Below, one piece after another: positions 1 to 64,000 of a stretch of 64,000 nucleotides of DNA. The notes beneath the pieces are model-generated. The model was not told the origin of the DNA and searched no databases. It worked only from the letters and a program-made list of their open reading frames with translations. Both the position numbers and the translations under genes were made by a program. This DNA is from Candidatus Latescibacterota bacterium. Lineage in GTDB: Bacteria; Latescibacterota; UBA2968; UBA8231. The stretch spans positions 2,880,001 through 2,944,000 of the forward strand of contig OZ220089.1 of NCBI GenBank assembly GCA_964291625.2. The letters run 5' to 3'. Each line of letters begins with the position of its first letter. Within the stretch, counting starts at the first letter, position 1.

Positions 1-54
1 GCCCTACATACACCCGGCGGTGGCAAGGCCCGCCGGTCTACCGGGAGAGAGTCG

Positions 55-1167
55 ATGGCAGAGGTCGTCCTGAAAGGCGTGAGCAAGGTCTTCGGCAAGG
101 ACGTGGTCGCCGTGGATGGCGCCGACATCCACATCGAGGACCGGTCCTTCGTCGTCCTCGTCGGCCCCTCGGGGTGCGGCAAGTCGACGACCCTGCGCAT
201 GGTGGCGGGGCTGGAGGAGATCACCGAGGGCGAGATCTACATCGACGGCACCCTGGTGAACGACATCCCGCCCAAGGACCGGGATATCGCCATGGTCTTC
301 CAGAACTACGCCCTCTACCCGCACATGAGCGTCTATCAGAACATGGCCTTCGGCCTCAAGCTGCGGAAATACCCGAAGCAGGAGATCGACGCCCGGGTCC
401 GCGAGGCGGCCGAGATCCTGGGGATCGAGGAGTTGCTGGAGCGCAAGCCGCGGGCCTTGTCGGGCGGCCAGCGCCAGCGCGTCGCCGTGGGCCGGGCCAT
501 CGTGCGCAAGCCGAAGGTCTTCCTCTTTGACGAGCCGCTCTCGAATCTCGACGCCAAGCTGCGCGTGCAGATGCGTACCGAGATCAGCAAGCTCCACCGC
601 CGGCTCGAGGCGACCATGCTCTACGTCACCCACGATCAGACCGAGGCGATGACCATGGGGGACCGCATCGTGGTGATGAAGGACGGCCGCATCCAGCAGA
701 ACGACTCCCCCCTCAACCTCTACAACTTCCCGGCCAACCAGTTCGTGGCCGGCTTCATCGGCAGCCCGTCGATGAACTTCTTCGAGGGCCGCCTGACCAA
801 CGGCGGCGGCGGCCTGGTCTTCGACGAGGGGGGGATCCAGTTGCCCCTGCCCGCATCCCAGGCCGGGGGGCTGGGGGATCACGCCGGTCAGGAGGTGGTC
901 CTCGGCATCCGTCCGGAGGACATCCACGACCCGGCCACGATGGCCCCGGGCGTCGACGCCATCGAGATCGAGGCGACCGTCGAGGTCGTGGAGCCCATGG
1001 GCAACGAGGTCTTTCTCTACCTGACCACGGGCCGCTCCTCCTTCGTCGCCCGTGTCGATCCCCTGCACGTCCCCGCCGTGGAGCAGAGGGTCCGCCTGGC
1101 CGTGGAGATCGGCAAGGCGCACTACTTCGACACGGAGACCGAGGTCAGTCTCCTCCACCGGAACTGA
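55..1167 (+). CDS. Sugar ABC transporter ATP-binding protein (MalK/UgpC/MsmX family)
   Basis: Walker A GPSGCGKS, Q-loop VFQNYALYPHM, signature LSGGQRQR, Walker B FLFDEPLSNLDAKLR, H-loop YVTHDQ, C-terminal TOBE-like region (LGIRPED, VVEPMG). Confidence 0.95.
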   Translation: MAEVVLKGVSKVFGKDVVAVDGADIHIEDRSFVVLVGPSGCGKSTTLRMVAGLEEITEGEIYIDGTLVNDIPPKDRDIAMVFQNYALYPHMSVYQNMAFGLKLRKYPKQEIDARVREAAEILGIEELLERKPRALSGGQRQRVAVGRAIVRKPKVFLFDEPLSNLDAKLRVQMRTEISKLHRRLEATMLYVTHDQTEAMTMGDRIVVMKDGRIQQNDSPLNLYNFPANQFVAGFIGSPSMNFFEGRLTNGGGGLVFDEGGIQLPLPASQAGGLGDHAGQEVVLGIRPEDIHDPATMAPGVDAIEIEATVEVVEPMGNEVFLYLTTGRSSFVARVDPLHVPAVEQRVRLAVEIGKAHYFDTETEVSLLHRN

Positions 1168-1177
1168 CCCGGGCGGC

Positions 1178-2272
1178 GTGCTCGATCGGGTCATCGGCCA
1201 GGAGCGGGCGAGGGCGCAGGTCGAGGCTTGGCTGAACTCCGGCCGCCTTCCCCACGCCATCCTCATCACCGGACCGGAGGGCGCGGGCAAGCGGCTCCTG
1301 GCCATCGAGCTGGCCCGCACGGTCCTCTGCGGCGGGAGCGGTCCGACGGGCGGCTGCGGCGACTGCTCGACCTGCCTCCAGATCGATCATCTGACCCACC
1401 CCAACCTGCAGGTCCTGCTGCCCACGCCCACGGGTGCGGGGCGCACCGGTACCGACGCCGAGCAGTTCGCCGCCCTGCGGGAGACGGCCCTGGAGTACCT
1501 TCAAGGAGGCCGCGCGGCGCGGACCGGGGGCAACATCCCCAAGGAGCATGTGCTGCTCCTGCAGCGCGAGATGGCCTTCGCCCCGGCGGCCGGTTCCTCG
1601 CGGCGCGTGGCCGTCATCTTCGAGGCCGATCGCATGCAGCCCGCCGGGGCCAACTCGGTGCTGAAGACCCTTGAGGAGCCGCCGGGCCACGCCCTCTTCC
1701 TGCTGGTCTCGGAAACGGCGGAGCGCCTGCTGCCGACGGTCGTCTCCCGGTGCCAGCGGTTGCCGCTGCGGCCCCGGACCGCCGCCCAGGTCCGCAACGA
1801 GCTGCAAGGCACTGGTGCGTCGGTGGAGCGGGCCTCCCTCGCCGGACGCCTGGCCGCCAGCGGCCCGGTCCGTCCGGCGGCGGTGGCGGACGAGTCCTTC
1901 GACGCTCTGCGCGACCTGGTGGAGCGCTTCATCGACTCCGGGCTCGGCGGCCGCGAGCGGGACTACTGGACCCTCCTCGAGGACTTCGGCGGGAGGCCGG
2001 ACAAGGAGCGGATGGAAGCGTTCCTGGAGTTGTGCTCCACGTACCTGCGGGACGTGCTGCTGCTGCAGGGAGACCGCGGCGGGTCCGTGGCCCACGTTGA
2101 CCGCGGCGAACGGCTCCACGCCTGGAGCGGGCGAGTCTCGGGGGAGGGGCTCGACCGCCTGGCGCGTACCCTGGATTCGGCGTACGAAGCCCTCGGTCGG
2201 AACGTGAACCCCCAACTGCTGCTGGCCGATCTCTGGTACCAGTTGCGCCGCTCCGGAGCTTCCTCGGCGTGA
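1178..2272 (+). CDS. holB: DNA polymerase III subunit delta'
   Basis: In-frame GTG at 1178; motifs RLPHAILITGPEGAGK, zinc-binding C..CGDCSTC, HPNL, ANSVLKTLEEPP, LLPTVVSRCQ, NVNPQL. Confidence 0.9.
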   Translation: MLDRVIGQERARAQVEAWLNSGRLPHAILITGPEGAGKRLLAIELARTVLCGGSGPTGGCGDCSTCLQIDHLTHPNLQVLLPTPTGAGRTGTDAEQFAALRETALEYLQGGRAARTGGNIPKEHVLLLQREMAFAPAAGSSRRVAVIFEADRMQPAGANSVLKTLEEPPGHALFLLVSETAERLLPTVVSRCQRLPLRPRTAAQVRNELQGTGASVERASLAGRLAASGPVRPAAVADESFDALRDLVERFIDSGLGGRERDYWTLLEDFGGRPDKERMEAFLELCSTYLRDVLLLQGDRGGSVAHVDRGERLHAWSGRVSGEGLDRLARTLDSAYEALGRNVNPQLLLADLWYQLRRSGASSA

Positions 2273-3114
2273 AGCGTCCTCCGGGGGCCCGGCCCCGGCC
2301 GCGCAAGCGCTTCGGCCAGCACTTCCTGATGGACGCCGAGGCGCGGGCGGCGATCGCCGATCTGGTGCGTCCGGCGCCCGACGACCTCGTCCTCGAGATC
2401 GGCCCGGGCAGGGGAGCGATCACCGCCCCCCTGCTGGACCGGCTGGACCGTCTCGCGGCGGTGGAGATCGATCGGCGCCTCGCCGGCCAGTTGCGGTCCC
2501 GGTTTCCAGACCCGCCCCTTCGCCTCATCGAGGGGGACATCCTTCACCTCGACCTGGCGGCGCTCCCCGGCGAGGAAGGCCGGCGCAACCTCTTCGTCGT
2601 CGGCAACCTGCCGTACGACATCACCGCTCCCGTCCTCTTCCGGCTCCGGGAGCATGCCGGCCTGGTTCGCCGCGCCGTCCTCACCCTCCAGAAGGAGGTC
2701 GCCGAGCGGCTGGTGGCGGCCCCGGGGTCACGCCGATACGGCCGCCTCACGGTGATGCTGAACCAGTGCGCCCGTATCGACCTGGCGCGGCTGATCCCAC
2801 CCACCGCCTTCCGCCCCGTACCCCGGGTCGAATCCGCCGTGGTCGACATCGAGTTCCTGCCCGGCCGCGTTTCCGTGGTCGACATGGGGCGCTTCGAGCA
2901 GATCGTCAAGGCCGCCTTCGCCCAGCGCCGGAAGATGCTCCGCAATGCCCTGGCCGCCCTGCCCTCTCCCGGGCCCGAGGGCGGAGCGGTCGCCCCCGGC
3001 AGGCTGGCGGACCTGGCCGGGCGCGCCCGGATCGACCTGACGAGGCGCGCCGAGAACCTGAGCGTTCACGACTACGCCCGCCTCACCGGGGTGTGGGCCG
3101 AGGCGGCGGCGTGA
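2269..3114 (+). CDS. rsmA: 16S rRNA adenine dimethyltransferase
   Basis: Motifs RKRFGQHFL, VLEIGPGRG, VGNLPYDI, QKEVAERL, AFAQRRKMLRN; GTGA overlap with holB. Confidence 0.95.
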   Translation: MKRPPGARPRPRKRFGQHFLMDAEARAAIADLVRPAPDDLVLEIGPGRGAITAPLLDRLDRLAAVEIDRRLAGQLRSRFPDPPLRLIEGDILHLDLAALPGEEGRRNLFVVGNLPYDITAPVLFRLREHAGLVRRAVLTLQKEVAERLVAAPGSRRYGRLTVMLNQCARIDLARLIPPTAFRPVPRVESAVVDIEFLPGRVSVVDMGRFEQIVKAAFAQRRKMLRNALAALPSPGPEGGAVAPGRLADLAGRARIDLTRRAENLSVHDYARLTGVWAEAAA

Positions 3115-5015
3115 GACCCCTCCTGATCGCCGTCCTCGTCGTGGCGGCCGCGCCCCCGGAGGGCTGGGGCCAGAGCTACTCCCTGAGGTTCAGCGGGACA
3201 GGCGACCGAATGGTCTGGACGCCGACCTTTCCCGGATGGCGCTTCTCCACCCCCGTGACCCTGGCGGCGGCGGGGGATACCACCGCCCAGCTGAGCATGA
3301 ACGCCTCGGCGTCGTTGACCTCGCAACTCGACCGCCGCGGCCACGTCTGGCAGGAGTCGGCCGGTATCCGCACCTCTGTGACCTACCCGATCCTCGGCCC
3401 CAGGGCGTCCATCGGAATCAACGCCAGCATGCGGAGCCGGAACGCCGGTCTGCAGCGCCAGCGCACGCGCAGCCAGTCGATCGGGTTCCGTTTCGGTTAC
3501 CAGCCCCTGGCGGGGAGCGAAGGGGCCTTCCGGAACCTGCGCTTCAACGTCGTCCCGGGGGTGATCTCCGCCAGGCGCGCCAGTCCCGTGAATCCGGACA
3601 GCCTCATCGAGGAGTCGGGGCTCCAGTACACGGGTTCGATGAATACGTCCCCGGGCTTCGAGGTGGGGGGCCGCAAGCTCACCACGAACCTCTCCCTGAG
3701 CAAGACGGACAACACCCTCGAGATCAACAAGAGCCGCAGCGAGAGCCTGCGCATGAGCGCTGCCTACACCCTCCCGGGGGATGCGCGCACCAGCCTCTCC
3801 CTGGGCGAGAGCCGTTCCCAGCGCGGCGTCTCCCGGCCCGTCTTCGATGGCTCGAAGGCCTCCGTGGCGGCGGAGCGGTCCGAGCGCCGCAGCACCAGCC
3901 TGTCCTCGTCCCTGTCCTTCAAGCTCTTCGGCTTTGACATGAGGGGGAACCAGAGCTGGTCGAAGGGACTGAACACCAACACCGCCAATGCCGAGGAAGG
4001 CGAGGGGAACCGCTTCTTTGCGAGGGACCGGAAAAACGAGAAGTGGACCTTCGGCGGCAACGCCAGCGGCCGGCTGAGCGAATCCCTCGTGGGCAGCCTG
4101 AAGCTGGGCTGGTCCACCAACGACGAGAGGCGCCTGCCGGTGACTCTCTCCACGGGGGCCACCTACCGGGATCCCACGGACGACCGCGAGAACCAGAACC
4201 TGGACCTCGGCGGATCCCTCAAATGGCAGCTGGATCAGGACCACACGATCAACCTCTCCGCGTCGACTCGCATGAACCGGTTCGACAACCCGGGCAAACC
4301 GGACCAGGATCGGGACGTCTTCAACCGCCACCTCTCCCTCACACTGGGAGGTGCACGCCCGAGCGGTCTGCGCTACAACAGCTCCCTGTCGTCCAGCCTC
4401 TCCCACCGGATCAACCTCCACGCTTCCAGGGCCGGCGACAACCAGCGCAACCTCAATCTCCAGCTCTCCCTGCGCACGAACTACGAACGCCACGAACTGG
4501 GAGTCAGCCACAGCTTTCAAATATCCGCACGGCGCACTATCTTCGACTTCGATCGCCAGTTGAGCCCCGACGCCGTCGACCGGCGCAGCAAGATCAACCG
4601 CAGTTGGGGCATGACTCACAAGATCCAGCGGTCCTTGCTCAATTCCCTGAGCCTCAGCACCAACTACTCCTACAGGGCCGATGATCTCGGCACGCTGTTG
4701 ACGGAGGAGGACGCCCAGATCGTCGAGGGGGAGAACAGCGACCACGCGGCGGGGTTCAACATGAGCTATCGCCCGGCCGAAGGAGTCTCCTTGACCATGA
4801 GCTACTCGGTCCGGCTCCGACGCCAGTGGAAGGTCCTCTACGGACGCGACGAGGTCGAACGGGATCTCTTCGCCCGCCACCCCCACGAGACCTTGAGGCT
4901 CCTCCTCAACTACAAGCCGGCCGGACAGACCGGTCTGACCTCGTCCTTCAGCCGCTCGAGGCAGCGCAGCGGCACCTTCGACAGGATGAACCTCACCCTC
5001 ACCCGTTCGTTCTGA
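3111..5015 (+). CDS. Putative secreted outer-membrane beta-barrel protein, function unknown
   Basis: GTG start overlaps the rsmA stop; N-terminal signal-peptide-like segment ([13 protein letters not shown]); many alternating S/T/R-hydrophobic beta-strands; C-terminal ...LTLTRSF ends in Phe. Confidence 0.6.
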
Positions 5016-5053
5016 CCGGCGGCGCCGGTGCGGCGCCGTGCAGGAGCCCTTTC

Positions 5054-5977
5054 ATGCCCCCCATGCCGAAGTCCGAGCAGATCTGGTTCAACGGCGAGTT
5101 CGTTCCCTGGGACGAGGCCCGCACCCACGTCCTGTCCCACGTGGTGCACTACGGCTCCTCCGTCTTCGAGGGGATCCGCTGCTATGCCACGAAGAAGGGG
5201 CCGGCGGTCTTCCGCCTGAAGGACCACGTGACCCGGCTCTTCGATTCGGCCCGGATCTACCGCATGGAGATCCCCTTCGACCGCGGCCAGGTCGCCGAGG
5301 CGATCCTGGAGACGATCCGGGTCAACCGGCTCGAGGCCTGCTACATCCGGCCCATCGCCTTCCGCGGTTACGGATCCCTCGGCGTCGATCCCCTCTCCTG
5401 CCCGGTGGACACGGTGATCGCCGTCTGGGAATGGGGGGAGTACCTCGGCGAGGAGGCCCTGGAGCAGGGGGTTTCGGTGTGCACTTCGTCGTGGAACCGC
5501 TCGGCGCCCAACACCATGCCGAACCTGGCCAAGGCCGGGGGGAACTACCTCAACTCCCAGCTCGTGCGCATGGAGGCCAATGCCAACGGTTACGACGAGG
5601 GCATCGTCCTCGGCCCCGACGGCCTGGTGAGCGAGGGCAGCGGCGAGAACGTCTTCCTCGTGAAGGACGGCGGCATCCACACCCCCGCGTCCCACCATTC
5701 GATCCTGCCCGGCATCACCCGGCACTCGGCCATCACCCTGGCCCGGGACCTGGGCATGGAGGTCCAGTCCGGCGCCATCCCGCGCGAGCTCCTCTACATC
5801 GCCGACGAGGTGTTCTTCACGGGGACGGCGGCGGAGATCTCCCCTGTGCGCGCCATCGACAAGATCCCCATCGGCTCGGGCCGGCGGGGTCCGGTCACCG
5901 AGCGCCTGCAGACCTTGTTCTTCCAGACCATCAACGCCGAGGTGGAGGATCGCCACGGCTGGCTCACCTTCGTCTGA
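5054..5977 (+). CDS. ilvE: Branched-chain amino acid aminotransferase
   Basis: AGGAG RBS at 5042-5046; motifs [49 protein letters not shown]. Confidence 0.95.
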
Positions 5978-5989
5978 CAGAGGTTTCCC

Positions 5990-7003
5990 ATGCGATTCTC
6001 CCTCGCTCTGTGCGCCGCCGCCCTGCTCGCCTGCCTCCCGGCCCTGACGGGGTGCCAGAGCTCGCTCACGGCCGGCAAGCTCTACATCCAGCAGGAGCAG
6101 TACGACAAGGCCCGGGTCCAGCTCGAGCTCGCCGTGGCCGAGAAGCCCGGCAACGCCGAGGGGTTCTTCCATCTCGGAAGGGTCTGCGGATTGCAGGGCG
6201 ACTATCCGGCCATGGCCGACGCCTTCGACCGGGCCCAGGAGCTGGAGGACGAGTTCGACGAGGAGATCGCCGCCGAGAGGCGGCGCTACGGGGCGCGGAT
6301 CTACAACGAAGGGGTTGTCGCCGCCTCCGGGGAAACTCCCGACCTGGAGGCCGCCCGCGGGCACTTCGCCCTCGCCGTGCGGGTCCTGCCCGATGAGCTG
6401 ATGGCCTGGCGCAACCTCGCCGTCATCGACTATCAGCTCGGCGATCTCGATGGCGCCGTGACCGGCTTCGAGCACGTCGTCTCGCAGGCGCCCGACGACA
6501 CGTCGACGTACCGCATGCTGGGCACCTTGTACCTCAGTCGGCAGAGCTACGACGAGGCGGCCCGCTGCTTCGAGGAGGTGCTGAAGCACGGCGAGCATCA
6601 GGGCGCCCTCGCGCATCTGGCCATGGTCCACATGGACCAGGACCGGCCGGCGGAGGCGGGGGAGCTGCTGCAGCGCGCCCTGGCCCTGAATCCGGACTGC
6701 TTCGATTGCCACTTCACCCTGGGCAACCTGCACTGGGCCGGCGAGGAATTCGCGGTCGCCCGCCGACACTTCGAGCGCGCCGTGGCACTCGACGACGGCA
6801 ACGCCGATGCCCGCTTCAACCTCGCCGTGACCTACCTGGCCCTGGAGGAGCTGGATCTCGCCCTTCCGCTGCTGGAGCGGCTTTCCGTCGAGCTGCCGGA
6901 GAATCCCGCAGTGTGGCGTGAGCTGGGCCGCATCTACGCCTTGAGGTCCCGCATCCAGGAGAGCGAGGCCGCGTACGAAAGGGCTGAAGCCCTGGGCGAG
7001 TAG
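5990..7003 (+). CDS. Tetratricopeptide-repeat lipoprotein
   Basis: Lipobox-like ALTGC; multiple TPR-pattern helices (e.g. AEGFFHLGRV, ARFNLAVTY, VWRELGRIY). Confidence 0.8.
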   Translation: MRFSLALCAAALLACLPALTGCQSSLTAGKLYIQQEQYDKARVQLELAVAEKPGNAEGFFHLGRVCGLQGDYPAMADAFDRAQELEDEFDEEIAAERRRYGARIYNEGVVAASGETPDLEAARGHFALAVRVLPDELMAWRNLAVIDYQLGDLDGAVTGFEHVVSQAPDDTSTYRMLGTLYLSRQSYDEAARCFEEVLKHGEHQGALAHLAMVHMDQDRPAEAGELLQRALALNPDCFDCHFTLGNLHWAGEEFAVARRHFERAVALDDGNADARFNLAVTYLALEELDLALPLLERLSVELPENPAVWRELGRIYALRSRIQESEAAYERAEALGE

Positions 7004-7012
7004 CGTCGCCGA

Positions 7013-8067
7013 ATGCCCGTCTCGCGCGCCCACGCCCTGCGCCAGTACGTCCTCCGGCGCCTGCTCCTGATCCTGCCCACCCTGCTGGGCATCACCTTCC
7101 TCGTCTTCCTCCTGTGCCAGTTCGTGCCGGGCGGTCCCATCGACCAGATGCGGATGCGCATCGCCGGGGCCGATCAGGCCGGCGAGGCCGGGGCCGCGGC
7201 CGGGGTCCGCTTCTCCTCCATCGAGATCCCCGAGGCGGACCTGGAGAGCCTGCGGCGGTACTACGGCTTCGACCGTCCCCTGCTGGTGCGCTACGGCCTC
7301 TACCTGGCGAACCTGGCCACCCTCGATCTGGGCGATTCCTTCCGCTACACCATGCCGGTGGAGGACCTCATCGTCAGCCGCATGCCCATCTCCATCTACT
7401 TCGGCGGCATCGCCTTCCTCCTGACCTATTCGATCTGCATCCCCCTCGGGATCCTCAAGGCCCTGCGACACAAGAGTCCCTTCGACAACCTCACCTCCTT
7501 CGTCATCTTCCTCGGGTACGCCATCCCGGGGTACGCCTGGGGGCCGTGCTGCTCGCCCTCTTCGCCGTGCAGCGGGACTGGTTCCCCCTGGCCGGATTCG
7601 AGAGCCAGGGCTTCGCCGACCTGAGCCTCCCGGGCAAGATCCTGGACCGACTGCACCACACGGCCCTTCCCGTCCTCTGCTTCGCCATCAGCCTCTTCGC
7701 CTTCATGACCATCCTCATGAAGAACAGCCTGCTGGAGAACATGGGCGCCGACTACGTCAAGACCGCCCTCGCCAAGGGCATGACCTGGAGGCGCTCGGTC
7801 TTCGTCCACGCCCTGCGCAACTCGCTCATCCCCATCGCCACCAGCTTCGGCAACAACATCTCCCTCATCCTCGCCGGCTCCCTGCTCATCGAGCGGGTCT
7901 TCGGGATCCCCGGCATGGGGCTGCTGTTCTTCGAGGCCATCACGGCCCGCGACTACCCGGTGGTCATGGGCTACATCTTCATCTCCTCGGCCCTGCTGCT
8001 GGTGGGCAACCTCCTCAGCGACCTGTGCGTGGCCTGGGTCGATCCGCGCGTGAGGTTCGGCGAGTGA
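7013..8067 (+). CDS. Peptide ABC transporter permease (YejB/OppB-like), frameshifted near 7537
   Basis: The N-terminal half (YVLRRLLLILPTLLGI, PGGPID) is in ORF 7013..7624 and the C-terminal half (ADYVKTALAKG, HALRNSLIP, RDYPVV, DPRVRF) is in ORF 7114..8067. Adding one C in TACGCCTGGGGG restores GYA-LGAVLL. Confidence 0.85.
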
Positions 8068-9125
8068 TCCCGCGCCTCGACCCGATCACCCGCCTGCGCC
8101 TGCGCCGCTTCCGCCGCATCCGCCGCGGCTACGTCTCCTTCCTGATCCTGCTGGGCCTCACCGTCCTGTCCCTGCTCTCCAACTACGTCGCCAACCGGCG
8201 GGCCATCGTCGTCCACTACCAGGGGGAGTACTACTTCCCCACCTTCCGCTTCCACGACATGGCCACCTTCGGCCAGCAGGACGAGTACGGCTTCGACGAC
8301 GTGGAGGCCGACTACGCGGCCCTGCGGGCGCGGTTCCAGGAGGCCGGCGGCGGCGACTGGGTGTGGATGCCGGTCGTCCCCTTCGACCCGTACGAGCCCG
8401 ACTTCAGCTATGACGATCCGCCGCCCAACCCTCCGGACTCCCGGCACTGGTTCGGCACCGACTCCCAGGGCCGGGACGTCTTCGCCCGGCTCCTCTACGG
8501 TTTCCGGATCTCCATCCTCTTCGCCGTGACCCTGGTTTTCACCAGTCAGGCGGCGGGCACCGCCATCGGCGCCCTGCAGGGCTTCGTGGGGGGCCGCTTC
8601 GACATCCTCAGCCAGCGCTTCATCGAGATCTGGTCGACCCTGCCCTTCCTCTACGTGGTCATCCTCCTGGCCACCTTCTTCAAGCCCACCTTCGGGCTGC
8701 TGCTGGTGATCATGGCCCTCTTCGAGTGGATCCGCATGACCTACTACATGCGCACCGAGGTGTACCGCGAGAAGACGCGCGACTACTGCCTGGCGGCGCG
8801 CTCCTTCGGCGCCTCGCGATGGCGCCTGATCTTCCGCCACCTGCTGCCGAACTGCCTGACGCCCCTGGTGACGATCACGCCCTTCGCCATCGTCGGCGCC
8901 ATCAGCGCTCTCACCGCTTTGGACTATCTCGGGTACGGCCTGCCGGCGCCCACTCCGAGCTGGGGCGAGATGATCGATCAGGCTCTCGACAGCCAGAACC
9001 GGGACAAGATCTGGCTCTCCGTGGCGCCCTTCTCCGCCCTCTCCGTCACCCTCGTGCTTGTCACCCTCGTGGGCGAGTCGATCCGCGAGGCCTTCGACCC
9101 CAAGCAGTACGCCCATTACCGATAG
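8064..9125 (+). CDS. Peptide ABC transporter permease (YejE/OppC-like)
   Basis: GTGA overlap with the upstream gene; motifs RFRRIRRGY, HWFGTDSQGRDV, AARSFGAS..RLIFRHLLPN, PSWGEM, REAFDPK. Confidence 0.9.
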   Translation: MIPRLDPITRLRLRRFRRIRRGYVSFLILLGLTVLSLLSNYVANRRAIVVHYQGEYYFPTFRFHDMATFGQQDEYGFDDVEADYAALRARFQEAGGGDWVWMPVVPFDPYEPDFSYDDPPPNPPDSRHWFGTDSQGRDVFARLLYGFRISILFAVTLVFTSQAAGTAIGALQGFVGGRFDILSQRFIEIWSTLPFLYVVILLATFFKPTFGLLLVIMALFEWIRMTYYMRTEVYREKTRDYCLAARSFGASRWRLIFRHLLPNCLTPLVTITPFAIVGAISALTALDYLGYGLPAPTPSWGEMIDQALDSQNRDKIWLSVAPFSALSVTLVLVTLVGESIREAFDPKQYAHYR

Positions 9126-9139
9126 ACGAAAGGACCCCC

Positions 9140-10960
9140 ATGGGGAGCCGCTTCCCTCTCATCATTTTCCTGCTGCTCACCCTGGGCGCCCGCAGCGGCG
9201 CCGAGGACCTCTCCGCCATCGAGTGGGAGACCAACACCGATGACCCGCCCATCGGCGATCCCGCCGCCCGCAAGGGGGGCGAGTTCCGCACCTTCATGAC
9301 CGCCTATCCCCTGACCCTGCGCCTCGTCGGTCCCAACGCCAACGACGCCTTCGCCGCCTGGAAGCGGGCCGTCACCATGGCCTTCACCATGGTCAGCCGC
9401 CACCCGACGACGGACCGCCACATCCCGGTCATGGCCACCCACTGGTCGGTGCAGGAGGACGGGCGCACCATCTACTACAAGCTCGATCCCGACGCCCGCT
9501 GGAGCGACGGCCAGCCGGTGACGGCCGAGGACTACGTGCACACCTGGCGCATGATGCGCAGCGAGCACATCGTCGATCCCTTCTTCAACCAGTACGCCGA
9601 GGACTACTTCGAGGAGGTCGTCGCCCTCGAGCCCCACGTGCTGAGGATCGTGGGAAAGTTCGAGAGCTGGCGCCCCCTGGACATGTTCGATCTCTGGGCG
9701 ACCCCGAGGCACGCCGTCACCCTCGGGGAGGGGTTCCCCGACCGCTACAACGACGCCGTCCTGCCCGTGCAGGGCGCCTACGTGCTCACCGAGCGCGTGC
9801 CGGGGCAGTACGTCGTCTTCGAGCGTCTGAAGGACTGGTGGGGCCGGGACAAGCACTACATGCAGGGCATGTACAACGTCGACCGCATCCACGTGCGCGT
9901 CATCGACGACACGGACCGCGCCTTCGACTTCTTCAAGAAGGGAGAGCTCGACTACTACAGCGTGAACACGGCCCGCATGTGGGCCGAGGAGATGGACTTC
10001 GAGGCCTTGCGGCAGGGCTGGGCCCACCGCAAGCGGCTCTTCGTCGACTATCCCCAGGGGGTGTACGGCTTCGCCATGAACCTCGAGCGGCCGATCTTCC
10101 GGAACCAGGATTTCCGCAAGGCGATCCAGTACCTCTTCAACTTCGACGAGATCAACTCCAAGCTGATGCACGACGCCTACTTCCGGCAGGTCTCGGCCTT
10201 CACCGGCACCGAGTACCAGAACCGGGACCTGGTGCCGTACGGCTTCGACCCGCGCAAGGCGCGCGAGCACCTGAAGGCGGCGGGATTCACCCGCCGGGGC
10301 GAGGACGGCATCCTCGTCGACGGCGAGGGCACCCGCGCCGCCTTCACCCTCTCCTACGGCAGCAAGGGGCTGGAGCGGCACATGACCGTCGTCAAGCAGA
10401 CCTTCCAGCGCTTCGGCGTCGACATGGCGCTGCGCCTGCTGGAGCCCGGCACCGCCTTCCGCAACGGGCTGGAGCGCGAGTACGAGATGACCATCATGGG
10501 GCGCACGGCCGGCCTCTACCCGAGCCCCCATCAGTACTTCTCCACCGTCTTCAAGGAGTCGAAGAACAACAACAACGTCTGGGCCTTCGGGACCGCCTAC
10601 ACCGACTCCCTCATCGACGTCTACCGCTTCGATACCGACAAGGAGCGCCGCCTGGCGGCGATGCACGAGCTCGACGCCATCGTCCAGGACGAGGCCTTCT
10701 ACGTGCCCTTCTGGCATGCCCCCTTCATGCGGTTCCTGCACTGGGACCACCTGCGCTTCCCGGAGTTCTACTTCCCCAAGCGCACCCAGCAGATGACGGA
10801 CTGGCAGGTCTTCTGGGTCGACGAGGACCGCCAGGCAGGGCTGCGGGAGGCGATGGCCGAGGGCCGTTCCCTCGGCGCGGACCCGGTCGTCGACATCGAC
10901 CCCTACCGGGTGAAGGACCGCATCGAGGCAGCCCTGCGCGCCGCGGCGCCGCCGGAGTAG
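9140..10960 (+). CDS. Peptide ABC transporter substrate-binding protein (family 5, YejA-like)
   Basis: AAGGA RBS; signal peptide; motifs GDPAARKGG, ARWSDGQPVTAED, FERLKDWWG, FRKAI, GYDP-like YGFDPRKA. Confidence 0.88.
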   Translation: MGSRFPLIIFLLLTLGARSGAEDLSAIEWETNTDDPPIGDPAARKGGEFRTFMTAYPLTLRLVGPNANDAFAAWKRAVTMAFTMVSRHPTTDRHIPVMATHWSVQEDGRTIYYKLDPDARWSDGQPVTAEDYVHTWRMMRSEHIVDPFFNQYAEDYFEEVVALEPHVLRIVGKFESWRPLDMFDLWATPRHAVTLGEGFPDRYNDAVLPVQGAYVLTERVPGQYVVFERLKDWWGRDKHYMQGMYNVDRIHVRVIDDTDRAFDFFKKGELDYYSVNTARMWAEEMDFEALRQGWAHRKRLFVDYPQGVYGFAMNLERPIFRNQDFRKAIQYLFNFDEINSKLMHDAYFRQVSAFTGTEYQNRDLVPYGFDPRKAREHLKAAGFTRRGEDGILVDGEGTRAAFTLSYGSKGLERHMTVVKQTFQRFGVDMALRLLEPGTAFRNGLEREYEMTIMGRTAGLYPSPHQYFSTVFKESKNNNNVWAFGTAYTDSLIDVYRFDTDKERRLAAMHELDAIVQDEAFYVPFWHAPFMRFLHWDHLRFPEFYFPKRTQQMTDWQVFWVDEDRQAGLREAMAEGRSLGADPVVDIDPYRVKDRIEAALRAAAPPE

Positions 10961-10977
10961 GCCGGAGCGCTCCCGAC

Positions 10978-11952
10978 ATGGCGCTCCTGCGAGTCGAGGA
11001 TCTGCGCACCGTCTTCCGCACGGAGGACGGCGTCGTGCAGGCGGTGGACGGCGTCTCCTTCGAGGTGCGCGCCGGCTCCACCGTGGGGATCGTCGGCGAG
11101 TCGGGCTGCGGCAAGAGCGTCAGCGCCATGTCGGTCATGCGCCTGATCCCCGACCCTCCCGGGCGCATCGAGGACGGACGGGTCCTGTGGAAGGGAAGGG
11201 ATCTGCTGGCCGTCGACGCCGACGAGATGCCGGGGATCCGCGGCCGGGAGATCGCCATGATCTTCCAGGACCCCATGACCTCCCTCAACCCGGTCTTCAC
11301 CGTGCGCCGGCAGCTCGGGGAAGTTCTGGAGAAGCGCTTCGGCCTGGAGGGGGAGGCCGCCGGCGCGCGCATGGTGGAGATGCTGCGGCGCGTGGGGATC
11401 GCCGACGCGGAGAGCCGGCTGGACCAGTACCCCCACGAGCTCAGCGGCGGCATGAAGCAGCGCATCATGATCGCCATGGCCCTCATGTGCGAGCCGGACC
11501 TGCTCATCGCCGACGAGCCCACCACCGCCCTCGACGTGACCGTGCAGGCCCAGATCCTGCACCTGATGAAGCAGCTGCAGAGGGAGCTGGGCACGGCGAT
11601 CCTGCTCATCACCCACGACATGGGGGTCGTGGCCGAGACCTGCGACGAGGTGGTGGTCATGTACGCCGGCAAGGTGGTCGAGCGCTGCGGCGTCATCGAG
11701 CTTTTCGAGGGCAGCCGCCACCCCTATACGCGGGGCCTCCTCGACAGCATCCTGCGTCCGGGCCGGCCCCGGGGCGCCGGCGTGCCCACCATCGAGGGGG
11801 TCGTGCCCTCCCTCCTCGATCCGCCGCCAGGATGCCGCTTCGCCGACCGCTGCCCCCGCGCCGAGGAGCTCTGCCGCCGCGAGGACCCGCCCCTGGAACC
11901 GGTCGCCGACGGCCACCTGGCCGCCTGCCACTATCCCCTGGAGGCGGTGTGA
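10978..11952 (+). CDS. Oligopeptide ABC transporter ATP-binding protein (OppD-like)
   Basis: Motifs GESGCGKS, IFQDPMTSLNP, YPHELSGGMKQR, ADEPTTALDV, HPYT and C-terminal Cys cluster GCRFADRC..C..C. Confidence 0.93.
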   Translation: MALLRVEDLRTVFRTEDGVVQAVDGVSFEVRAGSTVGIVGESGCGKSVSAMSVMRLIPDPPGRIEDGRVLWKGRDLLAVDADEMPGIRGREIAMIFQDPMTSLNPVFTVRRQLGEVLEKRFGLEGEAAGARMVEMLRRVGIADAESRLDQYPHELSGGMKQRIMIAMALMCEPDLLIADEPTTALDVTVQAQILHLMKQLQRELGTAILLITHDMGVVAETCDEVVVMYAGKVVERCGVIELFEGSRHPYTRGLLDSILRPGRPRGAGVPTIEGVVPSLLDPPPGCRFADRCPRAEELCRREDPPLEPVADGHLAACHYPLEAV

Positions 11953-12926
11953 GCGCCCCCGTCGTCGAGGTCCGCGGCCTGCGCAAGCACTACCCGGTGG
12001 GCGGCGGTCTCTTCGGGCGCCGGAGGCAGAGCCTGAAGGCCGTGGACGGCGTCTCCTTCGACCTGCCGGCGGGCCGGACCCTGGGGCTGGTCGGTGAGTC
12101 CGGCTGCGGCAAGTCCACCCTGGGGCGGACCATGATGCGGCTCGAAGATCCGACGGCGGGCGCCGTCCGCTTCGAGGGGCGCGACCTGGCGCAGGCCACG
12201 GCGAAGGAGCTGTTCGCCCTGCGGCGCGACATGCAGATGATCTTCCAGGACCCCTATTCCTCGCTCAACCCGAGGCTGTCGGTGGGCGAGACCGTGCGCG
12301 AGCCCCTCGACGTGCACGCCCTGGGGACGCGGGCCGAGCGGCGCGAGCAGGTCGACGGTCTCCTCGAGGCCGTGGGTCTCGACCCGGCCGTGCAGGACCG
12401 CTATCCCCACGAGTTCTCCGGCGGCCAGCGCCAGCGCATCGGCATCGCCCGCAGCCTCGCCCTGGGGCCGAAGGTCATCGTCGCCGACGAGCCGGTCTCC
12501 GCCCTCGACGTCTCGGTGCAGGGGCAGGTGCTCAACCTCCTGGTGCGCTTCCAGCAGGAGCGCGGCCTCGCCTACCTGCTCATCTCCCACGACCTGTCGG
12601 TGGTGGAGTACCTCAGCCACCGGGTGGCGGTCATGTACCTCGGGCGCCTCGTGGAGTTCGGCTCCCGGGAGGAGGTGTTCTCGCGGCCGGCCCATCCCTA
12701 CACGCGGGCCCTGCTGGAGGCAGTACCCGTCGCCGACCCCCGCCGCCGCCGCGAGCGCGAGCCCCTCCTGGGGGAGACGCCGAGCGCGGTGAACCCGCCC
12801 GCGGGGTGCGCCTTCCACCCCCGGTGCCCCTTCGCCGTCGACGCCTGCCGGGGGCAGGTCCCGGAGCTGGAGCCCGTCGGCGACGGCGGCCACACCGCCG
12901 CCTGCATCCGCAAGGACGAGATCTGA
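11949..12926 (+). CDS. Oligopeptide ABC transporter ATP-binding protein (OppF-like)
   Basis: GTGA overlap; motifs GESGCGKST, FQDPYSSLNPR, YPHEFSGGQRQR, DEPVSALDVS, HPYT, GCAFHPRC. Confidence 0.93.
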   Translation: MSAPVVEVRGLRKHYPVGGGLFGRRRQSLKAVDGVSFDLPAGRTLGLVGESGCGKSTLGRTMMRLEDPTAGAVRFEGRDLAQATAKELFALRRDMQMIFQDPYSSLNPRLSVGETVREPLDVHALGTRAERREQVDGLLEAVGLDPAVQDRYPHEFSGGQRQRIGIARSLALGPKVIVADEPVSALDVSVQGQVLNLLVRFQQERGLAYLLISHDLSVVEYLSHRVAVMYLGRLVEFGSREEVFSRPAHPYTRALLEAVPVADPRRRREREPLLGETPSAVNPPAGCAFHPRCPFAVDACRGQVPELEPVGDGGHTAACIRKDEI

Positions 12927-12930
12927 AGGA

Positions 12931-12946
12931 CGCGGCGCCCGCCGCG
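12931..12946. terminator. Possible bidirectional terminator hairpin between convergent operons
   Basis: CGCGGCG-CC-CGCCGCG inverted repeat in the 23-nt gap between two convergent stop codons; no U-tract. Confidence 0.35.
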
Positions 12947-12949
12947 CTC

Positions 12950-13672
12950 CTACATCAGGTTCAGCCAGTCGTCGAGAAGGAAGCTGACCCGCCCGATGAG
13001 CAGGGACAGGCGGGCCATGACCGTGTACCCGAAGGAGGCTCCGAAGGAGATCATCAGGAACCAGATGCCGAGCTTGGAGGCGGTGCCCACGGCCCCGGTG
13101 TGCTCCACGGAGAAGAAGAAGTAGATGAGCACGGTCAAAACGCCCACGAGGACCAGCAGCAGGTTGAACCCCTCCCAGGTGAGGGTGATGGGCGCCAGGC
13201 TGGGCTCGATCTGCCCCAGGACGAAGGAGGACAGGTACCGGGGGATGGTAAGGCCGGCGCCGACGCCGACGACAAAGGCGAAGGAAAGGCGGCTGAGCCA
13301 GCCGATGCGGCGGGAGAACCGGGTCAGCATGAGCAGGCCCAGGAGGGTGGGGAACAGCATCACCCAGGGGTCGTGTCCGCCGCCGCCGCCGTCCAGATCG
13401 ACGTAGGTCCGGATGATGTCGTCGAGGAAGACGTTGTACCAGGTGATGCCGAAGACGTACGCCGCGGCGACGCCCACGTACACATGCTCGGCGACCTTGA
13501 ACAGGGGATTGTCCTTGTAGAGGAAGCTGTACAGGGCGAGGGTGAACCCGGCGGCGACGATCACGCCCGCCCCCTCCCAGTCAGCCTCCAGCAGTCCGCT
13601 GCCGATGAGCACGGCGTTGGCCGCGGCGAAGAGGGCGACGAAGCCGGCGAAGAGGTAGAGGTCTCGAGTCAT
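12950..13672 (-). CDS. Conserved-looking polytopic membrane protein, last gene of the GlmL-like operon
   Basis: About 7 hydrophobic segments; motifs LYSFLYKDNPLFKVAEH and FGASFGYTVMARLSLLIGR; AGGA RBS. Confidence 0.8.
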   Translation of the reverse strand: MTRDLYLFAGFVALFAAANAVLIGSGLLEADWEGAGVIVAAGFTLALYSFLYKDNPLFKVAEHVYVGVAAAYVFGITWYNVFLDDIIRTYVDLDGGGGGHDPWVMLFPTLLGLLMLTRFSRRIGWLSRLSFAFVVGVGAGLTIPRYLSSFVLGQIEPSLAPITLTWEGFNLLLVLVGVLTVLIYFFFSVEHTGAVGTASKLGIWFLMISFGASFGYTVMARLSLLIGRVSFLLDDWLNLM

Positions 13673-13679
13673 GGCGTCC

Positions 13680-14510
13680 TCAGGCCTGACTGTCCCGCCG
13701 GCGGGAGGCGAAGTAGGCGATGTTGCCCAGGATGATGAACAGGACGATGATCAGGTGGGTCACGGACTGCGGCTGCATGCCGTCGGTGGCTCGGCCGGGT
13801 GCGTCCACCAGCATCTCGTACTCGGCGGCCCCGGCCAGCCCGCCGAGGAGGCCCACGAGCTGCCCCGACTGCAGGAAGGGGTAGAGGTCGGGGGCCATCA
13901 CCGCCGTGCAGCCCCCGCCGAAGGGGAACCGGTGCTTCTCCTGGCCGTACGGGATCCACCAGTACTCCATGGAATCGCCTGCGGCGAAGTCGAAGACGAA
14001 GGAGAAGTCCTTCAGGTTTTCCACCCCCGCCAGCACCGGCAGGTCGCCCACCGGGGTCCCCTCGGTGTCGAAGGGAAAGGTGTCGGCCACGCTCTGCCCC
14101 ATGTTCAGCACCACCGCCTGATAGCCGATCTTGTAGCCCAGGAAAGCGTAGTCGACCCCGTACCGGCGGCCGAACTCGGCGGCCAGCTCGTCCATCACCG
14201 GCTGGGCGAGCCCCACCGCCTCGGGCCACAGGCAGATGGCGACCACCTTCAGCCCCCGTTGGAAGAGGTGGCGCACGACGGCGCGGGTCATCGGTACCAT
14301 CTCCGGCTCGGTGCTGGCGCCGTAGGAGAACGAGACCAGCACCGGCCGGCCGGCGTCCTCGGCGGCCACTCTCTCGATCTCGTCGTACACCGAGCGCACC
14401 GTGGGAGACGGCTTGATCGGAAGGGGGAGGTCCACCAGCAGGGGGATGGCCACCCCCAGAAAGACGAAAACGAAGATGAAGCGGCGGTCCAGGTTGATCA
14501 GCCGGTCCAT
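13680..14510 (-). CDS. Membrane-anchored protein with a soluble alpha/beta domain, GlmL-like operon
   Basis: N- and C-terminal TM helices flank a soluble domain; motifs GVDYAFLGYK and GLLGGLAGAAEYE; GGAG RBS. Confidence 0.8.
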   Translation of the reverse strand: MDRLINLDRRFIFVFVFLGVAIPLLVDLPLPIKPSPTVRSVYDEIERVAAEDAGRPVLVSFSYGASTEPEMVPMTRAVVRHLFQRGLKVVAICLWPEAVGLAQPVMDELAAEFGRRYGVDYAFLGYKIGYQAVVLNMGQSVADTFPFDTEGTPVGDLPVLAGVENLKDFSFVFDFAAGDSMEYWWIPYGQEKHRFPFGGGCTAVMAPDLYPFLQSGQLVGLLGGLAGAAEYEMLVDAPGRATDGMQPQSVTHLIIVLFIILGNIAYFASRRRDSQA

Positions 14511-14513
14511 GGT

Positions 14514-15173
14514 CTACTCCTCCCCCCCGCCGCCGAGATAGGAACGCTCGATGCCGAAGATGATGCGCAGGGAGGTGGCGATGGCGCCGAGACTGACGCC
14601 GAGCAGGATGCCGCGCTTGGCCGCCATGTTGGGCACCGTCATGAGCCACTGCATGGCCTCGGGGATGGCCTCGGATACATAGCCCCCGATCGGCACCCGT
14701 CCGAGCATGACGATCACCGCCGAGACCAGCAGGATCGCCGCCTCGGGGGTGCGCGCCCGGAAGGTGCGGTACGCCGCCGAGGAGATGAAGAAAGCGAGGG
14801 TGGAGAACATCGTCGCCGAGCTGGCCACGTGGATGTGGGTGAACATCCACTGGTAGGCGCCGGTCTTCGACTGCGCCTGCAGAGGTCCCTGGCCCTCGTT
14901 GTAGAGGACGAAGAGGCACATGACGCCGAAGCTGATGTAGACGATCAGGCTGTAGGCCCAGCCGGACTGCCGCAGGCGGATCTTGGACCAGTGCAGGTTG
15001 AGGAGGCTGTAGAGACCGAGGAAGTAGGCGAAGGCGGAGACCACCCGCAGCCACAGGGCGAAGGCCTGCGTGGTCTCTTCCGCATAGGGGTGGGGGCTGT
15101 AGAAGATGGCGAAGCCGGCGACGCCGAAGAGGAAGCAGATGGCGAAGGGCAGGGTCCGTGTCAGGAATGGCAT
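14514..15173 (-). CDS. Polytopic membrane protein, GlmL-like operon
   Basis: About 6 TM segments; motifs ATMFSTLAFFISSAAYRTFRART and RIIFGIERSY; GAGGA RBS. Confidence 0.8.
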   Translation of the reverse strand: MPFLTRTLPFAICFLFGVAGFAIFYSPHPYAEETTQAFALWLRVVSAFAYFLGLYSLLNLHWSKIRLRQSGWAYSLIVYISFGVMCLFVLYNEGQGPLQAQSKTGAYQWMFTHIHVASSATMFSTLAFFISSAAYRTFRARTPEAAILLVSAVIVMLGRVPIGGYVSEAIPEAMQWLMTVPNMAAKRGILLGVSLGAIATSLRIIFGIERSYLGGGGEE

Positions 15174-15183
15174 CGGCGTCCTC

Positions 15184-16392
15184 TCACAGGGAGGCGGACA
15201 ATTGGGTCAGGAAGTCGACGCCGGCCGTGGACAGGATGGTGCCGGCCATGAGCACGAGGATGAGCACGGCCTTGCCCACGTCCTGGCCCCGCAGGCTGCC
15301 GAGGAGGCGCGGCTCCTTCGACAGGTAGGCGCTGGCGGCGTAGAGCTCCTCCCCCATCAGGGTGTAGTCGCAGGTGGTGACGAAGAACGGCAACTGGGTG
15401 TAGGCGTCGGTGCCGGCGATCTGAATGGCCCCGGTGGTGCTGCCCGTCTCGGTGAGGAGCAGCGACTCGGCGTAGAAGTATCCCATCATGATGTGCGCCG
15501 CGGGACGGTCGCGGACCATGATGCCCTCCAGGGCCGCGGCGTAGGAGAACTGCTCGGTGCCGGCCATGAACACGTCCCCGGGCCGGTAGGCGTCGGGCCG
15601 GCCCTCCTCCAGGCAGGCCTCCTTCACCACCTCCTGGCTCACCGACATGACCACGGGGTCGACGTTGGCCACCCGCAACTCGGCGTCCAGGCGTGCCGTG
15701 CGCCGGGCCACCCGGCCGAGGATGTTCACGGCGGCGATCGTCGGGATCTGGTCCATGCCCTTCAGGCCGTGGACGAACAGCACCGAGCGGCCCATCTCGG
15801 TGGCCCGCCCAAGGGCCTCGTCGAGGGCTTCCAGGCCCCCGATGCGCCGGATGTAGAGCTCCCGGCGCCGGGCCACGGCGATGAACAGGAGGATCACCAC
15901 CGACAGGGCCAAGGCGAGGACGAGGTTGTTCAGCTTGGCCGTGTTGAACAGGTCGGGCGCCGGCGCGGCTGCCGCCGGCTGGCTGCGCCTCGCCTCCGCG
16001 CCCTCCCCGGCGACGAGACGGGCCTGGTAGGTCGTGCCGTCTTCCAAGGCCCTCGGCTTCTCCTCCCCTTCCGGCGTGTAGCCCGTGAGGTGAAGCACGT
16101 AGCGTTGCTCGTTGGCGTCGTCGTGGCCGAAGAGGGCCGGCTCGTCGGACATCCGCCCCGGGGCCATCGTCTCGGCGGCCACGTGGAAGGGGCCCTCCGG
16201 CGATTCGGCGAGGTAGACGCGGTAGAGGGCGCCGGCGGGGGCGGCATCGGCGCGCCAGGTCAGGCTCAGGCTGCCGCCGGCGTCGTTCGGCGTGTCGAAG
16301 AGATCGATCTCGAAGGCCGCCGGCTGCGCCCCGGCTCCGGCCAGCAGCCCGAGTCCGGCGACCAGGGTCAGGGTTCTACCGAAGTCCGTCAT
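15184..16392 (-). CDS. Signal peptide + FN3-like exported domain + TM + DUF6754-like domain protein
   Basis: ATG at 16392 (ATGA overlap); signal peptide; DTPNDAGGSLSLTW...YRVY FN3-like strands; C-terminal IRRIGGLEALDEALGRATEMG, GYFYAESLLL, QLPFFVTTCDYTLMGEELYAASAYL. DUF6754 is recalled, not searched. Confidence 0.7.
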   Translation of the reverse strand: MTDFGRTLTLVAGLGLLAGAGAQPAAFEIDLFDTPNDAGGSLSLTWRADAAPAGALYRVYLAESPEGPFHVAAETMAPGRMSDEPALFGHDDANEQRYVLHLTGYTPEGEEKPRALEDGTTYQARLVAGEGAEARRSQPAAAAPAPDLFNTAKLNNLVLALALSVVILLFIAVARRRELYIRRIGGLEALDEALGRATEMGRSVLFVHGLKGMDQIPTIAAVNILGRVARRTARLDAELRVANVDPVVMSVSQEVVKEACLEEGRPDAYRPGDVFMAGTEQFSYAAALEGIMVRDRPAAHIMMGYFYAESLLLTETGSTTGAIQIAGTDAYTQLPFFVTTCDYTLMGEELYAASAYLSKEPRLLGSLRGQDVGKAVLILVLMAGTILSTAGVDFLTQLSASL

Positions 16393-17516
16393 CCTGCGAT
16401 CAGCTCCACGTTGGCCCGCGGCACCACGGCCCGCGAGCCGTCCTCGAACTCGACCTCCAGCACCCGCACCGAGGCGCCGGACTCGACCGCCCGCAGGTCG
16501 GGGATCAGCTCGCCCACCCTGCCGATGCGGCCGAAGTACGGGGCCCGGATGATACGAAGGGGGTCTCCATGCGCCATCCCCCCCCCGCGGCTTCCCCCGC
16601 GGGCCTCCGCCTCTCCCGGTCCCGTCGGGTCCGGGACGATGATCTCGGGGCGCATGACCCCCGCCCGGATCTGGGTCGCCCCCGAGATCGAGGCCTGGCG
16701 GCCGTGGCAGTCCCGGAGGATCTCGAAGGTCCGGCCGGCCATGGCGATCTCGCCGAACCCCTCGGTGACGATCACCGTCAGTCCGATCTCCTCGGTGCCG
16801 GTGATGGCGACGCCGAGGTCGTAGCCCAGCAGCCGCCGCAGGTCCCGATCGTGGATCCCGCCGCCGATCACCCCGGCGGCGCCCACCTCGCGGGCCCGGT
16901 CGATCGCCTCGTACGACAACAGACCCGTGACCACCACGATCCGGCCCGAGCACTCGTCGTCGATCCGGTCCGCTGCCAGCGGCTCCCCGGGGTTCTCCGC
17001 GAGCATGTGGAGGGGCCCGTAGCGCTCGCCGCCGACACCGAAGATGCCCTGCACGAAGGCCCCCCGCGTCTCCACCACCACCCCTTCGTTCTCGATAACC
17101 TCGACCACCTGGCCGTCGACGTAGGCCCGTACCTCCACGGGCAGGGCCGGCTCCCGGAGCAGGACCTGCCCGGTCACCGGCGAGATGCTGTCCACCGTGC
17201 CGTCGATGGGGGACTCCACCGTGGTCTTGAACCACTTGATGAAGGGCCGCGTCTCGGCCATCGGCTCGCCCCGCCGCACCTCGTCTCCTTCGGCCTTGAG
17301 CATGAACCCCGGCAGCTCCTCGGCGGTGATGCCCAGCCGGTTGACCACGTTCACCGTGGAGACGCTGCCGGGCAGCTCGGTGCGGGCCACCACCTGTTCG
17401 CGCTCGACGCCGTCGCCGACGGCGGCCAGTACCTGGCCCCGCAACGGCAGACGGCGCGTCCGCCGGAGGACGGTGGTGGGCGTCACGGACAGTCCGGGCG
17501 TGTAGGCGTGGGCCAT
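16389..17516 (-). CDS. Uncharacterised partner of the GlmL-like ATPase (barrel-sandwich hybrid repeats, swivelling-like domain, C-terminal KOW-like segment)
   Basis: ATG at 17516 (TGATG overlap), MAHAYTPGL start; hybrid-motif repeats VGDGVEREQVVA and EGDEVRRGEPMA; QGIFGVGGE; TEGFG; TQIRAGVMRPEII; GDPLRIIRAPYFGRIG; VPRANVE. Confidence 0.75.
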   Translation of the reverse strand: MAHAYTPGLSVTPTTVLRRTRRLPLRGQVLAAVGDGVEREQVVARTELPGSVSTVNVVNRLGITAEELPGFMLKAEGDEVRRGEPMAETRPFIKWFKTTVESPIDGTVDSISPVTGQVLLREPALPVEVRAYVDGQVVEVIENEGVVVETRGAFVQGIFGVGGERYGPLHMLAENPGEPLAADRIDDECSGRIVVVTGLLSYEAIDRAREVGAAGVIGGGIHDRDLRRLLGYDLGVAITGTEEIGLTVIVTEGFGEIAMAGRTFEILRDCHGRQASISGATQIRAGVMRPEIIVPDPTGPGEAEARGGSRGGGMAHGDPLRIIRAPYFGRIGRVGELIPDLRAVESGASVRVLEVEFEDGSRAVVPRANVELIAG

Positions 17517-19387
17517 CAGTCCCCCCCTCCGTAGAGCCCGAGGGCGCGGCTCCAGTCGCCGATCCGGTCCCGCCTCTCCCCGTCCTCCTCGGGCAGGCTC
17601 AGGGGGCGGCCCCGGCCGTCGAGGACCAGTCCGACGACGCCGCCCCGGACCCGGGCCCGGTGTTCCTGCCCCGGGCCCGACCCCGCGTCCCGGCCGCGTG
17701 CCGGGGAGATCGTCATCTCCGCCTCCTCCCCGTCGGCCAGCGGCAGCAGCCGCAGCTCGCCGCACCGCAGCTCTCCCCCCCCCACCGGCCCGTCCGGCAG
17801 GCGCAACTCGTACGAAGCGCACAGATCGCCCGGTTTTCCCTCCCCCGAGGGAGCGACGCAGGTGCCCAGGTAGATGATGCAGTCGCGCTCGAAGACGTCG
17901 GTGGCGGCCTGCTCGTCCACGGAGGCGAGCACGCCGAGGTGGGGCATCATGAAGATGCTGTCCACGGCGAGCTGGGTGACGCCCTCGGGCTGGAAGGCGT
18001 CGACGAGCATGGCGGCGGTCTGGGCCCGGCGGGGGGCGTGGGAGAGCACGCCGCCGCTGCCGACCAGCAGGTCGAGGACCATCATGTCCACCAGGCTCTC
18101 GCCCGTGGCCTCCTGGTCGAAGACGTCGGACAGAGTGCGCTCGCTCTGCACCCCCTTCAGACCGACGGCCAGCTCCCGGTGCTGCACGAGGGCCAGCCGC
18201 AGGGCCTCGCGGGCCACGGCGTGCTCGATCTGCAGCTCCTCCAGCATGTGGGGGATCGTCGTGGGCCGGATCATCTTGTTCTTGATGCGGTCCCGCAGGT
18301 CGGCCTCGTCGATGTCGAAGGGGATCCAGCGCACGACGTTTTCCAGCGAGGCCTCGGCCAGGACGTTGGAGATGCTGTAGGACATGCCGAGGTTGGCGCT
18401 CACCGTGCGGTTGAAGACGGTGCCCGGACCCTCCGGCTCCCCGGCCTCCGCCCCGTCCTCTCCGGGGGCGGGGTCCGCCTGCCCTTCCGCCGCCGTGTGG
18501 AAGACGCTGAAGACGTCGGTCGTGGCGCCGCCGATGTCGACGCCGAGGACGTCGATCCCCTTGCGCCGGGCGATCGCCTGCATGATCCGGCCCACCGCCG
18601 CCGGCGTCGGCATGATCGGGGCGGCCGTCCAGGACATCAGCTTCGAGTACCCGGGGGCCTGGGCCATCACGTGCTCGAGGAACAGGTCGTGGATGACGTG
18701 CCGCGCCGGGCCCAGGTTCTCGCGCTCGAGGACGGGGCGCAGGTTCTCGGTCACGTGCAGGGCCGTGCGCTGGCCGAGGACGCGCTCCACCTCGGGGCCC
18801 GCGTCCTGGTTGCCGGCGAAGATCACCGGCAGCTCGAAGCCGGCGCCGAACCGGGGCCGGGGGTCGGCGGCGGCCACGTACTCCGCCAGCTCGACCACGT
18901 GGGAGACCGTGCCGCCGTCGGTGCCGCCGGACAGCAGCACCATGTCGGGGCGCAGGTGGCGGATGCGCTCGATCTTCTCGTAGGGCTGGCGGCCGTCGTT
19001 GGAGGCGAGCACGTCCATGACGATGGCGCCGGCCCCGAGGGCGCAGCGCTGGGCGCTCTCGCCGGTCATCGACTGCACGACACCGGCCACCATCATCTGC
19101 AGGCCGCCGCCGGCGCTCGAGGTGGAGATGTAGATGTCGACGCCGCGTCCCTCCGCCGCCGGGGTGATGATGCGCTCGCCGTCGAGGATCCGCCGCCCCG
19201 AGAGCTCCTCCACCTCCTGGATGGCGTTCAACACGCCCCGGGTCACGTCTTCGAAGGGCGCCTCCACCGTGGTCGGGGCCTCGCCGCGGAAGGTCTGCCG
19301 GTAGCCCTCTTCCAGGCGCTCGATGAGAATCGCCTTGGTGGTGGTGCTGCCGCAGTCGGTGGCGATGATGACGTCGGGCCTATCCAC
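17516..19387 (-). CDS. GlmL/MutL (glutamate mutase L-like) ASKHA-fold ATPase
   Basis: Phosphate-1 DCGSTTTKA, SSAGGGL, LSGGTDGG, PIMPTP, phosphate-2 DIGGATTDV, RTVSANLGM, GSGGVLSHAP. Confidence 0.85.
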   Translation of the reverse strand: MDRPDVIIATDCGSTTTKAILIERLEEGYRQTFRGEAPTTVEAPFEDVTRGVLNAIQEVEELSGRRILDGERIITPAAEGRGVDIYISTSSAGGGLQMMVAGVVQSMTGESAQRCALGAGAIVMDVLASNDGRQPYEKIERIRHLRPDMVLLSGGTDGGTVSHVVELAEYVAAADPRPRFGAGFELPVIFAGNQDAGPEVERVLGQRTALHVTENLRPVLERENLGPARHVIHDLFLEHVMAQAPGYSKLMSWTAAPIMPTPAAVGRIMQAIARRKGIDVLGVDIGGATTDVFSVFHTAAEGQADPAPGEDGAEAGEPEGPGTVFNRTVSANLGMSYSISNVLAEASLENVVRWIPFDIDEADLRDRIKNKMIRPTTIPHMLEELQIEHAVAREALRLALVQHRELAVGLKGVQSERTLSDVFDQEATGESLVDMMVLDLLVGSGGVLSHAPRRAQTAAMLVDAFQPEGVTQLAVDSIFMMPHLGVLASVDEQAATDVFERDCIIYLGTCVAPSGEGKPGDLCASYELRLPDGPVGGGELRCGELRLLPLADGEEAEMTISPARGRDAGSGPGQEHRARVRGGVVGLVLDGRGRPLSLPEEDGERRDRIGDWSRALGLYGGGD

Positions 19388-19712
19388 GGCGCCGGTCTTC
19401 CCCTTCGGTGATCGCCTCGATGATCCAGTCGATGCTGCGGCGCCTTTCCAGCAGTCCCCGAAGGCGGTCGTACTCGGCAGGCGAGAAGGCGAGCTTCAGC
19501 ATGGGGCCGGCGAAGGCCAGCACCTGGCTGCCCATGAAGCTCAGGGGCCGGGTGCTCTCGAGCGCCATCAGGGCCGGCGCCGTCAGGCGGCGGCGCACGA
19601 CGAGGCGGGCCAGGCGCTCTATGAGGGCCCGCTCCTCCTCGGAGAGGGGTTCCCCGGAGTCGAGGGCGAAGGCGTGGGACCAGCCGCGCCGCAGGCGCTC
19701 AAGCGGGGACAC
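19380..19712 (-). CDS. Small hypothetical helical protein
   Basis: Overlaps both neighbours; ERLARLVVRRRLTAPALMALESTRPLSFMGSQ. Confidence 0.65.
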   Translation of the reverse strand: MSPLERLRRGWSHAFALDSGEPLSEEERALIERLARLVVRRRLTAPALMALESTRPLSFMGSQVLAFAGPMLKLAFSPAEYDRLRGLLERRRSIDWIIEAITEGEDRRRG

Positions 19713-20136
19713 GGGCCCGTGCCAGGGCGACGACTTCGCCGGCGTCGACGCCGGGGCCGAAGCGCAGGAACACTCCGCGGAAGGAATCGAGCCGGCTCGG
19801 CCGCCGGAAGGGGCTCAGGAAGAGACCGTCGGCGTGGCGGTCGACGCGGCGGAAGGTGGACCAGGGCCGGCGGCGCCAGGTCAGCTGGCGCCAGGCGGCC
19901 TCATGTTCGTCGAGAATGTACCGAGTCGGGAGCAGGTAGCGGGCGGTGGCTCCCGCCAGCGCCAGGAGCGAGATCAGTCCGTAAACGGCGCCGCCGAGGC
20001 TGGCGGCGGCCAGGGTGGAGAACCCGACGATCAGGGCCCCCAGGGCAGCCGACTTCCAAGCCGGCTCCTGGCGAAGCGGGTGGGCCGTCCATGCGAGGGG
20101 GCCGTGCCGGCTGGCGGTCGGGTCGCTCGCAACCAT
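19699..20136 (-). CDS. Hypothetical membrane protein (2 TM plus short beta domain), first gene of the operon
   Basis: ATG at 20136 lies 7 nt after a TATATT -10-like box; two hydrophobic helices; YLLPTRY, LSPF..PSRLDSFRGVFLRF. Confidence 0.65.
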   Translation of the reverse strand: MVASDPTASRHGPLAWTAHPLRQEPAWKSAALGALIVGFSTLAAASLGGAVYGLISLLALAGATARYLLPTRYILDEHEAAWRQLTWRRRPWSTFRRVDRHADGLFLSPFRRPSRLDSFRGVFLRFGPGVDAGEVVALARARVPA

Positions 20137-20174
20137 TCGGCACAATATAGATCGCCGGCAAGGCGGGCAGCGAA

Positions 20175-21455
20175 TCAGAGGAGGAAGTCGGGTACGGACT
20201 CGTTCGCCGTCACCTGCTCCAGCGTCTGCCGCCTCCGCAGCAGGTGGAAGCCGCCGTCCGCGCCCAGGAGCACCTCCGGCGCCTCGGGGAAGGAGTTGTA
20301 GTTCTTGGCGGACATGGCGGCGCAGTAGGCCCCGGCGCCGCCGATGACGACGGCGTCACCGACGCGCGCCTCGGCGAGGGGGCGCACCCGCAGCGCCTCC
20401 GGGTCTCCAGGGGCCGGCGTCAGGATGTCGCCGCTCTCGCAGCAGTGACCGACGACGAGGTACTCCCGCAACGGGCGATCGCCGTCCCCCCGGGGGACCA
20501 CGGTGAGCGGGTGCTGGGCGCCGTACATGCTGGGACGCAGGATCTCGGTCATCCCCGTGTCCGTCTTGATGAAGGAGAAACCCTCCTTGCCGGTGTCGAC
20601 CACGTCGATCACGCTGGCCACCACGGCCCCGGCGTTGCCCACCAGAAAGGTGCCGGGCTCGATCTCCAGGCGCAGCCGGCGCCCGCAGTCGTCGGCGAAC
20701 CGCCGCAGCTCGTCGACGATGGGGGCCGCGGCCCTCGGCAGGTCGGTGGAGGACTCGCCGCTCATCCGTCCGATCTTGTAGCCCCCGCCCAGATTGACGG
20801 CGGTCACGTCGGGGAGGTGCCGGGCCAGGTTCAGCGTCAGGCGGGCGCAGTGCTGCCACACCTCCGGATCGGTTCCCGAGCCGATGTGGGTGTGCAGGAG
20901 GGTGATGCGCAGCCCGCTGGTGCGCGAGATCTCCAGGACCCGCTCCAGGTGAGTGTGCCAGATCCCGAAGCTGGCGGAGGGGCCGCCGACGTTGGTGCGG
21001 TTCGAGTGGCCCGAGCCCAGCCCTGGATTGAGACGGACGGCCACCTCGGCTCCGGGAGAGCGCTCCCCGCAGGCCGCCAGCTGGTCGAGGGAGCAGGCGT
21101 TGATGCGGACCCCCAGGGCGAACAGTTCCTCGAAGTCCTCGGGCAGCTGCTGGGCGGTCAGCAGGATGTGGCCCGCCGGGACCCCCGCGGCGATGGCGCG
21201 GCGAGCCTCCCAGCCGGAGCTGGCGTCGATGTGCAGGCCCGCCCTCGTCAGAACGCGCAGCACACCCGCCGAGGGGCAGGCCTTCATGGCGTAGCGCACC
21301 GTCATGCCGAAGGGGGCGGGCAGCTGAAGGGCCTGCTGTGCCTGGGCCTCCAGCGTTGCCTGATCGTACACGTAGAGCGGCGTGCCGAAGCGATCCTGGA
21401 GGGCTCGAACCTGGCCCTCGTCAAGGAAGCGGAGAGGCTCTTGGGCGGTCGTCAT
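20175..21455 (-). CDS. lysA: Diaminopimelate decarboxylase
   Basis: FGTPLYVYD, PLP-lysine YAMKA, HTHIGSG, NLGGG, EPG, RPSMYG, GHCCESGD, GAY. Confidence 0.9.
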   Translation of the reverse strand: MTTAQEPLRFLDEGQVRALQDRFGTPLYVYDQATLEAQAQQALQLPAPFGMTVRYAMKACPSAGVLRVLTRAGLHIDASSGWEARRAIAAGVPAGHILLTAQQLPEDFEELFALGVRINACSLDQLAACGERSPGAEVAVRLNPGLGSGHSNRTNVGGPSASFGIWHTHLERVLEISRTSGLRITLLHTHIGSGTDPEVWQHCARLTLNLARHLPDVTAVNLGGGYKIGRMSGESSTDLPRAAAPIVDELRRFADDCGRRLRLEIEPGTFLVGNAGAVVASVIDVVDTGKEGFSFIKTDTGMTEILRPSMYGAQHPLTVVPRGDGDRPLREYLVVGHCCESGDILTPAPGDPEALRVRPLAEARVGDAVVIGGAGAYCAAMSAKNYNSFPEAPEVLLGADGGFHLLRRRQTLEQVTANESVPDFLL

Positions 21456-21509
21456 GGATGGTCCTATGTTGCTATTTTTACAGCTAGTTGGTAGCTTCTG
21501 GGAGGGCTG

Positions 21510-21538
21510 ATTATCGGCTCCGTCCCGCACTCCGTCAA
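21510..21538 (-). promoter_or_regulatory. Sigma70-type promoter for lysA
   Basis: Minus strand TTGACG-N17-GATAAT. Confidence 0.6.
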
Positions 21539-21561
21539 GGCGCCCGGGCGCCGTTCCTTCG

Positions 21562-21590
21562 TTGATCATGTGATGAGCCCTGGTTATATT
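21562..21590 (+). promoter_or_regulatory. Sigma70-type promoter for the tadA-tRNA-ffs-dnaX unit
   Basis: TTGATC-N17-TATATT in an AT-richer divergent intergenic region. Confidence 0.6.
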
Positions 21591-21596
21591 GCGAGT

Positions 21597-22159
<563 letters not shown>

Positions 22160-22169
<10 letters not shown>

Positions 22170-22252
22170 CCGAGTGGTCGAAGGTGCACGACTGGAAATC
22201 GTGTGTGGCGTTTGTAGCGTCACCGAGGGTTCGAATCCCTCTCTCTCCGCCA
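22160..22252 (+). tRNA. tRNA-Ser (anticodon GGA)
   Basis: GGAGAGA/TCTCTCC acceptor stem, CACGA-CTGGAAA-TCGTG anticodon arm, long variable arm, GTTCGAATC, G73, CCA. Confidence 0.95.
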
Positions 22253-22268
22253 GTTTTGCGAATACGGT

Positions 22269-22344
<76 letters not shown>

Positions 22345-22390
22345 TTTTACCTGAGGAGCCCGCCCGCAAAGGCGAGGCTCCCGCTCTTGG

Positions 22391-22666
22391 GCAGGCCGTG
22401 CTAGATGGGGAGTTAGCGGTGCCCTGCACCCGCAATCCGCTCTAGCGGGATCGAATCCCCGTCCGAGGTCTACAAGCCGTCTTTCCGGTCGGTACCCGGA
22501 GGGCGTCGAAAGCCGGATTCCGCGCAACGCGAGGCTTCCGAACCCCGTCAGGACCGGAAGGTAGCAGCGGTAAGAGGCTGACGCGTGTGCCGCGGAGGTC
22601 TCTGGCTGGAGCCCGGCGGTCGCGGCCGGACGGCGGCGCGGGATCGAAGACGGGTGCACGGCCTGC
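22391..22666 (+). ncRNA. ffs: Signal recognition particle RNA, large (Alu-containing) bacterial type
   Basis: Helix-8 core TCAGGACCGGAAGGTAGCAGC at ~22548-22568; terminal pairing GCAGGCCGTGC (22391-22401) with GCACGGCCTGC (22656-22666); 5' Alu-like GGGGAGTTAGCGGTGCCCTG..CCCGCAATCCGC; classic position upstream of dnaX. Confidence 0.9.
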
Positions 22667-22742
22667 GTTCTACCCGCGGGCTCCCCTGCGGGCGCAGCGA
22701 GCCCAACATCGCCCTGGAGCCGGCCCCTCGCCTCCGACAGCC

Positions 22743-24455
22743 ATGCCCTTCCAGGTCACAGCCCGCAAGTGGCGCCCCCAGCGGTTCTCCGAGGTCGTCG
22801 GGCAGGAGCATATCACCGCCACCCTGACCAACGCCCTGGCCAGTGGCCGCATCGCTCACTGCTACCTGTTCTGCGGACCTCGCGGCGTCGGCAAGACCAC
22901 GACGGCGCGCATCCTGGCCAAGGCCCTCAACTGCTCCGCCCGCGGCGAGGCGACTGATCCCTGCGGCGAGTGTCCCTCCTGCACGGCCATCACCGACGGC
23001 ACGAGCATGGATGTCCTCGAGATCGATGGCGCCTCGAACAACAGCGTCGACGACGTGAGAGAGCTGCGGGAGGTGGTGCGCTACATCCCTACCGAGGGCG
23101 CCCACAAGATCTACATCATCGACGAAGTCCACATGTTGTCGCGGCCGGCCTTCAACGCTCTCCTCAAGACGCTCGAGGAGCCGCCGGAACGGGTCGTCTT
23201 CGTCTTCGCCACCACCGAGGTGCAGGAAGTCCCGGAGACCATCCTGTCGCGCTGCCAGAGGTTCAATTTCCGCCGCATCTCCACCTCCAGTATCGCCGGG
23301 CACCTCGGGGAGATCACCGCCGCCGAGAAGATCGAGTCCGACCAGGAGGCCCTCTACCTGCTGGCCCACCGCGCCGACGGCGCCCTCAGGGACGCCGAGA
23401 GCCTCCTCGATCAGGTCGTCTCCTTCGGGGGCCGCGTGAGCGGCGAGGGCGTCCGGGAGGTCCTGGGCCTGATCGACCGTGGCGTCTTCTTCGAAGCCAC
23501 CTCGGCCATCGCCGAGGGCGACGGGGGCCGGCTGCTCGACCTCGTGACCCGGGTCCTCGAGGAGGGCGGAGACCTCGAGGAGTTCGTCGGCGGCCTGGTG
23601 GAGCATGCCTCCCGCCTGCTCTTCACCAAGGTGCAGGAGTCCGCCGCCAGGCTCGAGGTCACCGAGGACGATGCCCGGCGCTACGAGGAGGCCGCCGGCG
23701 CCCTGACAGAGGCCGACCTGCTGCGCATCGTGCAGACCCTGATGGAGCTCGAGGCCGAGGTGCGCAAGTCGTTGCAGCCCCGGTTCCGCACCGAGCTGGC
23801 CCTCGTGCGGCTGGCCGGCATGGGCCGCGCCGTGGACGTGGGGCGCCTCCTGGCGCGGCTGTCCGCCCTCGAGGCCGCCGTCGCCGCCGGCGGTGGGGCC
23901 GCCGCCGCTCCCCCGGCGAGGCGGAGTCCGCCGCGGTCACGCAACCCGGACTCCGGCCCGCCACCGCAGGTCCCGCCTCCCGCGGCGGAGGAGGTAGCGC
24001 CCGGGCCGGCGCCCGACCACGAAGGCTCCGGGCCCTCCGGGAGTCCCTCCGAGGCCGCCGACCCCTCCCCGGAGGGAGACCTGGACATCCAGCAGTTGTG
24101 GCCCCGGGTCATCGATCACCTGCGGGAGACCCAGCCTTCGATGCCCGGCTTCCTGCAGGAGGTCACGCGCCTGGAGATCAAAGGGTCCGTGCTCACCCTC
24201 TTCTTCGACGGGAGCAACCGCTTCGTCATGGGCCAGGTGGCCAAGGCCGACGCCGCGGTGGCCGCCGCCGTGGCCCGCGCCGGCGGGCCCGAGGTCCGCG
24301 TCCTGTGCGGCGTCGACGGCGGCGAGGCGCCGGCGCCGGCGACGGCCGAGAAGCCGGGGTCAGCCGCGCCCCCACCGGCCCGGACCTCACCCGAGGCGGG
24401 CCTCGATCCGAAGGTGCGGTCTGTCCTCGAAGCCCTCGACGGGGAGATCGTGTAG
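22743..24455 (+). CDS. dnaX: DNA polymerase III subunit gamma/tau
   Basis: ARKWRPQRF, GPRGVGKTT, C..C..C zinc site, EIDGASN, IIDEVHML, NALLKTLEEPP, SRC, GALRDA; Pro/Ala-rich linker. Confidence 0.97.
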   Translation: MPFQVTARKWRPQRFSEVVGQEHITATLTNALASGRIAHCYLFCGPRGVGKTTTARILAKALNCSARGEATDPCGECPSCTAITDGTSMDVLEIDGASNNSVDDVRELREVVRYIPTEGAHKIYIIDEVHMLSRPAFNALLKTLEEPPERVVFVFATTEVQEVPETILSRCQRFNFRRISTSSIAGHLGEITAAEKIESDQEALYLLAHRADGALRDAESLLDQVVSFGGRVSGEGVREVLGLIDRGVFFEATSAIAEGDGGRLLDLVTRVLEEGGDLEEFVGGLVEHASRLLFTKVQESAARLEVTEDDARRYEEAAGALTEADLLRIVQTLMELEAEVRKSLQPRFRTELALVRLAGMGRAVDVGRLLARLSALEAAVAAGGGAAAAPPARRSPPRSRNPDSGPPPQVPPPAAEEVAPGPAPDHEGSGPSGSPSEAADPSPEGDLDIQQLWPRVIDHLRETQPSMPGFLQEVTRLEIKGSVLTLFFDGSNRFVMGQVAKADAAVAAAVARAGGPEVRVLCGVDGGEAPAPATAEKPGSAAPPPARTSPEAGLDPKVRSVLEALDGEIV

Positions 24456-24456
24456 C

Positions 24457-25053
24457 ATGGGCCCTCAGGCTCTCGAGGACCTGGTGACCGCCCTGGCGCG
24501 GCTGCCCGGAATCGGCCGCAAGACGGCTCAGCGGCTGGCCCTCTTCGTGCTCAAGTCCCCTCCCGGGGAGGCCGCCGCCCTGGCCGACGCGATCCAGGGG
24601 GCCCGTGAGCGGATCGGCCACTGCACCCTGTGCTACAACCTCACCGAGAGCGACCAGCCCCTGTGCCGGGTCTGCCGCGACGAGGGCCGCGACCGCCAGC
24701 TCATCTGCGTGGTCGAAGAGGCCAGCGACGCCCTGGCCCTGGAGCGCAGCGATCTGATGCGGGGTACTTACCACGTTCTCGGGGGGGCGTTGTCGCCTCT
24801 CGACGGCATCGGACCCGACGACCTGCGCATCGCCGAGCTCCTCGAGCGGGTGAGGCGCGACGGCGTGCGCGAGGTGATCCTGGCGCACAACGCCAGCGCC
24901 GAGGGCGAGGCCACTGCCGAGTACATTCATCAGCGGCTCGATTCCATGACCCGCGTCACCCGCCTGGCCCGCGGCCTGCCCGCCGGCTCCGACCTGGACC
25001 TGGCGGACCGGACCACCCTCGCCCACGCCCTCCAGGGCCGCACGACCTTCTGA
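24457..25053 (+). CDS. recR: Recombination mediator RecR
   Basis: HhH LPGIGRKTAQRLA, C4 zinc finger, ICVVE, YHVLGG.LSPLDGIGP, EGEATA. Confidence 0.95.
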   Translation: MGPQALEDLVTALARLPGIGRKTAQRLALFVLKSPPGEAAALADAIQGARERIGHCTLCYNLTESDQPLCRVCRDEGRDRQLICVVEEASDALALERSDLMRGTYHVLGGALSPLDGIGPDDLRIAELLERVRRDGVREVILAHNASAEGEATAEYIHQRLDSMTRVTRLARGLPAGSDLDLADRTTLAHALQGRTTF

Positions 25054-25652
25054 TGGCTGCAAAGGCAAAGGCCAACCCGGGCGGCGGCATCATCAACCTG
25101 CCCAACCTGTTGACGCTCTCCCGCATCTGCGCGACCCCCCTCTTCCTGGCCATGCTCTTCACCGACATCTGGTACTGGCGCTCGACGGCCGTCTTCGTCT
25201 TCGCCGCGGCCTCTCTCACCGATCTCTACGACGGCCGCCTGGCCAGGGCCCGGAACTCGGTCACCGAGTTCGGCCGCTTCATGGATCCCCTGGCCGACAA
25301 GATTCTCGTCACCTCCGCCCTGATCGCCTTCGTTCTCGGCCGCATCGTCCACGCCTGGATCGTGGTGCCCATCGTCGTGCGCGACGTGGTCATCACCGCC
25401 CTCCGTCTCTACGGCATGCGCCAGGGCCGGATGATGGAGACCTCCGTCCTCGCCAAGTGGAAGACCACCGCCCAGCTTGTCACCATCGTGGTCATCCTGA
25501 CCCTCATCGGTCTGCAGGACATGGCCGGACACTTCGAGTGGAGCGGAGTGCTGGCCGTCGGCGACTGGATCCGGCTGCTGACCAACGGCCTGATGACCGG
25601 CGTCCTTCTCCTTACCGTGCTCTCCGGTTTTCACTATTTTCTGCGGACCTGA
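25053..25652 (+). CDS. pgsA: CDP-diacylglycerol--glycerol-3-phosphate 3-phosphatidyltransferase
   Basis: NLPNLLTLSR, TDLYDGRLAR..FGRFMDPLADK CDP-alcohol motif, KWKTTAQ. Confidence 0.92.
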   Translation: MAAKAKANPGGGIINLPNLLTLSRICATPLFLAMLFTDIWYWRSTAVFVFAAASLTDLYDGRLARARNSVTEFGRFMDPLADKILVTSALIAFVLGRIVHAWIVVPIVVRDVVITALRLYGMRQGRMMETSVLAKWKTTAQLVTIVVILTLIGLQDMAGHFEWSGVLAVGDWIRLLTNGLMTGVLLLTVLSGFHYFLRT

Positions 25653-25716
25653 CAGCGGGTCCCCGGATCGCACTTCACGGCACGCGGCCGAGTTCCTCCG
25701 GACCGCCATCGCCACG

Positions 25717-26142
25717 GTGCTGTTTTCCGGCCGGTCGCCCTTCGCCCCCGGTACCGCGGGTACCGCGGTGACCGCTACGGCCTATCTGGTCCTGTGCGAT
25801 TCCCTGACCACCGGCGCGTGGATCGTCCTGCTGGCCGTGACCACCGCCGTGGCCGTGGCCAGCGCCGGCGCCGAGGCCCGCGCCCGGAACCAGGAGGATC
25901 CGGGCCCAGTGGTGATCGACGAAGCCGCGGGATACCTGTTCGCGGTTGCCTTCCTTCCCCATGGTCCGGTGACCGCCATCGCCGGATTCCTGGTGTTCCG
26001 GGCCCTCGACATCCTCAAGCCGCCGCCGGCGCGCCAGCTCGAGCGCCTGCCCGGCGGATGGGGGATCGTCCTCGACGACGTCGCCGCCGGTCTCATGAGC
26101 CACCTGCTGCTGCGGGCGGGCTGGGCGCTGGCCGGGCGATGA
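25717..26142 (+). CDS. pgpA: Phosphatidylglycerophosphatase A (start uncertain)
   Basis: [43 protein letters not shown]. Confidence 0.88.
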
Positions 26143-26162
26143 CAAACCCGCGGGAGCGACAC

Positions 26163-27205
<1,043 letters not shown>

Positions 27206-27209
<4 letters not shown>

Positions 27210-27712
27210 GCGTGGCCTCCGGGATCGAAGAGCGGGAGAGCGCCCGCCGCATTGCCCTCGAGCTTCTCGAGGTCCGCGACCGCTCGGTGAAGGAGATCCG
27301 CCAGGGGCTGCATCGCCGCGGCTGCAATCCGGCGGCGATTGACACCGTGGTGGGCGATCTGGAGGCGCTGCGCCTCCTCGACGACCGCGCCTTCGTCCGC
27401 CGCTGGGTCGAGAGCCGGAGGTCCCGCCGCCCCGAGGGGGCGCCGAAGATCAGCCGCGACTTGGTCCGGCGAGGGATCGACCCGGCCCTCATCGAAGAAG
27501 TCCTGGCCGAGTACGGGGAAGATCTCGGATCCGGGGCCGAGGCCCTGTCGCTGCTGCGCCGGCAGCTGACCCGGTACCGGGGGCTCGACCCGGAGACCGC
27601 GCGGCGGCGCATGTACGGGCTGCTGGCCCGCCGCGGGTTCGACCCCGACACGGTGCGGGAGGCGGTGACGCGGGCCTGGACCGAGATCGAGGAGGCCGGG
27701 GAGAAGAGATGA
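27206..27712 (+). CDS. recX: Regulatory protein RecX
   Basis: Directly follows recA; RDRSVKE, LLDDRAF, GAPKI..DL..RGI, LARRGF. Confidence 0.9.
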
Positions 27713-30321
27713 AGTCCAACGAGATTCGCGAGACCTTCCTCTCCTTCTTCGAGGACCGGGGACACGCCCGGGTGCCGAGCGCCCCGGTGGTGCCGGCCGA
27801 CGACCCTACCCTGTACTTCATCAACGCCGGCATGAACCAGTTCAAGGACGTCTTCCTCGGGCTGGGCAGCCGGCCGTACACGCGCGCCGTGGACACGCAG
27901 AAGTGCATCCGGGTCTCCGGCAAGCACAACGACCTGGAGGAGGTGGGGATCAGCCCCTGGCACCACACCTTCTTCGAGATGCTCGGCAACTGGTCCTTCG
28001 GCGACTACTTCAAGGAAGAGGCCATCCGCTGGGGCTGGGAGCTGGTGACGGAGCGTTTCGGCCTGCGCAAAGACCGGCTGTGGGCCACCGTCTTCGAAGG
28101 CGGAGAGGGGGTTCCGCCCGACGAGGAGGCCGAATCCCTGTGGTACGGGGAGACCGACCTTCTGCCCGGGCGCGTGGTGCGGCTGCCGGCCAAGGACAAC
28201 TTCTGGGAGATGGGCGGGACCGGCCCCTGCGGCCCCTGCTCGGAGATCCACTACTACATCGGTGACGACCCCTCTCTCCAGAGCGAGGAGCTGCTGCTGC
28301 AGGACGGTCCCGAGTTCGTGGAGTTCTGGAATCTCGTCTTCATCCAGTTCAACCGCGACGAGTCGGGGACCCTGCATCCGCTGCCCGCCCGGCACGTCGA
28401 CACCGGCATGGGCTTCGAGCGCATGTGCAGCCTGCTCCAGGGCGCCGGGAGCAACTACGACACCGATCTCTTCCGGCCGCTGATCGGGTGCATCGCCGAG
28501 GTCACCGGCGCCGACCCGGGGTCCGATGCCGGACGGGTGCCGGCCCGCGTGATCGCCGACCACGTGCGCGCTCTCACCTTCGCCATCGGCGACGGCGTCC
28601 TGCCCTCCAACGAGGGGCGGGGCTACGTGCTGCGGCGCATCCTGCGGCGGGCCTCCCGCTTCGGTCGCCAGCTCGACCAGCACGACCCCTTCCTGTACCG
28701 GCTGGTCCAGCCCCTGGCCGACTCCATGGCTCACGTCTTCCCCGAGGCGAAGGAGAAGGCCGCCCACGTGGCCATGGTGATCCAGGCCGAGGAACAGTCC
28801 TTCGGCCGCACCCTCGACCGCGGGCTGGAGATCTTCGAGCGCGTCAGCCAGAAGGGCGAAGTCTCGGGGGCCGACGCCTTCCGCCTCTTCGACACCTACG
28901 GGTTCCCCCTCGATCTCACCGAGCTGATGGCGCGAGAGCGCGGCCTGTCCGTCGACACCGCCGGTTTCCATGCCGAGCTCGATGGCCAGCGCCAGCGCGC
29001 CCGGGCGGCCACCAGGGACCGCTTCGCCGCCTCGGAGGGCCTCGGAGACGCCGTCGAGGGCGAGCACTCCCTGTTTGTCGGCTACGACGAGTTGGAGATC
29101 GAGGCGCGGGTGATGCACGCCCAGGTCGACGACGGTGTTGCGCGGGTTGTCCTCGGCCGCACCCCGTTCTACGCCGAGTCGGGCGGTCAGGTCGGCGACC
29201 GGGGGGTCCTCACCGCCGACGGTCTGCGCATCGACGTGGAGACGACGCGGAAGGGGCGCGGCGGCATCGTCCACGAGGGACGGCTGATCGAGGGTGAACC
29301 CCCCGGCCCGGGCCAGGTGGTGTGCGCCTCCGTCGACCGGGAGGCCCGCGATGCCGCGGCGCGCAACCACACGGCCACGCACCTGCTGCACGAGGCCCTG
29401 CGCCGGGTCCTGGGGGATCACGTGGCGCAGATGGGATCCCTCGTGGCGCCGGACCGCCTGCGCTTCGACTTCTCCCACTTCCAGGCCATGGAGTCGGGAC
29501 AGCTGGAGGAGGCCGGTGCCATCGTCAACGGCTGCATCCGCGAGGACATCAAGGTCTCCTCCTTCGAGGAGGATCTCGATCGCGCCCGGCGGATGGGGGC
29601 CCAGGCGCTGTTCGGCGAGAAGTACGAGGACCGCGTGCGGGTCGTGAAGATCGGCGACTTCAGCCTCGAGCTGTGCGGCGGCACCCACGTGGCCCACACC
29701 GGCCAGATCGGCCTCTTCGACCTCACCGCCGAGAGCGGCATCGCCGCCGGCACCCGCCGGGTCGAGGCCCTTTCCGGCGTCGAGGCCGAGGGCGCCGCCC
29801 GCCGCCACCGCGCCCTCCTCGGCGAGATCGGCCGCCTGCTGAACGCCGGCGACGAGGAGCTGCCCGACCAGGTGCGCCGCCTGCTCGAGCGCAATCGCGA
29901 CCTGGAGAAGGCCCTGGCCGAGGTACGCCGTCAGGCCGCCGGGGACAGCGCCGCCTCCCTGGCCGGGGGCGCCGTCGATGTGGAGGGCGTGCGCGTTGCC
30001 GCCTGCCGGGTCGAGGCCGAAGACGTGCCCGCCATGCGCACCCTCGCCGACGGCCTTCGCGACAGCCTGGGCTCCGGCGTCGGGGTCCTCGGCGCCGAGG
30101 TGAAGGGGAGGGTCTCCTTCATCGCCGTGGTCACCGACGACGTGATCCAGTCGCGGGGGCTGAAGGCCGGGGACATCGTCAAGGAGGTCGCCCGCATCGC
30201 CGGCGGCTCCGGAGGGGGCCGGCCCCACATGGCCCAGGCCGGCGGCAAGGACCCCTCCCGGATCGACGAGGCCATCGCAGCCGCGGCTGGCATCGTGCGG
30301 CGATGCCTGACGGATGGCTAG
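27709..30321 (+). CDS. alaS: Alanine--tRNA ligase
   Basis: NAGMNQFK, HHTFFEMLGNWSFGDYFK, DTGMGFER, DTYGFP, TPFYAESGGQ, editing motifs NHTATHLLH and ELCGGTH, GGGRPHMAQAGG. Confidence 0.98.
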   Translation: MKSNEIRETFLSFFEDRGHARVPSAPVVPADDPTLYFINAGMNQFKDVFLGLGSRPYTRAVDTQKCIRVSGKHNDLEEVGISPWHHTFFEMLGNWSFGDYFKEEAIRWGWELVTERFGLRKDRLWATVFEGGEGVPPDEEAESLWYGETDLLPGRVVRLPAKDNFWEMGGTGPCGPCSEIHYYIGDDPSLQSEELLLQDGPEFVEFWNLVFIQFNRDESGTLHPLPARHVDTGMGFERMCSLLQGAGSNYDTDLFRPLIGCIAEVTGADPGSDAGRVPARVIADHVRALTFAIGDGVLPSNEGRGYVLRRILRRASRFGRQLDQHDPFLYRLVQPLADSMAHVFPEAKEKAAHVAMVIQAEEQSFGRTLDRGLEIFERVSQKGEVSGADAFRLFDTYGFPLDLTELMARERGLSVDTAGFHAELDGQRQRARAATRDRFAASEGLGDAVEGEHSLFVGYDELEIEARVMHAQVDDGVARVVLGRTPFYAESGGQVGDRGVLTADGLRIDVETTRKGRGGIVHEGRLIEGEPPGPGQVVCASVDREARDAAARNHTATHLLHEALRRVLGDHVAQMGSLVAPDRLRFDFSHFQAMESGQLEEAGAIVNGCIREDIKVSSFEEDLDRARRMGAQALFGEKYEDRVRVVKIGDFSLELCGGTHVAHTGQIGLFDLTAESGIAAGTRRVEALSGVEAEGAARRHRALLGEIGRLLNAGDEELPDQVRRLLERNRDLEKALAEVRRQAAGDSAASLAGGAVDVEGVRVAACRVEAEDVPAMRTLADGLRDSLGSGVGVLGAEVKGRVSFIAVVTDDVIQSRGLKAGDIVKEVARIAGGSGGGRPHMAQAGGKDPSRIDEAIAAAAGIVRRCLTDG

Positions 30322-30339
30322 CGCCCCGGGCCGCGGACG

Positions 30340-31089
30340 ATGAAGAGCACCTTCGAACAGCTGCTCGAAGCACGGGCGCGCCGCGGCGCGGGCTATCTGA
30401 CCCTCCTCGACCCCGACCGCCTGCCCCTGGAAGAGCTCGAGAGGCGGGCCTCGATCTGCGCCGAGGCGGGGGCCGACGGGATCCTCGTGGGCACCAGCCT
30501 GATGCTCTCGACGGCGCGCAACGCCGAGCTCTTCGAGCGCCTGCGCGCCCTCGTGCAGATCCCCGTCATCTCCTTTCCGGGAGACGCGGGGCAGGTCGTG
30601 CGCACGGCCGACGCGATCCTGTACCTGTGCATGGTGAGCGGCCGCAACCCCGAGCTGCTCATCGGGCAGCAGGTTCGCGCCGCGCCCCTGCTGAAGGAGT
30701 ACGGCATGGAGGTCATCTCCACCGCCTACATGCTGGTCGAATCGGGCACCCTGACATCGACGGAGTTCATGAGCTCCACGCGGCCCATACCGCGCGACAA
30801 GGACGACATCGCCATGGCCCACGCCCTGGCGGCGCAGTATCTCGGCATGAGGCTCGTCTACCTCGAGACCGGCTCCGGGGCCCGCGACTCCGTGCCCACG
30901 CCCATGGTGCGGGCCGTGTCCCGGTACGTCGATCTGCCGGTGATCGTGGGCGGCGGCATCCGCGATCCGCAGACGGCGCGCGACAAGGTCGAGGGAGGGG
31001 CCGCCTTCGTGGTGACCGGCACGGCCGTGGAGAACGACCCGGGCCGCCTGCGGGAGCTGAGCGCCGCGGTCCACATCGCCGAGGCTTGA
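30340..31089 (+). CDS. Geranylgeranylglyceryl/heptaprenylglyceryl phosphate synthase (group II-like)
   Basis: LLDPD, FPG, ADAIL...SGRNPELLIGQQ, AYMLVESG, YLGMRLVYLETGSGA, VGGGIR. Confidence 0.88.
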   Translation: MKSTFEQLLEARARRGAGYLTLLDPDRLPLEELERRASICAEAGADGILVGTSLMLSTARNAELFERLRALVQIPVISFPGDAGQVVRTADAILYLCMVSGRNPELLIGQQVRAAPLLKEYGMEVISTAYMLVESGTLTSTEFMSSTRPIPRDKDDIAMAHALAAQYLGMRLVYLETGSGARDSVPTPMVRAVSRYVDLPVIVGGGIRDPQTARDKVEGGAAFVVTGTAVENDPGRLRELSAAVHIAEA

Positions 31090-31128
31090 GGAAACCCTCC
31101 CGCCCCCCGGGCCAGACCAGCCAGACGC

Positions 31129-31398
31129 ATGATTCGCAAGAGCGTTGTCATCGCCAACAAGCTGGGCATCCACGCTCGTCCCGCCACGTTGCTCGTCCAG
31201 GCCGCCGGCCGTTACGAGGCGGATATCTATCTGAGCAAGGGGGACGTGACCCGTATCAACGGCAAGAGCATCATGGGGGTGATGATGCTCGCCGCCGAGT
31301 ATGGCGCCGAAGTGGTGGTCGAGGCCGAGGGGCGCGATGCCGAAGCCGCCCTGGAGGCGGTGACCGGACTGCTCGGCGGAGACTTCGAGAACACCTGA
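31129..31398 (+). CDS. ptsH: Phosphocarrier protein HPr
   Basis: GIHARPA (phospho-His) and NGKSIMG (regulatory Ser). Confidence 0.95.
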   Translation: MIRKSVVIANKLGIHARPATLLVQAAGRYEADIYLSKGDVTRINGKSIMGVMMLAAEYGAEVVVEAEGRDAEAALEAVTGLLGGDFENT

Positions 31399-31409
31399 GG
31401 ACCAGGGCC

Positions 31410-33200
31410 GTGAGCCAGTCAACCCAGCGCGGGACCTACCGGAGGATCGAGGGCATCCCGGCCTCGCCCGGGATCGCCATCGGCAAGGCCTTCACCCACC
31501 GGGTGGAGAGTCCCGCCGCCGGCTCGCCGAGGAGGATCCCCGCCCATCGCGTGGAGGCCGAGGTGGGCCGCTTCCGCGCCGCCCTGGAGGCGGTGGCCGG
31601 TGACGTGCGCCGCACCCGCCAGCGCGTCGAGCACGAGCACGGGACCGACCTGGCGCTGATCTTCGACGCCCAGCTGGCCATGCTCGAGGACGTGCAGGTC
31701 CGCGACGCGACCATCGAGCGCATCCGCTCCGCCAAGCGCTCGGCCGAGGGGGCCTTCGCCGCGACCATGGGCGCCCTTCGCCGGGAGTTCGAGAAGATCG
31801 ACAACGAGTACCTGCGCGCCCGGGTGGGGGACCTCAAGGACATCGAGCAGCAGGTCCTCGTGCACCTGGCGGGGGGCGGCTTCTCCGGCCTGCAGACGCT
31901 GCGCTCCAACACCGTGATCGTCGCCCGCGACCTGCTGCCTTCCGAGGCCGCCCAACTGGCCCGGCGGCTGGTAACGGGCCTGGTCACCGACGTGGGAGGA
32001 GAGACGTCCCACACCAGCATCATCGCCCGTTCTCTCGGTCTGCCCACCGTGGTCGGCACGGGGGAGGCTTCCTGGGCGGTGCGCGCCGGGGATCTGCTGG
32101 TCGTCGACGGCGACGAGGGCACGGTGCACGTGCGTCCCGACGCGGCGACCCTGCGCCGTTTCCGGACCCGCCGCCGGCGGCAGCTGCGCCGCGAGCGGGA
32201 GCTGAGCCGGCGGGCGGACCTGCCCACGGTGACCCGCGACGGCGAGGAGGTGGTGCTCCTGGCCAATCTCGACCTGCCCCAGGAGATCGACCTGGCGGTG
32301 CGCAACGGCGCCCGGGGAGTGGGCATGCTCCGCACCGAGTTCCTGTATCTCGGATACGGGTTGCCGTCGGAGGCCGACCAGTTCGACTGCTATTCCAGGA
32401 TCGTCAAGGCCATGGCGCCGCAGCCGGTGGTGGTCCGCACCATCGACCTCGGGGGGGACAAGCTCATCCACGCCGTCGACTCCCCGCCGGAGGCCAACCC
32501 CTTTCTCGGCTGGCGGGGGATCCGCATCTGTCTCGACAACCCGGACCTGTTCAAGACCCAGCTGCGGGCCATCCTGAGGGCCGCCGTCCACGGCGAGACC
32601 CGCATCCTCCTGCCCATGATCTCCGGCCTGGAGGAGATCCGGCAGGCCCGGGAGATGATCGCCGAGACCGCGGACGAGTTGACCCGCGCGGGCGTCGACC
32701 ACAGGGCGGACTGCCGGGTGGGGGTGATGATCGAGGTGCCGTCGGCGGCGATCACCGCCGAGCAGCTGGCCGGGGAGGTCGACTTCTTCAGCCTGGGGAC
32801 CAACGACCTGGTCCAGTACACCCTGGCCGTCGACCGCGGAACGGCGCGCGTGGCCGAGCTCTACCAGCCCTTGCATCCGGCGGTCCTTCGCCTGATCCGG
32901 CAGGTCTCCGACGCCTCGCTGGCGGCCGGGATCCCGACCAGCATCTGCGGCGAGATGGTCGCTGATCCGGTGGCCGCCCTGCTGCTTCTGGGGCTCGGGG
33001 TGCGCCAGTTGAGCGTGAGTCCCCCCCAGATCCCGGAGGTCAGGGAGCTGCTGAGGGCCGCGGAGATCGGGCGGATGTCGGAGCTGGCCCGCCAGTGTCT
33101 GACCCTGACCTCGGCCCGGGAGGTTCGCGAACGGGTCGAGGCCGAGATGGCGGAGGTGCTGGCCGCCGCCCGTCCCCCCAGCGAGGAGGTGGAGGGATGA
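31410..33200 (+). CDS. ptsI: PEP-protein phosphotransferase (Enzyme I)
   Basis: [71 protein letters not shown]. Confidence 0.95.
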
Positions 33201-33234
33201 CCGTGCATCGACCCAAGACGAGGAGAGGGAGGAA

Positions 33235-34395
33235 GTGAGTCACCTGTTTACATCCGAATCGGTCTCCGAGGGACATCCCGACAAGGTGGCCGATCAGATC
33301 TCGGATGCCGTTCTCGACGCCATGCTCGCCGGAGATCCCCACTCCCGCGTCGCCTGCGAGACCCTGGTCACCACCGGGCTCGTGGTCGTGGCCGGGGAGA
33401 TCACTTCCGCATCGCAACCCGACATCCAGGCCACGGTCCGCCAGGTCGTGGAGGATGTGGGCTACACCGATCCCGCCTACGGCTTCGACTCCCGCTCCTG
33501 CGGCGTCGTCGTCGCCCTCGACAAGCAGTCCGCCGACATCTCCCAGGGAGTCACCGAGTCGGAAGGCCTGCACCCGGAGATGGGGGCCGGCGATCAGGGC
33601 ATGATGTTCGGCTTCGCCTGCCGCGAGACCCCGGAGCTGATGCCCCTGCCCATCACCCTTTCCCACCGCATCCTGCAGCATCACGCCCGCCTTCGGAGAG
33701 AGGGAGCCGTCGGCTACCTGCGGCCCGACGCCAAGTCGCAGGTCACCGTGGAGTACGAAGGCCTCGAGCCGAGACGGATCGCCGCCGTCGTCCTGTCGAC
33801 GCAGCACGACCCGGACGTTGAGCACTCCCGCATCCGGAGCGACATGATCGCCGAGATCCGGAAGGTCCTCCCCGACCACCTCCTCGGCCCGGACACGGTC
33901 TATCACATCAATCCCACGGGCCGCTTCGTCGTCGGCGGCCCTCATGGCGACTGCGGCCTCACGGGGCGCAAGATCATCGTCGACACCTACGGCGGCGCCT
34001 GCCCCCACGGGGGCGGCGCGTTCTCCGGCAAGGACCCGACGAAGGTCGACCGAAGCGCCCACTACATGGCCCGCTACGTGGCCAAGAACCTGGTCGCCGC
34101 CGGGCTGGCCGGCCGCTGCCAGATCCAGCTGGCCTACGCCATCGGCGTCGCCCGTCCGGTGTCGATCCTGGTGAACACCTTCGGCACGGGCGAGGTGCTG
34201 AAGGACGGCGAGATGGAGGGGCTGATCCCCGAGGTCTTCGACCTGACGCCGCGGGGGATCATCGACCACCTGCGGCTGCGCCGCCCCATCTTCCGCAAGA
34301 CCGCGAACTACGGGCACTTCGGACGCGGCGACGACGACTTCACCTGGGAGAGGACCGACAAGGTTCCGGCCCTCAAGCAGGCCGCCGGGATCTGA
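33235..34395 (+). CDS. metK: S-adenosylmethionine synthase
   Basis: [55 protein letters not shown]. Confidence 0.98.
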
Positions 34396-34411
34396 GCCGC
34401 GGCTTCGGGCG

Positions 34412-36547
34412 ATGACCAGGGGCCGGGAGAGGGCATCCCCGCACATCCCCAGGGGGGCCGCCTGCGCCCGGCCTGGTCGCGCCGCGGCGGCCGCCGCTCT
34501 CGCGGCGCTCATCGCCGCCGGCTGCGCCGTGGAGAAGCCCCAGGTTCCCAGGTCGTCGATCGTCCTCCGCGTTCCGGTGGCCAACGACACGACGGCCCTC
34601 TCCGAGATCGTCGCCGAGGAGACGGACTATCTCGCCCTCCGCGACGACGGCAGCATCGCCCTGCGCTACGATCGCGAGTTCAGCGACCTCGAGGGCCGCT
34701 CCGAGGTCGGCGGCCGCCTCGCCGTCACCCCCGATCCCGCCCGCTTCGCCGCTCCCCTCGGGGAGATCGCCGTCGCCGGCCGGGAGATCGTCCTGCCCCC
34801 GATCACCGCCGGGGAGTTCCTGCCCGCGGAGCTCCTCGGGCAGGAGATCCGGGTCCCCGAGGAGACCTCGCTCTCCGGCCTCGAGCTGGAGCTGCCCCTG
34901 CCGGGGGTCGAGTCCCTCGAGGTGGCCTCGGGGAGCCTGACCCTGACCATCGCCAACGGCCTGCCCCTGGCTTTCGTCGATCTGGAGCTGGCCCTGCTCG
35001 ACCGGGGCCGCACGGTGCAGACGGCAGAAGTGCGCCGCATCGACGCCGGGGGCACCGGGGCCGCGGTCTTCGACCTCGCCGACCGGCGGATCTCGGGGAA
35101 CCTGATCCTTCTCCTGGAGAGCGCCCGGCTGGAGGCGCCGGAGGAGACCGTCACCCTGCGCGCGGAGGACGCCCTCGGCATCACCTTCGGCCTGAGCCGC
35201 CTGGGGGTGCGCGAGGCCACCGCCCCCATCGAGCCCCAGGTGGTGGCACCCGCCGAGCCCGCCGCGCTCCCCCTCCCGGGGGACCGCCTGCGGCTGACGC
35301 GGGCCCTGATCGAGAGTGGCCGCCTGAGCCTGGTGGTGACCAACGAGCTGCCGGTGGCGATGGACGTGACCCTGGCGCTGCCCGAGGTGGCCGACGAGGC
35401 GACCGGGGTCTCGCCGGCCGGGGTCATCGACGGGCTTGGCGCGGGAGTTTCCCGGGAGGTCGTGATCCCCCTCGACGGCCACCTCTTCCGGCCGGAGGAT
35501 CCCCTGGAGATGCGCGTCGCGTACACGGGCCGCACGCACCGGTCGGAGGCGGCGGTGACCCTGCGCTCGGAAGCGGCGCTGACCGTCGAGGCGGTCCTGG
35601 GAGAGCTGACCTTCCGCGAGGTCAGCGGCCGGTTCGATCGCCTTCAACTGCCCGCGATCGAGCCGCGGACGCGGTACATCGACCTGCCCGCGGGAGCCGA
35701 CACGATCAACGCCGTGGCCTTCGACTCGGCGGGCATGAGGGTGACCTACACCAGCGCCGTGGGCGTGCCCGGGCGCCTGGCCCTCCGCGTCGTCGGGACC
35801 GACTCGGCGATTCCGGACTCGGCAGGGCTCGAGCGGACCTTGCAGCTGCACATCGACACCGAGGCGGGCTCACCGGCCGACCCGGTGACGCGCTCGATCG
35901 ATGTCGCACCCGGCCGGCTCACCCCCTTCCTCGACTTCCTGCCCACCCGGATCACCGTGCACACGGACTCCATCCTCATCGGCGCGGGGTTCGAGGGGGA
36001 CACCTCCCGGGTCGCCGCCGATCACTGGATCCGCCTCGACAGGGTGGCCTTCGAGGCCCCCGCCCGCCTGCTGGCCGACACCTCCTGGTTCGAGAGCAGC
36101 CCGCGCTCCCAGGGGGCTTTCACCGACGCCGAGGCCCGGCGGCGGATCAACGCCAACATCGAGGGGGCCCTGGTGACCACGACGGTCCTGAACAAGACCC
36201 CCCTGGCCATCGGCGTGCGCCTGTTCACCGCCTACGACCCCGGCCTCGTGTTCTCCGATCCGATCCTCACTCTTCCCAAGGAGGACGGGCAGTACTTCGG
36301 CGTCGACCCGGACGCGCCCGGCATCCGCCAGGTCTCCCTGAGCGCCGACGACCTGCGCCTGCTCCTGGACATCGATCCCGCCGACCCGGGACCCGCCGAC
36401 CCCGACAGCCGGGTGCGGACCCTGTACAGCGGGGTCAAGGTGCGCCTGGCGTCGCCCACATGGGACACGATCCATGGCGACGACATCGTCGTCGTCCAGG
36501 CGCAGGCCGAGATCTTCATCGAGCTCAACGAGTCCCTCGTCGAATGA
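34412..36547 (+). CDS. Large beta-rich lipoprotein, function unknown (start may lie further downstream)
   Basis: Lipobox LIAAGC; repeated beta-sandwich-like segments (LTIANGLP, LVVTNELP, VTYTSAVG, TVLNKTP). Confidence 0.65.
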   Translation: MTRGRERASPHIPRGAACARPGRAAAAAALAALIAAGCAVEKPQVPRSSIVLRVPVANDTTALSEIVAEETDYLALRDDGSIALRYDREFSDLEGRSEVGGRLAVTPDPARFAAPLGEIAVAGREIVLPPITAGEFLPAELLGQEIRVPEETSLSGLELELPLPGVESLEVASGSLTLTIANGLPLAFVDLELALLDRGRTVQTAEVRRIDAGGTGAAVFDLADRRISGNLILLLESARLEAPEETVTLRAEDALGITFGLSRLGVREATAPIEPQVVAPAEPAALPLPGDRLRLTRALIESGRLSLVVTNELPVAMDVTLALPEVADEATGVSPAGVIDGLGAGVSREVVIPLDGHLFRPEDPLEMRVAYTGRTHRSEAAVTLRSEAALTVEAVLGELTFREVSGRFDRLQLPAIEPRTRYIDLPAGADTINAVAFDSAGMRVTYTSAVGVPGRLALRVVGTDSAIPDSAGLERTLQLHIDTEAGSPADPVTRSIDVAPGRLTPFLDFLPTRITVHTDSILIGAGFEGDTSRVAADHWIRLDRVAFEAPARLLADTSWFESSPRSQGAFTDAEARRRINANIEGALVTTTVLNKTPLAIGVRLFTAYDPGLVFSDPILTLPKEDGQYFGVDPDAPGIRQVSLSADDLRLLLDIDPADPGPADPDSRVRTLYSGVKVRLASPTWDTIHGDDIVVVQAQAEIFIELNESLVE

Positions 36548-37929
36548 CCGCTTCCGCCGCCGCCCGCCTCCTCCTCCTCGCCCTCTCCGCGTTTGCCACG
36601 GGAGCCTTCGGCGTCGTCGGGGACAGCTCTCCCCGGGCCCTCGCTCTCGGGCGTTCGTACACGGCCCTGGCCCGGGGTCCCGAGGCCGCCTTCTGGAACC
36701 CCGCCAACCTTGGCCTGAGGACCAGTCCGCGCTTGAAGTGGGAGATCCTGGGGGCCGGCCTTGGCCTGGTGGCCGAGAACAACGCCTTCTCGGTGAAGGC
36801 CTACAACGATCACTTCACCGACGATCAGCACGTCCTCACCGACCGCGACAAGCAGGACCTGCTCGGCGAGATCCCGGGGAGCGGCCTCGGGTTCAACCTC
36901 GACCTCATGCCTTCGGTCATCGCCGGCCTTCCCCTCAACGGCGGCGCCGCCTTTGCCATGCCCTGGGGGATCCATGCCGCCGTCACCACCGGCCTGGCCG
37001 TGGGCGTCGAGGGCGAGCTGCCGAAGGACATCTTCCACTTGATGTTCTACGGCAACGAGTTCGACCGCCCCTACGACATCTCCGACTGGGACGGTTCCGG
37101 CTGGGGCGTGGCGAGCCTCAACTGGTCGGGCGCCCGGCCGTGGCTGCCGCCGGAGCTGGAGCCCTACCTGGGGGAGTTCTCCCTCGGCCTGACCCTCAAG
37201 CTTCTCGGCGGCGCCTACGGCGAGGTGGTGGAGACCAGCGGCGTCCTCGAGGTCCTTCCCGTGGGGGCGGAGCTGGACGACCTGCAGGGCCTGGCCCAGT
37301 ACGCCGGCGGCCTCGGGTTCGGCATCGACCTCGGCGTCGCCGGAGTGACCCGGGACCACCGCACGACCTTCGGCCTCGGCGTGCTGAACCTGCTCGACAC
37401 CATGACCTGGGGCATCGCGGCGCACCAGGACTCCTTCTACGCCGCCGCCAGCGGCCTCCGGGTGACCCGGCTCCTCGACGTGGAGAACATCTGGGACATC
37501 GTCGACAAGGCCGACCTCAACGGGGACGGCGTGGAGGAACACCTGGAGAGGGTCGGCGAGCGGAGCTTCTCGCGGTCCCTGCCGGCCCTGGTGCGCGTCG
37601 GCGTGGCCCGCCGACAGACCTCGCAGCTGACCCTGCTCGGCAACTACGATCAGGCCCTGAGCGAAGGGTTCGGGCTGACGACGGCGCCCAGGATCTCCCT
37701 GGGTGCGGAATACCGGCTGGTATCCTGGTTCCCGGCGCGCTCGGGCATCTCCCTCGGGGGCCGCGGCTCCAGCACCGGCGTCGGCTTCGCTTTCGGACCC
37801 TTCACCATCGGCGGCATGGAGCTGGAGCTCTTCGACTTCGCCTACGCAACCCGGGGGGGGCTGGTGCCCGGCTCCTCCAAAGGCTCGGCCCTGTCCCTCG
37901 GGTTCTTTCGGTTCAGCCTCGTCAACTGA
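36544..37929 (+). CDS. Putative outer-membrane beta-barrel (FadL/PorV/DUF5723-like)
   Basis: ATGA overlap; signal peptide; N-terminal PRALALG..YTALARG..AAFWNPANL motif typical of FadL/PorV-like barrels; GFGIDLG; SLGAEYR. Confidence 0.7.
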   Translation: MTASAAARLLLLALSAFATGAFGVVGDSSPRALALGRSYTALARGPEAAFWNPANLGLRTSPRLKWEILGAGLGLVAENNAFSVKAYNDHFTDDQHVLTDRDKQDLLGEIPGSGLGFNLDLMPSVIAGLPLNGGAAFAMPWGIHAAVTTGLAVGVEGELPKDIFHLMFYGNEFDRPYDISDWDGSGWGVASLNWSGARPWLPPELEPYLGEFSLGLTLKLLGGAYGEVVETSGVLEVLPVGAELDDLQGLAQYAGGLGFGIDLGVAGVTRDHRTTFGLGVLNLLDTMTWGIAAHQDSFYAAASGLRVTRLLDVENIWDIVDKADLNGDGVEEHLERVGERSFSRSLPALVRVGVARRQTSQLTLLGNYDQALSEGFGLTTAPRISLGAEYRLVSWFPARSGISLGGRGSSTGVGFAFGPFTIGGMELELFDFAYATRGGLVPGSSKGSALSLGFFRFSLVN

Positions 37930-38004
37930 AGTCGCCGGCGCGTTGCCGGCCCACGGCGCGCGCCGCTACCTTTCCGGGCCCTGCGGCAGGAGGAGAGTCT
38001 ACCT

Positions 38005-38841
38005 ATGAGCAAGCAGAAGCAGGACAACGCCCACGGCGCGGACGGGGACATCTACAGGAAGGACGGCCGCCTGAAGGGCGGGTTCTACGAGAGCGAGCTG
38101 CAGCGGCTGCAGAACGAGCTCGTCAACCTCCAGTACTGGATCAAGGACCGCGACCTGCGGGTGGTCCTCGTCTTCGAGGGCCGCGGAGGGGCCGGCAAGG
38201 GCGGGGCGATCCAGCGCATCATCGAGCCCCTCAACCCCCGGGGCTGCCGCGTCGTGGCCCTGGCCAAGCCCTCGGACCGCGAACGCTCGCAGTGGTACTT
38301 CCAGCGCTATGTCTCCCACCTGCCGTCGGCAGGTGAGATGGTGATCTTCGACCGCAGCTGGTACAACCGCTCCGGTGTGGAGAAGGTAATGGAGTTCTGC
38401 ACCGACAGGCAGTACCGCGAGTTCCTGCGCTCCTGCCCCGAGTTCGAGCGCATGCTGGTGCGCGACGGCATCATCCTTCTCAAGTACTGGTTTTCCGTCG
38501 GCGCCGAGGAGCAGGAAAAGCGCTTCCAGGCGCGCGCCGCGCAGGCCAGGAAACGCTGGAAGCTGAGCGCCATCGACCTGGCCGAGCGCGACCGCTGGGT
38601 CGACTTCTCCCGGGCCAAGGACGAGACCTTCTTCTACACCGACATCGAGGAGGCGCCGTGGAGGGTGGTCCTCTCGGACGACAAGAAGAAGGCGCGGCTG
38701 AACTGCATTCGCGACATCCTCAAGGCCATCCCTCACGAGGACATCACGCCCCCCGAGGTGGCCCTGCCGCCGCGCGCCGAAGGCGAGCCGTACCAGCGTC
38801 CGCCGCGCGAGGAGCAGCACTTCGTCCCCGAAGTCTACTGA
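38005..38841 (+). CDS. ppk2: Polyphosphate kinase 2, class I-like, with a variant Walker A
   Basis: AGGAGGAG RBS; VFEGRGGAGKGG, LNPRG, QWYFQRY, FDRSWYNR, KYWF, WKLS, DKKKARLNCI. Confidence 0.92.
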   Translation: MSKQKQDNAHGADGDIYRKDGRLKGGFYESELQRLQNELVNLQYWIKDRDLRVVLVFEGRGGAGKGGAIQRIIEPLNPRGCRVVALAKPSDRERSQWYFQRYVSHLPSAGEMVIFDRSWYNRSGVEKVMEFCTDRQYREFLRSCPEFERMLVRDGIILLKYWFSVGAEEQEKRFQARAAQARKRWKLSAIDLAERDRWVDFSRAKDETFFYTDIEEAPWRVVLSDDKKKARLNCIRDILKAIPHEDITPPEVALPPRAEGEPYQRPPREEQHFVPEVY

Positions 38842-38906
38842 ACCGCGGCCCCCGGGGCCGCCGGAAGCCCCCTGAGACGCCAGGACTTCCGGTCACCCAC
38901 CCCGGG

Positions 38907-38961
38907 TGCCTGATCGGCATGGCCAGAGCCTCTCTTCCTGGTCGGATCTGCCGATCAGGCA
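38907..38961. promoter_or_regulatory. 13-bp perfect inverted repeat, candidate activator/repressor site upstream of clpB
   Basis: TGCCTGATCGGCA (38907-38919) and its exact reverse complement TGCCGATCAGGCA (38949-38961). Confidence 0.6.
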
Positions 38962-38973
38962 GGATAGCGCCTT

Positions 38974-38989
38974 GGGTACGGCTTTTGCA
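38974..38989 (+). promoter_or_regulatory. Sigma54-type -24/-12 promoter for clpB
   Basis: GGGTACG-GCTT-TTGCA; GG (38975-76) and GC (38987-88) are separated by exactly 10 nt. Confidence 0.6.
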
Positions 38990-39013
38990 CCATCGCCGCT
39001 GTCACCAGGAGCG

Positions 39014-41647
<2,634 letters not shown>

Positions 41648-41721
41648 GAGCCGGCGGGAACCGCGGCCGGGTGCCTTCGTCCTAGTAACTTCGAACCCTT
41701 GAGAGAAGAGGTGACAGCACG

Positions 41722-43152
<1,431 letters not shown>

Positions 43153-43212
43153 GTCCAACCCTCCTGCGGACGGCCCCTTGACGGCGCCGACGGCAATCCC
43201 GTTCTACCGTCC

Positions 43213-45327
43213 GTGAGCCATCGACCCATCCGACGCGGCGGCGGCAGCGGCGCGCTCCTGCTGCGCCGCCGCCTGGCCCTCGAGGGGCCTTGCCGCGGCG
43301 GCCGGCTGCGAATCGCCGCCAACGCCCCCGTGCAGCTCTACGTGGACGGCCTGCGGGTCGGGGGCGCCCCCGGCGGCGCCCTCGCCGAGCGCCCCCTGTG
43401 GCAGCCCCTGGTCCTGGGAGGCGTGCTGGAGGCCGGCACCCACGAGATGCTCGCCGTCGTCGGGTCACCCCCCGACGGCCAGGCTCCGTGGTTCGCCTGC
43501 CGTGGCCGTCTCAAGGGGGTGGCCAGTGGTCCCGCTCAACCCGTCGAATCCGACCTCCGCTGGCAGGCCTTCCCGCTGGCCGGCGGCGAGGGCTTCTCGG
43601 CCCTCGATGATCCCCCGGCGGAGGAGGACTGGGAGGGCGTCGAGACCGCCCCGGGAATCGAGGTGCAGGGCGAGGCACCGCGGGCCGACGAGCGGCTGAC
43701 GGCCGCCCGGGGCTTCGCGGTCTTCGAGGAGACCCTGTCCGGCGGCGGCCTCTCCTTCACGCCGGCCTCCGTGGGGCCGGGGGGCTGCAAGTGCGTCCAT
43801 CGCGACCAGCTGCTGGCCCTGACGGGGCGGACCTCGGTGCTCACCGGCAACCATCGGGCCGTCGCCTTCGTCCTCGACTTCGGGCGGATCGTCACCGGCT
43901 ATCCGTGTCTGCGTCTGCGCGAGGGGCGAGGCGGTGTCGTCGAGATCGGCGCCGCAGCCGCCTGGGGGCGTATCGACCACGGGCTGCGCTACGTCTGCGC
44001 CTCCGGCCGGCAGGAGTGGTACGGGCTGACGCCGGTGCGTTGCCGCTACCTGGTGGTGCGCCTGAGCGGATTCACGGAGGAGGTCGAGGTCGAGCGCCTG
44101 GCCCTGAGCGAGCGCTTCGTCGCCGCCGAGGGAGAGGCCGCCCTGGCCGTCGCCCCCGGCCATGACCTGGCTTGGGAGACGGGCCCCCCCTCCCTTCAGG
44201 GCAGCCGCCTCGACGCCTACGTCACCGATCCGCCGCCGGCGGCGTGCGACTGGTGGGGGACCCGCGCCCTGCTGTTGGCCGACGCCGTGCGCACCGGCCA
44301 CCTCGCCGCCGGCCGCGCCACCCTCCTGGGGCGGGCCCCGGACCCCCTCCGCCCCCTGGCCGGGGACCGCCCCTTCCCGGTCTGTCTCGAGGCCTACCAC
44401 GACTACTCGGGCGACGCCGACACCCTGGGACGGCTGCTTCCCACCGCTGTCGAGACCGCCCTTCGCGGGCCCGATGCCGATGCCGGCGCCGCGTCCCTGG
44501 CCGCGGCGGCGGCCGCCGCCGGCGCCGCGGAGCGGCTCTGCCGGCGGGCCGGGGAGGATGCCGACGCCGGGCGCTGCCGAGAGGCGGCCGACTCGGCCCG
44601 GGCCGGCCTGGAGAGGCTGTGGCGGCCCGAGCAGGGTCTCTACGCCGAGGGCCCCGGGGGCGGCTTCAGCCAGCGCGCCAACGCGCTGGTCCTGGCCGCC
44701 GACGCCGCCCCCGGGGACCGGTCGGCGCACATGGCCGCGGCCCTGCGAGACCCCGGGGTGGCTCCGGTGGCGGGACTGACCGAGGCGGTGCTGCTGGCCG
44801 AGGGGCTCTGGCGCTCGGGGCACGGGGCGCGCGCCCTGGAGGTGATCGACACCTGGTGGCTGCGGATCGTGGGCCGCGAAGGCTCCACCTGGCGCGACAA
44901 GCGGGGACCGGAGGCGGACGTGGCGGCCCCAGGCCCCGACTACCTTCTCGGCAGGTTCCTCCTCGGCATCTCGCCGACGGAGCCGGGCTTCGCGCGCCGC
45001 CGGGTGGAGCCCGCCCTGTCCCTGGCCGACGGCGCCCGGGGCCGGCTGCCCACGGCGGCGGGGGACCTCGCTGTCGAGTGGCGTACCGGCGAAGTGGAAG
45101 GCGTGCGGCGAACGACGGTTCGACTCCAGGCGTGCGGCGCCGGCCAGACGGAGCTGGTTCTCGAGCGGGGCGGCCGTCCACGACCGACGCTGAGCGTCGA
45201 CGGCGAGGTGGTCTGGCGCAACGAGAAGCTCTACCCCAACGCGAGCGTCCGCGAGACCGCTGCCGGTCCGCAGGCGGTGACCCTCCTCTTTCCGGGAGCG
45301 GGCGCCTGGGAGGTGATCCTCGAATGA
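43213..45327 (+). CDS. Degenerate alpha-L-rhamnosidase (GH78)-like protein
   Basis: Domain order resembles GH78: LYVDG..VG, VLDFGRIVTGYP.L, RYLVV, SQRANAL, LGISPTEPGF....VEP, G.LPT..G.L.VEW. The catalytic-motif region looks eroded. Confidence 0.6.
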   Translation: MSHRPIRRGGGSGALLLRRRLALEGPCRGGRLRIAANAPVQLYVDGLRVGGAPGGALAERPLWQPLVLGGVLEAGTHEMLAVVGSPPDGQAPWFACRGRLKGVASGPAQPVESDLRWQAFPLAGGEGFSALDDPPAEEDWEGVETAPGIEVQGEAPRADERLTAARGFAVFEETLSGGGLSFTPASVGPGGCKCVHRDQLLALTGRTSVLTGNHRAVAFVLDFGRIVTGYPCLRLREGRGGVVEIGAAAAWGRIDHGLRYVCASGRQEWYGLTPVRCRYLVVRLSGFTEEVEVERLALSERFVAAEGEAALAVAPGHDLAWETGPPSLQGSRLDAYVTDPPPAACDWWGTRALLLADAVRTGHLAAGRATLLGRAPDPLRPLAGDRPFPVCLEAYHDYSGDADTLGRLLPTAVETALRGPDADAGAASLAAAAAAAGAAERLCRRAGEDADAGRCREAADSARAGLERLWRPEQGLYAEGPGGGFSQRANALVLAADAAPGDRSAHMAAALRDPGVAPVAGLTEAVLLAEGLWRSGHGARALEVIDTWWLRIVGREGSTWRDKRGPEADVAAPGPDYLLGRFLLGISPTEPGFARRRVEPALSLADGARGRLPTAAGDLAVEWRTGEVEGVRRTTVRLQACGAGQTELVLERGGRPRPTLSVDGEVVWRNEKLYPNASVRETAAGPQAVTLLFPGAGAWEVILE

Positions 45328-46004
45328 GCGAACCGGCCCCCCTGCACACGGCGGTGCGTGAACCGAGGATCGCGGGCCCCGGGCCGCCCCCGCTGCTGGT
45401 GATGCTCCACGGGTACGGCAGCGACGAGGCCGACCTGCTCGGTCTGGCGGACTTCCTCGATCCGCGGCTGCGGGTGCTCAGCTTTCGGGCGCCGATCCCC
45501 CTGGACATGGGCGGATACGCCTGGTTTCCCCTGGAGATCGCGGGGGAGGGTCTGGCCGGTGACTACGACCAGGCGGAGCGCACCCTGGCGCAGCTGGCGG
45601 GGCACCTCGACGCGGTCCTGCACGAGCACGGCCACGGCGGCGGGGAGACCCTCGTCCTCGGCTTCAGCCAGGGCGGGGCCATGGCCCTCGAGCTGCTGCT
45701 GGCGCGACCGCGGGCGGTCACGGGGGTGGCCTTTCTCAGCGGCCTCTGGGCGAAGCAGCGCATGCCGGCGGATCCGGGCGTGAGGGCCGCGGTGAAGGGC
45801 AAGCCCGTGCTGCAGACCCATGGCATCGGCGATCCGCTGATCCCCCTCGCCGATGCGCGGGCGACACGGGGCCTGCTCGAGGAGCTGGAGGTCGACCTCA
45901 CCTGGCGCGAGTACGCCATGGGCCACCAGATCGACGAGGACTGCCTGCGGGACCTGATCGACTGGATCGGAGCGCGCCTGGAGGTCTCGGCCTCCGGAGG
46001 CTGA
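45324..46004 (+). CDS. Phospholipase/carboxylesterase (alpha/beta hydrolase)
   Basis: LHGYGS, AWF, GFSQG nucleophile elbow, HG..DPLIP, MGHQI. Confidence 0.9.
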   Translation: MSEPAPLHTAVREPRIAGPGPPPLLVMLHGYGSDEADLLGLADFLDPRLRVLSFRAPIPLDMGGYAWFPLEIAGEGLAGDYDQAERTLAQLAGHLDAVLHEHGHGGGETLVLGFSQGGAMALELLLARPRAVTGVAFLSGLWAKQRMPADPGVRAAVKGKPVLQTHGIGDPLIPLADARATRGLLEELEVDLTWREYAMGHQIDEDCLRDLIDWIGARLEVSASGG

Positions 46005-46015
46005 CCCCGGGCCGC

Positions 46016-47056
46016 TCAGCCCTCGGCGCCGTCCACCCAGCCGGAAGCCTCGGCGCGGACGATTTCCGCCATCGCGTCGAGCCAGCGCGGGTGATCGTTG
46101 AGACACGGCGCCAGGTGCAAGGACCGCCCCCCCGCCCCGAGGAAGATCTCCCTGCCTTCGTTGCCGATCTCGTCGAGCGTCTCCAGGCAGTCGGCGGTGA
46201 ATCCCGGGCAGGCGGCCAGCAGGCTGCGGGCCCCTTGCGAAGGCAGCTCGCCGAGGAGGTCCTCGGTGTACGGCTGCAGCCACTCCTCCTTGCCGAAGCG
46301 CGACTGGAAGCCCAGCACCCACTGCTCCGCCTCCAGGCCGAGGCTGGCGGCCAGCAGCCGCGCCGTCTCCCGGCACTGGTCGCGGTAGGGATCCCCCTCC
46401 TCCACGTAGCGCAGGGGGATGCCGTGGAAGGTGATCAACCAGCGGTCGGGCGGGGTATCGAGCAGCGCCGCCTGCTCCTCGAGGATGGCCCCCAGGCTGT
46501 CGATGTAGGCCGGGTGGTCGTAGTAGGGGGGCACGAAGCGCAGGCTGGGCATGCGGCGGCGGCGGTCGAAGAACCAGGTGCAGCGGCGGCCGAAGGCGGC
46601 GCGGGTGACGGCGTCGTAGACCGACCCGGTGGTGGAGCAGGAGAACTGGGGGAACATGGGCAGGACGACGATGCGCTCGATGCCCTCGCCGGCGAGGGCG
46701 GCCATGGCCGCGTCGATGCCGGGCTCGCCGTAGCGCATGCCCAGGGCGACGCGGTAGGCCCCCCCCAGTCTCTCCTGCAGCCCCTGCTCCTGGGCCCGCG
46801 AGTGCACCATCAGGGGCGAGCCCCGGTCGGTCCAGATGCGGCGGTAGAGCCGGGCCGAGCGCGCCGGCCGCCGGGTGAGGACTAGGAGGTGGAGGATCGG
46901 CCACCACTTCCAGGGGCTCAGGTCGATCACCCGGCGGTCGCTGAGGAACTGGCGCAGGTAGGGTCTCAGGGCCCGCGCCTCGGGGGCGGCGGGGGTGCCC
47001 AGCTGGGCGATCAGCACGCCCACCTTGGGGGGCGCTGCGGAGGGCTCGGTCATCAT
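46016..47056 (-). CDS. hemH: Ferrochelatase
   Basis: GVLIAQLGTP, YLRQFLSD.RV, GSPL, MRYGEP, PQFS.STTGS, FHGIP, GDPY, FQSRFG..EWLQPYT, DCLETLDEI, CLND. Confidence 0.95.
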   Translation of the reverse strand: MMTEPSAAPPKVGVLIAQLGTPAAPEARALRPYLRQFLSDRRVIDLSPWKWWPILHLLVLTRRPARSARLYRRIWTDRGSPLMVHSRAQEQGLQERLGGAYRVALGMRYGEPGIDAAMAALAGEGIERIVVLPMFPQFSCSTTGSVYDAVTRAAFGRRCTWFFDRRRRMPSLRFVPPYYDHPAYIDSLGAILEEQAALLDTPPDRWLITFHGIPLRYVEEGDPYRDQCRETARLLAASLGLEAEQWVLGFQSRFGKEEWLQPYTEDLLGELPSQGARSLLAACPGFTADCLETLDEIGNEGREIFLGAGGRSLHLAPCLNDHPRWLDAMAEIVRAEASGWVDGAEG

Positions 47057-47135
47057 GCTCTGCGGTGGCCGGAGGTGGAGGGGCTGCCTAATATACCGCC
47101 AAGTCGCCACGATTCTCAGACGGAAAGGACCGCGG

Positions 47136-47855
47136 ATGCGTTGTGTCTTCGTCGGCGTCGAGTACGCCGGCAAGTCGACCCTGATCGAACTGCTGACCGC
47201 CTATTACCGCCAGCGCAGTCAGCGGGTGCATGTGGACGACCACTTCACGATTCCCGACTCCTCCCTCAGTCCCCAGTCGCGGGCCCGCTACATCGACTTC
47301 CCCGACGACGTCAAGGAGCGCATGCAGCGCATGCAGATCCAGTACCACGTGGAGGTCATCAAGAACTACGATCACGTGATGATCAGCGGCTGGCATATCG
47401 AGGAGCGGATCTATTCGGACTTCTACGGGGAGGACCCGGATCACCCCTACTATCCCCGCTACGCCCGGGGGCACCACCGGCTCTACGAGGTGCAGGTGCT
47501 GGAGGCGCGGCTTCCCGACCTGGCCCTGATCCACGTGACCGCCTCGGACGACGCCATCCGCGAGCGCATGGAGTCGGACCCGCACGAGTACCAGATCGTC
47601 CGCGCGGGGGACGTGGCCGAGCTGAAGGCGCGGTTCGCCGACGAGGTGGCCGCCTCCCTGTTCACCGACAAGCACCGGCTCATCGAGCTGGATACCACCG
47701 GCCGCAGCCCCGCCGAGTCCCTCGACGAGCTGCTGCTCAAGTCCGAACCGCTCATCACCCAGGGCGAGCTGGCCATCCGGAGCCTGCCCGTCCCCGAGAG
47801 CGAGTACGACGTGGTCTACGAGAACGGGGTTCGGCGGACGGTGCCCAGGGCCTGA
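47136..47855 (+). CDS. P-loop kinase-like protein (nucleoside monophosphate kinase fold), substrate unknown
   Basis: AAGGA RBS; N-terminal Walker A GVEYAGKST; LIHVTAS...IRERM lid region; IELDTTG. Confidence 0.7.
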   Translation: MRCVFVGVEYAGKSTLIELLTAYYRQRSQRVHVDDHFTIPDSSLSPQSRARYIDFPDDVKERMQRMQIQYHVEVIKNYDHVMISGWHIEERIYSDFYGEDPDHPYYPRYARGHHRLYEVQVLEARLPDLALIHVTASDDAIRERMESDPHEYQIVRAGDVAELKARFADEVAASLFTDKHRLIELDTTGRSPAESLDELLLKSEPLITQGELAIRSLPVPESEYDVVYENGVRRTVPRA

Positions 47856-48075
47856 ACGGGCGCCCGGGCGGGTTCCCGGTCCCGCCGGCCGGAAGCCCCG
47901 CTGCGGCGGGCAGGACCCATGCGCGGACACCAGTCTGACGCGAGCGTCTCCCGGCGGCGGGTCAACGCCTCTCCGGGCGCGGGCCTGGCCGCGGCGGTGA
48001 GCGGCTTCGCCGGGGCCCCCCTGGCCTGCGTGCGGCCCCTTGGCCGCGCCCCCGCCGGGGAAGGGAGCTGAGGCC

Positions 48076-48609
48076 GTGCTGCCCCTGCGCAAGGTCGAGA
48101 TCCGCCGCCTCTTCGAGAAGGCTGCCCGCGACTACCCCCCGAAGGCGGAGCTCGCCTTCCTGCTGCAGAGCATGGAGGACCCGCGCAACGTGGGGTCCCT
48201 CTTCCGCGTGGCCGACGCCGTCGGCGCACGGGAGCTGGTGCTGGCGGGCCGGACCCCGGCGCCCCCCGACGACGAGATCGACCGCACCTCCCGCGGGCAC
48301 GACCGGCGGGTGCCCTGGAAGGCCATCGCCGACACGCAGGAGGCGATGCGCGCCCTGGGGGCGGAGGGGTACCACATGGTCGCCCTGGAGACGGCCCGGG
48401 GGGCGCGGTGCTTCCTGGACTACCCCTGGACGAAGAAGGTCTGCCTCGTCCTGGGCAACGAGTCGAAGGGCGTGTACCCGGCGACCCTTGGCCTGTGCGA
48501 CGGCGCCGTCTTCGTCCCCATGTACGGCAAGGGGCCGTCCATGAACGTGCACGTGGCCGCCGCCCTGGTCGCCTACGAGGCGTTGCTGCGAGGCGGGAAG
48601 GCGGGCTGA
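48076..48609 (+). CDS. TrmH/SpoU-family RNA 2'-O-methyltransferase
   Basis: DPRNVGSLFR, LVLGNESKGV, VPMYGKGPSMNV. Confidence 0.9.
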   Translation: MLPLRKVEIRRLFEKAARDYPPKAELAFLLQSMEDPRNVGSLFRVADAVGARELVLAGRTPAPPDDEIDRTSRGHDRRVPWKAIADTQEAMRALGAEGYHMVALETARGARCFLDYPWTKKVCLVLGNESKGVYPATLGLCDGAVFVPMYGKGPSMNVHVAAALVAYEALLRGGKAG

Positions 48610-48631
48610 GCGGTGGTTGCGGGGCCGGGCG

Positions 48632-49453
48632 TCAGGCCTGGCGGAGCGCCGCCATGGTCCGTTCCATCGACTCGCGGAAGGGCCCGGGCAGCGAGTCGAG
48701 ATAGGCGGGTTCAGCGTATTCCGGCTCCCGCGCCCAGTCGCTGACCACCGACGACTCCGCCGCCAGGCCGGCGTCTCCGTAGATGATGAACAGGGACCGG
48801 CGGCGAGCCCCCGGACCCTTCAGGCCGCGGTGGATCCCCCTCGCGTCGAAGGGCGCGGCGCTGCCGGCCTCGAGGCGGACCTGCCGGGCGCCGGGCCGCG
48901 CCGTCTCCGCGTCCCAGCCGCTGATCCCCTCGTCGTAGCCCTCCTCCTCCTCCGCGGTGTTGGCGCGGTTGTGGGAGCCGGGGACGTACCAGAAGGAGGC
49001 GTCGTCCTCGAGGGCCACGAGGACCTGGGTCGCGGGGAGTCTCTCGACCTCCCGGAGGCGTCTTTCCGTGGGCGAGTCCTTCCCCCAGGCGAAGTAGGAG
49101 TCGCGGTGCCAGCTGGAGCGGTAGTCGTACTCCTCGTTCATGGCGAAGGCGGCGACTCCGTGCATCGCCGCCTCCTCCCCGAGAAGCCGCCGCGCGAAGG
49201 CCAGGATGGCGGGAGCGCCGAGTGCTTCCATGAGAGGCCTGCTCGCCAGGGAGGGGTGGTGGGGGTTCTGGAAGCGGTATCCCTGGAGGAACCCCGTGGT
49301 CTCGTCGCGGGGGGCGAGGCCCAGACCCAGGGCGGCCTCGATCGTCTCCTCGTAGCTCCGCCGCACCTCCGGCAGGCGATCCGGGGGGATGACGTCTTTC
49401 AGGATTGCGTATCCTTCCCGGTCGTACCGTGCCATCATTCCCTCGGTGATCAT
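48632..49453 (-). CDS. Phytanoyl-CoA dioxygenase (PhyH)-family Fe(II)/2OG oxygenase
   Basis: GAGGAG RBS; YDREGY..LKDVI, WHRD (HxD), VPGSH, distal IHRG, RRSL. Confidence 0.85.
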   Translation of the reverse strand: MITEGMMARYDREGYAILKDVIPPDRLPEVRRSYEETIEAALGLGLAPRDETTGFLQGYRFQNPHHPSLASRPLMEALGAPAILAFARRLLGEEAAMHGVAAFAMNEEYDYRSSWHRDSYFAWGKDSPTERRLREVERLPATQVLVALEDDASFWYVPGSHNRANTAEEEEGYDEGISGWDAETARPGARQVRLEAGSAAPFDARGIHRGLKGPGARRRSLFIIYGDAGLAAESSVVSDWAREPEYAEPAYLDSLPGPFRESMERTMAALRQA

Positions 49454-49466
49454 CGATCCCCTCCTC

Positions 49467-50651
49467 ATGAGTGAACGCCCCGACATCGTCACCCGCCACG
49501 TCGACAGCCGCGAGACCTCGCGCCTGGGCCTGCCCGTGGGCCGAAAGATCGGCCGGCTGGACACGACCACCAACTGGGTCCTCGACGACCGCTTCGATCA
49601 CGGGCCCCACGACGGGCTGCACCGGCGGCTCACCGTGGTCGACGCCTACTCGGCGGCCGTGGACCTGGAGGAGATCCTGCGGGGGGGCATCGACGTGGTG
49701 ATCCAGGCCTTCGGGGTGGAGGAGCGCTACGTGGCCGGGGCGCCCCTCCTCGATCCCCTGGCCGAGCCGGAGCGCGGGTCCCGGCAGTGGGAGCCGTTCT
49801 TCGACGGGGACGCCCTCGTCGAGCGGGTGCTGATGAACCTCGACGAGCACCGCCAGTTCGCCGAGGCCTGCGCCGATCACGTCGAGGTCGCCTGCTCGGG
49901 CGAGGACGTCTCCCGGATCGTCGCCGGCGGCCGGGTCGCCATGGTGCTGATGCTGGTGAGCGGCTTCATCGCCGACAGCCTCGACGTCCTGCGCGAGTAC
50001 CACCGCCGGGGCGTGCGGGTCCTGTGCCCCAGCCACCTGAGCGCCACCTCCTGGGCCGACTCCAGCGCCGAGCTGAACGATCCCCCCGGCCTGACCGGCT
50101 TCGGCCGCGAGGTGATCGGCGCCTGCGAGGAGCTGGGCGTGATCGTCGACCTGGCCCACTGCTCCGACTACACCTGCCGGGACATCCTGGCCGCGGCCAC
50201 CCGGCCGATGCTGGCCACCCACACCAAGGCCCGGGCGCTGAGCGGAAGTCTGCGCGACATGCCGGACGAGCTGCTGCGGGGGGTGGCCGAGGGGGGAGGC
50301 GTGGTCTGCGCCCTGGCGCCGGCGCCGAGGACCCCCCTGGAGCGGCACGAGGCCCGGCGCCGCCGCGACGACGACCTGCACCGCCGCTACCCCGACCCCT
50401 TCGAGCGGGCCCGCGCCAAGCTGGCCGACGCCGAGGTCTGGGGCACGAAGCTCGACCTGGAAACCATCGACCACCTGGTCGGCGTGGCCGGGATCGAACA
50501 CGTGGGCCTGGCGAGCCACGCCCAGAGCGTGCCCCAGTGGAAGGAGTACACGGCGGACCTGCTCGCCCACGGCTACTCCGAGAGGGACGCCGCCCGGGTC
50601 CTGGGCGAGAACCTCCTGCGGGTGCTCTCCTCGGCCGGGGGCGCCGGCTGA
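49467..50651 (+). CDS. Membrane dipeptidase (M19)-like amidohydrolase with altered metal ligands
   Basis: GVRVL, GLTGFGREVI..C.ELGVIVDLAHCS, ATH, RDMPDE.L..VA..GGVV, IDHLV.VAGIEHVGL, LGENLLRV. Confidence 0.75.
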   Translation: MSERPDIVTRHVDSRETSRLGLPVGRKIGRLDTTTNWVLDDRFDHGPHDGLHRRLTVVDAYSAAVDLEEILRGGIDVVIQAFGVEERYVAGAPLLDPLAEPERGSRQWEPFFDGDALVERVLMNLDEHRQFAEACADHVEVACSGEDVSRIVAGGRVAMVLMLVSGFIADSLDVLREYHRRGVRVLCPSHLSATSWADSSAELNDPPGLTGFGREVIGACEELGVIVDLAHCSDYTCRDILAAATRPMLATHTKARALSGSLRDMPDELLRGVAEGGGVVCALAPAPRTPLERHEARRRRDDDLHRRYPDPFERARAKLADAEVWGTKLDLETIDHLVGVAGIEHVGLASHAQSVPQWKEYTADLLAHGYSERDAARVLGENLLRVLSSAGGAG

Positions 50652-50658
50652 CGGCCCC

Positions 50659-52689
50659 TCAGCCGGAGGGCGCCACGTACGCCGAGCCGGACCGGCCGCT
50701 CTCCCCCGGGTTCACCGGGAAGGGGATGGGGATCCCGTCCCCGTGCCAGGGGAAGGCGTAGCTCGGGTCGTTGCTGAACCGTGAGAGGCCGGCGTCGAGG
50801 CGGACCTTGGCGGCGGGTGGCAGGTCGACGGCGATGTAGCGGCCGTTGACGGCAGTGACGGCTGGTCCCTCCCCTTCGCCGCCGTCAGCCCTCACCTCGG
50901 TGAAGGTGTGCTCCCCGAAGGCGCCGGCCTGCACGATCAGCCGCCGGGAATGCTCGCGGCTGCAGTTCACCAGCTGGACTCCCACGGAGCCGGCGTCGAG
51001 ATGGTCCACGAGGGCGGCCACGTCGGATGGCAGCCCGGGGCGCTCCTCGTCGGCGTCGTAGTAGCGGACCGTGGCGCGCAGGAGCCCGCCGTTGTAGATC
51101 GACTGGGGGGTCCCCATGGTCACCTGGGTCAGGCCCTTGGTGAGGACCGGGTTGGCGGGAATGGCGTTCGCCTGCAGCCGCTCGATCACCGTGCGCCCGT
51201 CCTTGCGCATCTCGTCGATCGCCTGCATCGACCACTCCGCCTCGGCGGACAGGATCTTCTCCGGCCAGTCCGGGTTGTTGCCTTCGTAGTACTGGTAGCG
51301 GGCGAACTCGGTCTGTCCCGAGTTCTTCTCGCTGCCGGTGTCGCCCACGTCGTTCCAGTCGCGCTCCACCTCGCCCTCGCGCACCCGCTCGATCAGTTCG
51401 CGGTCCTCCTGCGACATGGAGGCGTGGTAGAGGTGGGTCAGCTCCTGCATGCGCCAGGGCATCGGTCCGGTGTAGACGTGGCGCATGGGCACGATCGTGT
51501 CCTCCCGCCGCGGCAGGGGCGGGTCGTACTGCCACCCGGAAGGCCCGTAGCGCGTCGGCATGATCAGCTGGCCGTCCTCCCTCTTGATGGAGGCGTCGAG
51601 GAGGACCTTGACCTGGTCCCGCAGCAGGTCGAGATAGCCGAAGTCCCCGGTCAGCAGCACGGCGCACTCGGCGGCGATGTTGAGGCTGTGGAACATGATG
51701 TTGAAGCCCTGGTAGTGGTTCCACCCGTACTGGCCGCCCCAGAAGTTGCCGTTGCGGCGTTCGCCGACGATGCCAGTGGGTCCCACGTTGTCGGGCATGA
51801 CGCCGCCGTTCTTCGCCGCCCGCTCCATCCACGCCTCGGTGTACTCCAGGACCCAGCGCTTGTAGCGCTCGTCGCCCGTGTAGAGGTAGGCGTGGGTCAC
51901 GAGGGCGGTGGCCCCCAGGTTGTTGGGCGTGTCCGCCTGCAGGATCAGCTTGTTGAAGAGGTCGACGATCTCCGCCTGCCGCGCCGGGTCCTCCCACCAG
52001 TCGAGCTCCAGGTCCTCCACGATCGGGTAGAGGCTGGCGCGGACGCCGTAGTAGTTGACCTCGCTCCCAAGCCAGCGCCCCGCCAGGAGCATGGCGTGGG
52101 CGGTCTCGGCGCTCGCCTCCTGCAGCGGCCCCTGGCTCGACTGGAAGGGCGACCGGAGGACCTTGTGCACCGGGTCGTAGTTGGGGGCCTCCGGATCGTC
52201 GCCGGTGTAGAACCCGGCGAAGAGCTGGGCCCGGCGGGCCATCTCCGAGATCGTCGGATCGGCGACGCCGAAGTCGTAGAAGGCCATCATGCCCTCGCCG
52301 AGATGGTGCCACTCCATCGCCTGCTGCAGGTTCCAGAACTCCCGCCGCGCCGAGGGCCGGAAGACCTTCTTGTGGTCGTTGAAGCGGGTGCGGTGGACGA
52401 CGCCCTCGTCGCTGATGCGGGCCGTGGCGTTCCAGGCGGTGGCCGCCATCTCGAGAAGGCTGTCGTCCGCCCCCATGGCGTAGAACAGGCCCCAGTTGTA
52501 GAACTGCTCGAAGAGGTCGTCGAAGTCCTCGGCGTAGAGGATCGCCCCGCCGCGCTCGGTGCACTGGCGGAACCTCAGGCGCGCGGCCTCCTCCATCTGG
52601 GCGATGAGATTGCGCTCCAGCAGGGCCCAGGCCGGCGGCGCGCCCACCCGGGCCGCGGTGATCTGCGGCATGCCATTGGTATCGGTCAC
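50659..52689 (-). CDS. Uncharacterised ~650-aa family protein, paralog A (possibly alpha/alpha-barrel, linalool dehydratase-like)
   Basis: Shares PPAWALLER, NWGLFYAMG, EWHH.GEG, APNYDP, PDNVGP, QAGAFGEH motifs with 59095-61029 and 61040-63028; GAGGAG RBS; no signal peptide. Fold assignment is tentative. Confidence 0.7.
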   Translation of the reverse strand: MTDTNGMPQITAARVGAPPAWALLERNLIAQMEEAARLRFRQCTERGGAILYAEDFDDLFEQFYNWGLFYAMGADDSLLEMAATAWNATARISDEGVVHRTRFNDHKKVFRPSARREFWNLQQAMEWHHLGEGMMAFYDFGVADPTISEMARRAQLFAGFYTGDDPEAPNYDPVHKVLRSPFQSSQGPLQEASAETAHAMLLAGRWLGSEVNYYGVRASLYPIVEDLELDWWEDPARQAEIVDLFNKLILQADTPNNLGATALVTHAYLYTGDERYKRWVLEYTEAWMERAAKNGGVMPDNVGPTGIVGERRNGNFWGGQYGWNHYQGFNIMFHSLNIAAECAVLLTGDFGYLDLLRDQVKVLLDASIKREDGQLIMPTRYGPSGWQYDPPLPRREDTIVPMRHVYTGPMPWRMQELTHLYHASMSQEDRELIERVREGEVERDWNDVGDTGSEKNSGQTEFARYQYYEGNNPDWPEKILSAEAEWSMQAIDEMRKDGRTVIERLQANAIPANPVLTKGLTQVTMGTPQSIYNGGLLRATVRYYDADEERPGLPSDVAALVDHLDAGSVGVQLVNCSREHSRRLIVQAGAFGEHTFTEVRADGGEGEGPAVTAVNGRYIAVDLPPAAKVRLDAGLSRFSNDPSYAFPWHGDGIPIPFPVNPGESGRSGSAYVAPSG

Positions 52690-52794
52690 GAGCTCTCTCC
52701 TCGGGAAGCGGGGCGGCCCAAGCTAGCGAAACCCCCAAGGCGGGACAACGCTGGACGCACCCGGGGAGTCCGGCTATCCTCTCCGCCCTTCGTC

Positions 52795-54339
52795 ATGACC
52801 TCGAGAGCACGACCTCCGCGCTACCGCGTCATCTTCAACTGGGACGGCGACAGCCTCGCCTACGGGGAGCATCCGCAGTCGGCGGAGCGGCTCGTGGACC
52901 AGATCTTCCGTCCTCTCGAGGGCACCCAGGTGGACGCCGTGTTCTGGAGCATCGGCAGCCACGAGGCCCTGTGGCCTTCCGAGGTCCACGAGCGCGAGGG
53001 GGAGCGCACCGGCCGCGTCTACGCCTCGGTGCGGGCCATGCGCCACGCCGAGAACGTGTGGAGCCTGTTCGAGGCCGGCGAGAGCGTCTACCAGGCGATG
53101 GTCGAGCGCGGCCACCAGCTCGGGATGCACGTCTACGTCTCGATGCGGATGAACGACAACCACTTCTACAACACCCGCCCCCACGAGTTCAAGAAGCTGA
53201 ACAAGGGCACCCGGCTGCGGCAGGACCATCCCGAGTGGCTCCTCGACGTCGACGACGTCCCCGAGAGCCGCGGCGTCGGCTCCTGGAACTTCGCTCACGC
53301 CGAGGTCCGCGAGCACAAGCTCTCCTACATCCGCGAGGCCTGCGCCCTGGCCGACTGGGACGGCGTCGAGCTGGACTGGCAGCGCCACCCCTTCCACCTG
53401 CCCCAGCACGACGGTTACCGCCTGCGCTACGCGCTCACCGACCTGCAGCGCGCCGTCCGCGAGATGGCCGACGGGATCGCCGCCGAGAGGGGGCGCCCCT
53501 TCCACGTGGCATCGCGGGTGGCCACGACCCTGGAGGCGTGCCGGCGCATCGGCTACGACGTGCCCCGCTGGTGCGGCGAGGGCCTCTGCGACGTCCTCAT
53601 CGGCGCCGGCGGCTCGTCCACCGACCCCGGCTTCGAGGTGGCCGCCTTCAAACGCCACTCCGACGGCACAGGCATCCGTCTCTACGGCGGCTTCGACAGC
53701 TCGTACCGCCAGGAGGCCGCCCGCCTGGTGAGCCTCCTCGAGTGGCGCGAGGCCTTCTTCCGCGCCGTGGCCGCCGGTTATCTCGCAGAAGGGGCCGACG
53801 GGGTCTACACCTTCAACTGGTTCCCGAAGAAGGCCGACTGGACCGGGCTCCTGAGCACCCTCGGCGCCGAGGAGACCCTGCGGGGCACCGACAAGATCTA
53901 CTCGGCCCTGCGCCGCGGCGACACCTGGCAGGACGACGCCCTGGCCAACGCCGTGAACGACCGCATCCACGGCGAGACCTCGGTGGCGCTCATGCCCGGC
54001 CTCACCGGCGACGGACCGACCTTCACCCTGGGCCTGTACGACGACGTCGGCGAAGGCTCTCTGCAGCTGCAGATCGAGATGGCCCACTGGGCGCCCGGGG
54101 ACGCCGTCCGCGTCACCCTCGACGGCGAGCCCCTCGGAGATCCGGCGATCCGCGACGTGGCGGAGATGGCCGAGGCTCCGCCGGACGTCTCCGAGAACAA
54201 GTGGCTCGTCTGGGACCTGGATCCCGAAGCCGTGGCCAGGGGACCCCACAAGGTCAAGGTCGTCCTGGTCAGCCGCGACCCCCGCCTCGCCCTGCCTCTC
54301 GTCGTCGAGCACGTGGACCTCCACGTGAAGTACCGGTAG
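52795..54339 (+). CDS. GHL10-like TIM-barrel protein with C-terminal beta-sandwich, paralog 1
   Basis: IFNWDG, GTQVDAVFW, SMRMND, HPEWL, WNFA..EVR, DGVELDWQRH, GYDV..W, GVYTFNW. Confidence 0.65.
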   Translation: MTSRARPPRYRVIFNWDGDSLAYGEHPQSAERLVDQIFRPLEGTQVDAVFWSIGSHEALWPSEVHEREGERTGRVYASVRAMRHAENVWSLFEAGESVYQAMVERGHQLGMHVYVSMRMNDNHFYNTRPHEFKKLNKGTRLRQDHPEWLLDVDDVPESRGVGSWNFAHAEVREHKLSYIREACALADWDGVELDWQRHPFHLPQHDGYRLRYALTDLQRAVREMADGIAAERGRPFHVASRVATTLEACRRIGYDVPRWCGEGLCDVLIGAGGSSTDPGFEVAAFKRHSDGTGIRLYGGFDSSYRQEAARLVSLLEWREAFFRAVAAGYLAEGADGVYTFNWFPKKADWTGLLSTLGAEETLRGTDKIYSALRRGDTWQDDALANAVNDRIHGETSVALMPGLTGDGPTFTLGLYDDVGEGSLQLQIEMAHWAPGDAVRVTLDGEPLGDPAIRDVAEMAEAPPDVSENKWLVWDLDPEAVARGPHKVKVVLVSRDPRLALPLVVEHVDLHVKYR

Positions 54340-54356
54340 CGCCGCCGGGAGCCGCC

Positions 54357-55895
54357 ATGGCCGGGAGACCGTACCGGATCATCTACAACTGGGACGGGGC
54401 GCCCCACCACTACGACGAGCACCCCCAGTCGATGGAGGCCTTCCTGCGGAAGACCTACGCGCCGCTGGCCGGCACCCAGGTGGACGCCCTGTTCTGGTGC
54501 ATGGGCACCCACGAGGCGACCTGGGCATCCGACGACCTGCCCGTGAAGGGCGACTCCGTGGGCCGGATCTACGACAGCGTGCTGGTCATGCGGGACACGG
54601 AGAACCTGCGGGCCATGCTCGAAGGGGGCGAGGACCCGTACGCCGCCATGGTCGCCCGGGGCCGCGAGCTGGGGATCGACGTCTGGCCTTCGATCCGCAT
54701 GAACGACCAGCACTTCTGGCAGATCCAGGACCTGGAGACGATGCAGCGCTCCACGGTCAACGAGATGACGGACCTGCGGAAGGAGCATCCCGAGTGGTGC
54801 CTGGGGGAGCACGCCCCGGGCTGGTGCGCCACCTCGTGGAACATGGCCGTCCCCGAGGTGCGGGCCCACAAGCTCGAGATGATCTCCCAGGCCTGCCGGC
54901 TCGCCGACTGGGACGGCGTCGAGCTGGACTGGCAGCGCCACGCCTTCCACCTGCCCGCCAACCACGAGTACCGCCTGCGTTACGCCCTCACCGACCTGCA
55001 GCGGGCGGTGCGCCGCATGACCCGGGAGCTGGGCGAGGAGCGGGGCCGGCCCTTCCCCGTGGCCGTCCGCGTCGCCGCCACCCTGGAGGCCTGCCGCCGT
55101 ATCGGCTACGACGTCGAGACCTGGGTCGACGAGGGCCTGTGCGACATCCTCATCGGCGCCGGCAACTCCGGCACCGACCCGTGCTTCGAGACCGGGGAGT
55201 TCCTGAGGCTCGTGGAGGGCACGGGGATCCAGGTCTATCCGGGCTTCGACTTCGACTCCCGGCAGCAGGGAGCCCGCCTGATCCCCCACGACCGCTGGCG
55301 GGACCGCTGGTTCGCCGGCATGGCCCAGGCACACCTCGACCGCGGCGCCCACGGCGTCTACGTCTTCAACTGGCACGCCGACGAGACCATGCGCCGGGAG
55401 TCGCTGACGACGATCGGCGCTGCCGAAACCCTCCGCGGCCTCGACAAGGCCTACACCGCCGTCCATCGCAGCATCGGTACCAATCCGCTGCGCAAGGACG
55501 CCGAGCGCGACGACCGCCTCTACGGCGAGGTCCCCGTCGACCTGCACCGCACCCTGACCGGGGACGGCCCGGTCTTCCACCTCTCGACCCACGATCCCGG
55601 CGCCGCGGGCGCGCAGCTGCTGATCGAGATGGAGCACTGGTCCCCCACCGGCGACGAGGTGGCCGTCACCCTGGACGGCGCCGCCCTGGGCGCGCCCGAG
55701 GTGCGCAACCAGGCCGCCGAGGACCCCCAGGTCCCCGCCGACGTCGACGAGAACAGCTGGCTCGTGTGGGACCTGGACCCGGCCCGGGCCGCCTCCGGCG
55801 ACCACGAGATCCAGATCGTCCTCGTGAAGCGGGACCCGCGGATACGTCCGCCCCTCACCGTGGCCAACGTCGAGATCTGGACGAGCCATGGCTGA
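54357..55895 (+). CDS. GHL10-like TIM-barrel protein, paralog 2
   Basis: GGGAG RBS; colinear with paralog 1 (IYNWDG, GTQVDALFW, SIRMND, HPEWC, DGVELDWQRH, GVYVFNW). Confidence 0.65.
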   Translation: MAGRPYRIIYNWDGAPHHYDEHPQSMEAFLRKTYAPLAGTQVDALFWCMGTHEATWASDDLPVKGDSVGRIYDSVLVMRDTENLRAMLEGGEDPYAAMVARGRELGIDVWPSIRMNDQHFWQIQDLETMQRSTVNEMTDLRKEHPEWCLGEHAPGWCATSWNMAVPEVRAHKLEMISQACRLADWDGVELDWQRHAFHLPANHEYRLRYALTDLQRAVRRMTRELGEERGRPFPVAVRVAATLEACRRIGYDVETWVDEGLCDILIGAGNSGTDPCFETGEFLRLVEGTGIQVYPGFDFDSRQQGARLIPHDRWRDRWFAGMAQAHLDRGAHGVYVFNWHADETMRRESLTTIGAAETLRGLDKAYTAVHRSIGTNPLRKDAERDDRLYGEVPVDLHRTLTGDGPVFHLSTHDPGAAGAQLLIEMEHWSPTGDEVAVTLDGAALGAPEVRNQAAEDPQVPADVDENSWLVWDLDPARAASGDHEIQIVLVKRDPRIRPPLTVANVEIWTSHG

Positions 55896-57033
55896 GTCCG
55901 CGAGACCCCCGTACCGCGCCGCCATCATCGGGGCCGGCCGCATGGGCGGTCTCCTCGAGGACGAGCAGCCGCCCAACACCTTCCGCAAGCCCCACGGCCA
56001 CTTCGCCGCGTACTCCGCCGTCGACGAGACGCAGGTCGTGGCCGTGGCCGGCCGCCGGCCCGGGCGGCTGAAGCTGTTCACCGAGCGCTTCGGCATCGCC
56101 AACACCTATCTCGACTACCGCGAGATGATCGAGAAGGAGAAGCCGGAGATCGTCAGCGTCACCACCCAGTCCCGGTACCGCGCCGAGGCGATCCTCTTCG
56201 CCATCGAGCACGGCGTCCGCGGCATCTACGCCGAGAAGGCCCTGTGCGCCTCTCTCGCCGAGGCGGATGCCATCGCCGCGGCCTGCCGGTCGAAGGGCGT
56301 GGCCTTCAACTTCGGGGCCGAGCGCCGCTACCACGACGGGTTCGTGCGTCTGCGGCGGGCCATCGAAGCCGGCGACATCGGCCAGCCCCAGTTCGCCTTC
56401 ACCTACTGGTGCACCGACCTGATGAAGCACCACTCCCACTCCTTCGACACGGTGGCCATGCTCCTCGGGGACCCGGCGCCGGTCTGGGCCGAGGGGCGGC
56501 TCGTGGAGCCGGGGGATCCCCTCGACCCCGGGGAGACCCGTATGGGCCCCCGCGAGGGGGACGAGATGACCCGTCAGCCCCTGCCGGTCCCGGCCTACGA
56601 CCCGGAGGGCCACTGCTTCGTCCCCCCCGAGGGCACTCGCTACGCCGAGCCCGTCCTGGAGTTCGCCCGCGTCGGCTACGCCGGCGGCACCGAGTCGGTC
56701 TTCGTGCCGCGGCTCGGGGCGACCGAGTTCGAGGTCCACGGCGACCAGGGGCGGGTCTGGGCCTGGGACGACGGCGCCGACTTCCGCGTGCGGCGCCGCG
56801 CCGAGGGAGGCTGGAAGGAGGAGGTGATCCGGCCCCTGGGCGAGAGTCCCACGGTCGTCATCATCCGCGAGATCGTCCGCGAGCTGGAGACGGGGGAGCG
56901 CACCAGCGGCAACATCGACCGCACCCTGCAGGCGGCCGAGGCCGAGTTTGCCGTGGCCTGCTCCCACCTGCAGGGCGGCGCCCGCATCTCCCTGCCGGTG
57001 GAGGACCGCAGCCTCCGCATCCCCGGCCACTGA
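55888..57033 (+). CDS. Gfo/Idh/MocA-family NAD(P)-dependent oxidoreductase
   Basis: YRAAIIGAGRMG Rossmann motif, YLDYREM, AEKAL, GDIG, HSHSFD. Confidence 0.9.
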   Translation: MAESARPPYRAAIIGAGRMGGLLEDEQPPNTFRKPHGHFAAYSAVDETQVVAVAGRRPGRLKLFTERFGIANTYLDYREMIEKEKPEIVSVTTQSRYRAEAILFAIEHGVRGIYAEKALCASLAEADAIAAACRSKGVAFNFGAERRYHDGFVRLRRAIEAGDIGQPQFAFTYWCTDLMKHHSHSFDTVAMLLGDPAPVWAEGRLVEPGDPLDPGETRMGPREGDEMTRQPLPVPAYDPEGHCFVPPEGTRYAEPVLEFARVGYAGGTESVFVPRLGATEFEVHGDQGRVWAWDDGADFRVRRRAEGGWKEEVIRPLGESPTVVIIREIVRELETGERTSGNIDRTLQAAEAEFAVACSHLQGGARISLPVEDRSLRIPGH

Positions 57034-57049
57034 GGACGCCGCCTCGTCG

Positions 57050-57078
57050 TTGACGGTTCGGTCGGGCTTCGGTACCCT
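57050..57078 (+). promoter_or_regulatory. Sigma70-type promoter inside the cassette
   Basis: TTGACG-N17-TACCCT, followed by a GAGGAG RBS at 57129-57134. Confidence 0.55.
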
Positions 57079-57141
57079 CGATGTCCGTGCCCCCTGGGGC
57101 CCGGGCACGCTGGCCCCGTCCAGCAAGCGAGGAGAGTACGT

Positions 57142-57462
57142 ATGGAACACCTGAGCCCCTGGTTGTCTCCGGCTGCCGTGGTCGCCGTGATGCTGTTCGT
57201 CTGGCGCCGCCTGGACAAGCGGATCGACGACCTGCGAACCGAATTGCGGACCGAGCTGCGTGGCGAAATGAACGGCCTGCGCGGCGAGATGAACGGCCTG
57301 CGCGACGAGCTGCGCGGCGAAATGAACGGCCTGCGCGGCGAGATGAACGGCCTGCGCGACGAGATGCGGGGGGTGTCGGAGCGCCTGGCGCGGCTCGAAG
57401 GCGCCGCCTTCGGCCCCTGGCCTACCCGCTCGCAGGCGGAGACGGCCCCGGAGGCCGACTGA
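57142..57462 (+). CDS. Small membrane-anchored coiled-coil repeat protein
   Basis: N-terminal hydrophobic helix (AAVVAVMLFVW), LRGEMNG repeats, ERLARLEG; strong RBS. Confidence 0.8.
   Translation: MEHLSPWLSPAAVVAVMLFVWRRLDKRIDDLRTELRTELRGEMNGLRGEMNGLRDELRGEMNGLRGEMNGLRDEMRGVSERLARLEGAAFGPWPTRSQAETAPEAD
57253..57360 (+). repeat. Tandem 54-bp repeat (x2) containing nested 21-bp units
   Basis: 57253-57306 and 57307-57360 differ at one base; each encodes ELRGEMNGLRGEMNGLRD. Confidence 0.9.
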
Positions 57463-57556
57463 CGGGCAGGAGATCCGGGGGCCGGTCCCGGGGCCGGTGG
57501 AGGACCGCAGCCCCTAAAATCCCCGGCCACTGAACGCCCACCCCCCAGGAGACAAC

Positions 57557-59098
57557 ATGCCGGACTCCGCCTGGCCGCCGCGCCTGATCTACTACAGCGA
57601 CGCCCACCACTTCCACGCCAAGCGCATCGACCCGCCCCTGAGCCATCACAAGATGCGCTGGCCTGTCGACGAGCTCTCGGGGACCGGCGTCGACCTGCTC
57701 GCCTTCGGCCTCGGCTTCGGCGACGTCTACTTCCACCAGACCCGCATCGGCCGCGTCATCGGCCAGGAGCAGGAGGTCTGGGAGCAGTTCATCAACTGGC
57801 GCATCATGCGCATGGTCCGGGACGCCTCGGCCCTGGGCACCGACCAGCTGCGCGAGGTGATCCGCCACGGCCGGGACGCCGGCATCCGCGTCTTCCCCAG
57901 TCTCAAGCTGCAGGACCCGACCCCCCAGGGCGGCGAGCGCTGCGGCTGGCTCAAGTGGCGCCGGGGCATGGAGGTCACCCTGGGTACGGGGGACGACCGC
58001 TTCCCGAGCCACCAGACGGAGTGGTGCTACGACTACGCCAACCCCGCCGTCCGGGAGGAGAAGCTCAGCCTCGTCCGCGAGGTCCTGGAGGACTACGAGG
58101 CCGACGGCATCGAGCTCGACTTCATGTTCTTCCCCCTCTACTTCCGGCGCTCCGAGACCGAGGCCCACGTGGAGACGATGAACCGCTTCGTCGCCGACGT
58201 GCGGGCCCTGGCGCGCGAGATCGGCGAGGCCCGGTCGCGGACGATCCCGGTCATGGCCCGTGTCTGGCACCGGCGCGACGAGAACCTGGGCCTTGGCCTC
58301 GACGTCGAAGCCTGGCTCGCCGCGGGGGACGTGGACGTCGTCGTCGGCCAGATCCCCAACCTGTTCCTGGACCCGTGCGTCACCGACGGCCGCTGGCTGG
58401 CCGACGCCGCCAACGCCGCGGGAGCGGCCTCCTACCTGCGGCCGGGGCGCCGGCTCGAGGATCCCCGCACCGACATCGCCAACATCGAGATGTTCCGCGC
58501 CTTCGGGCAGACAGCGCGGTGGCAGGGGTTCACGGGGGCGTACCTCGGCTACCTGCCGTGGCCCTTCTCGGACGCCGAGTACCGCATCCTGCGCGAGATG
58601 GCCTTCCCCGAGGCGGCCCTGCGCCACGACAAGCGCTACTTCCTGCCGGAGCGGGAGGAGCTGCCCCCCTACGTGCGGCCCGACGGCCGGCGGCTTCCTC
58701 TCGTCCTCGAGGAGGGCGCCGCCGAGACCGTCTGCATCACCGTGGCCGACGAGATCGAGGCGGCCATCGCCGACGGCGAGATCCGCGACCCCGTGCTCAC
58801 CCTGACCTTCCGGCAGTTCTGCGTGGAGGACGAGGTCGCCTTCCGATTCAACGGCCGGGACCTGCCCGTCGAGGGCAAGGGCATCCACGAGCCCCGGCGC
58901 GGCCTCTACTGGCTGCGGTGGACCCTGGACGCCGGGGAGGTGGTGCAGGGGGAGAACACGGTCGAGCTGGAGATCCTGCGCAAGGAGAGGACCGCCGGCT
59001 TCGAGCGCACCCTCACCGGCGTCGAGATCCACCTGCGCTACACCGAGTTCGACCTCCCCGAGGCCCTCGACCCGGTCAAGATCCCGCCGCCCTCATGA
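57557..59098 (+). CDS. GHL10-like TIM-barrel protein, paralog 3 (more divergent)
   Basis: AGGAG RBS; LIYYSD, GTGVD, PSLKL.D, YDYANPAVRE, DGIELDF, GLDVEAW, C-terminal beta domain (FRFNG, GENTVE). Confidence 0.6.
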   Translation: MPDSAWPPRLIYYSDAHHFHAKRIDPPLSHHKMRWPVDELSGTGVDLLAFGLGFGDVYFHQTRIGRVIGQEQEVWEQFINWRIMRMVRDASALGTDQLREVIRHGRDAGIRVFPSLKLQDPTPQGGERCGWLKWRRGMEVTLGTGDDRFPSHQTEWCYDYANPAVREEKLSLVREVLEDYEADGIELDFMFFPLYFRRSETEAHVETMNRFVADVRALAREIGEARSRTIPVMARVWHRRDENLGLGLDVEAWLAAGDVDVVVGQIPNLFLDPCVTDGRWLADAANAAGAASYLRPGRRLEDPRTDIANIEMFRAFGQTARWQGFTGAYLGYLPWPFSDAEYRILREMAFPEAALRHDKRYFLPEREELPPYVRPDGRRLPLVLEEGAAETVCITVADEIEAAIADGEIRDPVLTLTFRQFCVEDEVAFRFNGRDLPVEGKGIHEPRRGLYWLRWTLDAGEVVQGENTVELEILRKERTAGFERTLTGVEIHLRYTEFDLPEALDPVKIPPPS

Positions 59099-61029
59099 GA
59101 CGGGGGGTCGAGCTGGACCTGCCCACCGTCACCGCCGCGACGGTCACGGCCCCGCCCGCCTGGGCCCTGCTGGAGCGGCGCCTCTTCGAGGTCATGGAAG
59201 AGGCGGCCGAGCTCCGCGTGAGCCGCTACTCGCAGCGCGGCGGCGTGCCCTACTACGCCGACGACCTGGACGACCTCTACGAGATGATCCACAACTGGGG
59301 CCTGTTCTACGCCATGGGGGCGGACGAGCGGGTCCTGGAGCTGGCCCTGCAGCACTGGAACGCCGTGACCCGCTTCGGCGACGACAGCATCGTCAACCGG
59401 GTGCACCCCCGCTTCACCCAGCAGGTCCACCGCGAGTACTACGGCCTCGTCCATCCCGGCGACGCCGAGTGGCACCACGCCGGCGAGGGCAACATGGCCT
59501 TCTACCACCTCTGCCTGGCCGATCCGACGATCTCGGAGAACGTGCGCCGCGCGGTCCAGTTTGCCGGGTTCTATCTCGGCGACGACGAGGCCGCCCCCAA
59601 CTACGACCCGCGCCACAAGGTGCTGCGCTCCCCCTTCCAGACCAGCCAGGGCCCGTGGCTGGAGGCCACTCCCGAGAAGGCCCACGCCTACCTCTACGGG
59701 CCCGCCGAGCTCGGCGGTGAGGTCAACTACTACGGGACGCGCTCCACCCTCTACCCAGTGGTCCCCGACCTGGAGGCGGACTGGTGGAGGGAGCCCCGCC
59801 GCCGCAGGGAGATCGTCCGCCTCTTCGACCGCATCGTCCTCAACGCCGACTCCCCGAACAACCTCGGGGCCACGGCGCTGATCACCAACGCCTACCTGCA
59901 CACGGGGGACTCCCGCTACCGGGACTGGGTGATCGACTACGTCGGCGTCTGGATGGAGCGCATCCGCGCCAACGGCGGCGTCATCCCCGACAACGTGGGA
60001 CCGACCGGCGAGATCGGCGAGCACCGGGACGGCTGCTGGTGGGGCGGCGTCTACGGCTGGAACAGCTACTGCGGCTTCAACATCCTCTTCCACTCGCTGA
60101 CCATCGCCGCCGAGTGCGCCCTGCTGCTCACCGGCGACTACGGCTACCTCGACCTGCTGCGCTCGCAGATGCGGGTACTCATCGACAACGGCATCACCCG
60201 CGAGGACGGCCAGTTCCTGCAGGCGGTGCGCCACGGGCCCGAGGGCTGGGGCCACAAGATGTGGAACCCGGTGACCGGGCTCGACCAGCCGGTGCGCATG
60301 AACGAGCTGGCCCGCCTGTGGCACGCCTCCCTGTCGCGGCAGGACCGCGAGCTGCTCACCTGGGTCAGGGAGCGGGACGTGACCATCGACTGGAGCGCCA
60401 ACGAGGTCGAGGGTCCCGACTTCTACAAGGGGGTCCACGAGTACCCGCGGTTCCAGTACTACGACGGCCGGAACCCCGGCTGGCCGGAGGCGATCCTGCG
60501 GGCCGAGCTGGAGAGCGTCCTCAAGGTCCACCGCGAGCAGGCCGGGGACGAGCGCACCGTGGAGCGGATCATCGAGGACAACCGCTATCCCCAGAATCCC
60601 GTCCACACCAAGGTCCTGACCAACGTGATGATGGGGGCGCCGCAGCCGGTATACCACGGCGGCCTGCTGCGGGCGACGGTGCGCTACTTCGACCCGGGGA
60701 ACGCCCGCCCCGGCATCCCGCGGGACGTGGCCGCCCTTGTGGACCGGCTCGAGGCCGACCGGGTCGGACTGCAGCTGGTCAACCTCGATCCCGCCGCCGG
60801 CCGGCGGGTGGTGGTGCAGGCCGGGGCCTTCGGCGAGCACGCCTTCACCGAGGTCCGCGTCGACGCCGGCGAGTCGACGCAGGTCACGCCGGTGGAGGGA
60901 AAGCACTTCGCCGTGGACCTGCAGCCGGCGTCCGCCATCCGCCTCGAGGCGGGCATGCGCCGCTTCGTCAACGCCCCCTCCCACGCCTTCCCCTGGCACG
61001 GGGACCGCATTCCCGTGCCCTTCCAGTAG
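59095..61029 (+). CDS. Uncharacterised ~650-aa family protein, paralog B
   Basis: ATGA overlap with the upstream gene; PPAWALLER, DDLDDLYE..HNWGLFYAMG, EWHHAGEG, APNYDP, PDNVGP, QAGAFGEH, FPWHG. Confidence 0.75.
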   Translation: MRRGVELDLPTVTAATVTAPPAWALLERRLFEVMEEAAELRVSRYSQRGGVPYYADDLDDLYEMIHNWGLFYAMGADERVLELALQHWNAVTRFGDDSIVNRVHPRFTQQVHREYYGLVHPGDAEWHHAGEGNMAFYHLCLADPTISENVRRAVQFAGFYLGDDEAAPNYDPRHKVLRSPFQTSQGPWLEATPEKAHAYLYGPAELGGEVNYYGTRSTLYPVVPDLEADWWREPRRRREIVRLFDRIVLNADSPNNLGATALITNAYLHTGDSRYRDWVIDYVGVWMERIRANGGVIPDNVGPTGEIGEHRDGCWWGGVYGWNSYCGFNILFHSLTIAAECALLLTGDYGYLDLLRSQMRVLIDNGITREDGQFLQAVRHGPEGWGHKMWNPVTGLDQPVRMNELARLWHASLSRQDRELLTWVRERDVTIDWSANEVEGPDFYKGVHEYPRFQYYDGRNPGWPEAILRAELESVLKVHREQAGDERTVERIIEDNRYPQNPVHTKVLTNVMMGAPQPVYHGGLLRATVRYFDPGNARPGIPRDVAALVDRLEADRVGLQLVNLDPAAGRRVVVQAGAFGEHAFTEVRVDAGESTQVTPVEGKHFAVDLQPASAIRLEAGMRRFVNAPSHAFPWHGDRIPVPFQ

Positions 61030-61039
61030 AGGAGGACGC

Positions 61040-63028
61040 ATGTCCGCTCCTCGGTACGGCCCCTCCATCGCCGCCTCGCAGTTGGCCTCGCCGCCCGAAT
61101 GGGCCCTGCTCCAGCGCCGCCTCATCGAGGTGGGCGAGGAGAACGCGGCCCTCATGGTGGAGAAGCACTGCGCTCCCGGCGGCATGATGTACTACGCCGA
61201 CGACATCGACGACTACTACGAGAAGGTCGACAACTGGAGCGTGTTCTACGCCATGGGCGGCGCCCGCCGGGTCTTCGACGACGCCATGATGATCTGGAAC
61301 GCGTCGACGCGGACCAACGGCCCCCGGGGCAACCCCGTCTTCGGCTGGATGCTGCCCCAGCTCTACAACGAGTACTACTGCCTGGGCCGGCAGGAGGAGT
61401 CGACCTGGGTCCCCGGCCGCCGCATGGTCAACGAGTGGCACCACCACTCCGAGGGGAACATGGCCTTCTACGGCTTCGGCCTCGCCGACCCGGAGATCCC
61501 GGAGAACGTCAACCGCGCCCGCCGCTTCGCGGACATGTTCATCGGCGCCGACCCGGAGGCCCCCAACTGGGACGCCGGCCACCGCATCATCCGCTCCCCC
61601 TTCCCCACCAGCCGCGGACCCGTCTTCGAGGTCACCCTCGAGAACGCCATGGCCGAGCTCCACGGCAGCCGTGTCCACGAGTCCGGGGAGGGGTACCTCT
61701 TCAAGGAGATGGGCACCAAGACGACCCTGCGCCCCCGCCTCGACCGCCTGGAGGAGGGCTGGTGGAAGGAGCCGCCGCGGGCGGCCGAGGTGCTCAAGCT
61801 CTTCAACCGCATGGTCCTCGACGGCGACGTGGCCAACAACCTGGCCGCCTGCAGCCTGGTGACCAACGCCTACCTCTACACGGGCGAGGAGCAGTACAAG
61901 GGGTGGGTCCTCGACTACGTCGAGGCGTGGATGGAGCGCATCCGCAGGAACGACGGCATCATCCCCGACAACATCGGTCCCAACGGCATCATCGGCGAGC
62001 ACCGGGACGGCCAGTGGTGGGGCGGCCTGATGGGCTGGAGCTACTACATGGGCTTCAACATCATCTTCCACGGCCTCGTCTCCGCCGCCGAGTGCGCCCA
62101 GCTGCTCACCGGCGACGCGGGATACCTCGACATCCTCCGCTCCCAGCTCAAGGTCATCGCCGACAACGCGATCACCGGCGACGACGGCCAGCTCCTGATC
62201 CGCTACCGGCACGACCACCGGGGCTGGGTCGACGAGAGCGAGTACGGCCATCTCGGCGCCTCGCCGATGCGGGGCAAGGACCTGGCCCACCTCTGGCACG
62301 CCTCCCTGGCCGAGGAGGACGCCCGGTTGTTCCGGCACTTCCGCGACGGCGAGGTCCGCCGCGACTGGAACGAGATGCTCGGCGCCAGCGAGAAGGACCA
62401 GGGCGACTCGGAGCTGGCCCGCTTCAACTACTACGACGGCCGCAACCCGGACTGGCCGGTGCGGATCCTGCGCCACGAGCTGGACGACGCCCTGCAGCGG
62501 CGGCAGCGGCTGATGGACGAGGACCGCACCCCCCAGGAGCTGGTCGACCAGCACGCCCACCCCGTCAACGGCATCCGCTCCCGCGCCCTCATCCAGACGA
62601 TGCTGGGCTGCCCCCAGATGGTCTACAACGGCAGCCTGCTGCGGGCCACGGTGCGCTACTACGACGCCCGGGCGAAGCGCCCCGGCCTGCCCCCCGAGAC
62701 CGCCGCCCTCGTGGAGGAGATCCGGCCCGACGGCGCCAACCTGCGCCTGGTGAACCTGGGCGCCTCGGACGAGGCCGCGGTGATCGTCCAGGCTGGCGCC
62801 TTCGGCGAGCACGCCTTCACCGGGGCGTCCTGGCGCGAGGGCGAGGAGACCCGGCGCCAGCCGGTGGAAGGCAAGTACCTGACGGTGACGCTGCCGGCGT
62901 CGACCTCGATCCGCCTCGACCTGGGCATGGAGCGCTTCGTCAACACCCCGTCGTACGCCCACCCGTGGCACGAGAAGGGGATTCACGTCGCCTCCGAGCC
63001 GGAGATGCCGCCGGGCTTCCCTCACTGA
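61040..63028 (+). CDS. Uncharacterised ~650-aa family protein, paralog C
   Basis: GAGGAGG RBS; PPEWALLQR, DDIDDYYE..DNW, EWHHHSEG, APNWD, PDNIGP, QAGAFGEH. Confidence 0.75.
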   Translation: MSAPRYGPSIAASQLASPPEWALLQRRLIEVGEENAALMVEKHCAPGGMMYYADDIDDYYEKVDNWSVFYAMGGARRVFDDAMMIWNASTRTNGPRGNPVFGWMLPQLYNEYYCLGRQEESTWVPGRRMVNEWHHHSEGNMAFYGFGLADPEIPENVNRARRFADMFIGADPEAPNWDAGHRIIRSPFPTSRGPVFEVTLENAMAELHGSRVHESGEGYLFKEMGTKTTLRPRLDRLEEGWWKEPPRAAEVLKLFNRMVLDGDVANNLAACSLVTNAYLYTGEEQYKGWVLDYVEAWMERIRRNDGIIPDNIGPNGIIGEHRDGQWWGGLMGWSYYMGFNIIFHGLVSAAECAQLLTGDAGYLDILRSQLKVIADNAITGDDGQLLIRYRHDHRGWVDESEYGHLGASPMRGKDLAHLWHASLAEEDARLFRHFRDGEVRRDWNEMLGASEKDQGDSELARFNYYDGRNPDWPVRILRHELDDALQRRQRLMDEDRTPQELVDQHAHPVNGIRSRALIQTMLGCPQMVYNGSLLRATVRYYDARAKRPGLPPETAALVEEIRPDGANLRLVNLGASDEAAVIVQAGAFGEHAFTGASWREGEETRRQPVEGKYLTVTLPASTSIRLDLGMERFVNTPSYAHPWHEKGIHVASEPEMPPGFPH

Positions 63029-64000
63029 TGGCAACCCCCCCGCCCGGGTACCGCGTGGCCGTCATCGGCTGCGGCAGCCACGGCACCCGCCTGGCCCGGA
63101 CCTTCGACCTGGACCCGCGGTGCCGGGTGGTGGCAGGGGCCAACAGGGGGCGGGAGGGCCTCGACCTGTTCTGCCAGCGTTTCGGCGGCCTGCCCGGCTA
63201 CCAGGACTACCGCCGGCTGCTCGCCGAGGAGGAGTTCGAGATCGCCCTGCTGGCCCTGCCGGTCTCCGTGAACCCCGAGGTCGTCGCCGCCTGCGCCGCC
63301 AGGAAGGGGATCGCCGGCATCTTCAGCGAGAAACCGGTCGCCGTCAGCCTCGCCGAAGCCGACGGCGCCGTCGAAGCCTGCGAGGCCCGGGGCATCCCCT
63401 GGTCGGCGGGGGACATGTTCCGCAACGCCCCCGAGATCTGGACGGCGCGGCGCCTGGTCGAGTCCGGCGAGATCGGCGAGGTGCAGTCGATGAACATCTA
63501 CGGCTGCGGCGGCAACCAGATGTCGGGCCAGGGCTGCCGGCAACTCTCCGACGGCTTCATGTTCGCCGGCGACGCCGAGGTCGAGTGGGTGGTCGGCGCC
63601 GTCGACGGGGAGCCGGCCGACGCGGACCTGGGCCCCATCGACGAGCACAGCGACCACGACCAGGGCGTCGCCTTCGGGGTGATCGGCTTCGCCAACGGCC
63701 TCACCGCCCACCTGCACCGGAACATCACGGCCAGGAACGGGATCGAGGTCCTGGGCTCGGACGGCGTGTTGTTCATCGGCCAGAGCCGCGTCGGCCGGAT
63801 ATGGCGCCGGACCGCCCGCGGCCTCGAGCCGGACCGCAGCCTCTTCCCGGATCCCGATCCCGGGCAGACCGCCCTCCACCAGTACGACGAGGAGGGGTGG
63901 GAGGTCCCGCGCACACGCATGACCGAGAGCGTCACGGCCTTCCTCGACGCCGTCGAGAGCGGCGGGCCCGTGAAGTGCTCGGGCGCCGACATGCGCAAGG
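63028..64000 (+). CDS. Gfo/Idh/MocA-family oxidoreductase, 3' end beyond the window
   Basis: TGATG overlap; my translation MATPPPGYRVAVIGCGSHG...YQDYRRLL...IFSEKPVAVSLAEAD...GEIGEV. Absent from the ORF track because no stop occurs in the window. Confidence 0.85.
   Translation, partial: MATPPPGYRVAVIGCGSHGTRLARTFDLDPRCRVVAGANRGREGLDLFCQRFGGLPGYQDYRRLLAEEEFEIALLALPVSVNPEVVAACAARKGIAGIFSEKPVAVSLAEADGAVEACEARGIPWSAGDMFRNAPEIWTARRLVESGEIGEVQSMNIYGCGGNQMSGQGCRQLSDGFMFAGDAEVEWVVGAVDGEPADADLGPIDEHSDHDQGVAFGVIGFANGLTAHLHRNITARNGIEVLGSDGVLFIGQSRVGRIWRRTARGLEPDRSLFPDPDPGQTALHQYDEEGWEVPRTRMTESVTAFLDAVESGGPVKCSGADMRK

Follow-up and report, generated by a model that had tools for sequence, protein, structure and literature searches.

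A conserved eight-gene module linking a long MutL-family ASKHA ATPase to a DUF6754 membrane cassette

Results

The window, which is the whole 64,000-nucleotide stretch of DNA analysed here, comes from a Latescibacterota bacterium whose genome has 70% GC and is 95% complete. At positions 12950..20136 we found eight minus-strand open reading frames (ORFs), g1 to g8 in the order of transcription, each of which is a single copy in the genome. From g1 to g5 the genes overlap by 14, 8, 1 and 4 nt, with one base common to the stop of g3 and the start of g4, and from g5 to g8 they are separated by gaps of 10, 3 and 7 nt. These coordinates and junctions confirmed the proposal, made in a preliminary description of this DNA, of a coupled eight-gene minus-strand operon in which genes overlap or lie no more than 10 nt apart. 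The GC content across the eight ORFs was 0.86–0.96 at third and 0.41–0.60 at second codon positions, which is the pattern expected in a 70% GC genome and therefore indicates that the ORFs are real genes. Consensus matching revealed one promoter-like site, upstream of a lysA-like gene, and nothing resembling a terminator at the two ends of the module. Contigs from one sponge metatranscriptome covered the module at a flat depth equal to that of its flanks, so this coverage may reflect DNA carry-over; two further RNA runs contained small shares of the module. None of the eight proteins matched PADLOC defence profiles at an E value of 0.001, and no relatives of DUF6754, the domain carried by g5, were found in viral contigs.

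The third gene, g3 (17516..19387, minus strand), encodes a 623-residue ATPase of the ASKHA (actin/Hsp70) fold. It matched the Pfam MutL family (PF13941) at 425.9 bits over residues 7–503 (gathering cut-off, 27 bits), and the three ATPase motifs previously claimed for it were present: phosphate 1 (D11–K18), phosphate 2 (D284–D291) and adenosine (S444–G446) were invariant or almost invariant across all 41 aligned sequences. The protein was 62–81% identical to all 40 aligned homologues, which came from many lineages, compared with 27–31% identity to true GlmL over 450–475 aligned residues. Members of its clade are long (about 600–620 residues, against about 460 for GlmL) because their C terminus is extended by about 120 residues, and they separated from GlmL in a FastTree phylogeny of 46 sequences. 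g3 also scored below the cut-offs for GlmL (NF040745, 226 versus 475 bits; TIGR01319, 172 versus 204 bits) and Or-4 (NF040744, 202 versus 600 bits). Three more long copies and one fused copy likewise failed the GlmL cut-offs, whereas true GlmL controls passed TIGR01319 in three of three cases and NF040745 in two of three. By these curated cut-offs, g3 is classified as an ASKHA ATPase of the MutL family that is neither GlmL nor Or-4. Additionally, we observed sub-threshold matches of g3 to Pfam Hydantoinase_A, no Pfam match to the dehydratase reactivase families, and no match by sequence to solved structures.

Relatives of g3 are named ‘glutamate mutase L’ in databases, and this label, together with the strong MutL match and three B12-binding domains of unassigned identity in the genome, would suit a simple reactivase for a B12-dependent mutase, with the membrane genes as unrelated neighbours. 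The distribution of the mutases argues against this. GlmE was absent from the genome (95% complete) and all three B12-binding matches lay outside the window, in agreement with the earlier statement that the window holds no mutase or B12-binding motif. Among the 121 genomes of our phylum sample, GlmE occurred in three, each time beside its own short GlmL match, as is the case for intact glutamate mutase clusters, and it exceeded the cut-off in none of 50 DUF6754-bearing genomes outside Latescibacterota. Ornithine/lysine aminomutase (PF09043) was found in 0 of 121 phylum-sample genomes and in 2 of the 50 others, which indicates that the search was capable of detecting it. The ATPase instead co-occurs with DUF6754. 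In the phylum sample, in which related genomes are not independent, a strong MutL-family match was present in 101 of 102 DUF6754-positive and 0 of 19 DUF6754-negative genomes; such a match was also present in 47 of the 50 DUF6754-bearing genomes from elsewhere. The prediction that the ATPase would not be tied to these mutases was thus borne out. Given also the failed cut-offs and the separate clade, our data largely refute the reactivase reading as far as glutamate and ornithine/lysine mutases are concerned, and we regard it in general as highly improbable. A search of the literature outside subscription journals and supplements returned no paper on a GlmL-type or Or-4 ATPase in such a module, on DUF6754 or on the module itself.

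The next gene, g4 (16389..17516, minus strand), encodes a soluble partner of 375 residues. Its structural model (pLDDT 85.8) contains three predicted domains: a barrel-sandwich hybrid (residues ~51–123), a swivelling beta/beta/alpha domain (152–299) and a KOW/SH3-like domain (313–375). In structure comparisons of the model, the barrel-sandwich domain matched NqrA (Z 7.8, r.m.s.d. 2.1, 64 residues aligned), the swivel domain matched both RraA (Z 8.4, r.m.s.d. 3.2, 127 aligned) and Enzyme I (Z 8.4, r.m.s.d. 3.1, 110 aligned), and the last domain gave a KOW match (Z 8.5, r.m.s.d. 1.5, 52 aligned). KOW domains commonly have RNA or RNA polymerase as binding partners. A Foldseek comparison of the g4 model with the glycerol dehydratase reactivase (1nbw) was weak (probability 0.54, E 0.023), sequence matches of g4 to solved structures were weak, and none of 45 g4 sequences matched the reactivase Pfam families. 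Fusions of the ATPase and this partner, about 870–940 residues long, occur in paralogues in L110–L112. A 999-residue apparent g3–g4 fusion (P0377) was rejected as a frameshift artefact because it continues in a different reading frame beyond residue 518.

The fifth gene, g5 (15184..16392, minus strand), encodes a 402-residue protein that matched DUF6754 at 370 bits over residues 146–397. A transmembrane helix at ~156–174 and a second helix at ~376–394 enclose an alpha/beta domain, and DUF6754 is predicted from the model to be a membrane-anchored Rossmann-like domain with two helices. This domain is likely cytoplasmic, and the variable N-terminal part, which carries a signal peptide as read by eye, is likely exported. 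The part of the preliminary description that called g5 DUF6754-like was correct, but its FN3-like assignment was not confirmed, as Pfam detected no FN3 in the g5 N terminus and found it in only one of 62 relatives. In those 62 (the longest of 149), DUF6754 was always C-terminal, and the N termini comprised 11 beta-propellers, one HEAT, one FN3 and 49 unassigned regions; the N-terminal part is exchangeable between relatives. The 50 best fold matches of DUF6754 were generic ties (Z 9–10.4), including sirtuin, phosphoglycerate kinase, RCK and transhydrogenase domain III, and singled out no partner or ligand. Foldseek gave generic alpha/beta matches only (TM-scores below 0.4), and the DUF6754 profile matched no solved-structure sequence. 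A complex prediction of DUF6754 and g6 with g4, in which g3 was absent, gave a score of 0.18 against a mark of 0.32, which speaks neither for nor against an interaction.

Downstream of g5 are two polytopic membrane proteins, g6 (14514..15173, minus strand; 219 residues), which has a conserved basic loop around residues 131–141, and g8 (12950..13672, minus strand; 240 residues), with g7 (13680..14510, minus strand; 276 residues) encoded between them. In g7, helices at 12–30 and 250–268 flank an alpha/beta domain that is likely outside the membrane according to the positive-inside rule. None of the three matched a family, and hence a described transporter, over a curated cut-off, as expected from the earlier proposal of an uncharacterised machine, and alignments of the three proteins (56, 57 and 63 members) gave only scattered sub-threshold matches. 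For g7, a protein atlas contained unnamed clusters only and matches to solved structures by sequence were weak; for g8, the atlas gave no usable named match. DUF6754 and g7 showed parallel strand and helix patterns by eye, but profile comparison found no significant homology between them (probability below 2%), nor between g6 and g8. At the other end of the operon, g1 (19699..20136, minus strand; 145 residues) is a small, accessory membrane protein whose C-terminal part is soluble. It had been described as having two transmembrane segments, but a simple hydropathy scan placed a single segment over threshold. It occurs in Latescibacterota and in a small number of other lineages, and we did not detect it at Nitrospira or anammox loci. 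By contrast, g2 (19380..19712, minus strand; 110 residues), which has no Pfam or NCBIfam match, immediately precedes the ATPase gene in most lineages, even where the ATPase is separated from the membrane genes.

Homologues of the module occur across many bacterial lineages, so it is conserved rather than unique, as had been anticipated, and its gene order is conserved elsewhere too. The order g5–g6–g7–g8 was complete in 69 of 79 loci; nine of the others were ended by contig ends, one was a lone g5 and none was reordered. g3–g4 lay upstream of g5 in 54 of the 79. Three loci (L041, L081 and L090) belong to genomes with two complete cassettes and one ATPase match each, and in many lineages, such as WOR-3 and Poribacteria, the ATPase genes are apart from the cassette; in several of these g4 is also separated from g3. 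The cassette g5–g6–g7–g8 is a block whose four genes can be duplicated or relocated together. The module is present in autotrophic Nitrospira and anammox bacteria and in most Latescibacterota sampled, and it is absent from whole Latescibacterota families (0 of 11 genomes in one), which indicates that it is not universally essential.

Genes near the module lean to amino-acid or peptide metabolism. In Latescibacterota, peptide ABC operons of three unrelated types, whose binding proteins share 23% identity, are found next to or within the module, compared with about 2% of the own genome that is near such a peptide ABC cluster. Because this link is limited to Latescibacterota loci, and because autotrophic Nitrospira and anammox bacteria keep the module, a simple role in peptide feeding is disfavoured. 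We found no conserved regulator, output or client gene next to the module across lineages.

Discussion

The eight genes very probably constitute one conserved system that is unrelated to B12 mutases. The idea of an uncharacterised ATP-driven membrane machine, as first described, agrees with a conserved unit that has no known transporter match; its role in transport, sensing or remodelling is what we infer. We favour, tentatively, a membrane machine that is modular, driven by ATP and plausibly an importer, and we hold the claim of an ATP-powered membrane transporter equally tentatively: the term transporter rests on architecture because no membrane subunit resembles a known permease. In such a machine, g3 and g4 would be the motor and the g5–g8 cassette the cargo carrier. 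The motor would act like the large subunit of diol or glycerol dehydratase reactivase, with ATP turnover in the ASKHA domain causing the swivel domain to hold and then free a partner. This partner would be the cytoplasmic face of the cassette, where the DUF6754 domain and the conserved g6 basic loop are the most plausible contacts. The ATP cycle would open and close a path through g6 and g8, cargo would be captured by the exported domain of g5 together with the domain of g7 that lies outside, and one motor could serve several cassettes, as in ECF and some ABC systems. Somewhat more doubtfully, the module could define a new class of primary active transporter, in which a reactivase-type ASKHA ATPase and a swivel arm power interchangeable four-protein cassettes; g5 and g7 would perhaps form an inverted pair, and their alpha/beta domains may then lie on opposite membrane faces.

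Several observations weigh against a transporter, and some of them suit other readings. An exchangeable exported domain joined to a conserved cytoplasmic one would suit a receptor equally well, and the module could be a transmembrane signalling switch in which the g5 exported domain senses, DUF6754 relays, and the ATPase, swivel and KOW domains act as a nucleotide-driven switch on a cytoplasmic target. The tie of the DUF6754 fold with regulatory RCK domains and the RNA or RNA polymerase targets typical of KOW domains favour such a switch. We nevertheless consider it unlikely, as no regulator or output gene is conserved beside the module, two conserved polytopic proteins exceed the needs of a simple receptor, and the cross-lineage identity of g3 is, in our judgement, unusually high for signalling proteins. 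The resemblance of the motor to reactivases is weak in direct comparison (E 0.023) and swivel domains are common, which counts against a transporter, as do the generic fold matches of DUF6754 and the separation of ATPase genes from the cassette in many lineages. Taken literally, the chemistry of the closest motor layout, ATP-driven subunit release (PMC7674605), would point to chaperone-type envelope remodelling, in which the motor loads, releases or exchanges a protein subunit or cofactor at the cassette and no small solute is pumped. Beta-propeller and HEAT N termini are protein-binding folds, and extreme conservation and single copy suit a housekeeping role, but the lack of a conserved client gene nearby and of the system in whole families leaves remodelling an improbable account, on a par with signalling.

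Two further readings are less probable still. The module could be a membrane-bound enzyme or group translocator, in which the ASKHA protein phosphorylates a substrate and the activated group is then carried by the swivel domain to the membrane proteins. The Hydantoinase_A matches of g3 and the similarity of the g4 swivel to phosphohistidine domains are compatible with this, as is the use of ASKHA modules as kinases in the hydantoinase/oxoprolinase and ketone carboxylase family (PMC5214803). However, the swivel contains no invariant histidine, the by-eye equivalent of the phosphohistidine (position 222) is histidine in only 22 of 45 sequences, and no HydB-like partner is encoded by the eight genes; we judge this quite improbable. 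A helper of glycine cleavage or lipoate metabolism, for example in lipoate uptake or with a lipoylated carrier, is suggested by gcvPB, which is the immediate upstream neighbour of the ATPase genes at 8 of 46 loci (from a nearest-neighbour scan covering 100 of 138 listed neighbour ORFs), by lipoate ligase genes that adjoin the module in several Latescibacterota loci, L090 and L116, and by the lipoyl-like barrel-sandwich domain of g4. This reading seems very improbable, because lysine is not conserved at the hairpin tip (34 of 45 at position 94; 37 of 45 at position 97), gcv-adjacent g4 copies have glycine at position 94, and in the own genome gcvP is on another contig and the lipoate ligase match lies 2.7 Mb from the module.

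Comparison with known systems clarifies what is distinctive about the module. With GlmL/MutL (NF040745 and TIGR01319) and Or-4 (NF040744), g3 shares the PF13941 family and the ASKHA phosphate and adenosine motifs. It differs from them in its length, its scores below three cut-offs, its own clade, the lack of mutase genes nearby and almost everywhere in the genomes, and its association with a partner that has a swivel domain and with a membrane cassette of four genes. The widespread label ‘glutamate mutase L’ needs correction: such entries point to the module rather than to fermentation of glutamate, and this affects how the metabolism of uncultured phyla is reconstructed. Hydantoinase/oxoprolinase and acetone/acetophenone carboxylase ASKHA subunits have ATP-binding motifs related to those of g3 (sub-threshold in Pfam), but those enzymes are soluble and their catalytic beta-subunit is missing from the operon. 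Unlike Enzyme I, PPDK and rifampin phosphotransferase, the g4 swivel lacks an invariant histidine of the phosphohistidine type, and unlike in lipoyl and biotinyl carriers, the hairpin turn of g4 lacks an invariant lysine.

The closest layout is that of DdrAB/GdrAB (1NBW), whose alpha subunit combines an ATPase with a swivel domain (PMC7674605). Here the same combination is predicted from models to be spread over two genes, and it occurs in one chain in the fused paralogues of the module. In contrast to DdrAB/GdrAB, g3 and g4 have no reactivase Pfam match, the swivel is encoded by a gene of its own together with barrel-sandwich and KOW domains, the neighbours scanned included no dehydratase, and membrane partners replace the soluble enzyme. 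As to a small subunit resembling the dehydratase beta subunit, DUF6754 is Rossmann-like, but its 50 best fold matches are generic ties.

ECF importers and ABC importers with shared ATPases use one energiser for several interchangeable membrane modules with a variable outside capture domain. The module resembles them by analogy, in logic only, with one ATPase that would serve interchangeable cassettes. Its ATPase has an ASKHA fold and not a P-loop, none of the eight proteins matches ABC_tran, and its membrane subunits match no known permease over cut-off. To our knowledge, ATP-driven solute pumps use P-loop (ABC and F/V-type) or P-type motors. If our reading is correct, a reactivase-type motor of the actin fold that runs a pump or a remodelling machine would represent a mechanism not described before, and a solute pump with neither a P-loop nor a P-type ATPase would be common to Nitrospira, anammox bacteria and many uncultured phyla. 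The highly conserved module is carried by nitrifying Nitrospira and by anammox bacteria, which makes it accessible to tests in organisms that can be cultured in the laboratory.

Operon layout

The eight minus-strand genes, designated g1 to g8, lie where the preliminary description had placed them: g1 at 19699-20136, g2 at 19380-19712, the ASKHA ATPase gene g3 at 17516-19387, its soluble partner g4 at 16389-17516, and a membrane cassette of g5 (15184-16392), g6 (14514-15173), g7 (13680-14510) and g8 (12950-13672). From g1 to g5, successive genes overlap by 14, 8, 1 and 4 nt, the g3 stop and g4 start having one base in common, and the g5/g6, g6/g7 and g7/g8 gaps are 10, 3 and 7 nt. The GC content at third codon positions (0.86-0.96) identifies all eight as real genes. 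Each occurs once in this genome (5.9 Mb, 95% complete), and their named relatives are mostly from Latescibacterota.

A gene for a LysA-like PLP decarboxylase (20175-21458), also on the minus strand, ends 38 nt before g1. It may be co-transcribed with the module in this genome, and a consensus scan placed a promoter-like site for it at 21538-21510. LysA-like genes were also present in loci L003, L017, L087 and L093. Beyond g8, across a 23-nt gap, is a convergent plus-strand peptide ABC operon (7013-12926; two permeases, a binding protein and two ATPases), the first permease of which is apparently split across two reading frames near 7570-7620. Upstream of this operon, also on the plus strand, we noted by eye a large unannotated ORF of outer-membrane beta-barrel character (2766-5015) and a TPR-like lipoprotein gene (5990-7003). 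Seven related loci have relatives of the large ORF close to the module.

The ATPase is distinct from GlmL

g3 matched Pfam MutL at 426 bits and fell below the cut-offs of NCBIfam GlmL (NF040745, 226 bits against 475), NCBIfam Or-4 (202 against 600) and TIGR01319 (172 against 204). Three other g3-type ("long") copies and one fused copy were likewise below the NCBIfam cut-offs. Among mutase-linked controls, three of three exceeded the TIGR01319 cut-off and two of three that of NF040745. The ATPase motifs picked out in the preliminary description proved invariant or nearly so across 41 sequences, and its report of no glutamate mutase nearby extends to the whole genome (95% complete), in which neither the glutamate mutase subunit GlmE nor a lysine/ornithine aminomutase was found. 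Three B12-binding matches in this genome all lie outside the window; a strong B12-binding domain (97.7 bits) is at G000 C2:848278-848610, far from the module.

Across 121 genomes of the phylum, the ATPase tracked DUF6754, the domain spanning residues 146-397 of g5. DUF6754 was present in 102 genomes. MutL matched strongly in 101 of these and in none of the 19 others; GlmE occurred in only three of the 121 and a lysine/ornithine aminomutase in none. In all three GlmE-bearing genomes a second MutL match (a fragment in one) adjoins glmE, and the two of these loci that were retrieved each hold an intact glmS-glmL-glmE cluster in which GlmL is short. A second sample drew 50 genomes from the scan's loci outside Latescibacterota (50 of 64); MutL was present in 47, GlmE over cut-off in none and an aminomutase in two. 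All these counts are descriptive and carry no test, because the genomes are related to each other and many are incomplete. Identity to g3 is 62-81% for long copies and 27-31% for mutase-type copies, with long, well-supported branches between the groups (FastTree, 46 sequences).

Loci L105-L107 (genomes G086, G085 and G072) carry a short mutase-type glmL and a glmS-like sequence, with no glmE in the 13 kb retrieved, and are apparently decayed glutamate mutase operons. Families f6, f7 and f10 of the phylum sample had neither DUF6754 nor a long ATPase (0/14); in the majority of f10 genomes MutL matches weakly, in ORFs that reach about 950 aa.

A fixed cassette and a separable ATPase

Searching genome contigs for DUF6754 returned at least 627 relatives, of which the best 79 loci were analysed. 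These include Latescibacterota, anammox Planctomycetes, Phycisphaerae, Nitrospirota, Methylomirabilis, WOR-3, Poribacteria, Edwardsbacteria, Eisenbacteria, Armatimonadota and others. The preliminary description had thought the gene set probably conserved, and g5-g6-g7-g8 was indeed complete and in one order in 69 of the best 79 loci; nine of the rest end with the contig, one is a lone g5, and none of the 79 is reordered. In 54 of the 79, g3 and g4 are found upstream of g5, and the gene order recurred in 20 loci selected across the phylum (three also among the 79).

The system is made of two modules, the ATPase module (g3 and g4) and the membrane cassette. The cassette can be separate from the ATPase, as in WOR-3 and Poribacteria, and is tandemly duplicated at L041, L081 and L090, with one ATPase match per genome. 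g2 goes with the ATPase; g1 is patchy. At L110-L112, a paralogous ATPase is fused to two of the three g4 domains, the barrel-sandwich and the swivel, and lacks the KOW domain. In the paralogous clade formed by these loci and L126, the ATPase is 41-46% identical to g3, the g4-like part is fused to it or comes next after it, and the barrel-sandwich match is repeated, with no KOW domain or adjoining membrane cassette. g7 by itself is tandemly duplicated in L004/L027, L005/L030 and L083.

No flanking gene common to all lineages was found. In Latescibacterota, peptide ABC operons belonging to three unrelated types (their binding proteins share 23% identity) adjoin the module or lie within it, and no peptide ABC match occurred in loci outside this phylum; as background, this genome has five such binding proteins and some 2% of its length close to a cluster. 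In L011, L012, L014, L018 and L031, peptide ABC genes are inserted between g3 and g4, the L011 type being unlike that of the other four. In 8 of 46 loci gcvPB is found immediately upstream of the ATPase genes, and a gene for lipoate ligase adjoins the module in several loci of Latescibacterota and in L090 and L116; in this genome gcvP and lipoate ligase are both far from it. These three recurrent links lean towards amino-acid metabolism but may reflect inherited gene order.

Predicted folds

Three domains are predicted in the g4 model (pLDDT 85.8), and profile searches agreed. The first is a barrel-sandwich hybrid domain resembling NqrA/RnfC (Z 7.8, rmsd 2.1 over 64 aligned residues); the second, a swivelling domain, resembles both RraA and Enzyme I (Z 8.4, rmsd 3.1-3.2 over 110-127 residues); the third is a KOW domain (Z 8.5, rmsd 1.5 over 52 residues). 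No histidine of the swivel and no lysine of the hairpin is invariant, which makes g4 an unlikely carrier of phosphate or lipoate. What the swivel conserves instead are acidic residues, D223, D225 and D233 (42-43 of 45 sequences) and E242 and E252 (45 of 45). In the lone model, order is low in the conserved peptide at the N-terminus and in two conserved loops of the swivel; surfaces that fold on binding a partner would be expected to look like this.

DUF6754 is modelled as a six-strand alpha/beta domain flanked by two long helices (pLDDT 90.9), with generic Rossmann-like matches that tie at Z 9-10.4. Hydropathy and the positive-inside rule suggest that it faces the cytoplasm and that the g7 alpha/beta domain faces outward. 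In the 62 longest of 149 relatives DUF6754 is always C-terminal, preceded by a beta-propeller (11), HEAT (1), FN3 (1) or unassigned (49) N-terminus. No family exceeded cut-off for g6, g7 or g8 in any aligned member list, and PADLOC matched none of the eight proteins.

Proposed mechanism and alternatives

The ATPase module and the fixed cassette form one co-inherited system, independent of glutamate and ornithine/lysine mutases. We tentatively favour a transporter, although the odds are somewhat against it. g3 and g4 would act as a motor of the reactivase type, gripping the cassette on its cytoplasmic side and cycling it, while exported domains would capture cargo. One motor might serve several cassettes, much as ECF systems share a single motor among several modules.

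Two rival readings, a switch in signalling and a chaperone that remodels the envelope, are each about half as probable as the transporter. A phosphorylating enzyme, which the likeness to ASKHA carboxylases would favour (PMC5214803), is improbable. A glycine/lipoate helper is less likely again. Given the mutase counts, a plain mutase reactivase is the least credible reading.

Comparison with known systems

Databases name the ATPase "glutamate mutase L" and leave the remaining genes hypothetical, and no description of the module was found in the main text of the open-access papers searched. In PMC7674605, the glycerol dehydratase reactivase alpha subunit combines an ASKHA ATPase with a swivel domain, from which ATP hydrolysis frees a subunit; g3 and g4 are predicted to have this layout, and the reactivase structure is a weak Foldseek match for g4 (prob 0.54, E 0.023). 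By the tests run, g3 belongs to Pfam MutL and falls outside GlmL and Or-4, and the module falls outside reactivases and ABC/ECF transporters. The whole system, known here from its genes and predicted folds, lies beyond every described kind with which we compared it.
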